Assembly: GCA_043228905.1 (NCBI GenBank)
Contig: JBHGNT010000010.1
Span: 4,340,001-4,404,000 of the forward strand
Direction of reading: 5' to 3'
Length of the DNA stretch: 64,000 nucleotides
Origin: Azolla caroliniana
Taxonomy: Eukaryota > Plantae > Polypodiophyta
Part shown: positions 1-64,000 of the stretch, in pieces
Layout of the letters: the number at the start of each line of letters is the position of its first letter
Numbering within the stretch: the stretch's first letter is position 1
Notes under the pieces: model-generated
Database searches by the model: none
What the model saw: the letters and a program-made list of their open reading frames with translations, nothing else
Told to the model about the DNA's origin: nothing
Program-made: the position numbers and the translations under genes

Positions 1-48
1 TGTGTAAGAGAGATCTGCTCTGTGTGTGTGTGTGTGTGTTTTATCTCA

Positions 49-115
49 ATGGACTCTTCCCAAGCAGGCTTTGATGAATACGAGGATTTTGTATGGCGAA
101 TGAATCCTCCCAGGT

Positions 116-153
<38 letters not shown>

Positions 154-2257
154 TCATATATCTGATGTCTCCCCCTTCCTCCTCTATATTATTTCTAGGG
201 TAACTGTGGACAACTTCTCCAGCAACACAGCCACTCTGCTCAAGGTATATATATCCATGCCTCAATACATGGTATGTGTGTGTGTGTGTGTGTGTGTATT
301 CTTCGTTCTTAAGGTAGTCTATCCCTGCATAAATTTTGAACGCACAGGTGGATAGCCCTAATCGACACAGCATTCTTCTTGAAGTGGTGCAAACCCTCAC
401 AGATCTTGATCTCAGAATTCACAAAGCTTACATATCCTCTGATGGTGGTTGGTTCATGGATGGTAAGTTTGTTTTGGATGTACAGTATATGTATAAAACT
501 GTCATTTTGTTTGATCTCAAACCCTGATTTAAGCTTTTGTTTTGCCAGTGTTTCATGTAACTGATACCTGTGGGAGGAAAGTTACTGATGCAGAAACCAT
601 TGCATTGATAGAAAAGGTTAAATAATTTTCATGGTTCTATTGATGTGATCAGATGATAATCAAGCGACCACGGACAAGCCCTTAGAAGATTAAACACATG
701 TGGGGATAATATGGAACTATGAATGTTTTTAATCAGGATAGAAGGAACACCCATTTGTTCGAGAATGGCCATGTGAACAGCTGTGATATGGGTGTAGACC
801 TAGGGTGGTCTAGTGCATAGATAGCTAAAACTTATTGTGGCACACACTTACATATACTTTGTGGGATATACATGTATATATGTCAATGCATGAGATGATG
901 TAAATGTGCAGGAACCAAGTTTATGTTTAGATGGTTATTTTCAAATTTGAAAAAATTAGTATTTGTTTTTTCATGTAGCGCATATGTGCTAGCCATGAGC
1001 TCTCAAGGAGAAGGGTGGGCATTCTCCCTTGTGAAGTAGAAGCTGAGCACACTGCTATAGAGCTCATTGGCACAGATAGACCAGGGCTTATGTCAGAAAT
1101 CTCAGCCCTTCTATTACATCTAAGATGTAATGTTGTTGGGGCTGAACTTTGGACACATAAGAGGCGTGTCGCTTGCTTGCTTCACGTCACAGATGAAGAA
1201 ACTGGGGGCCCTATTCAAGCACAATCAAAGCTCCAAAGAATCAAAGAGTCCCTTTGCAATGTTTTAAGAGGAGATTGCAAGGACTCTAAAGGTGTGAGAA
1301 CTGATTTTAGTACGTCTGTTACGCATACTGATCGGCGTCTCCACCAGATGATGTTTGCTGATCGAGATTATGAGTCTAGAGAAGAGGGTGAACCATCAGA
1401 GGATCGAGAGCTTAATGGGAAGATCATAGTAGAGGATTGTGATGAGAAAGGGTACTCAGTTGTCCACATTGAGTGCAGAAATCGTCCCAAGCTCGTCTTC
1501 GACACTGTTTGCACGCTGACTGACATGCAATATGTTGTTTTCCATGCCACCATTGATACAAATAGCGAGATGGCTTTTCAAGTATGTATATATAAAAAAC
1601 TGTGCTTTTCTACAGGGGTTGTTGTTGCTTCTGCTTTGAGTTTCTCTATTTATTGGGCTCATAAGAACCTGACTACTTGCTAATTAATCGATGAGTGATT
1701 TGCTAGGAGTACTATATTCGCCACATTGATGGGTGTACGCTTGACTCTGAAGCTGAGAGGAGGAGAGTTGTTCAATGTTTAAGAGCTGCTTTGCAACGCC
1801 GAGTTTCAGAGGTATTTAGCGAAATAAAAGCCTTTTAAAAGATAAAGTCGAATCGTGCTTATTGTCAATGATGTTTAAAAAGCCATATGGTCTTTCTTGT
1901 TTATGGATGTAGGGTGTGAGGCTTGAGTTGTCCACGGGAGATAGAGTTGGTCTCTTATCCGATGTGACAAGGATATTCCGTGAACATGGCCTGTCAGTTT
2001 CTAGGGCTGATGTTGCTACCAATGACAAGAAAGCCGTTAACATATTCTATGTTACAGATATGGCAGGAAATCCAGTCGATATGAAAGCGATTGAAGCTGT
2101 AAGGAAACAAATAGGGAAAACTATTCTGAAGGCCACGGAAGAGCCTCTATATCCAGCATCTGAACGACAAGAGAGGGCAAAATTCTCACTTGGGAATTTG
2201 TTTGGAATGCCATCCCAATTTCTATACAGCCTAGGGTTGATAAGGTCATACTCCTGA
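49..2257 (+). CDS. ACR: ACT domain repeat (ACR) protein, 7 exons (49-113, 199-244, 348-462, 549-616, 979-1581, 1707-1811, 1913-2257), ~448 aa
   Basis: Spliced frame gives FDEYEDFVWRMNPPRVTVDN...VDSPNRHSILLEVVQTLTDLDL...AYISSDGGWFMDVF...TAIELIGTDRPGLMSEI...NRPKLVFDTVCTLTDMQYVVFHA...EYYIRHIDG...DRVGLLSDVTRIFREHGLSV, typical plant ACR motifs. All introns GT-AG; total 1347 nt, in frame. Confidence 0.93.
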
Positions 2258-3739
2258 TAACTATGTACAAACACATTCACAAAGATACACACATACACAC
2301 ACCAATATTGATGTATAATAGCATTCATTACATCTAGAGAAGGTGCACATGCAACTGGGAAAATGGGTTCCTTTACATGGATATGTCAATCAACCATCAA
2401 GTTGGTTGGTATAGCATTCCTTCCAAATCCAAGTGTAGGTTTCTCCCAAAATTGTAGTTTCCTAATGAACCGATATTTCCCCTCATGCTGCACTCTTACA
2501 TATATACATAGGATTTATATCGAGAGGGGTATGGAGATTCATAGCTTTTATACCTATGCATGTGCAGAAATTAGGTACCTTCATTGACATAAAGAGTATT
2601 CTTGTTAAATGGAGAATCTCCAATCAATCTTGTCATATATGCAATAGTAAGTTATGGAGTTTTCTCCATTTACAAAATGATGAGTTTCCAGTACAATTGA
2701 AGGCATTATTATCCGAAAGGATTAACGATTCTATAAAGGATAGTTAACTTTGCTACTACTGCCCAACGGATTAATTTATTAATCGAAAAGAGAACCGAAG
2801 ATTTTGTGGTGTCTTTTGAGCATCCAAGATGTACATTAAAGTCTCTCATTCGGGATGCTTGGTGCAGCAACTATGCAATGAGATCTTTTGACTTGCCAAG
2901 TTAAAAAAGACAAGTTATGGTGAACTTGCATGTAAATCTGTTATTTTTGAATGGACTAGAGGTGAATATGAAGAAACAAAGGAATTGCTATCCATACTTG
3001 GTTCAATTTGTGAACATCATATCATTCTGAATGTTAATTACTTCCGTGATGCATAAATGTTCTACATTCCTGTTTTTATGCAAGTATCTAGAGGGATAGT
3101 TATGTGACCATTGCAACTCTTCAAAGCTTTACATCTCTACATATGGGGAAATTTCAGCTGCTTTGGATGCCGATCCTTTTTCTATTATTCAGGGCCACTT
3201 AGGAAAATTCATTTGCTGAGTTCTGTAATATGAAATTGCTATGGTGATATAAGTTGTTTGGCACATGAAGTCAAGGCAAGTCCTGGTGTTGGATGTATAT
3301 TTCATAGGGTTACAAGATATTTCATGATATTCAAACATATAACGTATTGTGTGCATACTTCATTCCTTGTTTTATTTCTAATGACATGTTTTAGGTTCAA
3401 GTTTTTAGCTTTGCTAAAGGAAAACAAGATCTTCTATGTTGTGTCTTTCATAATTCCATCCATACAAAGTCTACATGGTCCTCTTTATGGCCAATATTAG
3501 TTGTGATAAATATCTATTATTGTACTGACAATTGCCTCCCTAGTCTTCTCTCAAGATTTTGGGCATCAAGATTCTAGAAAAATTCTCTTCCTCCAATCCT
3601 ACTTGAAGCCAACCACAATCCAAGTTAACATGTCCTCCACAATTCGAAGCAAAAAAAAAGTGTGATTCATGAAATGGTGCATGTGGGGGCATCCAATCAT
3701 CCTTCTACATTTGTGAAATCACATCATATTCCATTCTTG

Positions 3740-3900
3740 AGTTTACAATTGCTAGTTTTCTTCTTGACAGGTTGCTAGTGCATATGATTGAGAACTTGCA
3801 ATTGCTAATTTCCTTCTAATAGCTTGCTAGTGCCCATGATTGAGAACTTGCAATTACTAATTTCCGTCTAGTAGCTTGTTAGTGTGCATGATTGATCTCA
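3740..3900. repeat. Degenerate ~53-bp tandem repeat, ~3 units
   Basis: Recurring TTGCTAGTGC.CATGATTGAGAACTTGCAATT.CTAATTTCC. Confidence 0.75.
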
Positions 3901-4460
3901 AACTTAAAAAAAACAATGAGCATTACATCATACCCTATCACTTACAACAATCCAAAAGCAACAATGTTTTCTTATTTTATCGGGTTTCGTTACTTGAATA
4001 GATTGTCGAGTGCACACTCTTGACATCCTAATAAAACACGACTACTTAACATGCACTTGTTAAAGTCCGTCTCCATTCGACATGCACAAGCTCATTTATG
4101 CAATGCTCGAGGTTTTGACCTACTTAATTAATGCCGATGCACCATACATAGGCAGTAGAGAAACCAGACATATCTCTCGATCGGATCAGATCGGATCGAT
4201 CGATCAAATGATATGTGATTGCCGATGGTGAGAAATTAGAATCGAATCTCTGGGAGGAGCTACGAGCATTGGAATGATGATTCTGCGCGGTGTGGATGGA
4301 CATGTTGAGGTCTTATCTGAAAGCTCCCCCCCATCTGTGATTGGTCCAACTATGTGAATGCATACCCAAAAAGAATACTCAGAACAGAGTGATTTGGATA
4401 TGGTGGCCATGTGAGAAGCTCACCTCCAAATTCCTCTGCATAAACCCTACTTTTTCTTAA

Positions 4461-4511
<51 letters not shown>

Positions 4512-4517
4512 AGAGAG

Positions 4518-6888
4518 ATGACCCCACTCGCATTTTCTCCTCTCTCTTCCTCTTCTTTTGCAGCAGTTTCTTCACAATCCTCATCCCACTTCAGGTATTA
4601 TTGTACATTCTTTTCTGTTTTTCTTTTTAGCTTCTCTGATGCATATGCATGTATAGAACGTAATTCTGGACGGCATTGAGCGTAATTTAGTATTCTTCTT
4701 CTTCTTCTTCTTCTTCTTGAACAGATGTAATGGAAGTAGGAACTTCTTTATACGGGAATCTTTGAATGGAGGTAGACAGAGTGACATGAGCAAAAAGACA
4801 TTGTTTGTGAGGGCAGAAATAAAATATGTTGATCCAGCCGGGGCAAAGAAGCTAGTTGTAGAGGAAGGCTATACTGTTTTGGATATCAGAGATAGAGTTC
4901 AATATGAGAAAGCTCACATTGTTCCTAGTGTCCATATTCCGGTTTATATTGAGAACACAGACAACGACATCGGTATGTATGATGATTGTTGCAAACATTT
5001 GATCTCATACCATCCCTTGACATTTCCATTTTTCATGTCTTTCATGATTGCTAATAAGTTGGATAAAAACATAATGCAGATGTTTCCATCCTTTTTCAAT
5101 TTCTTTTGCATGTCAAATAACATGGGTCTTAACATAGATGTTTCCATTTTTTTCAATCTCCTTTGCTTTCTTTGCATTGCAAATAATATGAACAATAAAG
5201 AAAGTGTTTCAATTTTATTAGAATCCCCTGCACATAACATGGATAATAACATAGGTGTTTCCATTTTACTAATTTATGGATTCCAGATAACATGGGGGTT
5301 TTTATATGTGAAGCTTTAGTACTAGATCATTAGTGAATCTTCACTACAAGATCATCAGCGAATCTTTACTACTGCACAACAGTGAAGATTTTCTGTTCGC
5401 ATCATGTTGGGGAGCTATATGCTCATGTTTTAAGACATCCATCACAGGCAAGGGCTCACTATAGACACTAAATTGCAGGTACAATCATAAACAGAACCTT
5501 GCACAACAATTTTTCTGGTCTATTTTATGGTCTAGCATTCACAAAACCCAATCCAGATTTCCTTTCATCGGTGGAAAAGAAATTTTCCAAAGATAGCAAA
5601 CTCATTCTTGTTTGCCAAGAAGGTCTAAGGTGAGGAATCAGAATCAGGATGGTAATGACACATAATATCTTGATATAATAAATTATAGCAAATTGTAAAC
5701 GACTCATGTATGTTTGCCTTATATGCATTTTATACCAGTCTCTCTAATCTTATTATATGCATTGGTATACCAGACACTGTTATGCTCATATATTTGTACA
5801 TTAGTATACAGACTCTTTAAAGCTGATATATTATTGCATTATATGTAATATCATACTAAATTCTCAATGCTAACATATTTATGCATTATATGCACATTGC
5901 ATACCAGACTCTACCATGTCAACATATTTTTGTATTCTATGTGTTATTATACCAGTCTTTTTAATACTATCATTTGCACAGATCTGGGGCTGCAGCGGAA
6001 AAGCTTGATGCTGCTGGGTTTCAAAATTTAGCTTATATTGCATCAGGCTTACAGAAAGCAAATCCAGGTTGGAGTCTTGTGCAAGAGTTTTGAGTATGTA
6101 ACCTTGTTGGTTTATGTAACACTTTCTTTTTCTTTCTTGTTAGGGCTTTTTGATAAAGAAGGACCTAAGGAACTGCAAGATGCCGGTAAAGGAGGATTGG
6201 TTGTAATCCAGGGGAAGATTTCTATAGTCCTTGGAACAATTCTCATCAGTACGTATCTTCAATTAACTGACACAAAACACTGACATGCTAACGCCATTTC
6301 CTTTACTCATCATATAAGATACTTAACCCATTCAATCTAACAAAACATTGTTTCTATTTAACTTGTTTAATTTCTTAACTTAAAACATGTAAAAGTGACG
6401 GCCTAGTGGAAAACATCAAGGTTGTGCATCTCTCTAGAAATTCTTATATTTTTAGTTTGGGACCACCACTCTAAACCAAAAAATATTGTTTTTCAAATCA
6501 CTTTCCAGAAACCAAGGGTTAAAAACAGAGTATCGTTACATTAACACTAACAGCTTGTCCTTGCAAATTTGATAGTTGAGAGGAAATTGAACAAATATAA
6601 TATGAAACTAACGTAGGTTACATATGTTCTCAATTTTTTCACATCCCTTTTATGTAAGGGTCTGAAAGTTACAATGATGAATCTTGTATGGTTGGATTTC
6701 TTGACTTTGACATTCATGGTTTCTGTGATGTGCTTAGGTTAATATAGTTTCCTTCATGATAGAGTCGTAAATCTTTCTCTAATGGTTACATTGCTAATTT
6801 GATCTGTTTTTACATGTGTGCAGTTGCATATCTATTCATAACATTTTTCCCGGATCTGGCAGAGCAGTTATTTTTCTTAAGTAAATAG
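4518..6888 (+). CDS. STR11: Rhodanese-like domain protein, STR11-like, probably chloroplastic; 6 exons (4518-4594, 4725-4972, 5479-5629, 5982-6067, 6144-6248, 6824-6888), ~243 aa
   Basis: AEIKYVDPAGAKKLVVEEGYTVLDIRDRVQYEKAHI...HNNFSGLFYGLAFTKPNPDF...LILVCQEGLRSGAAAEKL...GPKELQDAGKGGLVVIQGKISIVLGTILIIAYLFITFFPDLAEQLF. Ser-rich N-terminus; 732 nt in frame. Confidence 0.88.
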
Positions 6889-8139
6889 AGCTATGAAGGA
6901 TTGTGGAAGGGGAACGAACACCCAAGTTTATGTAGGCAAACCGATACACGTTCTTTTTTTAGCTGGAGAAGTGGCTAACTGAAATACCTGACATATAACT
7001 CTGGTTTCATCCCTGTTTTAGTTGTATCATAAAATGTTAGCTATGAGTATAAAACAGCACTTTAATTTACCCACTTTTTGCACCGCAGTACAGGTATAAT
7101 TCCCTAGATATCAACTTCTCTGTTTAGTTTATATGAAATAAAAGGAATTTTATAAATTTGAACGCCAAATACCATATCATGCCACTTATATAATCAGTTC
7201 AGGCCCTGCCAAAAAATTAATTGTGAGCTCCAAAGTGCTAAAAAGACTCAAAAGCTTCACACCGTATAGTGAGAACTGGTAACAATGGAAATTGGCACAA
7301 GAAAAGAAGACTTCATAGGTAATGGAAGAGTTTTCATTAAGAAATAATTCTATCCAAAGATTCTACATCAGAAGAGTTAATGTTTTACCCATGTTAAGAA
7401 TTAATCAACCCTTGACATTGTTACCATTGTGCAATTTTCTATTCAATTAAATTTGGAAGTTTAAGATTAAGATTATTGGATTCATGCATATTATGTGATG
7501 TTGTACATGTAGAATCAAATGATAGGATTCCATGTTTTCAAAGGACCAAACACAATGTTCATGACTCATCAATTACAGTGATGAGTGAAATTTTGTCTCT
7601 GCCTTGTTGAATGCTGACAATTTAGTGGCTTGAATGAAACAATCATATGTAGAGATTGGCTTGAATATCTCAATCATCTACTTTGGCACTTCTGGAATCA
7701 AAATTTGAAGCAACTTTACAATGCATTTAAATGTCAAACCAAATGATCATTATATTTTTTATAAACAAAGGCTCTAATCAACAGAATTCTTTATTTTATG
7801 CTATCTAGGCAAAGACATATGAACCACCAGGATGAAAAGCAAAAATCAGCATTAAATGCTGCCAAAGGTTTCAACAACAAAAACCTTGCATTATGCTACT
7901 AAATGAATGAGAAGTATTTAATCATCTGTATCCTTCACCCTTGTGTATTTTAGTAAAAATGTTGGCTAAATTCCCAGACAATGTGCATATATCATATTAT
8001 TCTGTTGGGTGGTGTTAATACATCTGGTAGAGCAAATACGTGAGCTTGAATACTGCAAAATTTCTCTTAGAACAGTATAATTGTGTTTTCTGTAAACACC
8101 TCATGGTAAACAAAAATATATCTTCAGTGGACAGTTTTC

Positions 8140-8260
8140 AAAAAACACTGAGGATCACAAGAGTGGATGCCATTAATAAGTACCTAATGTAGACTACAGA
8201 AAAAACACCGAGGATCACAAGAGAGGATGCCATTAATAGTACCTAATGTAGAGTACAGAA
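8140..8260. repeat. ~58-bp tandem duplication
   Basis: AAAAAACAC.GAGGATCACAAGAG.GGATGCCATTAATA(A)GTACCTAATGTAGA.TACAG occurs twice. Confidence 0.85.
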
Positions 8261-8888
8261 AATAAGAGGGCACTGTTTTCTTACATCATTAGCTCTTAAT
8301 GGTATCCTTTATCATTTGATCTTAAAACCCCATTTCCTACTATTTGCATACTTTATTATCACCACAAAAATGCATTGTCCATGACATTGAAAGCAACATG
8401 CTCCACAGTCTTCCAAGTACAATATTTGATACTCATCTTCACATATACATGGAATGAGACATATTGGCAAACTACACTTTGATTTCACCTATTATGTATG
8501 TGCATTAGACCTCAACAACATATAAAATACATGACTCAAGTGGTGATAATACGGTCACATGGGCTGAACTTTTAAATTTTATGAATACACTTAAGAATAT
8601 AAATTTAATACGTTTTTGTAAAGAAAAAACATATAGAGAGTGCTCATGACTGCAGCTTTCCTACTGATCACCAGTACTATATATGAACCTCATTGACCGA
8701 TAATTAGATAAAGAATTAATCACAAAACTGTAGTATTCCTGATTGAAGTAGCCTGATTTGAGTGTAGAAACTCAAAATATGAGGGAAGCCTTTTACAATG
8801 TACATGTAGATATGTGGGTGACCTAAGAAAAAAGGAAATAAAACTATGCAAGCTTTCTCCTCTCGAAGCTACACACAATAAAACACCA

Positions 8889-11800
8889 TCACTGAGATTC
8901 AACATGATGAAGATACAGACCAAGTCCAAACCTTGCACATGCTCGAACAAAAGCTATGGCTTCTGCTTGTTGTGTTGGGTCACCTGTATTTACATCAGAA
9001 GTACAGATAGTGCCTGATGCCTCACGAAACGCCTGTTTGGAAATCACAAGTTAATACGGAGTAAACACTAAGCCCACTTTCACTTTTATTACTTTCATAG
9101 AACAGATACCCATTCATAAGACCATTTTTTCTTTTAAATAGAGGAAATGTTCTGAAGAAGCAGCTCTCCAACAAATGCTGATGACAAAATAATTGACATA
9201 TAAATACCTGATACACGTTTTCAGAGCTAAAATGACCTATGAGACCAGAAGTTACATACATGTGAATTTTATAGAAAAATGGCCAAGCAGAAAATCAAAC
9301 CAAGTTGAGGGCAGAAAATCATCGGTTCAGCCTTTACATCCCATACAGTTATCCAGAAAATTGGTGGGATATCAAACCAAGGGTAATAAGAAGATAGCTT
9401 ATCACTCTCTTATAGCCATAAACAAAAAGAAAAAAAAGAAAGGAAAAAAGAGACTACAAATCATAAAGGATAAGTATATAGACCATTAACTAATGAAGGA
9501 AAGGGAACTTTGAATCTATGGACTGTTACAATGAAAATCTAGCACAACACTATTACTAGCATTTAACAATAGTATGGAAGCACTGTTTATAAGTTAAAAC
9601 AATCTAGATGCGCATCAGGTGACATATTCTCCTTTTTCCACTTATGGGGGATTGATTACCATTTCAGGCAACCAAGGGGGAGGGTGGGAGTTAAATTCCC
9701 GACCTATTACTTATAGGGCAAGGGGGGTGAATAAACATACTATGGGATATGATTCATCCTACCCAATTCTCAATGCTTTCTTCTATTCCTCGCAGCTCTT
9801 CGCTAATGATTTCAGCTCTTCCCAGGTATTCTCGGCAAAATTTCCCGAATTCTATTCTCTGAGAATATTGATGGCTTTCAGTTTCTAAACCCGACCTTAT
9901 ATTACTCTATTGTTTCTGATCTGTTTCTGATCTTGTATTCGTACATCAATTAAGCTGACATAAAAATTTCAATATCAAGCTAATGGTCTCACCATTGTCT
10001 GTTTCCTTACTTCATCACTGCACAAGAGGTTCTACATCATTCCAAAATGAAGAATTCACATTTTTGCACTATATAGCTATTTTCATAACCTTATGCATGA
10101 CACAATGCAAATAAGTTCAAAGAAGAAATACTATTGAGTAACAATTCTAAGGTGGAACCACCTGAATTCCGACAGTGCGGGGTCAAATTTACAACCTGAC
10201 TTTTGTTATGCTAATGAAAGATTTGTAGTTTGTAATGACACAACTGGCATCATGTAAAGTTACAACGCATCATTAAAATTGAAAAACATTTCTGTACAAG
10301 AAAACAAAATATGAAGCATAGACATATGGTAAAAAGCCCAACCTCTCCATCAGAACCTCTTATTGTAACACGGTATATAACAGTGACAAATTTTCCATCT
10401 GCAGAGAATGTAATATCACGAACTTCACCGCACCAACCTGTACAAAAATTCAGATTGAATATATTTTACATTCATAATACATCATTTTCTGATATTGATA
10501 AATAACAATTCAAAGCCGACCTGGAGCATAGAAACTGAGCATCCTATTAGCTTGGTACCTGAAAATTGGTTCACAGAATACTCTCAATTGTTAAGCCCTT
10601 AACTGATAACATTCTTGAAGCTTGATCAAACCACACCTATATAAGCAACATTGCATTCCAAATAGATACACACAAAGTTTTACAATGCATTATAATACTA
10701 GTGGGAAACATTAAAATGAGGTTAAGTTTCCCACTTTGGATTTAGTGAGAGAGATAATAAATATCATAGGGCTGTTGGAGGGATCACGATTGCCACTACT
10801 TGGGTCTTTAAAACATTAAGATGCATTCTCAAGAAAATATCACATAGAAGCAACACAATTTGACCAAACCCAAACAGAAGAGTACTTCTCAACATACAGA
10901 CAATAGATATCAACAAAATACAATGTTAAATTCAGAGTGCAACGGATTTGATACCAGTCTCCTCCTGTAAGAAACCTTTTGTCACATCACACAATACATA
11001 CTTGAAGCCTCTCAACTCCAGGCGTAGTTGAGGGTCCATGTAATTCTATGCACATACGTAGCCATAAATGAGAATACATGAGCTTGATTGGTGATATGCA
11101 ATTATGAACTATCTCTGGAACTAGAATGATGCTCAGATCCCACAAGTCCAATTTTGTATCATGTAAGGGATCGTTGGGCATCAGTGGGTGTGAATTATAT
11201 ATAGTGTGTTTATTAGGTGGGAGGAATAGTACAGAATAGGACATAAAGGTCCCTTGAATAGGATGGACATCATTTTACGGCTGACAGCAAACTTTGTCAC
11301 TTGGCCAATGTACGTACCTTTCATTCCAAACCACGGGATGGTGACCCACCAAACAACTATAAATATCTGCCAATGTAACACCGACAAAATGGGAAGAAAG
11401 TTGAAATTTTAAGCTTGATAATTTATTCTGCAGAAACCTATTCTGTCTGGTATACTATAATAAAGGGCAACTTTCCCTTCTTTTATATCGTGCTTTTTGG
11501 TTTTATTTCATGTTTTTGATTAACTGAGAGGGAGAGCACTCATAAAATGTTACGTTAGACTAAGTGTGTGGTGTAATGTATATAATCTCATGGTGTGGAG
11601 GTCATAAGTAGTAAGATGGGATGATCAGCATACTGGTGAGCAATTCCCCACTGCATTGCTAAGCACCACTTAGCTTGGGGTACAGTAAAACCGTCAAGGC
11701 TGTGAAACTCATAAGGATGTGAAAAAGCACAATGAGAGGCAAAGGTAAGATGTCTAAGTGTTCTGTCAAGCGTGATGGCACTCAAGCAGCCCCTATAAAC

Positions 11801-14800
11801 CTCCTGGTCACACCATAAGTGAGGTATCTTTCAGGTATAGTAATTATTTAGCTGGTAGTTAGCATTTGAGCAGGTACAAAGAAAGAAAGAGTTGTAAGCA
11901 CAAGGTCAGGAATACACCAACCAAAACTAAACTGAGTCTGAGGTCAAAGCTGTGAGTTTCGGCCGGTGTATTCCTGCTGGAGTTCTTTGATGCGTCTGCC
12001 TGGAGTAGGTGAAGTTCTGGTGCATCACTGGCCTATTCTTACCAGAATCTTTGATTGCTGCCAGCAATCTCTCACCAGCATACTTCTAATTGACATCGGG
12101 ATGTTTCCTGCTGTGTCTAGAGCCATCATTTTGGAAGTCTCCAATGGTTGTTTCAAAGGCTTTGACCAATTTCTGCTCATGCTCACAGGGACGCTCTATC
12201 CCCCGTAGAACACACCACCACAGGAAAACTGCTACACTGTCAATCAGGCACCAGAGCCATGCAGTGGAGCAAACTAGTTGGGTTGTCCTCACTCCAGCCA
12301 CATTGGCCACGTTGGCAGTGGTTTGCAATTCTTCCTGTGACCTCCTGGAGTCAGTTTACAAGGTTGACATGTGCATAACAAAGGTTCTTCTGCTTTCTTC
12401 AAAGGCCTTGATTTTTGTGTGTGCCACCAGAAGGTTTGCCTGAGTGAGCTGCAGTTTACATTCTGCAATCAGGCATGTGCGGAGGAGCAACTGCTCCATG
12501 GGGATGCCACCAATCATGATCTTGGCATGTTGGTGTGCCACCACGGCCAGCATGCTTTGGGATTACTGAATTCCTTTTTTTAAACAGTAAACAAACCATT
12601 TCTGTGACCATTGTTGCAGAAGGCACAGCCATAACTTTGATTACGATGGAGATATGGTCAGCAGCGATGATGGTGGACGGATCCTCTGCCCAGGACTCTA
12701 AGCAATCCCTGGCTGGGGGTGAGGGGGTTGCTTGGCCATATTCAGCACCTTGGGGGCTGGTGCTGTCTTGGAGATGGGCTTTGGGGCAGGCCTAGCTGGC
12801 AGTGGTAGTGCCACAGTCAAGGTCGCTTCCTGGGGTGCAAACAGGGATGCAAAAGTTTTGAGATGGCAGCCCAGGCTGAAGATGGGGGTACTGAATCTGT
12901 CACAGCAGCTGTTTGAGGTGGGGATGGGCGTGGTGAAGTAGCAGTGCTGGGGGCCATATGTTCCTCAGGTGGCCTGAACAGGGACCCTGGCCTGTCTTTG
13001 GCAAGGGCGCAGCCAACATGGAACAGCCATTTATGCAGTAGGCAGAGAGGGTGGGCAGGGTAACTCTCCTGGTTCCTCCACACGAAGACGCTTCTTGGCC
13101 TTGCAGCTTTAGGGGAAACAACACCCTTACCCAACGGGGAACCATCATCTCCGTGTCAGCTCCATGGTGCCATCTTGGGGTAGGCGCACCAACCTGGAGA
13201 TGCCACAGCAGATCAGCAGCTCTAGCTCAGGATCCCAGCACAACTTCACAGTTCATGGGTGGGGCAGCATCTCAGCTACCCGAATGAGGCTATCAAATCT
13301 TTAGAAGCCAGTCATCGAGAACTTTGGAGAGGAGGTTGTCGCATGTCAGAGGGGGGGAATAGCGGGAACATGGAAAGAAACAGAGAACAAGTGCTCAAGA
13401 AATAAAATGTGCATGCAATCCTCTCCTTGAGAGGGGCAGATACTGAAAATAGCAGGTGAAGACAACAAGCTCGATATGTGAAAGAAACTGAAACACCTGA
13501 ACATGAAGATGAACTGTAGATGTAAAGATATACACCATCCTATATAGAGGGTGAGCATCCTTAGTGACTAGTACAATATGTTATAAGCTGGAAATGTTCG
13601 AACCTTATGAGACGTGACAATGAGAATGAGAAACATGAAAATTATTAACAGGGCACATTTATAAAAAATGATAACCAACCATGAAAAGGTGTCAAACCCA
13701 GTTTTCTGATAAAAAATGTACCATGACAAGCCATATTTGATTCAGCCAAAACATCTTGAGCAATCCAACATAGATATTTATAATTTGGACTGATTATAGT
13801 CTTGTACTTATTACTATGATAAAAGGTCATAATGGATGACAATGGCACACCATTCTACTCCATACCAAACGGAAAAAATATGAACAAATGTGAAATGATT
13901 TAAGCATGATGACATGCAACGCACACAAACTGATGTACATCAATCATTCCGAAAGCAATAAACTCTTAAGAATCATAGCCATGATGAAAAACTACCAACC
14001 AGATGGTGGAAAACCAAAACTTACTCAGAAAAACACAGTTGAAAAAACATGTCCTCTAACAAAAATTGATTAACAAGTCCACTCGAGTCTGTTTCCTTCC
14101 TCACCAAAATTAGAGGAAGAGAAATTTCCTTGAATATCGTTTATCAAGAATCCATATAGGCATATGCAAATATTCCACTCATCATTCACATTCAATCTGC
14201 AACATTCCCATCTTATGGACATCATCTCTCTGGCTGTTGGCTTGGTGGTTCACATCATAACATCAAAATCATAAAATTGAGAGAACCAAGTTTGATCCTT
14301 GCCAAGGGCTAGGCGTGTCTTATAGATTGCAAAAGGTCTCCTCTAGATGTTAAAAAGATATCTATCTATCTAACTATGTATCGGTAGATCAGAGAAAAAA
14401 ATCTCTCGAGCTCACCTAGCTATAGTCTAAAATTGAGCAAGAATTTCAACCTTATCAAGGTCAATGTCCAGTAATCCCATGTTATGCAGTGTTCATTAGG
14501 ATTATTTGCGTGATCAAGTACCACATCAGTAGATCGGCAAAGAGAAATACACGGCATGAACTCTCATTAATTTAAGGAATGTCACAAATGAGAAGAAGAA
14601 AAAGAAAAAATAGAAAAACAAAACTACTATGACGCAGACCCTTGTGTTTTCACTGTCAAAAGTAGATCTTATTTTTCCTCATAACTATGACTTGGATTCA
14701 TAACACATTCATTCTTTAAAAAAGACGATGCCAAGGGATATATTTCTGATACCTATATCCTTTTCTCATCATAAGATCATATTTTTTCCTTATACTCGAG

Positions 14801-15453
14801 AGTATAAGCGTGCAAAAGAACGGAAAATCCATAACAGGGGCGTGTGTGTGTGTGTGTGTATTCACCTGTGGCGTTTCATATCCTAAAGGTTCCTTATTCT
14901 AAGTACAAACTCCTATTATGTTCTTCCTCTGTTTTAGATTAAACAATCAACAATACACGTATGATAAATTAAAAGTAAGTAAATTAATAGATATGCATAC
15001 ATACCAGGGAATATACTTTTGATTTTCAGGACCTTCTTTGAGAACTTGATCTGGAACCTTCTTGTTGAGATCTCTGAGTATTTCAGCTAAAGGTCTCATC
15101 ATGAACGAAGATCCTGAATTCACATCTAAAGGGGCAGCAATATAGCTTGTGTTAGAGTTAGCAAGCATCATTCTTCCAGTATCATCGGAATTCACCTTCA
15201 CCTGTCTTTGAGGGTTACGGTTAGATTTAAGGGTAGGGTTAGGATTTAGAGAGAAAATGGAGGCTGATGCATTCACATTCATCTGTGCTGTAGGATTAGG
15301 ATTTACAGAGAGAATGGAAGCCGATGCTAGAGGAGCTCTTGGTATTGGTGAAAAGTGAGCAATGGGCGATCTTGAAACATGAACTAAAGACTGATGGGCT
15401 GTGAAAGAAGAAGAAGAAGAAGAAGAAATGGGTGGGTTTAAGCTGGTGTCCAT
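8889..15453 (-). CDS. RAD52: Plant organellar RAD52-like ssDNA-annealing protein (RAD52-2/ODB type); 4 exons (15453-15005, 10558-10521, 10437-10343, 9032-8889), ~241 aa
   Basis: RPLAEILRDLNKKVPD...YIPWYQANRMLSFYAPGWCGEVRDITFS...VTVIYRVTIRGSDGEAFREASGT...AEAIAFVRACARFGLGLYLHH. Ser/Pro-rich transit-like N-terminus; 726 nt in frame. Confidence 0.9.
11900..13560 (-). pseudogene. Decayed GC-rich coding-like insert in RAD52 intron 1, probably TE-derived
   Basis: Abrupt GC increase; minus-strand frame whose stops look like CGA>TGA and CAG>TAG changes; TATA-like CTATATAGG near 13545; no recognisable domain. Confidence 0.35.
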
Positions 15454-15714
15454 GGCTATGGTGGAGAAGAGGTGGGCTATGGAAAAAATCAGAGAATGGA
15501 AGGTTTGCTGGCTAAAATGCTTAAAAGGTGGGAAACTTTAAAAGAGCAGAGCAGGAAGGAGAGAGAGAGAGAGAGAAGACTTGGTTTGGAGATTCATGCT
15601 TTGCTCTGTTTTCTTTCTTTTGTTTTTCTACTTTATTATATTAGAGACTATATCACATTTTGTGAGCTAAAAGAAAAGCACATAAATTTTTTAATCTTAA
15701 TCACCATAACTAAG

Positions 15715-15940
15715 CTCATATTGGGTGTGATGTTAACAATTAAACTCCCGTTAAGAAGCACGATTAGCGAATTAATCGCAAAAAAATGAGCTCTTGCTGT
15801 GAAGCGCAAGTAGCAAATTAAGCTCCTATTAGGAAGCGCAATTAGGAAACCGAGCTCCTAGTATGAAGCATGATTTTCAAGCTAAGCCCTTGCGACAACG
15901 CACAATCAGCGATTCGAGATCCTGATTTGATTAGCTAGCA
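15715..15940. repeat. Degenerate ~32-bp minisatellite upstream of RAD52
   Basis: Recurring GAGCTCCT...GAAGCGCAATTAG-like units. Confidence 0.55.
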
Positions 15941-17831
15941 TATAACTCTTTTCTAATTAGAGAGAAACGTGAAATTATGTAGTTAGCATTATGTGTCTTG
16001 TACTAGGATTTATTTTTCAAGGTATTTCGTTATATGTTTAATCTAAATTTTCCATATAATTAGGAACATAACATTGACCAAGCATGTATACATAAATTTG
16101 AAATATATTCAAGGTGCAAAACATATGTTTGAATGAATGTTCGTATATAGTTGACGATTTCTTATTTCTTATTTATGTTATAGTTTTAAAAGGTCAAGTG
16201 TCAATTGTGAGCATCTCCAGTAACTAGTGTATTGTGGTCTCCAAGCTATGGATCGGGTCAAAGGTTTCTCTAATGACAAGTCTCTCTCCCCAAACCAACC
16301 CCCCCCCCCCCCCACCCCACACACACTCTCTTGTGTGGTCATGTTATTGTCCATGGTAAAAGATTATTATCTTCCTAATCTCTCTCATACTCTTGAGATC
16401 AGGGGCTCGAGTGCAAATTAGGAGGGAACGGCATTGGGGAGTCTCATTAACCAACAAATATATGAAGAAACCTATCCACCCAATTGAATACAAGGATGGA
16501 AGTTCATCGCTACCATACCAATGCATGGCCCATAAGAGAAAGCCAAATCAATGTTTGGGAAGAAATACTCTTCTAAAGAGAACGTACAACATGGGGTTGA
16601 AGTCATATATGGAAACATGTTTGTGATCAATCTCTATTAAAGAGATCTTATGGGAATTCAAACATAACAAATTTGTCACTCACTAGTAGAACCAAATAAA
16701 GTGTCTCGTTTAATTTACATGCTACCTATTATTCATGTCGTGGCAACTTACACTTGTTAGTATGCATGTGTTGGCAAAATATTATTAAGGGGATTACAAA
16801 TAAAAGCCTACCAAATGCACAAGAAGCCAATGGATTATATAACTAGTTTTTGGACTTCATATGCCATCATTAGGAAAAACCACACCCCTTTACTCAAGGT
16901 TACTTAAAAAGACATTTCATCGTAGGAATCCATATAATAATTATTACAAATTGTATCACTCAATTGTTTATTTATGTCCTTAAACATTATTTGAGCTTGA
17001 AGCTCTCACCCTTGCAACCCTAATTAGAGCTTCCACTTGTTTCATGGAATTTGATACTCTATGTGTCAATCTCCAAATCCACCATCTCGAAATGGCCCAA
17101 CACCCAAATGAATGCTCAAAATGCAAGCGATTTTTAAGTTCATTGTTTGCATATTCATGCTTTAAAATCGATGTGGAGTATGGAAAAAAGGGCCCATAAT
17201 TTTATGCTTGGATGCCCACAATTCAAATTTTGTAAATGTTGCTTCAATGACATATTGTATTTTGTTATTTTCTAGAAGATTTGGTCCACTTAAACACAAC
17301 GTTGCTTTACGCTTCATTCAACCCATGATATATTTATACACTTGATTTCTAATGGGGACATTGTGCTTTGGCACGTTGTTAAGATGTTGATATAGTGGGA
17401 CTATACAACACACGAGCCAACGTTGTCAAACGAACCCTAATTGAAACAAATGGGAAAACTCCATTTGTGTGGTTACGTTTGATACCATGTGGGCTAGCAT
17501 CCATGACAATTTCATGTTCAAAAGACATTGCTCCACATATACCAACAATAATTTCATGTGCAAAAGACATCATGCTATGGGTATCAAAAGCAACACAATG
17601 TGAGCACACGTTATAAGTATGAACAAAAATAATTAATAGAAAGGGAAATATCAAACCTACCACTCTTTTGTAAATTGTAATAACAATGGTTTATAATACC
17701 CCTTGATAATAATAATAAAACTATCCCATAAAGTTTGTTTCTCTTAAATTTTGGCACCTAAAGATGTTAGTTACTCCTCAAATTTAGAGGTGCAACATAA
17801 GTATCCTCAAATCAAAACAATTTGTAGCAAT

Positions 17832-18245
17832 GGGCACGGTTTTGGCTCAAACTGAAACGAACCGTTAAGCCATGGTTTAACAGTTTATTGGTTCCAAAAT
17901 ATTTTAATGGTTTGGTTTGGTTTGGATGTTCGATAAACAATTTAGTTTCAGTTCTAAAACTCAGGTTTATAGGTTTTTAGTTAACTTTTTTTTACCTTAA
18001 TGGTTTATTAATTTAATGGTTTTTTATCGATTTAATTAATTTAATGGTTCAATTAAAGTTTCTTTTATTGATTTAATAAATTTAACTTAAATGCGTATTC
18101 AATTTAATGTATTTTTGTTTATTTAGATGTTTAATTAGTTTGATTTAAATGGTTCGGTTTGGTTTCAACTTTTCCCCAAAACAGTTTGGTTTGGTTTTTG
18201 TTTTATATAAACGGTTCAGTTTCTTTGCCTTGAAACCGAAACGCT
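17832..18245. mobile_element. MITE-like / hAT-derived non-autonomous remnant
   Basis: AACCG/CGGTT and GGTTT subterminal motifs at both ends (GGGCACGGTTTT... / ...AAACCGAAACG) around an AT-rich core; TSD not resolved. Confidence 0.45.
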
Positions 18246-19226
18246 AACAATAAGCACGCTCTATGCTAATAATTTAGCAAAGCACCCTAGTTAGAATTGA
18301 TAATTTAGCAAACAACTTCTTGACAAGAAGCAAAGCACCCTAGTTTACATGCTTCATGCAAACAATTGATAAGAATATTATCCTTGCTTGCAAGAAGTTG
18401 CAATCACTCATAATCACCAACACTCACATGGCAATGAATCTACTTCCCAACATTGTCACAAACCATCCATCACAACTATGTAAGCTGCCCATGCCCAAAG
18501 TCCCTAGGTCAACTGCAAGGAGAGGGTAGATATGGTGGCAAGGCTAGTGACGAGTGAGTGCAGTCATAACAAATTGTAGAAGGTGCAGCTGGATCACCAC
18601 CAAAGTTAATGCTTTTTCTGCAATGTGGTGTATACTCACAGTTCGAAGCCTAGAGATAGGAAAAGTACTAGGCATCCTAAATTTAGATTATTACTAGATC
18701 ATTAAGTCTCCCCAAAAAGTGACCTCAAGATTTGTCCCCAACACTCTGCCTATTCAAACAATTACACATTGTATAATATCAATTATATTCGATCAGCATA
18801 GGTCTTTCATTGATCAATGTCAGTAAGGTGTGCACATTCAACAATTCTTATGTACATAAAGCTCTTGAATCTTATTCTCAAATTCTATTTCTAGTTCATT
18901 CATAAATCTATACATTGAAGAAGTTCGAATTTTCAGAAGATATATGTCTCGACTGCACAGCACAACCACAAACTGACAGTGGTCAAATGTTGAAAGCTAT
19001 CAGTATTATAGATTAAAAAGTGTAGTATTTATACCATTTTTAATGAATACCATAAACAGAATGAGTCAGTGTTTATTTAATACCTTTTAGTAGGCTCTAT
19101 ACAATTAACTTTTTAAATACAAACCTGAAAGCAATGAACGTCATTTATTCAGCCCATGATTTATCAAATTTTCAGAACAAAAAATGAAAAATGAAAACTG
19201 ATCATCTTCTGGTTAATTACTTCATC

Positions 19227-22200
19227 TCAGTTCTTCCGATTTATATTCCTTCGTGAAGATGGTGCAGCATCTCCACTTCTACCGTTGTCTTCAACTAGAC
19301 TGGGCCCATCAACAAACTTCTTTAACGGGGATTCTCTGACAAGTTGAAAAAAAAAAACAGGAGGAGAAATTCATTATATTTATTTTCAAACATCTGTATT
19401 AAAAATTGCTACAGGTTAAAAGTTCAAAATATTGAAAAGATTCAATCTCAAGATTCCATCTAGATATATTCAAGAATTTTCATTTTATTCAGTACACCAA
19501 TGATCCAATCTTTAAAATACTTACTTGCTTTCTTTGAAAAGGAAGGCATCAATCGAAATTGAGGTCTCAAATACAGGTTCTGCATAAACATATCCATTTC
19601 AGAAAGACAAGCTAACATGTAACTACCTGACATTAACGGCGCCTCTGAATTGCCCATTAAATTTTTGGTTCAAATTGATCAATTGATGAAGAGAGAATAA
19701 GGTAATCACATATTTAAGGAGAAAGCATAAACAAATCAAATAGACGCTTAAAGAGCAGTACCTTAACTACAATACAAGATGCATGGCAATTCTAGTTTAA
19801 ACCATCAGCATACTAATCAGGCATCGTTATATGCAATCCTCTCATGCATCTGGTCCTGATGCTCTTCATTTTTGTCCTTATTTTTTCCTAAGCTCAACAC
19901 ACTAAATCAGCCCATTTCAAGATGTGCATTATCTTTGTACATACCACTCTAGTTCTAACATGTGGTAAAGGTTCCTCGTCAAATCCAGTTCAATCTGGCG
20001 GTGAGAAGTTTTTTATTATCTCATGGATCAGCGGCCGGGGCTTTATTCTCGCTATTTAACACCAACATGAAGATGTACACATTGAAAACCACAGCAAACA
20101 AGATTATATTTACTTTTCCATTTATAAATGTGATAGACATTATGTGTCGGAATGTCATGTGGATGTAGTCAAACATTCACCAATAAGGTTTATCGTGACC
20201 AAATTTGAATGCACCTTGCAAATGGAGTAAGTCACCAAGATTAGGTAATACCCAATTCAACTTGATTACTGGGCAGTCCAATAAAATGAGAGATGGAAAT
20301 ATGTTGATAAACAGTGACAAGATGGATTGGGCAAGCATGTATCTTATGCTATACATGTTAATATTCAACTTTCCAATGAAGTAAATAGCCCTTCCAGAGC
20401 AAACTGACTCTATTTTGGAAGGAGGAACCTTGTTGGGATGACATTACCTCAGCTTTCAAAGAGCCATTAAAACCTGAAGACCAATCCCCCATTGATGATG
20501 ATTTGGTTTGCACCAAGCAATAGCAAAGCTAAAGGCATGACAAACCAATTATTGAAGTCTAAGGAGGATATTGACAGCTATTCATGATGTCATACAAAGG
20601 TCACATAAAGTAAAAAATGCCAAAGGATACATGCTGGGATGTCAACCAGAGCAGGACCAACTTTCAGCTTGTACCGACACTGATGATCATTTGGTTTGCA
20701 CCAAGCAATCGCTCACAGATGGGGGCACCATTACTCACATGATACCCGTGCATAGCTTACATCTTTGACCGATAAAAAATATCACATGTTACAATCATTA
20801 GTATTAGCAATTTTCAACCTTTCATGATTATCGTAGTACATGTTCCTCATACGGGGGAAGCACATACCTACCATATGAACATATTATACCTTTGCCGAGG
20901 ATCTACAAACTCTCACACTTGACCACTGCATAATCAGAACCATAGTCAAAACACTTGAGCCCCTGATTTTTATTTGTAAACAGGCAATACACCTTGAGAG
21001 TAGTTTGCCGAATTTTCTCACATTCTCAATTCAATCTCAGTTTGAATTCACATTGATGGAAGAGTTCCTAGACTTTGAGCATTGGAAGAATATAATGTGT
21101 GCCATTGGAGACATTAATCCTTATCCAGCACATGCTATTGTTTTTAGCTTCAAAAAAGTAGCATTTACTTATCACTGACAATAGGCAAGGTAAAAAATTC
21201 TCAAGCAAAGTCCTTGCATGACACAATTTCCTCTTTTATAACATTCCAGCACCATTATGCATAAGAAAATAAATAAACTTAGAGATTATTTTCTTACAGA
21301 TCCCGAGCGACAATCTGAAAAATATGACTATTGATTGGCCATGTGGGCATGCCTGGGTTTGATCCTACGTGACTCTATTTTTACGTAAATCATTTCTGAA
21401 GTTTGTCCACCCACTTTACTTGGAGTCAACAATTTAATGCAACGTCAGCATGGATGCCAATCTGAGTGTTCAGAATCAACTACAACTTATTTGCTCAAAG
21501 ATAGAAGGTACGGGGAGCCACTGCTCACATGAAACCCATGCAAGACTAGTTTACATTGCTCACATCTTTATCACATCAGAATCCCGCTCATGTCACAATC
21601 CCCAGCACGAGCAATTTTCAATCATTCATGCTTATAGTATTACATGTTCCTCATATAGAGAGGTATATTCCTAACATATGAACATATTATACCCTTAGGG
21701 AGGATCTAGAAGATCTCACAGTTACCCACCACATAATCAGAACCACGCCAAAAGCATTTAGGTCCTTGCTTTTCGTTTGTAAACAATCAAAGATCTTGAG
21801 AATATATTTCAGCCGATTTTCTCAACTTTCCAATTCAATATCTCGGGTTGAACTCACATTGATGGAAAATTCCCTAGACATTGACTTTTGGAAGAATGCT
21901 ACGTCAGAGAGATTTGTGATCCAAAAATCCTTATCCAGTGTGTCTATTGTTTTTAGACTTTAGCTTTAAGAAAATAGTGGCATCCACTTACAATTGGCAA
22001 TTAACAAGTTAAGAAAACTATCAAACAAATCCCATATATGACATTATTTCCTCTTTTATAAAATTCCAGCACTGTTATGCATAAGGACATCAAATAAATT
22101 AGAAATTATTTTCTTACAAACCACATGTAACCAGCTGAAAAATCTCTGGCTATTGATCTGGCATGCCTGGATTTGACCCTACATGACATAATTTCTAGTT

Positions 22201-23492
22201 AAATATTTTCTGTAGTTGTTAGCCCACTTTTCTTGCAGCCATCAATTTAGAGCCAAATCAGTGTGCATGCCCATCTGAGCGTTCAGAATTTGAGTTACGT
22301 TGTATTCGCTCTCAACCACTAATTTATCTCAGCTTCTCTCTATCATCAATAGATGATGTTGCCTTTTGTCCATTACAATAGAAACGTGTGATCTCCTTCA
22401 AATTATCCCAATGCATTATGTCATTGGTTATATGAGTTAATAATGCAAACTCTAGCATGCAACTTAAGAATTTGGGTCTACTCATGCTTCAACTGGATGA
22501 AGATCCCTACCATTGTCATGAATTTTGGAAAAAGTTGAAATGCCAAACATGTTACAAATCTCTGCATTTCAAATTGACTATACTTTTAACTGAATACTCT
22601 CTTTAAAGGAGATTTAGAAGAATTTAAGGCCAATCAAGACATAACTGAAAAAGCACAAATGGTGCATAGATTTGCATTTTAGGTCTACTATACTTTGAGT
22701 CGGATGCAAACACTTCCCCTCCAAGGCCAAAATTAAATCAGTTAAGATGAAATTTAAATGTCGAAAAAGCTACAAATTTCTAAACTTTAAATATACTACG
22801 CTTGTAACTGGAAAAAAGTCCTTCTTAAAGGAAGAACTTGAAGCAAATGCAAATCCTTCTTCTTAAGGGAATAACTTGAATACAAGAAGGTCCAAAGTTC
22901 CATATTATTATCCCAAAAAGGGTAGAATTTTTTATGATTTAGGTTTACTATACTTCGATGGGATGCAAATCTTTGCCCTTTAAAGCAAATGAAGATATAA
23001 TTTAATAAAAGACCAAATAAAAATTGAAAACGATTTTAGACAAATTAATACCTCCAGACAGTGCCATTGCAGAGAAATACTTATGGTTGATTCGACGAAG
23101 GTACTCTTTCTCGTATCTTCTATATTTCCCTGCAGCCTCTTGAGAATCATCTCTGCAAAAGAGAAAACGATTCAAGGGGGGGGGAAAGAAGAAGAAAGAT
23201 GTTGAATTTTACACACAGGAAAACAATTTGAAAGACGAAACGAAAAGCAGAATGAATGTACAAGAGAAAGGGAAGAAGGAAGTGGGGAGAAGGAGAAGGA
23301 GAAGATATATAGGTATTTGCTTAACTCTAGGGATCGAGAAGAGGTTCTGGAGTGAGAAGATGGCTTCAGCGTGTTTCCTGTCGTCGGTGTGGTCGCCTCC
23401 CTGGTTTCTTCTTCTTCTGCTTCTTCTGCTTCTTCATCTTCTTCGACTTCTTCTTCGACTTCTTCGTTCGGGCCCCGTCGCCCTCCCGCCAT
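19227..23492 (-). CDS. Uncharacterised conserved plant protein, 4 exons (23492-23326, 23152-23052, 19579-19525, 19335-19227), ~143 aa
   Basis: Acidic N-terminus MAGGRRGPNEEVEEE..., then AGKYRRYEKEYLRRINHKYFSAMALSGEPVFETSISIDAFLFKESKESPLKKFVD. Resembles the plant KY..YE..Y.RR...KYFS family of unknown function. GT-AG introns; 432 nt in frame. Confidence 0.75.
20790..22300. repeat. Old ~800-bp tandem duplication inside intron 2 of the uncharacterised gene
   Basis: Matching blocks, e.g. CATATGAACATATTATACC at ~20872 and ~21675; TTCCTCTTTTATAA.ATTCCAGCAC at ~21228 and ~22048. Confidence 0.8.
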
Positions 23493-23544
23493 GGAAACAC
23501 ACACAGATTCAGACTCAGAGTATTTCTCTATATACGTATACGTA

Positions 23545-23653
23545 TACGCGTACGTATACAGACAAGTATTAGAAATTCATCGAAATGCCCCCCCCCCTCT
23601 CTCCCAACGCGTATTATTTTGGGATATTTCCCGAACTACCCCTCGCCTATTCC

Positions 23654-23689
<36 letters not shown>

Positions 23690-23930
23690 TTTCTTCGTAA
23701 ATGTATGTTTGTTATTGAAACAAGATGATATAATACATTATCTCTATATACGTACGTATACAGACACGTATTAGAAATTCATTGAAATGCCCCTCTCTCC
23801 TAACGCGTATTATTTTGGGATATTTCCCGAACTACCCCTCGCCTATTCCTCTTTCTTTCTTTCTTTCTTTCTTTCTTTTTCTTCGTAAATGTATGCTTGT
23901 TGTTAAAACAAGATGATATAATACATTATA
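23545..23930. repeat. ~200-bp tandem duplication just upstream of the uncharacterised gene
   Basis: GTATTAGAAATTCAT.GAAATGCCCC...CCCGAACTACCCCTCGCCTATTCC(TCTT)n...ACAAGATGATATAATACATTA occurs twice. Confidence 0.85.
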
Positions 23931-24213
23931 CAAGCCTTGCTATCTCCACTACTTCATTAGTACATCGTAATATGGGCAAGGTAAACCCTCTCTAAGTGTT
24001 GTAATTTCTCTTTCTCTTTCTCTTTTTGCTTCCACCATGGGCTTAATGCAAAAACCCCTATGACCAAACCCTAATATATTCAAACCACCGTCAGAAGGTC
24101 TAGAGCTTGGATCCTCGTATCCCTTTCCACTCATTTTAACACATCTTTGTTAAGACTATATCCCAAACAACAACCTCACAATCGGTGTATCGAACCAACA
24201 ACCTCGTAATTCA

Positions 24214-24263
<50 letters not shown>

Positions 24264-24272
24264 ATCGTAATT

Positions 24273-24336
24273 ACCTTACCCTAGTGGTAAGCTGTTAGCA
24301 CTATAAGCATTGCGTTCTGGGTTCGAAACCCAACTT
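24273..24336 (+). ncRNA. tRNA-derived (SINE-head-like) sequence between (TC)n tracts
   Basis: A-box-like TAGTGGTAA and B-box/T-arm TGGGTTCGAAACCCA at tRNA-like spacing; no complete cloverleaf. Confidence 0.5.
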
Positions 24337-24344
24337 TCTCACCT

Positions 24345-25770
24345 CTCTCTCTCTCTCCAAGGCCAAATGTTGGACCCAATACAAGAGAGTTTTAACCCAC
24401 TCGTCTTAGCAAGGAGTCACATACAAGATGATATGTTGATTTCGTTCCATAGTTCAAATTGACCTCACAAACGATATCTATTCTTTTCTTTTTGACTATC
24501 TATTATATTCTTCTTCTTCTTCTTCTTTTGGTAGAACCGCACAATTATATTAATTGTATGTTGTGCACATATAGAATGTTGAATCTTTAGAGGAATACAT
24601 CCATCGAGCAATGGTCTCCATGATGCTTGAATCTTAGTTTTCCCATGCAATAATCCTTTATGTGCAAAAAAATATTGCATCGTAAATATCCATGATATTG
24701 TTGACACATATATCCTAATACTGCAAATCTACGGGCAATCAAGTGCATTTCCAAATTCAATATTGCAGCACCACCTAACTGTTTGGGAGTAGCCAAATGA
24801 TCTCATGAAATTCATACAACTTTTCTCTCTTCCCCCACAACATGAACCGAATGGCAAAGAGGTTGCGATAATGTTTGCAATGACTCAGGAGATGGTACCT
24901 TTGGTATCAATACAATTATGCCCACCTTCCAACTGTCAAGCATGAAACCAAAATCCCAACATTGTTGAAACATTTGCATGAATGGTCTCTTAAGCACGCT
25001 AACATATCTTTCTAAGTCTTCGTTTGTGATATCATCCCAACTAGGACTTTTACCATTTGGAAGGTCGATACCTTTTCCACCTCCACTTCTTCAAACTCAA
25101 CATCCAACTATTGACCAATATTTGTATTCACAGTACACCCAACTACATCATAAAACTTTACCTAATCAACTTCTTAAAATGATAAATACATACCTTAATA
25201 ACCTTGACTAGGTTCACAAAAATATTATCTCCTATCTTAATTTGCACCACATTTGAATGAGCATATGATGGTCATAATCTTTGGAAAACATATGAGATTG
25301 TGATTGATTATCTATAAACCCCTCATGTAACTTACCTTGTGATAACTTTGATAACATCCGATTTCCACAATGTCCTAAATCTGAACTTGAAGATTCAAAG
25401 CTCTTCATCATTTTGATTATGCATCAATAATACATTACATCAAGTAAGAATATGTGAAAACTTATCGATCAATTGCCTTCATCTTTGAGCATTAGTTAAA
25501 CCATACATATGGTGAATATCATCAATGTTTTTTTTTAAATAGTGTATTGCATGCATGACATCCCTTTGAATTAATGTGTTCTTAAAACATACAAAAATGT
25601 GTTGCATATAGGCATCAAATAAGGAATGAAACAATAAAGACTAATTAAACCTCAAAGGAATCTTATCGAGCAATGTAATATACATATCCATCACATGTTT
25701 ATTAAACTCGAAACATATGAGAAATGATCCGATGATACAAGCTATTGAACAACTAACATATTATGAATCT
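24345..25770 (-). mobile_element. Degenerate LINE (L1-like), 3' part with RT remnants
   Basis: WKVGIIVLIPK and PKQLGGAAILNL motifs; ends at a (GA)n tract; continues on the far side of the copia insertion. Confidence 0.7.
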
Positions 25771-26168
25771 TGTAAACGTAAGTGTTTGCGGAAGCGTAAA
25801 ACAGAGAACAACACAGAGAGAGAGAGAGAGAGAGAGCAGAACACAATTTCAAAATTATATCAAGACTCCTTTTTCTACACATTGTGCTAAGTAGCACTAT
25901 TTATACAAGTCCTCTTGGGACTGACAGAAGTACCATGTACTTCAATGCTCACACGAGCATCTGACACTTACTACGAGACTATAGCTACCTAGTGGTCTAT
26001 CCTATACTAGGCTTCCGATTGGACTGCCGGTTACGGATTGCACGCGGCCTCCACTGCTTGCCAGTTCGGTTGCTCACCGTCATACCGATCCGTTTCGCCC
26101 GATCCGTCTCGCTTACCGGCTCCGGCTTATTCAGCCGATCCGGCTCCGGTTGAGCTTGCCGCTCAACA
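25771..26168 (-). repeat. 3' LTR of the copia element
   Basis: Direct repeat of 31895-32300, adjacent to the PPT. Confidence 0.95.
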
Positions 26169-29100
26169 CTCCCCCTCAAGCTCAACCTGAGGTGGGGTCG
26201 TAGTGTCGACCTCTATGGCAGTCGGTTCTTCCAACCGACTTCTCCTGGCGACACTCCGCCTTGCTCGCGCTCCTCGTCCGGTCCGGTCCCGTTTGTCGCG
26301 ACCCCTTTGGTTCTGCGCGCCTCGACCCTCTCGGTCGGTATGTCTGCTCAATCGGCCCATCTCAGCAGTCACGTTGTTGTGACTCCAGCGCTTGCCGATC
26401 CGTCGGTTCTCCCACGATGGCATCGACTTCCGCTGTGTCTGTGTCCCCTTGGCCTTCAATCGATCCGTCTCATCCGGATCCATCTGTTGATCCGAGTCAG
26501 CTGTCTCCGACTCGTTCCAGCTCTTGTTTGAATCGGTACACTTCGATTCGACTTCCGGTGTCAGGCCTCTCACCACATCGGACCACTTCCGAGTCTTGGC
26601 CTTCTCCATGCTTCCCTCGGCTTCTTCAGCCGGTGAACCGAAATTGAATTCTTCATTCGACTCTGTATCATGGTCAGTACCGTCGTGATGACCTCCGCAC
26701 AACATGCGCTTCTCTTCCTGAGTGCACAACTCTTCTTCACAGCCGCTTGCTCCGACCTGTTCGGATGTGTCGACTTCCTTCATCTTCTTGTCTCCTCTTC
26801 TTTCGGCTCTCCTCTTACCGATGGGTTCAACAGTTTTTTTTCCTTTGCCAGTTTCGGTAGAGACTTTGCCCTTGCTTCTCCCCCTCAAGTGCGGCACGTC
26901 GAGATGTTGAATACCAAGCATGTCGGTAAAGTGCTGCAACTTGTCCGATCCGAGCGGCTTGGTGAAGATGTCGGCAACTTGCCGATCCGTATGAACATAC
27001 CGTAGGTCAACTTCACCGCTCAGGACCCGCTCACGCATGAAGTGGTAGTGCACCTCGATGTGCTTTGTGCGAGCATGGAACACAGGGTTCCTGGCGAGCT
27101 GCAGGCTGCTCATGTTATCGCAGTAAATCGGGATTGGGGTCGGCACCTCGATCCGCAAGTCTCGCAGCAGTCGCCGAAGCCAGATGGCTTCACAAGTGGC
27201 AACGGTAGCAGCCCAGTACTCAACCTCAGTGCTTGACAAAGCCACTGTGGGCTGCTTCTTGCTGCTCCACGCAACGGCCGTGCTACCTATGGAGAACATG
27301 TATCCGGAAGTGGAGCGACGATCAGACGCATCTCCAGCCCAGTCAGCATCGGTGTAACCGACAAGCTCTTCGGGTATACCTCGGCGGTATAGCAGTCCCC
27401 GGTCCTTAGTGCCGCTGACATACCGTAATATGCGTTGCGCGCACTGAAGGTGCTCCACGGTCGGCTTCTGCATGAACTGACTTACCATGCCGACCGGATA
27501 GCTGATGTCGGGTCGGGTGATGGTTAAGTAGATCAGGCTTCCGACAACCTGTCGGAACCGTTTCTCATTGCAGGCCGGTCCGGAGTTGGGACAGAGCTTT
27601 TGGTTTCGGTCCAGGGGTGTGGAGACAGGTCGGCAATCTGTCATGCCGAACTTATACAACATATTCAACACGTAATGTCGTTGCGAGAGCAATATGTCGT
27701 CGGGGGTCCGGATCACTTCGATCCCAAGAAAATAATGAAGGTCCCCCAGGTCCTTCATTTCGAATGCGTTCAACAACTGGGACTTGACACGGTTGATTTC
27801 GGGAAGACCCGGTCCGGTGATGACTAAATCATCCACATACAAGAGTATACATACCGGACCGTCAGAGCCTTGCCGGATGAACAACGAAGAGTCCGACTTG
27901 GAGACAACAAACCCCAGCTTACGCAACCGGTGCGTGATCTTCGCGTTCCAAGCTCGGGGGGCTTGCTTCAAGCCGTAAAGCGACTTCTTCAGTCGGCATA
28001 CCGCCGACTTGTTCATCTCCGATTGAAATCCGGGGGGCTGAGTCATAAAGACTTCTTCTTCAAGCTCTCCTTGAAGGAAGGCGTTCTTCACATCCATCTA
28101 GTGAAGATGCCACCCCCTTGCCGCAACAACCGCCAGTACCACACGAATCGTCATCATCTTCGCCACAGGAGCGAAGGTCTCGTTGTAGTCGATTCCGTGG
28201 GTCTGCGCATATCCCTTCGCCACTAACCGGGCTTTGTACCGGTTAACAGAACTGTCGACGTTGTACTTGACCTTGTACACCCACTTGCATCCGATCGGTT
28301 TACAGTGACGGGGAGGATCAACTAGGTTCCAAGTTTCGTTGGCATCGAGTGCCCGCATTTCTTCGTCCATAGCGGCACGCCAATTTGCGTCCTTTGCCGC
28401 TTCTGTGTAGCTCTCCGGCTCACGCACTTCTGTCACCTTAGTCATGTATGCATAATGATGCGCAATGTATTCATTGTACTCGTACCGTATGGCGGGATCC
28501 TTCTGGCGGGTTGATCGGCGCAACGCACCGTCACCTGATTTGAGGCCCTTCTTGGCCAGTTCGGTCTTCGTTACCGAAGATCTGCCTTTCTCCTTTTCGG
28601 AGTCGGATACGCACCGATCCGACTCATCGTTGCCGGTTTCAAATTCCAGCATCTTCCTCTTCCCCTTCTCTTTGCGCGTGAACCGTTTCCTCGGTTCCTT
28701 GCGTGGGGAGAGCACGACAGAGTTTCCACCACTTGCCGTCTCTTCATCCGACTAGTCCAACCGACTCAGTCGCTCGTTCGGTCCACTCAACCGTAACGAT
28801 TCCGGACTCTCATCTTGAGTCTCGACTTCATCATCCTCTGCCAGGGCTGATTCAGGCTCACTGGCCTGATCTTCCGGCATTCGGTCGGGATCGGAAGTCG
28901 GAGTCGGTACGGAGTACTAGGATGCCGATTCATCGAACTCGACATCCCGGCTAACTCGGACTTCCTTCGTCCGGGGGTTATAGCACTTATACCCCTTTTG
29001 CTCTTGAGCATAGCCGACTAGGATGCATTTTTCCAATTTTGCATCCAGCTTTCTCCGCTTCTGATCCGGCACATGCACATACGCTATGCTGCCAAATATC

Positions 29101-31142
29101 CGAAGGTGTCTTAAGTTCGGCTTGTGCCCGAAATACAGCTCATGAGCTGACACCTTGTCACCAATGCAGTTTTGTATGTAGACGGCCGTCTAGACCACCT
29201 CCACCCAGTAGAACCGGGGCATGCTCTTCTCCTCTAGCATTGCCCTTGCCGCTTCGACGAGTGTCCGGTTCTTCCTTTCGGCCACACCATTTTGCTCCGG
29301 TGTGTATCTGCAGCTGAACTCTCGCCGAATTCCCTTCTGCTGCAGATAACTAGTGAATTGGCCGGAAAAATATTCCTTTCCGCCATCCGACCGAAGGCAT
29401 TTGATCTTCCTCTCCGATTCCCGTTCCACCATCTTCTGGAGGCTCCGGAAACAGTCGAAGAGTTCGCTCTTCCGCTCAATGAGGTAGATCCAAGTATGTC
29501 GAGTATAGTCGTCGATGAAGGAGACGAAGTATCGGCTCCCGCCAAGGCTTACACTTTGTGCCGGTCCCCACACATCCGAATGGATGAGATCGAGCTTGTT
29601 ACGGCTCCGGTTCCGTTCGGTGGGGAATGGAAACCGGTGTTGCTTCCCAAGTTGGCAGGCTTGACAAATTTCGGCTCTCCGGCTGCTGAACTTCGGCAAA
29701 CCGAAAACGACTTGTTTTGTTTGCAGGTCTTGAAGCCTCCGGTAGTTGACGTGGCCTATCCACTTGTGCCACAGGTCGATGTCCGACTCGACCTTTTGTC
29801 GATTCGCGAACAGAGCAGTGCCAAGGTCATTGGTGTTGAGGATAAACATCCTCCCATCTCTGCGCCCTTGCGCAATGACTTCGCCCTCATCCTCAATGAA
29901 GCACCCGAGGTGCGTAAACCGCACCTGCATCCCTTGGTCGACAATCTGACCGACGGACACCAGGTTCTTCGTGATTGTCGGAACGTGTAATACGTTCATC
30001 AGCTTCCCTTTCTGTCCGACGTGGCTTAGAGGGACTTCTCCGACGTGCACGATTCGGTGAGGAGTGTCGTCTCCGGTTTCAACTACTCCTGGTTGATCCG
30101 GTTTCTCCAGAAAGGAGAACCACTCTTTGTGGCTCGTCATGTGGTTCGACGCGCCGGAATCAACATACCACACTTCCTCCGTTTTGGAAGTGGTCTTCTT
30201 CATTGAGTTTGCCTTGTGATTCATCACCAAGGCTGGTCCCTTACCGGCCTTTCCGGTTCCGGATCCTCCTGATCCGTTTGCGTAGTGCGAGTTTTGCCGA
30301 CCATCCTTACCGGTCTTGCCGGATCCGGATTTGTCCGAATCGGCACGCTTTCTCCAGCACTCGCTTTCCCTGTGGCCTTTTTTTACCACAGTACCAGCAT
30401 TCCCTAGCGGATTTGTCTTGCCGGCCTCCGGCACCGCCTTGACTCCCCCTGCTTGTGGAAGTCCCGGAACTGCTGTCGGCACGCTCATAGTGCCTCCGTT
30501 CCTGCTCTTGCCGGCCGCCTCCATTGCGTGCCGACCCACCTCTTCCACCACGCCCACGGAGCCGATCCGTTCCCGTGTACAACATTCGGCTGTCCGGGGA
30601 TGCACTGGTAGATGCACCGGCGTGGTTCTCCTCTATAAGGAGCATCGACTGTAAGTCGAAGAATGAGGGGGTATTCTCCCTTGTACACACCGCAGTCCGG
30701 AACGCTCCGAACTTGGACGCCAGGCCTCTGAGACATACCTGCACCATCTCGTCTTCCTCTACGGTAACATTGATAGAGGCGAGCGAGTCGCAGATCTCCT
30801 TTATCCAGCCCGTGTAGTCTGCCACAGACATGTTCTTCTGTCGAACATTGCTCAACTCCTGTCTGAGTTGCAGCTTCCGGGCAGTGGTGCTTGCGGCGAA
30901 AACCTTTTTCAGGTTCCCCCAAGCATCCTTCGGTGTCTTGGCGTCACGGATGTGGCTGAGCAGCTGATCGCCGACACTGGACGCGAAGCAGTACATCACC
31001 TTGCTTGCCGCCTGTTCCCATACCGGGAAGTCCTTGTGTGCCGAGTCTGGCGCTGCATCATTCTCTCCTTCGACATAACTCCAGTACCCGTGTCCAAGCA
31101 GGTACTGGTGCATCTTGTAAGACCAGGATGCGTAGTTGCTCC

Positions 31143-31749
31143 TGATGGAAAATAATCGATTGACACTTTCCAAACTTCACCTCTCGGCCACAACCGAGGA
31201 AACACACGAATCGTTGTTGCAGAAAATGGGAAATGCGAAAAATAGAATGGACACACGATTTAACGTGGAAAACCCTGTACGGGAAAAAACCACGGGAGTA
31301 CAAGACTCCGAACCAAAACTATGCACAGAGAAGTATACAATGGCGAGCTGCAAGGCGACGACCTTGAGCTCGCTGTCCTCGCCACAGGCGGCGGAAATAC
31401 ACAGAGGCGTCGACCTCTTCCTCTCTCACGCTCTATCTCTCTCACGGCTGCTCTCTCTTCACTCCTCTTGAGTGGAAAAACAAAAAAATGAGTAGCAACA
31501 TTAAAACAGTTTGCCCTAAGTCATATTTATACACATATGACTTTGGGGCTATTTACAACTATAGCCTCAAGGGCCCTTGGCAAACATATTCACAGATATG
31601 TCCCCGCATCCGGATCTCTCTCCGGGTACATTCGTCATCCGGCTCAGAAGCCGGGGTCTTCATCATCCGGTTCCGAAACCGCAACCGGGCTTGTCGGCAT
31701 TCATCTCCGACATCCGACCATCCCATCCGAAGGGACCGTAATCCCAACA
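31143..31749 (-). mobile_element. Solo LTR (607 bp) of another family inserted in the copia gag; TSD GGAGC
   Basis: TGTTGG...CCATCA flanked by GCTCC at 31138-31142 and 31750-31754. Removing it restores gag MATSLPVEKLDRS|NYASWSYKM from ATG 31788. Confidence 0.88.
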
Positions 31750-31894
31750 GCTCCTGTCGAGCTTCTCCACCGGGAGCGACGTAGCCATGCCTCTATCCAT
31801 GTCTTCTACTGTGTCTGTTTTCGACCTGTTAGGGTTTTCTTCTCAAGAGTAAATGTCTGCAGCAGAGGTTCTCAACCCTCGCGCTCTGGTACCA

Positions 31895-31934
31895 TGTAAA
31901 CGTAAGTGTTTGCGGAAGCGTAAAACAGAGAACA

Positions 31935-31972
<38 letters not shown>

Positions 31973-32300
31973 ACACAATTTCAAAATTATATCAAGACTC
32001 CTTTTTCTACACACTGTGCTAAGTAGCACTATTTATACAAGTCCTCTTGGGACTGACAGAAGTACCATGTACTTCAATGCTCACACGAGCATCTGACACT
32101 TACTACGAGACTATAGCTACCTAGTGGTCTATCCTATACTAGGCTTTCGATTGGACTACCGGTTACGGATTGCACCCGGCCTCCATTGTTTGCCGGTTCG
32201 GTTGCTCACCGTCATACCGATCCGTTTCGCCCGATCCGTCTCGCTTACCGGCTCTGGCTTATTCAGCCGATCCGGCTCCGGTTGCGCTTGCCGCTCAACA
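31895..32300 (-). repeat. 5' LTR of the copia element
   Basis: Direct repeat of 25771-26168, followed on the minus strand by the PBS. Confidence 0.95.
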
Positions 32301-32305
32301 AATCT

Positions 32306-32940
32306 CTAGCTCAAAAAGGACTCATCATGCGTAGCATGCATTTGGTCAAACCTACTCCATGTTTCCTTATATTGCATATGCTAAAACGTAAATTCAAGCT
32401 CATCTTCATGCAACCATTTCCATACATCCAAGTTCAAAATCTCTTATACTAACTTGTACCAAACAACTTGCTCATAAGAATCCATCAATGGGATTCGTGA
32501 AGTAGTATGTGATGCATCAATAAATATGTTAAAATTCCAATCAACAAACCAATACGATCCGTTGATAACCTTGGATGCATAGAAGACCACAACTCAATGC
32601 TATGTTTAGTAGTATTGGGTGCATAAATTCCTACTAACCATATCAAAACATAGAAGTATCGAACTTCCATCACCAAAAAACATCCATATGGATCATTATA
32701 CACTATATGTTGACAAAACAAATCGTGAATACATAACTACACCTAACTAATGATGTGATAACTAACGCATAATATGCAAATATATCCACACAAAATGTAT
32801 CATTGCTCCTACTAAATGATGACACTCCTGTTTAATTGCACATAAAACATCTCATTCCTTATCAAATAAAGTTTTCCACAATATATTTCTTATGAGGAGA
32901 ATATGTCACTCGCACATTCCAGGATACCACTTCCATTTAA
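32306..32940 (-). mobile_element. Degenerate LINE ORF2 N-terminus (APE endonuclease), same LINE as 24345-25770
   Basis: MEVVSWNVR start near 32935; GIYAPN motif. Confidence 0.7.
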
Positions 32941-33104
32941 CAACTTTAGTAAGAACTTGCTTTTACAAGTGAGGGTATGCATAAATGTACTAATTGCTTG
33001 TTCAAGAATTACATAAGGATCTGTGTGTACCCTCCACTAATCATAGGATTTCATTGTCTATGTTACACTCCTATTTCATGGAGGTCATCAAAACTACATG
33101 AAAA

Positions 33105-34430
33105 CATGGTTGGGACACAAGTTGGACACAAAACATGCTCATATATCATATTAATAAGGAAAAACTTACAATGTCCCGAATCGAGACAAACAAAAACCCA
33201 AAACTCGGAGTTGGGACGAATCCGGACTGAGTTGAGACAACTCCCACACAAGAGAGAGACAAAGATTAACTATGCCCCTTAGTGACCAAATGGTGATTAG
33301 AGAGAGAGAATCAAAGAATAGCTCACAAATGAGGAATAATCCTCATTATATAGGCCAAAGATGGCCATTGGAGTGGGTGGCCATTGGGCTAGATGTTGGG
33401 TGGTCCCTTGGGACCACCTGTTGGGATTGGGTTATCCCAACCCAAGGTGCCGCCTTTTTGGGACTAGGACTGGGCCCCTTGGTGTGTCCTAGTCAAATTT
33501 GGGATTGTGTCCTAGTTGGGGCAGCCTAGGATCATCATATTCATCCAAGTCCCATGAAGCCATCAATGTCACAAGGTAGTACCAAGCACTTCTGCATTTT
33601 GGGTTTCCACCACGACTCCTCTATGTTGCACGTGATCTTCTTCATGGTTTCCACTTGAAGGAGTTCCTTTTTCTCACCTCCTTGTTTGGTCTCGTTCTTC
33701 ATGTTTGTCACCTTTGAGGGGTTTTGCCTTGGTCTTACTCTCATTCCTGATTTGGAGCTCTAACTCATGCTTCATGGTTCCTCAAGAGAGTTTCTCCACC
33801 TTAGTCTCTTACACAATCACCTCTATCTCAAGCCTTCATTCTATGGCATCTTCGTGTTCTGCTTGCTCAACCACCTTTGGTGAGTTCATCTTCTCCTTGA
33901 CCCAAATCTTGAGCTCTCATTCATGCTCAACCTTAGTTTCTTGATCGACTTTCTTCACCTTAATCTCTTGCTCGACTTTCTCCACCTCTAGCTCTATTGC
34001 TAAGGCCTCTTCATGTTGTTCTTATTCTTTCTTCCTTTCTTTCTCTCCCAACTTGGTTGTTTCCATGTTGAACTCGATCTCAATCTCGATCTCATCGGTC
34101 ACAGACTTTTCTTTCCATCAAGTTGTTTCCTCCATACTTGGCTCATCCATCGTGATTGGGCCAATCTCACTAGAAGCCACCTTGACTTGTATCGTTGGCT
34201 CCTCTTCTTCTTGTATGAGCTCCTCTTGAGCTATTGCATCTCGAGCGGTACTCCTTTCTCGCCTAGGGTCTTCGTGTCGGGCGACCTCCCAATCACTCGT
34301 TCCGCAATCTCAATTGCTCCCTCCCAAGTTGGCAATTCTCATTTCTCGACCTTCTCCCTCACCAGGTTGTAATCCCTCAAGGAACCTGTACAACCTATGT
34401 TGAGAAGCAAGCTCAACATGGGCCCGATTC
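33105..34430 (-). mobile_element. Degenerate LTR-element remnant: LTR-like ~33105-33537 plus gag-like acidic internal sequence
   Basis: TATA GGCCTATATAATG on the minus strand; RFLRDYN gag-like segment resembling the gypsy VSRYLRDY motif; boundaries uncertain. Confidence 0.4.
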
Positions 34431-34439
34431 GTTGAACAA

Positions 34440-35210
34440 GCTGAGAGCTGGATCGGATGAAGACTGATCGGTGAGTGGATCAAATCGGAGAGCCAGATCC
34501 GCGGGTAGGCTGTTAGAGACCTACGATCCTAGTTTAGTAGGTAGTTATATTTTTGGGAGTTAGTGTCAGTAGCTCAATCATGAGCATTGAAGTACTTGAC
34601 AGTACTTCTGATCATCCTTTAAGGACTTGTATAAAAGTGTTATCTGATCACATTTGTTTGTACAAAGAACATATTATTTTGAATTGAGTATTTCGTCTTC
34701 TACTCTCTCTGTCTCTCTCATGTACTGTATGTTCTTCCATTGTTTCTCTACGTTTTCTATTATTATCTGGCTAAGCTGGTTGTGTCTGTTTCAACTTCCA
34801 CATGTTAATCTTTTCATTGTATCAGAGCGCAAGGGTTGAGAATCCTCTACTCTCCGGACAAGCCCTAATCCCCAGACAAGTACAAACAAGAAGAAAATGA
34901 ACAGAGGAATGGGTGGTGCTCTTCCGACGGAGAAGTTGGACATGAGCAACTACGCATCTTGGGAGTACAAGATGCACCAGTGCATGCTTGGGCATGACTA
35001 CTGGAGTTACATCCACGGAGAAAACTAAGTTGTGCTAGAATCGACACACAAGGTTTTTCCAGTGTGGGAGCAAGCGGCAAGTAGAGTCTTGTACTGCCCT
35101 TGCATCCTGTGTGCACGATCAGATGTTTGGGCTACATTCCGGATGCAAAGACGCCGACGGAGGCTTCGGAAAATCTGAAAAAGATTTTCGCCGCAACTAC
35201 CACGGCTCGG
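34440..35210 (+). mobile_element. Truncated, diverged relative of the 25771-32300 copia family (LTR, PBS, gag start)
   Basis: TGTATCAGAGCGCAAGGGTTGAGA PBS region; MGGALPTEKLDMSNYASWEYKMHQ; IFAATTTAR. Confidence 0.8.
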
Positions 35211-35668
35211 ATCCATAATCATCCTCTCATTTTCCTGTAATCGCACCACATTATACCTCGCATGTGATTCATGAAGAGCATGAAAGAAATTGTGTGATTG
35301 ACAATTACAGTCATCCACTTATTGTCTCAACTTATGTAGTCTAGCTTGTTGATAACTCTTAACTTTCATATCACATAAATAAGTTGATAATATTTTGTGA
35401 ATATCCAATAATTGCTCATCCATTGGCCAATAACTTAGTAACGCATTACATCGTCCCAACAATGTAGCCAAAGCCTTTATTTTTCTTCTTCTCTTGAAGG
35501 CATTGTACATTCCATAAAATCTGGATAGCTTTTGCACATTTACAACAAATACATCCCAAGCCTCAAACCCAACATCTTGAACATGTAAATTGAATTTCTC
35601 AATCAATTGACACATGTAACCATGAAATACTTCATGTTCTAAAAAAGATGAATTAAAACGAAGAGGAG

Positions 35669-35726
<58 letters not shown>

Positions 35727-36349
35727 CAAGGCCAAATGTTGGACGCAAAACAAGACCATTTGAATGCCAAAATTTATCCCACGTCTTACCAACCCCATGA
35801 GCTTTAGCTCATGTAGTGCCCTTACAAATCACCCACGCAAGTTAGGCATTGAGACATTGAGCTAGCATCATGGCATCAAACTACACACAAGTGTGAGGAT
35901 ATGCAATGAAGACTTTAAGGGGATGAATGTCACTTCTCATTTTCTCTAACATATAATGGAATTTGTGAAAAATATTACTTGTTAGAGTGAGGATGATGAC
36001 TAAGGTGCCATACTCAAAGCACTATGGATAAGGTTGAGTGTAGTATGCATGCATTATTTTCTCATAGATATATTTTACTACTAGGTAACTATCCATGTTC
36101 ATAGGAAGGAGACATACAACATGTACATGCGTATTTAAAGTTCTATGGATAAATTTTGGCTTGCTCTAGGACCATGAAAATTTGAACTCTCTTTCTCTCT
36201 CTAGAAGTTCTTGTCTTTGTCTATTGTTGAGAGAGAGTGAGATGTTAAAGAGGGAAGGGTATTTTGAGATATATTTGGGGAACTTTCAAAATGTGAGGGG
36301 TATGTCATGAAATTCCCAGACATGTAGGGGAATTTTTGTTAATTTCCAG

Positions 36350-36900
36350 CCATAAACTTATAAATGAACTATGAACCATTTAATTTCAATTTCCTGGTAA
36401 CTTCTTATCTATTGGTGCTTGTTGGAAAGGATAGTCATTTCCATTTCCTGAGGTTGATCACATCACATGCTACTATTTGTTTTCCTCATAATCAAGGAAA
36501 CATGGGGATTTCACTTGTACAACATTGAAGCACTTGGCAAAAGGATGAGGAATTCTTAGCTTCAAGCATCCAAACCATGGCTTGTCTTGACGTTTTGCGA
36601 TAACGTTGAGAAAGTTTTATACAATTTTACGGATCTGGTTTATAAGGCTTTTCCCTTTGGAATGGTATTGCCTAAATATCGCAATGCTAGCAATGATTAT
36701 TGATTAATGTAGAAGGTGTCTCGCAACATAATTGGTTACCATCTCAAATTTCACTCATTCACTTTTGTCTTAGGTTGACCCTTATTAGCATTTTCATTCG
36801 AGGTAACCTTAAAAAACAACACATTTGCTATCAGAGTCTTAATGTGGGATTATAGCTTAGGTGTTTGGTGACATATATGAAGGGTAATTGCCACATCCTC
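36350..36900 (+). mobile_element. Highly decayed gypsy-like RT/RNaseH remnant
   Basis: Only faint KD.FP.PEVD-like and RNaseH-like fragments. Confidence 0.25.
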
Positions 36901-37402
36901 AGTCCCGTTTTGGGCATTCCTTTGGGTTTCTATTTATACATGTCAATGCATAGCAACCCTAATTGGAAATTTCCCAATGCATACAATTTTTAGGGTTACT
37001 TCTAAAGGAAATCTCCAACTAGGGTTGTTATGCATTGACTCAATATCAACATGCATACACTTTTTAGGGTTACTTCTAAAGGAAATTTCCAACTGGGGTT
37101 GCAATGCATTGACATTTATAAATATTATTGACCACATTCCATAATAATCCTTTCCCTTTCACAAAAGAAATAATAGCTAATTGAATGCGTCCATCGCAAT
37201 TGTGATCTTTTGAATATGATTGTGAAATGACAAACACCGTCGATTGTGAATATAAAATTCACATTTTTTTTTATTCTTTTTCTTCCAAAAATATTCTTTT
37301 TTTTTTCTTGGCATTTGCCATGAGCCGCATAACAACATATACATAAAATAATGTATCATAGAATACAAAATAAAGATTGGAGTCATTTTTATTTTATATT
37401 TT

Positions 37403-37600
37403 ACTAAATAGTAAATAATTGTAGCTCAATCAATTCCTTTCATGATAAACCATCTACATGAAAGGAAACATAGAACCTCATAACAATACAAGCATTGTTT
37501 ATAGAATGTATAGAGGGAAATATATTTTGATTGTTTCTTTATGAGTGAAGTTTTTATTATTGATAGTCTTTTAAACCAATTTGTCAATATACTTAGAGCC

Positions 37601-37639
<39 letters not shown>

Positions 37640-37940
37640 ATGGCCAATTAACAAAATTGTATAAGCTTTAAATGTATAACATGACTAAATAGTAAATAAT
37701 TGTAGCTCAATCAATTCCTTTCATGATAAACCATCTACATGAAAGGAAACATAGAACCTCATAACAATACAAACATTGTTTATAGAATGTATAGAGGGAA
37801 ATATATTTTGATTGTTTCTTTATGAGTGAAGTTTTTATTATCGATAGTCTTTTAAACCAATTTGTCAATATACTTAGAGCCAACAAGAGAGAGAGAGAGA
37901 GAGAGAGAGATCATGGCCAATTAACAAAATTGTATAACAT
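37403..37940. repeat. Near-perfect ~281-bp tandem duplication downstream of centrin
   Basis: ACTAAATAGTAAATAATTGTAGCTCAATCAATTCC... at 37403 and 37684, each ending (GA)nTCATGGCCAATTAACAAAATTGTATAA. Confidence 0.92.
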
Positions 37941-38081
37941 GATATAATTAACAAACCAAAGTTGTTCTTAACAAACCTTCTTCTTATTTAAAGGTAATTG
38001 CAGCATTACAATCTGTATGCAACCTTATAATGGTATTTATATCCCTTGTAGAAAGTATAATAATAACCTAAACTAATCAAA

Positions 38082-40145
<2,064 letters not shown>

Positions 40146-40321
40146 GGCTTTAGAAGATGGAAGGATGTATGAATCACGCAGCTTGCAGGAACAATTAGAA
40201 GAAGAAGAAATGCAGAAATTCAGGGACAGGTAGCTGAAGGAATCGGATTGAGTTGTGTGTGTGAGAGAGAGATGGACAAAGAGAGACAGAGATTTTATAT
40301 GAGCAAAAAAAACACAGAGAG

Positions 40322-40389
<68 letters not shown>

Positions 40390-40899
40390 GATGCCAAGAA
40401 GAAGAAGAAGAAGAAGAAGAAAAAGAAGGAGAGGAAGAAGAACAGAGAAGAAACAAACCAAAACAAAAAATTAACGACTAACGGTTTCCATTGAAAACCG
40501 TTGGTAGTTATTTTTTATTTCCCAGGTATTTAGGTTTTAAATATTTCTTTTAAATATTTTCCCGTCTTTTTTGAGCCAAATAAGTTATTGTACTCCCTTT
40601 AGCTATGTGTGTCTTTATAACTTGTTTAATATATATAAGCTATTTACTTAGATATAGTCATTGGCCAAGTCTAGCAGAGCATCTGTACCTCGCTTGTTAT
40701 ATTGTGACATTCGGAAACCAGTTCTCGTCACTCATGTACCAGAATTTTATAATTTGACCCCCGGATAGGAGTTCCGCCTCCTTGTGTATTGGTGGCCATT
40801 GGCATGAGAGTGCGACTTCACGAGTGACGCAACTCGTATGGTAATGTTTCTCACCCTATTGTACTATTGATCATTTGAATGCGTCACTTCGAAAACGAT

Positions 40900-41280
40900 T
40901 TATAGCCCATTCTTGTCGTCGTAGTTTAATTTGAGTAATGCTCGGAAAACTATTCTTGTCACCATTGTAGTGTGATTTGAGCGGTGCTTGGAAAACAATT
41001 CTCGTCATATCATTTGTTGTCGTAATGTAATTTGAGTGATGCAGCATGCTCAAAAAAAGAATTGTCATCGTGCTCATGCTCATGTGATTTGAGTGATGTT
41101 CAAAAACAAATTGGCAAACAAGTATTGTCTCCGTCGTAGTGTAATTTGAATGGCTATTGGTCAATTAATTCTCGTTGTCACCTTCATCATAATGTGACTT
41201 GACTGATGTTTAAAAACAAATCTCGTTGTCCTCACACTTATGTGACATTCAATAAACAATCCTCGTTGTCGTCATGTTTA
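40900..41280. repeat. Degenerate ~55-60-bp minisatellite
   Basis: Recurring AAAACAATTCTCGTTGTC...GTAATTTGAGTG units. Confidence 0.6.
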
Positions 41281-42699
41281 TATGGTGTTGGGAAATATAA
41301 TTCTCTTTGCAATCAAATCTGTCACGTTTGGAAAACAATTCTCTTTGTTATACCCAACAACTTATTTTCATTTTCATCGTTGTCCAATTCGTCATATTGT
41401 CAAACTTATTGGAATCTCAATGAATTGCTAGAAAAATATTGCCACAAATTATATTCTTGTATCAACATGTCATGCAATGTTTACAATATTTCTCATTTTC
41501 AAATGTTGCTACTTTGAGAGAGATATTTTATTATCATATCCAAATTCCAATCAAGAATATGTATTTATTTGATTTAAAAAATGTATAACCATACCCAAAT
41601 TAAGAGCAATGTAAGTCATAACTCCACCAAACCTAGAAGCCTTGGGGAATCATTCATGTGCAACATACGTATTAGTTATTGATGACAACACAAATATTGG
41701 AACCACAAGCAAAGGAAATTTTACATCCCTTGATATTATGCAAGAACCACATTGAACATGCTCATCCTTAAGGCCATTTGATGATGCATTATAGTATTTC
41801 AGTTTGAACATTAGGCTATATGATTTCTATAGTGCACCTTGTGCTTAAGCTATAAGGCCATTATGTCCTTTTGCAATCTACTACTTAGAAATCACCATAC
41901 AAAAGGGACATGTAAATTACATTTATTTCATTCCATAGATTTTTGAAACACAATAAATTTTATTTCCTTGATTTTAGAGGATGAAGTGAAATCCCTTTTG
42001 AAACACAATATAATACTAGATATTGTTGATGATATGGAATCGGCCTCAAGTGTCTAGATCATGTGATTGTGGCTATAGTAAACAATATTAGCATGATTTG
42101 GAAGCTCTCTTGCATACAAATGCCACATACCCATGTTATGTGGATATGCCTAACCTTCATGGGGGGGTTGTCCATTCATAATCCAACTCACATCATCTCT
42201 TACCATTGGACCATCTAGCCTGGACTTTGTGCATTGTGCAAACCACTCATGTATTTTTTCTAGTAAGTGATAAAATTGAGATGTTATCATGTCCAAATTA
42301 AACCCGTTGTCTCAACTACATGTTAAACACTCGTAGATATAGCATGGGATGCTATAAACAACTTGGTGGACATTGGTTAGCTTTGATGAGTTAATTATTA
42401 AGCCTATGATTATGTTTCCTTTTAATTAATAGTTTTTAATAGTTTTTATTAGTATTCGATAATAACAAACCCCATGCCAATACTCAATACTAGAGATGTT
42501 AGATATAATCAATGATCAACCCCAAGTTGTCAAATTTATTTATTTATTAAACAAAACTACACCATAGTTTCCATTACCAATCCAATAAGCGTATACAAAG
42601 CATATAATGATACAAGCTAATGGAGCGTAAGACAACAGAGAAAAGGTATATCCCCCACTATATCATAATTGAAACCAAACTCCACCTATAGAGGAAACA

Positions 42700-45600
42700 A
42701 CCGTCGAGGGTGTACATATTGCCAAACCATTTTGTCATTTCTCTCCACAAAGACGAACAAATCCTTCCACTTGCCTTTAAAGGATTGTTGTTTCAGAAAA
42801 ATGGTATCTTCATTACCAGTGAAGGAGTCATATTAACCTTTTAAAATTGAAATAAGCATCGACCAATTTTCCTTCACACAATGAACAAGATTTTGCTTTA
42901 TTTGCTAAAACACATTTTTGCATAGATCTATCCAATTATTCCATTGAACCACTGATGATATTGGAGCCCATACTATGGCATCCACATTCAAGCAACTTGA
43001 GCTTGAATATGGTATGTCCTTAACTTGCCTTCCCCTAGTTTGAACGGTAAATAATATCTTTTCCCTTTCATAGTTATGCTTATCCACATTTACATCCATC
43101 CAAAAGACATTTCCCCATGTAACCACATTAGGTCCATACACAACATCAATGAGGCGCAACATACGTTTCCAAACAGAACATGCATCCTTATAGTTCCATA
43201 AGACATGTTGCATTGATTCCAAATGAAACCCACAAAAAGAGTAAGTTTTGATTCCCGCTTACCTATGCATCCATTCGAAGACTGGAAGTGGATAATGGAC
43301 ACATAACCATCTAAATGTAATGATTTTGCGAGGAATCTGCAGAGCCCACAACCATTTCGAAAACGCCAAAACCGATTGCATAGGAATATTATTACTCAAC
43401 CATACCTTAGCTGCAATCGACATAATTGGATTCTTCCTTCGTTAGAATTCCCTACCTAATTTTACAAAGTAGTCAAAGAAAGAAACCATCTTACCATTAG
43501 CATCTCTCCACCATCATTCCATTAGATTCCACTCTAACTCCAATAAGGGTTTACTACCACAAACCCAAATATCCCATAAAGGGTTTACATTTTTAGGATG
43601 GGGATCAATAATACATATCTTCCCTGTTTTTGCAACCAGCCTAATAGGCTTCCACTCCACTAAATTGAGAAGGTCATCCTCCATAGAGACCCATTGCAAT
43701 TTTCCCACCAAAACTATTACATATTCTAAGAAGGATTCATTAGATGTATAAGCTCTTGCTCCAATCAAGACATTAAAAGAAGAGAATGCCCCGTACCATA
43801 CATGCACAAGATTAGGTAGCAAACATTTCCAAGCTATTAACAAAGAGTTACAAAATTTATCCGAAGTGAAAATAGAAGTCAACGGCATATCCTCTTGCAC
43901 AAACCACCACCTCACATTTCGCTTCCAATGTCCACCTCTAAATGGAACCAATTCCTTCATACGTTCATGAAGTAACAACTTCCATGGCTCATTCCCTGGT
44001 AACATACTTCTCACAACAAATTTCCCAAGTAATGCTTTACATTGAAAAATTGGGTTTATCAACCCTAAGCCGCCCTCATGAGGAGGAGATATTATCACCT
44101 TCCACGCAACTTTAGATATTGCATTTGCATTAGATGCGCCCCATAAGAAATTGTGGACAAGCCTCTGTACTTGAGAGAGCACAAATCTTGAAAACAACCA
44201 AGATGAGAGGATATACCACATCAAAGACAGAAGCACTTGATTAGCAATTACAAATCTTCAAGCCAATGATAAATGCCTAGAAGACCAAAACAACAATTTC
44301 TTCTTTAATGACATCAACAAGGGGTCAATAAGTTGATCATGTGTAATATCAACACCAATTTGACAACCAAGATAGTGTACTGACATTCCATGTTGAAGCC
44401 ATTGAAAATCCGGATGGGTCTTATTCCAATGGACTTATTCCAATTGATAATAGCACTTGATAGCTCACAAAATTCTTGCACCATGCATTGAACATTATGC
44501 AAATTCTATTCTTCCCCATCCACATATAATGTTGTGTCATAAGCAAATTCATTACCAAGCACTTGCTTATTATCGAATCCCCATTACAACCCTTTAATTC
44601 TTAAGGCATGAAAAGCCTCAACTATTAATAAGTATAGGAAAGGGACCAAGGGACACCCTCGCCTAACCGACCTTGAAATATAGAAAGGAGCATCAACTTC
44701 TCCCGCCGCATGTACGAAACTAGATGCATTCTTATACAAGGCTCTTACCGCCACTACCCAAGCCATTGGAAATCCTAGTTGTAATATAACTTCCTCAAGA
44801 AAGACCAATCAACTCTATCGTATGCCTTTTCGAAGTCCAACAATAGCACCACTAGGTCAACATCCTTCTCCTTTGCCAAAGTTGTAAGCTCCTAGAACAT
44901 GAAAATGTTATCATAAATAGAACACTCTTGCATAAAACCCTTTTGTGATTTATGAATAATATCATTCAATAAAGGTTGCATACATAAAGAAAGGTCTTTA
45001 GCATAAATCTTATAGATAATATTCAGAATAGTAATCGACCACTTCTTAATGTCAACTACTACCCCCTCCAATTTAGGAAAAAAAAAAAAACCTACATTCC
45101 ATTGATAAGGCATGTCACCCAAAGTAAATACCTCTTGTAACGCTTCCATTACACCGAGTCCAATGTGATCCCAATAGCAAATAAAAAATTTAGGAGAAAA
45201 ATCATCGATGCGAGGATATACATTCTTAGCTAAGGCCTCAATTGCAGCATACACCTCATGAACATTAAAAGGTTTAACTAATTCGTTAGCCATAGAAAGG
45301 TTAACTTTCTTCTTCATAACACACCATAATGTAGATCTTAAGGCCAATGGCTCATGCGTAAATTATTGCCTAGTTAGCATAGATTTATAAAAGTCAGAGG
45401 CAATTCTCCTCATCTCAACATCATCCGATGTTAATAATCCATCCTCCCTCTCTAATTGCCTCATCACATTATTAGTACGACCAATATGATTTATACGAAA
45501 AAATCAGCATTAACCTTATCTGCAAGATGAGACCATTTCGTTGAGGATGTAAGAAATTTGTGTTGAGCTATAACATCCTCGAATTGTTGCATCTCAACAC

Positions 45601-46286
45601 GTGTTCAATGCAATTCAACTCCAACCCACATAGCCTATGGGTTCTTCTCCTGTAGTTTTTGAAGAGCAACAATCATCCGCCTAGAAGCTAGCATCTTTTG
45701 TTTGGCCTCTTGTAATTGCAACAACGCTTTATCCTTAAAAATGCAACAATTAAATACAAAGCCTTTTGCACCTTAGAAATTATAGATAGTTGTGCCCCCA
45801 TCTCATAATTCCATATACCCAAATCTGGACTTCTACAAATATCATTCAAAAAGAATGATACATTAATTTTAGTGGAAACCCTTCTATGTTTTTAAAACCT
45901 AACCAACTTCAAAATCACCGGAGGATGGTCGGAAAATAAAGAACCCCCAATAATCCCAACTTCTCCTCCACTATCATTAAAATAATCATCTACATATATC
46001 CAATCTAACCAAGATAGATTAACCCCTAATTAACGTCTATCCGATCTAGAAAGTTATAATGAACCACTAAGTCTATGAAATGAGGGGAGGTGTCAAGCAT
46101 ATTGTATCCTCAACAAGAACCATAACATCTCCCAAGATGCCAATTCACAACCTCCAAGAACAACATTAAAACCACCCACTCTATCCCCTACAACCTCAAT
46201 CATATTAAAATCACCACCCATGCACCAATGCTCAACATGCCCAAGTTGTCAATTTATCCCCATATGTACTCTTAGAGTGCACATTT
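42700..46286 (-). mobile_element. Degenerate L1-like LINE ORF2 (EN, RT, C-terminal region)
   Basis: SDHPPV endonuclease motif near 45925; YKIYAK; LDFEKAYDRV; SRSVRRGCPLVPFLY; GGLGLI; ESMQHVLW; many stops and frameshifts. Confidence 0.85.
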
Positions 46287-47330
46287 TGTGATAGCGCCCC
46301 AAATGAGGAGTAGCTATTGTGCAACCCGACCATATGGGTCGTTAAGGTGTCAATCTAGGAAACCGTTGATGGGTAAGACACAATGTATTTACGAAAGAGT
46401 GAAGTAGGCTCATAGGACTGACTAATTACATCAACGAGAAGAATATTTCGAGGGCAAGTTATGATGTACTTAGTCTTGAAGTATGTGTCATTGTCTTTAA
46501 GATAAGTACTATCTAGCACTAGCTTGTATCTAGGAAGTTGGGTCATATTAAATGACAAGTCAGTTGACAAAAAATGAATATAATCCACTCTCTTACACAA
46601 TGGTTGTGACTATTATCGGTCCCCACTCATTTTGTAGTGAGCTAGTTCAGAGCCCATCTAAGCTCGAAGGTGTGAGTGCATGGGTGAACTACCATTGTGA
46701 GCTACTCTCATATGTATATCCATCTATCCATAAGTTTTTTTCCATATATCCATCTCTGTTATTGTAACTCTATATATCAATCTAATCAATTCTCAATCTT
46801 TCTAACAAGAGAGAGACCAAATCTAGTGAGAGAGCTTTAAACTAGCAATAAACAACTAGACTAAATCTAGATGAGCCCAAAAAATGAGTTGAATGCTTCA
46901 ACTCTACCACTTCGTGACAAGTTTGTAAATATTGCAACAATATCTCATCTTTTACTTGCTTTGAAATATAGCAATCTCATCGAGATAATAATATTCCCAA
47001 CTTTGCCAACACTTATTGTAATACATAGTCTTCTTTTAAAACATATAATCTAACCTCATCCACCCCTAGTTTTTATTCCACAAATTACTCATTATAGGAT
47101 AATTTAGATGTTTATAGTCTATTGCTACTTTCTTTATTGTTTATATTCCTTAATCTATTCTTTCTTTTCTATTGTTACAACTCTTTATTTGTCTTGAACT
47201 GTCGTGATAGCCTATACATAGACCCCTTGCCTCATATGTGCATTGTTGGTCGTCCAATTTGCTTTGTAAATTTATACTTATAAATTATTGTAAGTTAGAT
47301 AATGGACAATTTTGGCAATTAACAATTAAT
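46287..47330 (+). mobile_element. LTR-like insertion truncating the LINE endonuclease
   Basis: TG start at an abrupt break in the LINE frame; TATA near 46770; right end and TSD not found. Confidence 0.3.
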
Positions 47331-47559
47331 CGTTCCAGATGATTGTGTAATATACCATGATGTAAATCTCATTGATGATCTACAAAAGAATTTATTTAGG
47401 AATGAGGACAATGCGAGTGAGAGGAAATTTTTCTCCTTTATTATAGTGGCACCTATATAACTATGTTCTAACACCCTACGAAGGTGACATGATTAAGAGA
47501 ATATGATTAATTAAATATTTATATGCTTTCTCTCTCTCTCTGCCTTGAATGTGTGTAAA

Positions 47560-47820
47560 GATTCAAATATCTTGGCCTTGAAGTTCCTTCAAATCATAGA
47601 TGGAATGAATGTGCTACACGCCACTTAGAGGCGGGTAAGCGAGCATACTATGCATTTGAGAACACATGCAATCTTGGAGATATTAAGTGTTGGGTCCTCA
47701 AGAAATATCTTTTCGACACTTTGGTGACACTGGTTCTTCTCTATGGGGTGGAAGTATGGGGTGGTAGCATCCCTAAATCTATGTGGAAATAGTTTGAAAA
47801 TGTCCAAAAACATTTTCTTA
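47560..47820 (+). mobile_element. RTE-like LINE fragment
   Basis: AGKRAYYAFENTC...KKYLFDTLVTLVLLYGVEVWGG...ENVQKHFL, cut off at ~47820. Confidence 0.65.
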
Positions 47821-48146
47821 ACACTGGGTCATTTGAAACAGGTAATATGTCGCATTATGAGAACACTACGTCGAAAAAGGGCACAAAAGCACGCAGTTTT
47901 CAAAAAGACACGATGCATGCGTAAAGCTTTTCAGAAAAGGTGGCAAAATATATTGAATTTCAACATGACTACCACTTTGAGGCATAAGTAAAATGCCTCC
48001 AAAAATACATCACCAAAATTACAAAATAATGTACAACATGTCTACCAGTTACAATTATACATATTTGTGAGTTTACATCCAAAACAAATTTACAAAGTTT
48101 CCGATCATGTAGTAAAACAATCCCCAGCTTGAACCAAACCAATATA

Positions 48147-51100
48147 TTAAGACATGTCTGATGGACTAGAAGAGCATTCTGACGTCTCATCCTCATCATC
48201 AGTGGCAATCAAAGCATTATCCTCATCCAATTCCAACCCAACATCTTTGTGGTTATGAGAATTGCTTCTGGTTATTCTCTGTATTTTGTTTGACACCATG
48301 TTTGGGATTTTCTCCTTTATTATCTTGATAGTTGCTTGTCTCAGATGACCTGATTTTGTCAATGAGAAGTCATATACTAGTATGTCAACACGGTCTAGTG
48401 CGAGAGTAGCCGTGCTCGGTATATTCTTTCTTCTTCTCTTTCTGCTTGAACATCCGACATCCTTAACCATCTCTAAAGAATACTTTCCTGTAAATGCATC
48501 AAGTGAATTTGTCTGATACCAGTGGACTACTATTGACTTTGTCTGACTACTTTCTTCATCCCTTACTAATTCAATAATTTTTGCAATCCAAAATGGATGG
48601 CCCAAGGTATCGTCCCCTGCTAATGTTGCAACCAACATTCCCACTTGTAGTTCTTGCAAATTACCTTGCCATCTTGCCTCAACAGTACGTTGTCGTGCCT
48701 TTCGGCTCCGGATCGTTGCGTGAGTCGGGTGGGAACCGCCGAGGTTTTGGACTAGGAGAAAGAAGAATATGAGATAAGGCTAGTAATGAATATATTATTA
48801 GAAAGAGAGATAGAAATTTCGTGAATCCCACGAGTGTATTGTAATCGATTAATCAATATTTAGATAAAATATGTATTTAGATTGAAAGAAAGATATAAGA
48901 AACTTGTGAATCCCACAAGTATAGATTATATTATTTTCGTGAATCCCACGATTATATTAATCGGTTGGTGTTTTCGGAAATATATCCAATTTCCAAATAT
49001 TTCACACACCTATTACATTGTGCTCCCCATCCTTATATAGTGATGGGAGAGACTAAGCATAGCTACATGCTTTTTTTCTAATATGTTCATGCACACTAAA
49101 TGTGCATGTGATGCTTTCTTAATCCTTGCTTTTATTTGCTAAATATAGTGCTCATGCACGCTAGATGTGCATGAGTCACTTTTTAGTTGCTTGCGTTTTT
49201 CTATAAAATATTCACGCACTCTAAAAATGCACGATTTACCTTTTAATAAAGGTAGGTGCAAATAAAGCACTTATAGTTATTAAATCTATTTGTAGAACAC
49301 TAAAGATAAGGTAGCATAATGGTAAAGTTGAGGTTTGGCTATGTGGAGGTACAAGGTTCAAATCTTGCCCTATGCACGTGATAAATATCTTGATATTCTT
49401 ATTTTATTTATTGGTGATAAATATCTTGATATTCTTATTTTATTTATTTATATGTAATTAAATCGGTTATATTATTTTTACTTTTTCACGTAGTGTACGA
49501 AATACACTACGACACTCGCCCCCTCCGAACCCGCACATCCTCCGGTATGTGCCGAAGTTGCCGATGCTCGTTGTCTCCCCTTCATCCTCCGTTTGTCCCG
49601 CTATGTCAACTTTGTCTCTCCATTTTGAGTAGACCCATTCTTTTCACCCGAACCATTGTCGCCATCCGATCCACCATATTCTTTGTTCTCTCTCGTCATA
49701 TTCTTGGCCCTTGTCATTCGTGGTAGTGTCTTTTACTGGCCTCTTTCTTGTCTTCATCAACCTTGACTTTTTTCCGGATCGCTCTCGTCCGATCGACTTT
49801 CGGTTTGATCGGCTTCCGATCGGATTCGTATTCGGCCGAATCGGAATCGGTTGTTTGGTTTCGATTGAGTCGGTCTCCTTCCGACCCGGTTTCGATCTAT
49901 CGGTTTCGGTTTTGGTTGGCTTTCTTTTCCTCGTTTTCACCAGCCTCGACCGGTCCAACCTTCGGTTGAGTCGGATTAGCTTCTTTCCGGATCGGTCTCG
50001 TCCGATCGGCTTTCGGCTAGGTCGGCTTCCATCCATATTTGCGTTCGGCCAAGTCAGACTCGGTCGATCGGTTTTGACCGAGTCGACCCCTTTTCAGGTC
50101 GGCTTTCTTTTGGGTCGTCTTTCGACCGAATCCTCATTCGCCCGGTTCGGCTTTCTTTCGGGTCGACTTTTGGTCGAATCCTCTTTTACCCGGTTCGGCT
50201 TTCTTTCGGATCGGAATCCCGTCCGGATCACCTTCCATCCTAACTGGCTTCCGACTTTACCTTTCTTGCCGCCACCTCCCGTCTCTCCGGTCTCACGTTG
50301 GTTCTCGGACACAACTGCCGAAGTCTCTAGAATTAGTGGGTAGGAATCCTCGGTATTATCATCCTCCATTGTTTCACCCATAGCCATATTCTCGGCTATC
50401 TCTCTGTCGTATGCATCGACTTCGACCTTTGTTTTCTCTCCGCCACCTTCCGTCTCTTCGGTCTCACGTTGCCTTTCGAACGCAACCGCCGGAGTCTCTG
50501 GAATCAGTGGTGGAGAAATCTCAATATGGCCATCCGCCATTGATTCGTCCATAGCCACCTTCGATTCGATGTCATCTTTCTTGGTGACCTCCTCAATCAA
50601 GTCCTCTTTGCTCTCTTTCATTGCATCAATTATGCTTACCCCTTTTTCACCCGATGTTTCGGACACTTGTATTCTGAAATCTTCTTCTACACTTGGGTTA
50701 TCGGCCTTATCCTTCGTCATTGTTCTTTCGCAAGACAAGAGGGTAGCTTGTTTTACACCCTCTTCCGTCGGACCATCATGTTGTATTTCGGCCTTCATAT
50801 CGGCTCCATCGTTTGTCTTCAATCGACCATCCTTCATCGGCCATGTCGTTGACAAGATTCTCATCTTCCTCTCATCATGTCTCCGGCATACCCTTTGGAC
50901 TTCGGCCCAATTTTCGGTAAGACCATTCGTACCGTTATCGTCTTCGAGTTCAATCCCGATGTCCTTCCTTTCTTTCCGATCAATCGATCTTACGAACATT
51001 AGGACTTTGTCCTCCCCCACCAATCTTTGTTCTTGCTCTGAGAGTCGCGCAAAACGATGCTCGAACTCTAGGAATGCTTGTGTTGCACTTTGGTGGGTCT

Positions 51101-54100
51101 TCTCCGATGCCACCCATTCGTCGAATTTTCGCCGATCTTGTCCCTTTGATCTCTTGTAATCATATGCCTCTCGTAAAGCTTCTTCGAATGACCCCCATGT
51201 CGAGTTTTGTTGCCGTATCTTGTGGATTCTCTCTTGTAGCTCATCCGTGGCCACCCGATTGAAGGATGTCACTTGCAATCCTTCCGGTATCCCACATCGT
51301 ATCATCTCCGCCTTGTAGTCACGTAGATAGCATGACACATCGTTTCCGTTGAATTGTCCGTTTCGTTGTACGAGCCGCTTTACTGCCCCCGTGATCTCCG
51401 ACATCACTCGTTGTTCTTGTAGCATCCGCTCGAACATCATCATCATCGTTATGCTCATTGCCTCTTGTTGATTCTCCATCTCCTTGCCACCCGCCTTCAC
51501 GTCGGGTTCACCAACTGTGTCGTGCCTTTCGGCTCCGGATCGTTGCGTGAGTCGGGTGGGAACCGCCGAGGTTTTGGACTAGGAGAAAGAAGAATATGAG
51601 ATAAGGCTAGTAATGAATATATTATTAGAAAGAGAGATAGAAATTTCGTGAATCCCACGAGTGTATTGTAATCGATTAATCAATATTTAGATAAAATATG
51701 TATTTAGATTGAAAGAAAGATATAAGAAACTTGTGAATCCCACAAGTATAGATTATATTATTTTCGTGAATCCCACGATTATATTAATCGGTTGGTGTTT
51801 TCGGAAATATATCCAATTTCCAAATATTTCACACACCTATTACATTGTGCTCCCCATCCTTATATAGTGATGGGAGAGACTAAGCATAGCTACATGCTTT
51901 TTTTCTAATATGTTCATGCACACTAAATGTGCATGTGATGCTTTCTTAATCCTTGCTTTTATTTGCTAAATATAGTGCTCATGCACGCTAGATGTGCATG
52001 AGTCACTTTTTAGTTGCTTGCGTTTTTCTATAAAATATTCACGCACTCTAAAAATGCACGATTTACCTTTTAATAAAGGTAGGTGCAAATAAAGCACTTA
52101 TAGTTATTAAATCTATTTGTAGAACACTAAAGATAAGGTAGCATAATGGTAAAGTTGAGGTTTGGCTACGTGGAGGTACAAGGTTCAAATCTTGCCCTAT
52201 GCACGTGATAAATATCTTGATATTCTTATTTTATTTATTGGTGATAAATATCTTGATATTCTTATTTTATTTATTTATATGTAATTAAATCGGTTATATT
52301 ATTTTTACTTTTTCACGTAGTGTACGAAATACACTACGACAACGTGACTTTCTTGGTCCCACATAAATATCTCTTTGCAGTGGCCGAACTAAATCATGAA
52401 GCTCCATATTATTCGATTGTTGGTGATGAGTCTGCGATATCGTTGATGTCATCCCAATGTTCCATGTGAATGGGATACAGATTGGCCATAAACCGACGAT
52501 GTAATTATCTAAAATGGTGTGTTGATGGGTGAAGAAAATCTCCCACCATTCAACATCCTCATCACCGGCATACTTCTTAGTCCGATCAATATTATTTTGT
52601 TTCTCTGCTAGACATCTCAACCAATATGCCCTTTGTTCATCAATAGTACTATTTGGTGCTACATTTTTACGATCATCATATGGCATTTGTTGTGCACCAT
52701 GTAGAGGTTCATCTGGGATATGAAGAAGGAGCCTACAACCTTCTTGGGGCTCCCATTGTGCACTAGATGAGTATTGTTTCGCAAACAACACCGTCATCTT
52801 CAGGTGGGCCGATCTTTGTTTTATGAGGAAGACATGGTTGAAACTTATATTATTAAGAGGTGCAAGCACCCTACCTTTAGTCCCGTCACTATCCATGCAG
52901 AAACGTTTAAAGTCGTATACTTCTTCCAAGTGTTGTACTTCAGGCTTTGGTGTATATGCTTCACTAATCAATTTGGATAGCGTGGGAAGTGTGAAAGCAT
53001 TACAGCGAGCAAGTTTCTTTGAGAACCTACTGAACATTTGATCTATGTGATCATGGGTATGACCAACCAACAAGAAGTTAACCTTTATCTTTTTAAATAT
53101 GCCCCTCTCTACTAGCATGCTTAGATAGCCGAAGACAGTTGAGTTCTTATTCTCTCTTGCTGTGTTGTCTAGTTGCACATATAGAACTGGCGGGAGTATA
53201 CCTGACCATGATTGCAATACCCTGTGCATGACAGTGACAGTAAGATTAGGGTCGTTGTGGATATTGGGATAAGTTAAGAACACTTGCGGTCTTATAGTTT
53301 GACAATATGTCAAACAACCCACTAGATGCATTTGCACGAGACACTCATCTCCAATATCCTTGGGGAGTCTTTGAAAATGCGGCAAACAAGTTTTCTTTTG
53401 ATCCATGCCGTCAATAATCATGCACATATACTTTTCGGGAGATTGAAACACTTTTTGTCGGTGATGCATAGCCTTAGTATGTTCCAATGCCTGACTTTCA
53501 CGATGTTCTTTTAACAGGTTCTTGTAATTCTTGATCTCTACATCTGATTTTCCACCCTTGGCCATACTTTTTAAACTCGCACATATTGAGCAGACTCCCA
53601 TTCGCACCTTTCGTGGGATAACCACGTTATTAAATTGTAACCTCCATAGTCGATTAAAATGCATGTACTGTATGTAAGGCTCAACATCGGAAGACATGTC
53701 GTCCTTGTACGATTGGTAAACTTCCCTTCGAGTAAAGTTATCTGACAAATGAAGTCTTCCTGTCGTTGGCATAACTTCGCACTGTTTTGAAAAATATACC
53801 TCCATCCACCTAATTGCCTGTTGCCCAATTTGACCCTTACATCCAGAACCATTTTGATCGAACTGTACCCAGGAGCCCTTCAGAAGTCGCTCTTGAACTC
53901 GTTGCAGCCGCATATTTCCAATGCTATGAGTGATTTTAAAAGCTGCTCGACAACACTTGGTATTTAGTCCAAGGAAATATTCAACTTGCGTTGAATTAGG
54001 CCCTGCTTTGTGATCCAATTTAAGTTGCATATGCGCAAGAAGAAATGTATCTTGCTCTTCCCCATTAAGCGACAAGTATTTTTGTCGTGTTTCACGTAAC

Positions 54101-54474
54101 CTTGACTTTCCATAAGTTGATAGACAGAGATTCGCACAACACGATTTGTTCAAGTCGCATAGAAGTTGACGATCAGAACATAAGAAATTAAATCTCTTTT
54201 CACTAACTTGTCGAGGAACTCTTTTAAATGCTAGAGGTTTAGTAATGCTATTGTTATCTATCGACGAAGAATCGTCCGCTTGTAAGCTTGCATGAAGAGA
54301 GCCATCAACAGGATCAATTGAAAACAGAGAATTCGAAGTACTAGGAGCCACACTTTTCTGTTTAAGCTGCGAATGTTTTTTGTGGTCGTACTCTTCTATT
54401 GAGAAATACGAGTTGTCTGACAATGAAAAGGGGGCAATAGAAAAAAGAGATGTTCTACTTGTAGAAGAAGACAT
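48147..54474 (-). CDS. Transposase, ~890 aa when 54474-52342 is joined to 48686-48147; interrupted by an LTR element
   Basis: CC...C and CxxC clusters; IIDGMDQKKT; LYVQLDNTARENKN; FLLVGHTHDHIDQMFS. After removing the insert and one TSD copy the frame reads GPRKSR|TVEARWQGNLQEL with no stops. Confidence 0.85.
49312..49364 (+). promoter_or_regulatory. Pol III type-2-like A box/B box within the LTR, antisense to the element; copies at 52139-52191 and, on the minus strand, ~54878-54930 and ~61308-61360
   Basis: TAGCATAATGG fits TRGCNNARYGG; GGTTCAAATC B box ~33 nt downstream. Confidence 0.6.
50094..51479 (-). CDS. Gag-like protein with acidic, repetitive C-terminus; no pol
   Basis: N-terminal half closely matches the gag at 55505+ (QRNGQFNG.DVS.YL.DYKAEM...GLQVTSFNRVATD); C-terminal half has a duplicated PL..ET.AV...QRET.ETGGG unit. 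Confidence 0.85.
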   Translation of the reverse strand: MENQQEAMSITMMMMFERMLQEQRVMSEITGAVKRLVQRNGQFNGNDVSCYLRDYKAEMIRCGIPEGLQVTSFNRVATDELQERIHKIRQQNSTWGSFEEALREAYDYKRSKGQDRRKFDEWVASEKTHQSATQAFLEFEHRFARLSEQEQRLVGEDKVLMFVRSIDRKERKDIGIELEDDNGTNGLTENWAEVQRVCRRHDERKMRILSTTWPMKDGRLKTNDGADMKAEIQHDGPTEEGVKQATLLSCERTMTKDKADNPSVEEDFRIQVSETSGEKGVSIIDAMKESKEDLIEEVTKKDDIESKVAMDESMADGHIEISPPLIPETPAVAFERQRETEETEGGGEKTKVEVDAYDREIAENMAMGETMEDDNTEDSYPLILETSAVVSENQRETGETGGGGKKGKVGSQLGWKVIRTGFRSERKPNRVKEDSTKSRPERKPNRANEDSVERRPKRKPT

Positions 54475-55504
54475 TTGAGGGAGTCTAATTGTATTCTAAA
54501 ACCTTTTTTTGAGAAAATTAAGGAATGCTAAAGCCTAACTATATAACTACCCGATCACTTAGATTAACTATATTATTTTCCGAAATTTTCCTAAAAAACA
54601 AATAATTAAAAAATATTTTTTATTTTAAAAGGAATGCTAAAGTCTTCTATATAAGGAGGTTAGAAATTTCATTTTCATTATCACGTTGTCGTAGTGTAGG
54701 TTGCACACTATGTGGAAATTATATTTTTGTCTCTCCGGATAGAGAATGGATTGCTCGGTGAGAACCGGAAGAAAACGGCATACCGGCAAGGAAGAAAACG
54801 GCATACCGGCAAGGAAGAGCCGGATAAAGAGACATAAATGTAAAAAGAAAGGAAATACTCACTACTGGGCAGGGCGTGATTTGAACTTTGCACCTCCACG
54901 TTGACAAACCCCAACCTTACCATTACATTAACTTTTCTTAAGTGTTTTAAATATAGATTTAATACGTATAAGACCTTTATTTATGCATACCTTTATTAAA
55001 AGGTAAATCGTGTATTTTTTTAATATATGAAAAAGAAAAACGCGAGACACTAAAAATAACTCATGCACATCTAGCGTGCATGAGCCCTATACTTAGGAAA
55101 TAAAAAAGCATCACATGCACATTTAGTGGGCATGAACATATTAGAAAAAAGCATGTATCTATGCTTAGTCTCTCCCATCACTATATAAGGATGGGGAGCA
55201 CATTGTAGTTTTTGTTGATTATTTGGATTAAGTATTAATCAATACAAAAATTATTCGTGGGATTCACGATTTATACATCTACTTCTCTCTTAACACCCTA
55301 AGTACCAATTAATATAGTATACTCGTGTGATTCACGAGTTTCTTATCTTTCTCTTTGCTATTTACTCATAATTAATCTCTATCTCACGAACTTCTTTCTC
55401 CTAGTCCAAGACCTCTGTGGTTCCCACCCGACTCACGCAACGATCCGGAGCCAAAAGGCACGACACAAGTTGGTGAACCCGACGTGAAAACGGGTGGCAA
55501 GGAG

Positions 55505-57546
55505 ATGGAGGCTCAACAAGCTAACAATATGATGGCGATGTTCGAACGGATGCTTCAAGAACAACGCACGATGTCGGAGATTTCGGCATCAGTATCTAGC
55601 GGCTCGTGCAACGCAACGGGCAATTTAATGGTAAGGATGTGTCGCGATATTTGCAGGACTACAAGGCGGAGATGCTCCGGTGCCGGGCTTCGGAAGGACT
55701 GCAAGTGACATCCTTTAACCGGGTGGCGACCGACGGGCTTCAAGGGAGTATCCACGGGTTGCAACAACAAAATCCGACGTGGGAAGCATTCGAAGAGGCG
55801 TTAAAGACCACGTTTGCCATCGAGGACTCCTCCAAGGCAACGCGGAGGGGATTCGAGGATTGGGTGGAAACGTCAGGTAAGGGGCTGAAGGTCCTCGAAG
55901 TGTTTTCGACATTCGAAAGTCGGTTCGGGAGGTTGTCCGCGAGAGATCAAACTATTCTTGCACCGGACAAAGTCATCATGTTTTTGCGAGCTGTGGACGT
56001 CCGGGACCGGAAAGATCTCGGAGTGCTTCTTGAGGACACGACCACCGAAAGCGGCCTCACCGAAACATGGGAAAGCGTGCGGGATATCGTCGCGCGGTAC
56101 ACGAAGAGGGGGCAATGGCTTGCCAACGAAGAAAAGAGGGTTTCAGAACCGATTCCGAAACCGAGAACGGGACTGGAAGACCATCAACCGAGGGCTCGGG
56201 AGATTACAGCCGAGAAGGGAGTCGACGCGTCTACGGTGGAGCAGTTGCTGAAGGAGATGGAGAATCTAAAGATCGCGATGGTGAAGAAGTCGGATGACCG
56301 CCCTACAAGCTCCAAATATACGGATCGACGGTGCATATGGTGCGATAGCGCCGAACACGATCGGAGGGATTGCGACGACCATAAGGAGGCGCTACGACGG
56401 GATCTCATCTACTACGAGGGAAACCGGATTCATTCGATGGACTCTCGGAAGCCACTCCGACCGAACTTCCGGAAAGGCGGCATGAAGAAGGTGCTCAAGG
56501 AGGAGTTAGCGGCAAGAAGCAACTATGCGACAACCGCGGGAATATGTGTCGGGGAGTCAACGGGAGCGAAGGCGTCTTTTTGGCCGGAGGTGCTAGGAAA
56601 CACCGAGAAAACCGACTCCAACGATATCCGAAACACCGCGGAAGGCGTCCGGGAAGCTACGGGATGGGAGTGCCCTGTCGACAAGAATAGCATATACGCC
56701 CTGTGTCAATTACATGAGGTGTATGTGGACGAGAAACGACGGCGCACGGAGGATGCGGCCGGACCATCGAAGATACCGGAAAGCTGGAACTCCGGAGGTA
56801 AGGGAAAAGAAAAGGCGACTCCGGCATTCAAGCTCGCCTCGGACATAGAACAACAAACCGACTTGAAAAGAGTGTTCGAGGAAAGAATCTTGGATAGCCG
56901 GGTAGATTTTTCGCTGCGGGAACTACTCGGAATAGCGAAGAAGGAGTTTCACGATCTTCTCGTGGATCTCGTGAAAAGGAAGAGACAAAGTACGGAGGAA
57001 AATGCTCCAAGGGTGAATGCAAATACCGTTTCAATGAACGACACCGAAGTGGAAGGCGAAATTCCGAACTCCCACTATACAAGGCCACACTGGGCACGTG
57101 CGACTACGGAGACTCCGGTCCGAATCGGCAACATCAAAGAACCCGTGCTAGCATTGATTGATCACGGATCGGAGATCAACTTGATGTCCAAGGAGTTCTA
57201 CCGAAAGGGGAAGTGGCCTATAAACACCAACCATGGATGGAAGATTCGGGCAGCCACGAAAACGACAGAAGACCTGTTTGCGGCTTGTCCGGATGTGACG
57301 GTAAAGATCGGGGATGTCGAAATTGACCAAAATTTCTTTGTACAGGATGAGGTTTCACATTCTGTCATCCTCGGCCAACCCTTTATCACGGCTTCACGGA
57401 TGGAGACGAAGGTGCTCGATAGTGGTGCGGCTTTTGCGCGAATTCGGAGCCAAAACGGAGGGAAATCCGTCCAATTCCTAACGGTGCCGGCAAATCACGA
57501 AAGGAACAAGAGGGAACTCTTGTCCCAAGTGAGAATGGATTTTTAA
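55505..57546 (+). CDS. Gag-protease, with one disabling frameshift near 55590
   Basis: CIWCDSAEHDRRDC zinc knuckle; ALIDHGSEINL protease; ILGQPF; ends MDF*. Confidence 0.88.
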
Positions 57547-60500
57547 AGCGGACTGTTGCGGAGTGGGGAAGTGATAGTCCGAAAAGCCCTGATACCCCAC
57601 ACAGGAAGAAACCTCTCGGAGCAAAACAAGTACGAATCGGCCCGGATGGGGCATCTACGTACACGGCCGTAACCGGAGGAATGAAGAAACAATACCGACA
57701 AGTGGAGGATAAGTTACGGTCGGCATCAATAATAAAAGAAGACGAAGAAATCGTGGGAGTGATCGAGGAAGTGTTCTATGGGAATACACTACAACGGCTT
57801 GAAGAGCTTGCGGAAGATAAAAGCCAAGGGAACCGGGTAGTCCCGGTGGAATCGGTCGAGATGTACGAGATCATTGCGAAAATGGAGCCGGATACGCTCC
57901 GCAAAGAAGAAGCAATGGTAAGTACGAAATACAAGACCGTGGAGAAGAAGGTGAAACCGGCCGCGGGACCACTACCCGCCGATAGCGAACAAAAGAGGAA
58001 AGAAGTCTCGGGAGATCCGACACTTCGGAAGTCCGTGGATATCGGACATGCCTTCACAGATGAGACCCGGAAGAAACTTCGGATCGGTGGAGGTGGGTTC
58101 CTCTTACAAGAAGAAGAAAAACGGTTTCGAGAGATGTTGGAGCAACACGGCAAAGCATTCGCGTTCACATCGAGGGAGATCGGATGCATTGATCCAAAGA
58201 TAGTGGAGCCGATGGTGATTTTCACGATTGATCATGTACCGTGGAACCTGAAGCCGATTCCGGTGCCACGGGCGCATATTCCGAAAGTCATCGACTTGCT
58301 CAAGGAGAAGGTGGCGATGGGGATTCTAGAGCCATCAAGTGCTCCGTACTCAAATCGATGGTTTACGGTTCCGAAGAAGAATGGGTCACTCCGATTCATC
58401 CAAGACTTGCAACCGGTGAACAAGGTCACGATCCGGAACTCGGGAGTCGGTCCGATAGTGGACGAATTCGCGGAAGCTTTTGCCGGACGTGCGATATACT
58501 CCATCGGGGACCTATACTCGGGGTATGACCAATTCCAACTAGCTGTGGAGAGCCGAGACATCACTACCATGCGGACACCGATAGGACTAGTTCGAATGTG
58601 CACACTACCACAAGGAGCGACAAACTCGGTTGCACATATGATGAACGCGATGAACAAGGTGCTTCGAGATTGCATCCCGGGGATAACGATGCCGTTTCTA
58701 GATGACATTCCGATGAAAGGATGCGCGGTGGAAGAAAAAGATGAGACTATGGATGATCGGGGATGCCGAAAGTTCGTGGTCGACCATATTCATGATTGCG
58801 AGAAAGTGTTGCGAAAGCTAGAAGATGTGCACCTAACACTTTCCGGGGAGAAATCGGCATTCGGGCAAGAAGAAATATTGGTGGTCGGACATCTATGTGG
58901 ACCCTACGGCCGAAGACCGTCACCAACAAAGATCGATGCGATTCAAGCTATGAAGGAAGTATGTGAGTCAACATCGGAAGTCCGAAGGTTTCTGGGTGCG
59001 TGTGCATTCTATCACATATGGATTCCGCACTATGCACATATAGCGAACCCGCTCTATCACTTGTTGCGGAAAGGTAAGAAATTCGAGTGGAAACCAGAAC
59101 ACACTAAAGCCATGAGGAAGCTCAAGAAGACACTATGGAGGGCGGAATCACTTAAGAAGCCAAGCTACGAGCGGCCAATCATAGTAACGGTTGATACAAG
59201 TCCAACCGGTATCGGGTGGGTCATCAATCAAGCCGACTCGGATGGTTCGCGGTATCCGATCCGATTTGGAGCAAAGGTCCTCAACGAAAGGCAACGCGGA
59301 TATGCACAAGTCAAAAGAGAATTGTGGGGAGTCGTGTCGGCGATAAAATCGGAGCTGAAGTGGTGATCGAGACGGATTGTCTTCCGATACTCGGGATGAT
59401 GCGGTGTTGTACGATACCGGATGTGGCTATGCTAAGGTGGATTGCATATGTCAAGTCACTTAATCCGGAGGTTCGACACATCTCGGGGAAGGACAACGCG
59501 GTAGCGGACATGTTATCGAGGGCGCGGTTTGAAGACGACATAACCGAATCAGATAATGAAGAAGTTTCCGAAGACTACTTCACGTCAGAACACATATGCC
59601 GAGTGAACGTGATCCGAGAATTCCGGGAAGAAGAATACGAGGGGGAAACCTTGATGATCGGGAAGATGCTACAAGAGGTCGAGGATTCAACCAATGATAA
59701 AGAAAGGAGAGCCGAGATCCGAAGGAAGAAGAGGCAAGTCCAAAAGTTCTTCTTGGAAAACGGTTTAATATGGAGGACGCCGAAAAGACCGGATGGGATA
59801 CCACTTCGAGTAGTCGGGACGAAAGAGCAACGAAACCGGATAATGTCCGAGTTCCACGAATCCGATTGGGCTGGACATCGAGGAACATGGGCAACTTTTG
59901 TGAAAATCAAGCAAAGATATTGGTGGAAGAACATGTATAAAGATGTCGCGGAGTTCACAGAAAGCTGCGAGAAATGTCAAGTCTACTCCGGGGTCCGACA
60001 CCGAGATGAGCTGCATCCGACATTCTCACCGACAATCAACTTCAAGTGGATGGTCGACATTGTAGCTATGCCGACCGGGATTGGACAAAAGAAATACTTG
60101 GTGTTAGCTCGAGAAGATCTCACAAACCAAGTTGAAGGTCGAGCGCTTCGGAGGAAAACGTGTGCCGCGGTGTGCCAATTTCTTTTGGAAGAAGTGTTTT
60201 GTAGGTACGGCTGCGTAGGACAAGTGATTGCGGACCGGGGAGAACTCGACTCGGACAAAGCTAGGGGATTCTTCGCCAAACATGGAGTTCGGTTAACGTT
60301 GACAACGGCCTACAATCCGGAGGCCAACGGGAAGATCGAACGAGGACATAGTCCGATCGTGAAAGCACTTGCGAAGGCATGCGACGGAAGGGTGAAGGAT
60401 TGGCCACAAATGCTTCCGTATGCACTATGGGCGGATCAGACGACGCATAGCTCCGTGACCGGTTACATGCTGGCAGAACTCATGACCGGACAAGCACCAG

Positions 60501-61129
60501 TAATGCCAACGGAAACCGCAATCGCGACATGGACAATACTACCGTGGAAGGAAGAGATGAGCCGGGAAGAACTACTAGCGGTCCGGATACGACAACTGGA
60601 GGGAAGACCGAAAGATGTAGCGGAAGCGTCACGCCGACAACAAGAAGCACGGTTCCGGAACAAAAGCCGGTTCGACACAAAGCACCGACTACGACCGAGG
60701 AGGATTGAAGAAGGAGATTGGGTGATCGTCTATGATAGTAGCTTGGACCATCAACATACAACGATGCGGAAATTCGCGAAAAGGTGGTTCGGGCCGTACG
60801 AGGTTCGGAAGGTCTTCGACAACGGGACGTACCGACTGTCCGAGTTGGATGGAACAATACTACGAGTGCCTATAGCCGGGAAGCGGGTGAAGATTTTCAA
60901 GAAGCGGACCGACGACAAACCTTATGTGATCCAAGTCGAGGCCGACAACGAGGAGCAATCGGACGAAGACCACAATGATGCGGGAAGCGAAGAAAGTGGA
61001 TTACAACTCATAGTCGAAATAAGGGGAGAATCGGAGGAAGCTTCGGATGAAGACGGATACGAAGAATCAAGAACTTCGGCACATACCGGAGGATGTGCGG
61101 GTTTGGAGGGGGCGAGTGTCGTAGTGTAG
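57540..61129 (+). CDS. Pol (RT-RNaseH-integrase), entered by -1 frameshift; one disabling frameshift/deletion near 59345
   Basis: LRFIQDLQPVN, DLYSGYDQF, LPQGATNSV, FLDD; VDTS...RELWG; H..GH..CxxC, IADRG, NGKIERGH, WFGPY; acidic tail, no chromodomain seen. Confidence 0.9.
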
Positions 61130-62136
61130 GTTGCACACTATGTGGAAATTATATTTTTGTCTCTCCGGATAGAGAATGGAGTGCTCGGTGAGAACCGGAA
61201 GAAAACGGCATACCGGCAAGGAGGAAAACGGCATACCGGCAAGGAAGAGCCGGATAAAGAGACATAAATGTAAAAAGAAAGGAAATACTCACTACTACGC
61301 AAGGCATGATTCGAACTCTGCACCTCCACGTTGACAAACCCCAACCTTACCATTACATTAACTTTTCTTAAGTGTTTTAATATAGATTTAATACGTATAA
61401 GACCTTTATTTATGCATACCTTTATTAAAAGGTAAATCGTGTATTTTTTTTAATATATGAAAAAGAAAAACGCGAGACACTAAAAATAACTCATGCACAT
61501 CTAGCGTGCATGAGCCCTATACTTAGGAAATAAAAAAGCATCACATGCACATTTAGTGGGCATGAACATATTAGAAAAAAGCATGTATCTATGCTTAGTC
61601 TCTCCCATCACTATATAAGGATGGGGAGCACATTGTAGTTTTTGTTGATTATTTGGATTAAGTATTAATCAATACAAAAATTATTCGTGGGATTCACGAT
61701 TTATACATCTACTTCTCTCTTAACACCCTAAGTACCAATTAATATAGTATACTCGTGTGATTCACGAGTTTCTTATCTTTCTCTTTGCTATTTACTCATA
61801 ATTAATCTCTATCTCACGAACTTCTTTCTCCTAGTCCAAGACCTCTGTGGTTCCCACCCGACTCACGCAACGATCCGGAGCCGAAAGGCACGACAACGTG
61901 AAAGAATCCATCGAGCTCAGAGCACAGGCCAATTTTCGAGCACTCAGAAGCACATCGTCGACAGCACTACCTCCGGCACGAACCATGAACAAGGGAAAGA
62001 AAATCGTCAGGTTAGTAATATTCTTTACATTTTTTAAGATTCCTAAAGATTCCTTAAAGATTCCTTTCCTCAACACATAGATATTTTATTTTATTTTGTA
62101 CAACGAACTTGGAAAGCAATTTTGAAAGGCAGGACC

Positions 62137-62196
62137 TTCAACCAAAATCCGATGCAGTGACCTTCAACCAAAATCCTGCATCGGATTTTGGTTGAA
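62137..62196. repeat. 21-bp perfect inverted repeat with a direct repeat in the loop
   Basis: TTCAACCAAAATCCGATGCAG ... CTGCATCGGATTTTGGTTGAA. Confidence 0.9.
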
Positions 62197-62357
62197 AACA
62201 ATGTTGTTTTTGCGATAAAAAACTATCGCATGGGACCATAAAATTGACCTAATTTAAATGATAATTTGCGTGATTTAGATAAAATTGTACGTTGTTTCTA
62301 TGTTTTCACCAACGTTTTTAATTTCAGTGAACCCAAACAAAAAGTTCCTTCATTTAG

Positions 62358-63149
62358 ATTGGAGATTCAATCTCCGACACGAGTAAAAAGATTTTATTTG
62401 ACTCAACGGGGGAAGGAGGATCCAAGTCATCTGTGGCTACTACCAAAATCAACAAAGGTAGTACGCAAGAGGAGAAAACGGTTGAGGTGAAATATAAGGA
62501 TTACCCCGAACTTGAATGGTGTCTCTCTTATGTCGAGGAGGATGGGGTGTTGTTATTGATAACGGCAAAATCGGACGGGGAAGGGAAACTTCAGCTTGGA
62601 AAAACATTTAATTATGGGCATGTAACCAAGCTAGAGTACGAAGACATTGATTCTACATGTATTTTAATCGACATCTCGAGCTCAGTTTGCGACAGGCGAT
62701 TGCGACTTAATGAGGGAAACCTAGTAACCGAATCTTGCAATCCCAAGGCTTTGCGTAAAGACCTGCAAACGAAAAATAACTTGTTGGTAGCTCTTCGGTC
62801 GTACGTGACAGGAGAGATGATGACCGGTGAAGCAGAAACTCCACCGAAAAAGTCTAGGAAGACAAATCTTGTTCAAAAGAAATATACTAAACGACCACGA
62901 CCCGAAGAAGAAGAAGAAGAAATATTAGAGTTCGTGGAAGAAGAAGACGACCAACAAGTTGACGTTGTCGAGATATTACGCAAGTGCGTGTGGAAACGAG
63001 GCGGGACCGCGGGGGTCTCGAACCAAAGAGCAAGCGAGGGAGGAGAAAGAGAGAGAACCGGCTACGCAGGACCGGGGATACACAGGGACACGGCCCTTCA
63101 GCACGGAGAACGCGAACAGACACCGACACAGACAGATGCGAATGACTAA
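62358..63149 (+). CDS. Hypothetical protein, possibly an accessory gene of the DNA transposon; 5' structure unresolved (possible exon from ATG 61985)
   Basis: ~260 open codons with NLS-like PPKKSRK/KRPRP and an acidic tract; TATA at ~54646 would sit upstream before the gypsy insertion. Confidence 0.45.
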   Translation: MGDSISDTSKKILFDSTGEGGSKSSVATTKINKGSTQEEKTVEVKYKDYPELEWCLSYVEEDGVLLLITAKSDGEGKLQLGKTFNYGHVTKLEYEDIDSTCILIDISSSVCDRRLRLNEGNLVTESCNPKALRKDLQTKNNLLVALRSYVTGEMMTGEAETPPKKSRKTNLVQKKYTKRPRPEEEEEEILEFVEEEDDQQVDVVEILRKCVWKRGGTAGVSNQRASEGGERERTGYAGPGIHRDTALQHGEREQTPTQTDAND

Positions 63150-64000
63150 ATATGTATATTAACAAAATGGCTAACACGACTACAACCCTCGATGGGGCAC
63201 AGGTTGGTTACAACCGAACAGGCCGGCGAACAGATGCCGATGCTTGTTCGCTTCGACGCACAAAGGGGCAGCAGGTCGGAGGTGCTGCCGGAAGCACTCG
63301 GGCGTTCCTCGAAATAGCGCGAGCCTCCTCGGGACCCTGCACAGAAAGCTATGGAGCTCAAGAAGGAAGGAAACAGAGAGAGAAGCGTCCAGAAACGGTC
63401 CGACAGCACTTCGTCCTCTCTTCGCGAGATCCCTGCAACAGCTCTTTCCTGCTCCTTATATAGGCCGACGAGCAGGCCGTCATGTCAGCTTTATTCCCTG
63501 TCCCTTTCGAACAGGGATCCGCTCCGTTCTTCACGCATCCGCGTAGTTACGCCGCCGACTCGTACAGTTCCTTAGCTCGCGCGCGCGACCGAAAAGACTG
63601 TTCGCGCGGTCTTTGTCTCCACTTGTGTTAGGGCCCGTTCCTGCCGATTATCCTCCTAATTCGCTTCTATGTACAACCTGGAGCGTGCGCGCGTGAAGAA
63701 CCGGTTCCCACGCCTTGGTGCGTCGATTCCGCTTATGGACGGTTTTCTTCACGACATCCGCCCCCACCTAACCGCGCATCCTCCGGTATGCGCCAAGAGA
63801 GTTGGGACGGAGAAAACCGGCCCGTCTTCATTCCTCGCCCGTCGGTTCTTCCTCGTTTTCGGATCGTTCGTCACTGCTGACTAGGAGAGCCGGGTCTGGC
63901 TCGTCGTCGTGTCGCTTCTTGAACGCTTTGATCCGCTTCCCTGCAACCGGTATCGCCATTCTCGTGCCGTCGAGTTCTGTCAGGTGATATGTCCCGTTGT

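What the first reader, a model, noticed from the sequence alone, without database searches (positions are those of the whole stretch)
48687..61899. Sequence-specific gypsy family: two independent insertions, both with a 4-bp ACGT TSD, in the same DNA transposon
The empty sites reconstruct as CAGT-ACGT-GACT and TATC-ACGT-GAAA; in element orientation both read TC-ACGT-R. Most plant LTR elements make 5-bp TSDs with little specificity (the copia and solo LTR here do). Two hits on the same CpG-containing palindrome ~2.3 kb apart, in otherwise CpG-poor surroundings, suggest an integrase that recognises a G-box-like ACGT motif and perhaps favours young CpG-intact or methylated TEs as safe havens. One hit breaks the transposase; the other lands in its divergent promoter region. 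n=2, so the preference is inferred.
Basis: partly seen in the sequence, partly recalled or inferred. Interest (0 to 1): 0.8.

Follow-up and report, generated by a model that had tools for sequence, protein, structure and literature searches.

The report
Fern retrotransposons that land on CpG
Two jumping genes here each duplicate the four bases ACGT, a third has ACGT at its one visible end, and most other copies checked also sit on CG-centred sites, so their integrase likely picks CG-centred sites, a habit already published for the moss 'Phygy' group and seen here in what is likely a fern, with no sign that they aim at this one DNA transposon.

Summary
Two Ty3/gypsy elements (48691-52341 minus, gag-only; 54687-61895 plus, full-length but frameshifted) each carry a 4-bp ACGT duplication. 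An empty-site contig and an intact transposase homologue confirm the sites. A third, missed relative starts at 62966, also beside ACGT. The preference is real but broader than claimed. Public contigs give at least 77-100 flanks per run that fit ACG; ACGT is roughly 40-50% of shown flanks against 0.12% background. Metagenome junctions: 4 of 8 ACGT, 1 CCGC, 3 NTGN. This is the NCGN preference that Neumann et al. 2019 report for Phygy. Duplication length, domain content and an integrase nesting among liverwort elements fit; the Trp primer identity is recalled, and placement against Phygy references was not testable. The extended TC-ACGT-R/G-box motif and targeting of this transposon are unsupported (0 of 8 flanks); methylation dependence is untested. 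The scan noted Phygy-like elements in this genome and NCGN targeting in a fungus before. Verdict: new, likely fern, member of a known kind.

The parts
48687..48690 (.). E1 target-site duplication ACGT (left copy)
48691..52341 (-). E1: non-autonomous, gag-only Phygy-like LTR element, 3651 bp
48691..49514 (-). E1 3' LTR (824 bp; 1 difference from the 5' LTR)
50094..51578 (-). E1 gag-like frame; no Pfam match; N-terminal part similar to E2 gag
51497..51513 (-). E1 primer-binding site, 4 nt from the LTR (tRNA-Trp type by recall)
51518..52341 (-). E1 5' LTR
52342..52345 (.). E1 target-site duplication ACGT (right copy)
52342..54474 (-). Host DUF7869 (PF25273) transposase-like gene, 5' part, interrupted by E1
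48147..48686 (-). Host DUF7869 gene, 3' part, in frame with the 5' part
54683..54686 (.). E2 target-site duplication ACGT (left copy)
54687..61895 (+). E2: full-length Phygy-like Ty3/gypsy element, 7209 bp, frameshifted in gag and in RNase H
54687..55465 (+). E2 5' LTR (779 bp)
55471..55487 (+). E2 primer-binding site, 5 nt from the LTR (tRNA-Trp type by recall)
55600..57546 (+). E2 gag (DUF4100) and protease frame
57423..59366 (+). E2 reverse transcriptase and start of RNase H, in the -1 frame
59195..61129 (+). E2 rest of RNase H and integrase (H2C2 finger, core, SH3-like); no chromodomain match
61105..61116 (+). E2 polypurine tract
61117..61895 (+). E2 3' LTR
61896..61899 (.). E2 target-site duplication ACGT (right copy)
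62358..62965 (+). Conserved coding exon of unknown function, head-to-head with the transposase, cut by E3; whether it belongs to the DNA transposon is open
62962..62965 (.). ACGT flank of E3 (the other copy would lie beyond the window)
62966..64000 (-). E3: third element of the lineage; 3' LTR 62966-63756 of unrelated sequence, similar purine tract, integrase C-terminus at the window end
25771..32300 (-). Control: Ty1/copia element with 5-bp AATCT duplication

Best explanation
These are Phygy-like Ty3/gypsy retrotransposons, likely in a fern, whose insertions duplicate 4 bp and centre on CG, most often ACGT, likely because the integrase itself selects a CG-centred site. Shown: 4-bp duplication, ACGT at 3 of 3 window insertions, strong enrichment of ACG/ACGT at other copies, tolerance of other outer bases. 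Inferred: the integrase cuts with a 4-bp stagger and bends the target at the central pyrimidine-purine step, as 4-bp retroviral integrases do (PMC4422553), with added base contacts that narrow this to CG and favour A..T outside it; gag-only E1 borrows integrase from an E2-like partner; NTGN flanks are either later deamination of methylated CG or tolerated TG steps. Because young transposons are up to five-fold richer in CG than bulk DNA here (7.1% versus 1.4%), the preference would by itself bias insertions into other young elements. The pile-up in this DNA transposon is likely a local nest, not family-specific targeting.
For: Window junctions. Run X3: 45 contigs leave the LTR 3' end with a majority flank starting ACGT although the reference had no ACGT there. 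Three runs of three studies: contigs diverging after ACG / after ACGT / after ACGTG were 26/45/18 (X1), 29/71/not shown (X5), 27/50/not shown (X10); background ACG 0.42%, ACGT 0.12%. Metagenome junctions: 5 of 8 NCGN, 8 of 8 with a YG centre. Neumann et al.: Phygy 186 elements, 100% 4-bp NCGN, 81% tRNA-Trp, no extra domain. No chromodomain or second RNase H. Integrase nests among Riccia elements, fungal elements outside. Host gene closest to Adiantum and Ceratopteris by identity, 70-72%; host transposase closest named is Ceratopteris. Empty E2 site at depth about 9,560 and 2,565 against 4-60 for listed flank contigs.
Against: No whole genome was held, so there is no full logo from paired duplications; contig counts are partial (77 rows not shown), may absorb a first-base mismatch, and the 40-50% ACGT share is a rough mixture estimate. 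Three of 8 metagenome flanks are not NCGN, and the two ends of L007 disagree. Three insertions in about 3.4 kb of a 52-kb pre-insertion window are more clustered than uniform placement predicts (post hoc p 0.0006-0.012), even weighting by CG or ACGT, so sequence preference alone does not explain the cluster. Phygy reference sequences could not be read; E2 is shorter than the Phygy range (7,209 versus 7,656-9,968 bp); the tree is a quick search.
Confidence: 0.8

Rival explanations
1. The integrase reads methylated CpG (or is tethered by a methyl-CpG or heterochromatin factor), which steers these chromodomain-less elements into silenced transposons; the sequence logo is the footprint of that.
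For: Centre is CG rather than any pyrimidine-purine step; host bulk CpG o/e 0.40-0.46 implies CpG methylation; 3 of 8 flanks look like deaminated CG; all 8 flanks have CpG o/e 0.56-1.6 in the nearest 300 bp; local pile-up of three insertions; Phygy reported nested in Tcn1 elements and enriched at predicted centromeres of a liverwort.
Against: No methylation data seen. Flank contigs from short-read assemblies are biased to repeats. The CG-rich copia in the same window (463 CG, 13 ACGT) has no insertion. Ginger1 transposons have CCGG/CCGT duplications and Drosophila ZAM-group elements CGCG (that flies have little CpG methylation is recalled), so CG-centred choice does not need methylation.
Confidence: 0.2
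2. One reading: strict ACGT/G-box recognition with targeting of this DNA transposon family.
For: 3 of 3 window insertions at ACGT; two certainly and perhaps three in one DNA transposon; the E2 site is a full CACGTG; post hoc clustering p about 0.001-0.01.
Against: About 29-35% of ACG-starting flanks shown lack the T; CCGC, ATGC, ATGG, CTGT flanks; TC before and R after ACGT not kept in other copies; 0 of 8 flanks hit the transposase or second ORF; the E2 site seen only empty (contigs drop rare variants, and only this site was tested).
Confidence: 0.07
3. Coincidence or mis-called ends: ordinary 5-bp or random target sites.
For: ACGT is palindromic and extends the terminal inverted repeat, which can blur ends.
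Against: Inner LTR junctions fix the ends; empty-site contigs and intact homologue hold one ACGT; enrichment of some hundred-fold.
Confidence: 0.01

Closest known systems
Phygy clade of non-chromovirus Ty3/gypsy elements (Neumann et al. 2019, PMC6317226; passages and supplementary file MOESM5 read)
   Same: 4-bp duplication with NCGN preference; no chromodomain, extra RNase H or extra ORF; coding region fills the interior; primer site that I recall as tRNA-Trp type.
   Different: Described from the moss Physcomitrella (later a liverwort, PMC12885004 passages); here likely a fern. ACGT appears modal (about 40-50%), several families with unrelated LTRs and a gag-only partner share the site; E2 is slightly shorter than the reported range.
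Ginger1 DNA transposons (Bao et al. 2010, PMC2836005; passages)
   Same: Gypsy-type integrase, 4-bp CG-centred duplication.
   Different: DNA transposons of animals; sites CCGG (75%) or CCGT/ACGG (24%).
Drosophila errantiviruses, ZAM subgroup (PMC5408687; passages)
   Same: Ty3/gypsy integrases with palindromic 4-bp targets (TATA, CGCG, ATAT).
   Different: Another lineage, AGT..AnT ends, env gene in many; CGCG has GC at the centre.
4-bp-duplication retroviral integrases, PFV and MLV (PMC4422553; abstract and section 6)
   Same: Selection of a pyrimidine-purine step at the centre of a 4-bp site; PFV integrase is the best solved match to the E2 integrase (E 1e-17).
   Different: Their preference is weak (about 63% above chance); here the CG centre is far stronger.
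TatI and Selgy clades (PMC6317226 supplement)
   Same: 4-bp duplication; TatI uses tRNA-Trp.
   Different: TatI carries an archaeal-type RNase H, not found here; Selgy uses tRNA-Ala and is about 5 kb; no sequence preference reported.

Membership tests
Ty3/gypsy LTR retrotransposon | LTRs with TG..CA ends, primer site, purine tract, order gag-protease-RT-RNase H-integrase | tested here: met
Phygy | Phylogenetic placement of RT/RH/INT with the REXdb Phygy reference set (the defining criterion) | not testable with these tools
   Reference FASTA and element table too large to read. Substitute: integrase tree of 85 of 120 homologues places E2 among Riccia elements, fungal ones outside (quick search).
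Phygy | 4-bp target-site duplication | tested here: met
   2 of 2 complete window elements; empty sites
Phygy | NCGN target preference | tested here: met
   3 of 3 window insertions; 5 of 8 metagenome junctions, the other 3 NTGN; contig counts
Phygy | Primer-binding site for tRNA-Trp | tested here: inconclusive
   The 17-nt site is present in E1, E2 and 20 loci (the loci were selected on it). Its identity as tRNA-Trp is recalled; no tRNA gene was in the window.
Phygy | No chromodomain, no extra RNase H, no extra ORF; coding region spans the interior | tested here: met
   Pfam scans of E2 frames and of P0002, P0012
Phygy | Length 7,656-9,968 bp (descriptive; the paper calls size relatively insignificant for classification) | tested here: inconclusive
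   E2 is 7,209 bp and damaged
TatI | Archaeal-type extra RNase H | tested here: not met
   No such Pfam match; REXdb profile not available
Chromoviruses (incl. Galadriel, Tcn1) | Chromodomain at the integrase C-terminus | tested here: not met
Sola-type DNA transposon (host element) | Terminal inverted repeats, 4-bp duplication, Sola transposase placement | tested here: inconclusive
   DUF7869 match and deep empty-site contig; ends not found; the Sola label comes from earlier scan notes, untested

The most novel reading that the evidence does not exclude
CG-centred integration is an ancient trait of one gypsy clade spanning fungi, liverworts, mosses and ferns, and its integrase reads methyl-CpG directly, giving chromodomain-less elements a DNA-level route into silenced transposons such as this one.
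Probability: 0.2. Interest if true: 0.7.

Novelty: new member of a known kind. Interest (0 to 1): 0.3.

Why it matters
The headline is in print, but in my searches only as one sentence and a table cell in one paper. This window adds a likely fern host, a large copy base, a modal ACGT site and at least three families sharing it. Plant LTR integrases with a real sequence preference are rare, and a CG-centred one offers a clean test of whether an integrase can sense DNA methylation, and of how much nesting in young transposons follows from CG density alone.

Tried and rejected
No whole genome held, so the genome-wide logo and family enrichment were not run. Integrase and transposase scans of viral contigs found no relative; the prokaryote scan gave one weak, unrelated locus. 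Cluster look-up gave no informative names and no Physcomitrium reference. No RNA holder listed; not used as evidence. X1 has no cover beyond 61908 and X1/X3 none at 54560-54629; holes prove nothing. Ends of the DNA transposon not found. The second ORF has 79 homologues but no family (16 of 79 scanned); Atlas hits were under its bar. GingerRoot (PMC6839031, passages) has 6-bp GC-rich sites without a motif; the Yarrowia paper (PMC5014426, passages) and PMC2864245 (passages) gave no Ylt1 target site. Dropped before counting flanks: fuzzy terminus matches inside coding regions or without LTR similarity, and one doubtful start in L018 (flank ACTT, 40 bases inside an LTR); 13 of 20 loci held no outer junction. 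Dropped from the tree: 35 of 120 homologues covering under 320 residues. The extended TC-ACGT-R motif was rejected.

Full report
Observation. E1 spans 48691-52341 on the minus strand, E2 54687-61895 on the plus strand; each is flanked by ACGT on both sides and the fifth base differs, so the duplication is 4 bp. The inner LTR junctions, next to the primer site and the purine tract, fix the TG..CA ends. The host frame is open for 718 codons before E1 and 179 after it, in register, and the intact homologue P0234 reads across. Contigs in runs X5 and X10 join the two flanks of E2 over a single ACGT.

Anatomy. E2 encodes gag with DUF4100, protease, RT, RNase H and an integrase with H2C2 finger and SH3-like end; Pfam finds no chromodomain or second RNase H (also P0002 and P0012). 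It is frameshifted near 55600 and 59350. E1 has only a gag-like frame. The LTRs of E1 and E2 are about 73% alike, 92% over the last 90 bases; their LTR pairs differ at 1 of 824 and 11 of 780 columns, so they are sister families that inserted at different times. It cuts a conserved exon whose homologues continue past the junction.

Host. The ACT-domain exon at the window start is closest by identity to Adiantum and Ceratopteris among named hits (70-72%, against 60-62% for bryophytes and lycophytes), and the DUF7869 protein's closest named hit is Ceratopteris. A fern is likely; this is inference.

Target sites of other copies. No genome was held, so I used two substitutes. First, 20 metagenome loci selected on the LTR end and primer site: 7 held outer junctions, 8 in all, reading ACGT four times, CCGC, ATGC, ATGG and CTGT. 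The two ends of L007 disagree, probably a collapsed assembly. Second, contigs of public runs. With a reference lacking ACGT at the LTR end, 45 contigs of X3 left it with a majority flank beginning ACGT. With the ACGT junction as reference, contigs left after ACG, ACGT and ACGTG in numbers 26/45/18 (X1), 29/71 (X5) and 27/50 (X10); 70-76 left at the LTR end itself, a mix of primer-site contigs and flanks not starting with A (77 rows not shown). A rough mixture estimate gives ACGT in 40-49% of shown flanks, against 0.12% in host DNA. The aligner may absorb a first-base mismatch, so these rows speak more firmly for the CG core than for the outer bases. The preference is therefore strong, CG-centred, ACGT-modal and not strict.

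Is the DNA transposon a target? For: three insertions lie within about 3.4 kb of a 52-kb pre-insertion window; post hoc probabilities are 0.005-0.012 for two in the core and 0.0006-0.004 for three including the second exon, by length, CG or ACGT weight (a hand calculation for any span that short gives about 0.012). Against: 0 of 8 metagenome flanks match the transposase or second exon; the E2 site appears only empty, at depth about 9,560 and 2,565 against 4-60 for listed flank contigs, which suggests a high-copy family (depth is no copy number, contigs drop rare variants, and only this site was tested); 8 other ACGT sites in the same host segments are unused. One relative sits in another's LTR at an ACGT and one beside copia sequence. 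A local nest is the simpler reading; the cluster itself is not explained by sequence preference alone.

Mechanism. Retroviral integrases with 4-bp duplications select a pyrimidine-purine step at the centre, where the target bends (PMC4422553, abstract and section 6), and PFV integrase is the best solved match. I infer the same geometry with base contacts that narrow the step to CG. CG density is 7.1% in the young copia against 1.4% in bulk host DNA, so the preference alone would favour CG-rich young repeats. The three NTGN flanks fit later deamination of methylated CG or tolerated TG steps; single flanks cannot tell. Nothing here tests methylation dependence.

What is known. Neumann et al. 2019 state that Phygy elements have an insertion preference for NCGN (PMC6317226 passages); their table gives 186 elements, 100% 4-bp, 81% tRNA-Trp, no extra domain (supplement MOESM5). 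Jedlicka et al. report mostly 4-bp duplications for Phygy, GC-rich centres, and Phygy nested in Tcn1 (PMC6911290 passages); Phygy is also annotated in a liverwort (PMC12885004 passages). The E2 integrase is 65% identical to Riccia elements and 37-40% to fungal ones and nests among the former (quick tree, 85 of 120 homologues). The reference sequences could not be read, so I file the elements as Phygy-like, membership probable. That the primer site matches tRNA-Trp is recalled. CG-containing 4-bp targets are also known for Ginger1 and ZAM-group elements.

Not found in print. Searches returned one paper with NCGN and, by their listings, none on Phygy target sites in ferns, on an ACGT mode, or on methylation dependence; subscription journals and two unread supplements may hold more. 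Earlier scan notes report Phygy-like nesting elsewhere in this genome and NCGN sites in a fungus; both are unchecked leads.

Verdict. A real, well-supported target preference, already described for the lineage; modestly new in host range and detail. Interest 0.3.

Noticed in passing
window 62966-64000: Third element of the lineage with an unrelated LTR but the same termini and an ACGT flank; runs off the window.
   Followed up: yes
window 57536-57600: The protease frame ends GGATTTT plus stop in E2 and 3 of 3 loci covering it, followed by a hairpin whose GTGGGG loop could pair with a downstream CCCCAC: likely a -1 frameshift signal with pseudoknot placed after the protease, not between gag and protease.
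   Followed up: partly
window 51514-51517, 55466-55470; L001-L020: The primer site lies 4 nt from the LTR in 19 of 22 cases, longer than the 2 nt I recall as usual.
   Followed up: partly
window 62358-62965: Conserved exon (79 homologues, no Pfam family) head-to-head with the DUF7869 gene; may be a second gene of the DNA transposon. Earlier notes describe ParB-methyltransferase partners for similar elements; not shown for this one.
   Followed up: partly
window 62133-62196: Perfect 21-bp inverted repeat with a third partial copy between the two head-to-head genes.
   Followed up: no
window 48147-54474: DUF7869 gene with no stop on either side of E1, 97% to an 890-aa protein over the searched region: a young, apparently high-copy DNA transposon whose ends were not found.
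   Followed up: partly
L015:2953-3024: A family LTR inserted at an ACGT inside a relative's LTR.
   Followed up: partly
window 50094-51578: E1 is a gag-only non-autonomous element with a repetitive acidic/basic gag tail; L007 is a similar one.
   Followed up: partly
window 34538-35211: Degenerate copia LTR and gag fragment, 71-75% to the intact copia, opposite strand.
   Followed up: no
window 43514-45362: Decayed frames that look like a LINE reverse transcriptase (by eye; no Pfam match).
   Followed up: no
window 20785-22289, 37403-37937: Local tandem duplications of about 800 bp (74%) and 281 bp (96%).
   Followed up: no

Follow-up and report, generated by a model that had tools for sequence, protein, structure and literature searches.

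Why should a retrotransposon carry a tRNA-type promoter in its long terminal repeats (LTRs), and carry it backwards? The question is raised by a 64,000-nt stretch of DNA (hereafter the window), in which the LTRs of two Ty3/gypsy elements contain a tRNA-like pair of Pol III promoter boxes in the U3 region. We suggest that this module is a tRNA- or SINE-derived candidate site at which TFIIIC and Pol III would bind; selection would keep it beside the Pol II promoter of the LTR, from which it faces away. We put the probability of this reading at about one half.

Host elements and the module in the window

The window is plant DNA, with an ACT-domain gene and a copia element recognized by domain search. 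For one partial host ORF the named proteins most alike by identity are from ferns (70–72%), with Sphagnum and Marchantia at 60%; the host is a non-seed plant, and this search does not establish a moss. The elements and the module are located as follows.

48691–52341, minus strand: short non-autonomous element, 3651 bp, with a gag-like ORF only
54687–61895, plus strand: long gag-pol Ty3/gypsy element, 7209 bp
62966–63756, minus strand: 3' LTR of a third Phygy-type element, followed by ACGT; it lacks the module and serves as internal negative control
49305–49377, plus strand: tRNA-derived module in U3 of the 3' LTR of the short element, tRNA positions 1–73, antisense to the element
49312–49322, plus strand: A box TAGCATAATGG of this module, by box pattern
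49356–49364, plus strand: B box GTTCAAATC, 33 nt from the A box
49347–49350, plus strand: AGGT, tRNA positions 44–47, invariant in 18/18 antisense U3 modules
52132–52204, plus strand: module in the 5' LTR of the short element, same boxes at 52139 and 52183
54865–54937, minus strand: module in the 5' LTR of the long element, TAATGTAATGG at 54930 with GTTCRAATC at 54886
61295–61367, minus strand: module in the 3' LTR of the long element, TAATGTAATGG at 61360 with GTTCRAATC at 61316
49402–49405, plus strand: first T4 run past the B box, a possible Pol III terminator on a T-rich strand, uncorrected for chance
49031–49040, minus strand: TATA-like motif of the presumed Pol II promoter of the LTR, 272 nt from the A box and in the opposite direction; a motif only

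The two complete elements lie in opposite orientation, end in TG...CA and have an identical 18-nt primer-binding site (PBS). The LTRs of the short element (52341–51518 and 49514–48691) are 824 bp long and 99.9% identical; its target-site duplication (TSD) is ACGT (4 bp) and its PBS starts at 51513. The empty site of this insertion is present in two sequencing runs, hence the element is recent. The LTRs of the long element (54687–55465 and 61117–61895) are 779 bp long and 98.6% identical, with the TSD ACGT (4 bp), the PBS from 55471 and a purine tract before 61117. Its Gag is 52% identical to the ORF of the short element over 170 residues. Pfam matches to RVT_1, RT_RNaseH, Integrase_H2C2 and rve are found in the gag-PR-RT-RH-INT order with no extra ORF, and Chromo was not matched in the Pfam search of this element. 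In the window copy the pol frame is broken near 59370. Two close relatives (L001 and L002) have unbroken gag (702–712 codons) and pol (1168–1241 codons) in different frames, which implies a programmed frameshift.

The nearest named reverse transcriptases (RTs) are from Riccia sorocarpa, at 61–68% for most, and the elements are Phygy-type by TSD, PBS and domain order. ACGT is the site of all three Phygy-type insertions (48687–48690, 54683–54686 and 62962–62965), which fits the reported NCGN preference. The PBS pairs over 18 nt with its primer, which we take to be tRNA-Trp in agreement with the Phygy description, and it is identical in most related loci having a 5' end. The same PBS (55471–55488 and 51496–51513) is complementary to the cloned moss small RNA 1-39, which appears as a miRNA in table 1 of PMC1838911. 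This RNA resembles a tRNA 3' fragment, and such fragments could target Phygy-type elements.

Other features of the window are observations in their own right. An ORF of 733 codons with DUF7869 (52294–54495, minus strand) extends into the 5' LTR of the short element, and a frame at 48147–48779 (minus strand) continues this gene past the 3' LTR; similar DNA flanks the related locus L016. The DUF7869 gene thus seems, from its reading frames, to be interrupted by the short element. The copia element at about 25770–32300 (minus strand) has LTRs about 96% identical, which contain an AG repeat and no Pol III module.

All four modules lie inside LTRs on the upstream side of the TATA motif; the LTR start is 136–251 nt away, and their orientation is antisense to the element. 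The box patterns follow the well-known A-box and B-box consensus, and the two boxes stand at a working distance for a type 2 Pol III promoter. The strict pattern is found in 0/3000 shuffled LTRs and has no match in 30 shuffled windows; with one A-box mismatch allowed, the figures are 3/3000 and 0.13 per shuffled window. Chance is therefore excluded, and the antisense A and B boxes at tRNA spacing, which the preliminary description reported for all four gypsy LTRs, are confirmed.

A functional tRNA gene was considered and rejected. In a scan of 201 nt the Rfam tRNA model spans 49305–49375 end to end, but its 12.8 bits (E 5.5) are far under the cut-off of 29. Pairing is no better than in shuffled sequence. 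Rfam scans of the whole window (E 5) and of 10 loci (E 10) gave no tRNA-family match, and ARAGORN called no gene; a lowered threshold gave noise.

The preliminary description also stated that the module was retained while the flanking U3 diverged between the two subfamilies. This stands on one side only. Between the subfamilies 52–54/71 positions of the module are identical (8/11 in the A box), and beyond its tRNA 3' end the identity falls to 40–42/101. However, U3 on the TATA side exceeds the module (66–67/80 and then 95/101 near the TATA motif), and the A box of the long element has lost G10. Hence the conservation argument from the window alone fails, and the question has to be asked of a wider set of LTRs.

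Distribution of the module and what is kept within it

A metagenome scan with RT alignment yielded 80 loci. The LTR start or a usable stretch was set by hand in 43 of them (47 stretches), and the 37 loci without LTR sequence were dropped; with three window LTRs the stretches form 39 LTR types at 85% identity. The module profile was built from 22 modules picked by box patterns in the same sequences and was used with a cut-off of 10 bits, the reversed control reaching at most 6.6 bits. Viral contigs gave no match to the element proteins or to the LTR pattern.

At this cut-off 15/39 LTR types hold the module antisense in U3, 3/39 hold it in sense only (one of these as B-box halves only) and 21/39 lack it. 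Retention across lineages thus extends beyond the window, more widely than its letters alone could reveal. The orientation is antisense in 15 of the 18 module-bearing types, and the 21 types without the module mean that it is dispensable. The RTs of the carriers are 68–96% identical to each other and are scattered over the RT tree. Gains and losses are left uncounted because the metagenome contigs may be chimeric, joining LTRs and pol of different subfamilies, and the tree of the 65-nt modules is too weak for counting captures.

Several LTRs hold more than one copy. Two or three antisense copies each are found in L036, L038, L045 and L075, and L019, L022, L038, L045 and L075 additionally hold a sense copy; the sense copy of L005 lies in a piece beyond the span that was used. 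Decay is also seen: in L007, in the second copy of L036, in the sense copy of L010, which falls under the cut-off, and in L044, whose spacer is deleted. In L039 and L041 the module arrives as part of a stretch similar to the beginning of the L045 LTR, which suggests, by sequence likeness, that it was gained through U3 recombination. Separately, a 5' LTR piece of L045 ends in unrelated sequence exactly at the A-box start (about 500–520), a single case that could be an insertion or an assembly join.

In all 18 aligned antisense modules G18, G19, A44, G45, G46, T47, G53, T55, A58 and C61 are present, and other tRNA marks are frequent (T8 in 16, G10 in 15, A14 in 17, T33 in 15 and A38 in 14). As read from the alignment, the conserved positions are tRNA marks, including ones not used for seed picking. 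These marks uphold the tRNA/SINE-type origin proposed at the outset. Mean pairwise identity is highest at positions 44–47 (1.0), followed by the B box with 0.84, the A box with 0.67, the spacer with 0.42 and the flanks with 0.32–0.34. The cloverleaf is lost (46.8% of cells paired vs 48.6% in shuffled sequence), and anticodon positions vary freely. Ten sense copies all keep G18, G19, G46, G53, T55, A58 and C61. This retention of the boxes in both orientations is as expected of a DNA site.

In a less circular test, the same marks reappear when B boxes alone are taken from the 39 representative LTRs. On the antisense strand T8 and G18–G19 lie at 33–34 nt in 14 of 20 cases, and AGGT occupies positions 44–47 in 18 of 20. 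A-box marks at 33–34 nt from a lone B box occur in 7/16 cases on the LTR sense strand, in 1/11 in the host DNA of the window and in 0/37 in internal sequence (193 kb).

When LTRs are chosen by a downstream U3 motif, the module is found in 6/6 of group I (for L003 the upstream DNA was too short) and in 7/8 places of group II, the miss being an LTR cut off at the edge of the module. In the groups sharing a U3 motif, 2/11 core box columns vary, against spacer columns in 20/29 (p 0.006) and 25/29 (p 0.0001); the group II count left out L044 and L039. In two small groups, each a pair, the box excess is non-significant (p 0.08 and 0.56). The identity profile and the motif-group tests are partly circular, since LTRs already seen to bear the module supplied both the profile and the grouping motifs.

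Contigs recruited only via the B-box half (19 in run X1 and 38 in run X5) keep 8/9 A-box letters and 8/21 spacer letters by hand count. Variants within the runs speak against selection on the boxes. The B-box-breaking change C56>T reaches 16–24% of depth in three runs, no less than a spacer CpG change with 12–14% (X1 and X5), and in the contigs of three runs common variants are as scarce in both flanks as in the boxes. The other common box variants (C11T, A57G and T62C) stay within the consensus or approach it.

We conclude that the module is real, tRNA-derived and recurrent across the clade. On the comparisons above it is probably under selection.

What may keep the module in place

The main rival is that the module is a passenger, that is, a relic of SINE heads or tRNA retrocopies which inserted in LTRs once or several times and whose boxes were selected before capture. 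About half of the LTR types do without the module and decayed copies occur, as expected of a passenger. The LTR homology stops at the tRNA 3' end, as it would for a retrocopy, and sense and antisense copies, in U3 and behind the TATA motif, point to repeated capture. A free unit of SINE type is also present in this genome.

24220–24348, plus strand: SINE-like unit of tRNA ancestry that stands free between CT repeats and has A and B boxes; its head differs from the LTR module

Kojima, in the part of PMC10886601 consulted, proposes such a SINE insertion behind the Helenus elements. What speaks against a passenger is the pattern of change: in LTR groups of shared U3 ancestry the spacer drifted while the boxes and their spacing stayed. 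Moreover, of the 18 aligned antisense modules 17 belong to LTRs in which flank identity between distant pairs is close to the shuffled level, yet none of the aligned modules has a spacer indel of more than 1 nt (L044, with its deleted spacer, is outside the alignment). In three DNA runs 0–1% of the contigs, which are short, continue into unlike sequence, and no large free family with this head is seen. We therefore regard a mere relic as unlikely, although it remains the foremost competitor.

The SINE-like unit is of interest in itself. A second copy (87%) lies in the DNA flanking L063 (1357–1484), and a B-box half with AGGT is found at 24190–24212 on the other strand, head to head with the unit. 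By its structure the unit is possibly an undescribed SINE family.

For the site kept by selection we propose the following sequence of events. An antisense SINE head or tRNA retrocopy would have been captured in U3, and the captured module may have spread between lineages via U3 recombination. The module is predicted to serve TFIIIC and Pol III as a docking site on the DNA. These proteins could keep chromatin open, or set up a boundary, directly upstream of the Pol II promoter, and the retrotransposon would benefit from this. The Pol III and Pol II promoters would be arranged divergently, the A box lying about 160 bp from TATA. This distance is 147–190 nt in 8/10 LTRs, measured for the copy nearest to TATA, and 251 and 272 nt in the window elements; all TATA boxes here are motif calls. 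Between the module and the TATA motif many LTRs contain palindromic CATGCA-rich repeats (49110–49190; 3974–4049 in L029; 3462–3531 in L075), which we take to resemble the RY elements bound by B3 factors.

A Pol III transcript from the module would be about 100 nt long; it would run outward, away from the Pol II promoter, and stop within the LTR. A run of four or more T occurs 22–36 nt past the B box in 8/14 cases, later in 3 and nowhere within the LTR in 3, a count uncorrected for chance. Matches in X18 and X19, runs guessed to be RNA, were rejected as such a transcript: they comprise one contig each, cover 49332–49399 only, and have unrelated sides and no A box in register.

The alternative that the product rather than the DNA site is selected, as a Pol III tRNA-like RNA or a hairpin of the genomic RNA with a T-arm-like stem-loop (for example, a decoy or a small-RNA source), is the less probable for the loss of the cloverleaf described above. 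The D and anticodon arms show no advantage of their own partner. The B-box region does fold more stably when joined to its own 3' arm than when arms are swapped between modules (-7.5 vs -6.1 kcal/mol, p 0.006; p 0.007 in 9 less related modules and p 0.003 on the element strand), but these p values are inflated by relatedness, and the advantage is small and could have come down from the parent tRNAs. In many predicted folds AGG (44–46) pairs with bases 3' of the B box, which would explain why AGG is invariant, and a shifted stem with one compensatory change is common to the window short element (WS), L048 and L022; the hairpin registers, however, vary between families. Overall, selection on such an RNA seems clearly improbable to us.

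Another alternative is a second PBS: the antisense module, near the 3' end of the genomic RNA, would catch the primer tRNA and aid minus-strand transfer, as in yeast Ty3. Pairing with a tRNA would explain both the fixed spacing and the antisense bias. The U3 region of HIV-1 is said to contain a tRNA-like sequence as well. However, the existing PBS already pairs over 18 nt, compared with 8 in Ty3, and the module does not match the primer. In the primer tRNA-Trp T59 and A62 are fixed by the PBS, and C50 and T52 by T-stem pairing; in the modules position 50 is A/T and position 52 is G/A in 18/18, position 59 is A/G in 16, and position 62 is T/C in 17. The module as a match to the primer, as deduced from the PBS, was rejected on these four mismatches. 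Furthermore, a CCA anticodon is present in 0/18 modules, and sense copies cannot pair, yet keep the boxes. This makes a primer-catching role very improbable.

The TFIIIC/Pol III site kept by selection is thus our preferred reading. TFIIIC tolerates variable spacing of the boxes, and hence does not by itself account for the fixed spacing and the invariant AGGT, both of which are incompletely explained. A bolder form of the proposal, possible but rather doubtful, is that an autonomous Ty3/gypsy clade repeatedly domesticated tRNA-type units, as a working part of the LTR, with a Pol III/Pol II pair about one nucleosome apart, a TFIIIC shield of the Pol II promoter against silencing and a Pol III hairpin RNA. 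If this were true, the short hairpin RNA encoded by the elements would have a counterpart in the small Pol III RNAs that some viruses make.

Comparison with known systems

The reference clade, Phygy, was described by Neumann et al. 2019 (PMC6317226) as non-chromovirus Ty3/gypsy elements defined by a 4-bp NCGN TSD and a tRNA-Trp PBS. In the text available to us these elements share with ours the TSD, the PBS, a compact internal region and the lack of a chromodomain, come from Physcomitrella only, and measure 7656–9968 bp vs 7209 bp here; an LTR Pol III module is not mentioned in that text. Physcomitrium RLG1 was rejected as the same family, as it has a chromodomain according to the portion of PMC7466625 consulted. 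In Ty3, as given in the accessible part of PMC11381356, the PBS is bipartite, and its 3' part (12 + 11 bp) is matched to the own primer. The likeness lies in a stretch complementary to a tRNA, placed close to the 3' end of the genomic RNA. Unlike in Ty3, the module here mismatches the primer and keeps the promoter-box positions instead.

The preliminary description compared the module to Cassandra, which holds as far as there is a precedent for Pol III promoters in LTRs, while the nearest one is Helenus with its tRNA-derived LTRs. As summarized in the sections of PMC10886601 consulted, Cassandra TRIMs likewise have an internal Pol III promoter that stems from the gene of a small RNA in plant LTRs. 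That promoter is, however, 5S-derived and in sense, it drives the own transcript of a short non-coding element, and this has been demonstrated experimentally.

Helenus, or TRIMp3, comprises non-coding TRIMs of 311–1263 bp, for which Pol III transcription of the element was proposed (Kojima 2024, PMC10886601, as far as available to us); its sole plant case there is Selaginella, with 5-bp TSDs. The likeness is considerable: in both systems both LTRs contain tRNA-derived sequence which is non-functional as a tRNA and has conserved boxes A and B, a SINE insertion is the proposed origin, and function is deduced from conservation. Unlike Helenus, at most about 1.3 kb long and non-coding, the carriers here are a 3.7-kb gag-only and a 7.2-kb gag-pol element with a TATA motif, and the module is mostly antisense (all four window LTRs and 15/18 module-bearing types). 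Autonomous and non-autonomous partners share the module here; the same source calls such sharing unlikely for TRIMp3. Within what was seen of it, no precedent comes closer than Helenus, yet our elements lack two of the features that define it.

The open-access literature searched contains no account of the module in Phygy or in other autonomous plant elements, in line with the earlier remark that it was not known for a plant gypsy family. For LTR motifs of this type a 2026 paper on sugar-beet TRIMs names, in the part consulted, only Cassandra and Helenus/Ajax (PMC13570524). Kojima notes, in the passages seen, that part of a tRNA is present in 'not a few' LTRs of Repbase (PMC10886601), so uncommented catalogue entries may exist.

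A backwards unit in long coding elements cannot transcribe the element, which indicates another use. The retrotransposon may borrow the chromatin properties of TFIIIC and tRNA genes to keep its promoter active; tRNA genes act as chromatin barriers in yeast and animals. In plants the barrier idea would be open to direct test in natural pairs of LTRs, whose modules number zero, one, two or three. With every new insertion, Pol III sites would moreover be spread genome-wide, which matters for tRNA annotation and chromatin maps. LTR promoters derived from small-RNA genes are known from short non-coding TRIMs; what differs here is autonomous coding elements which carry such a module backwards.
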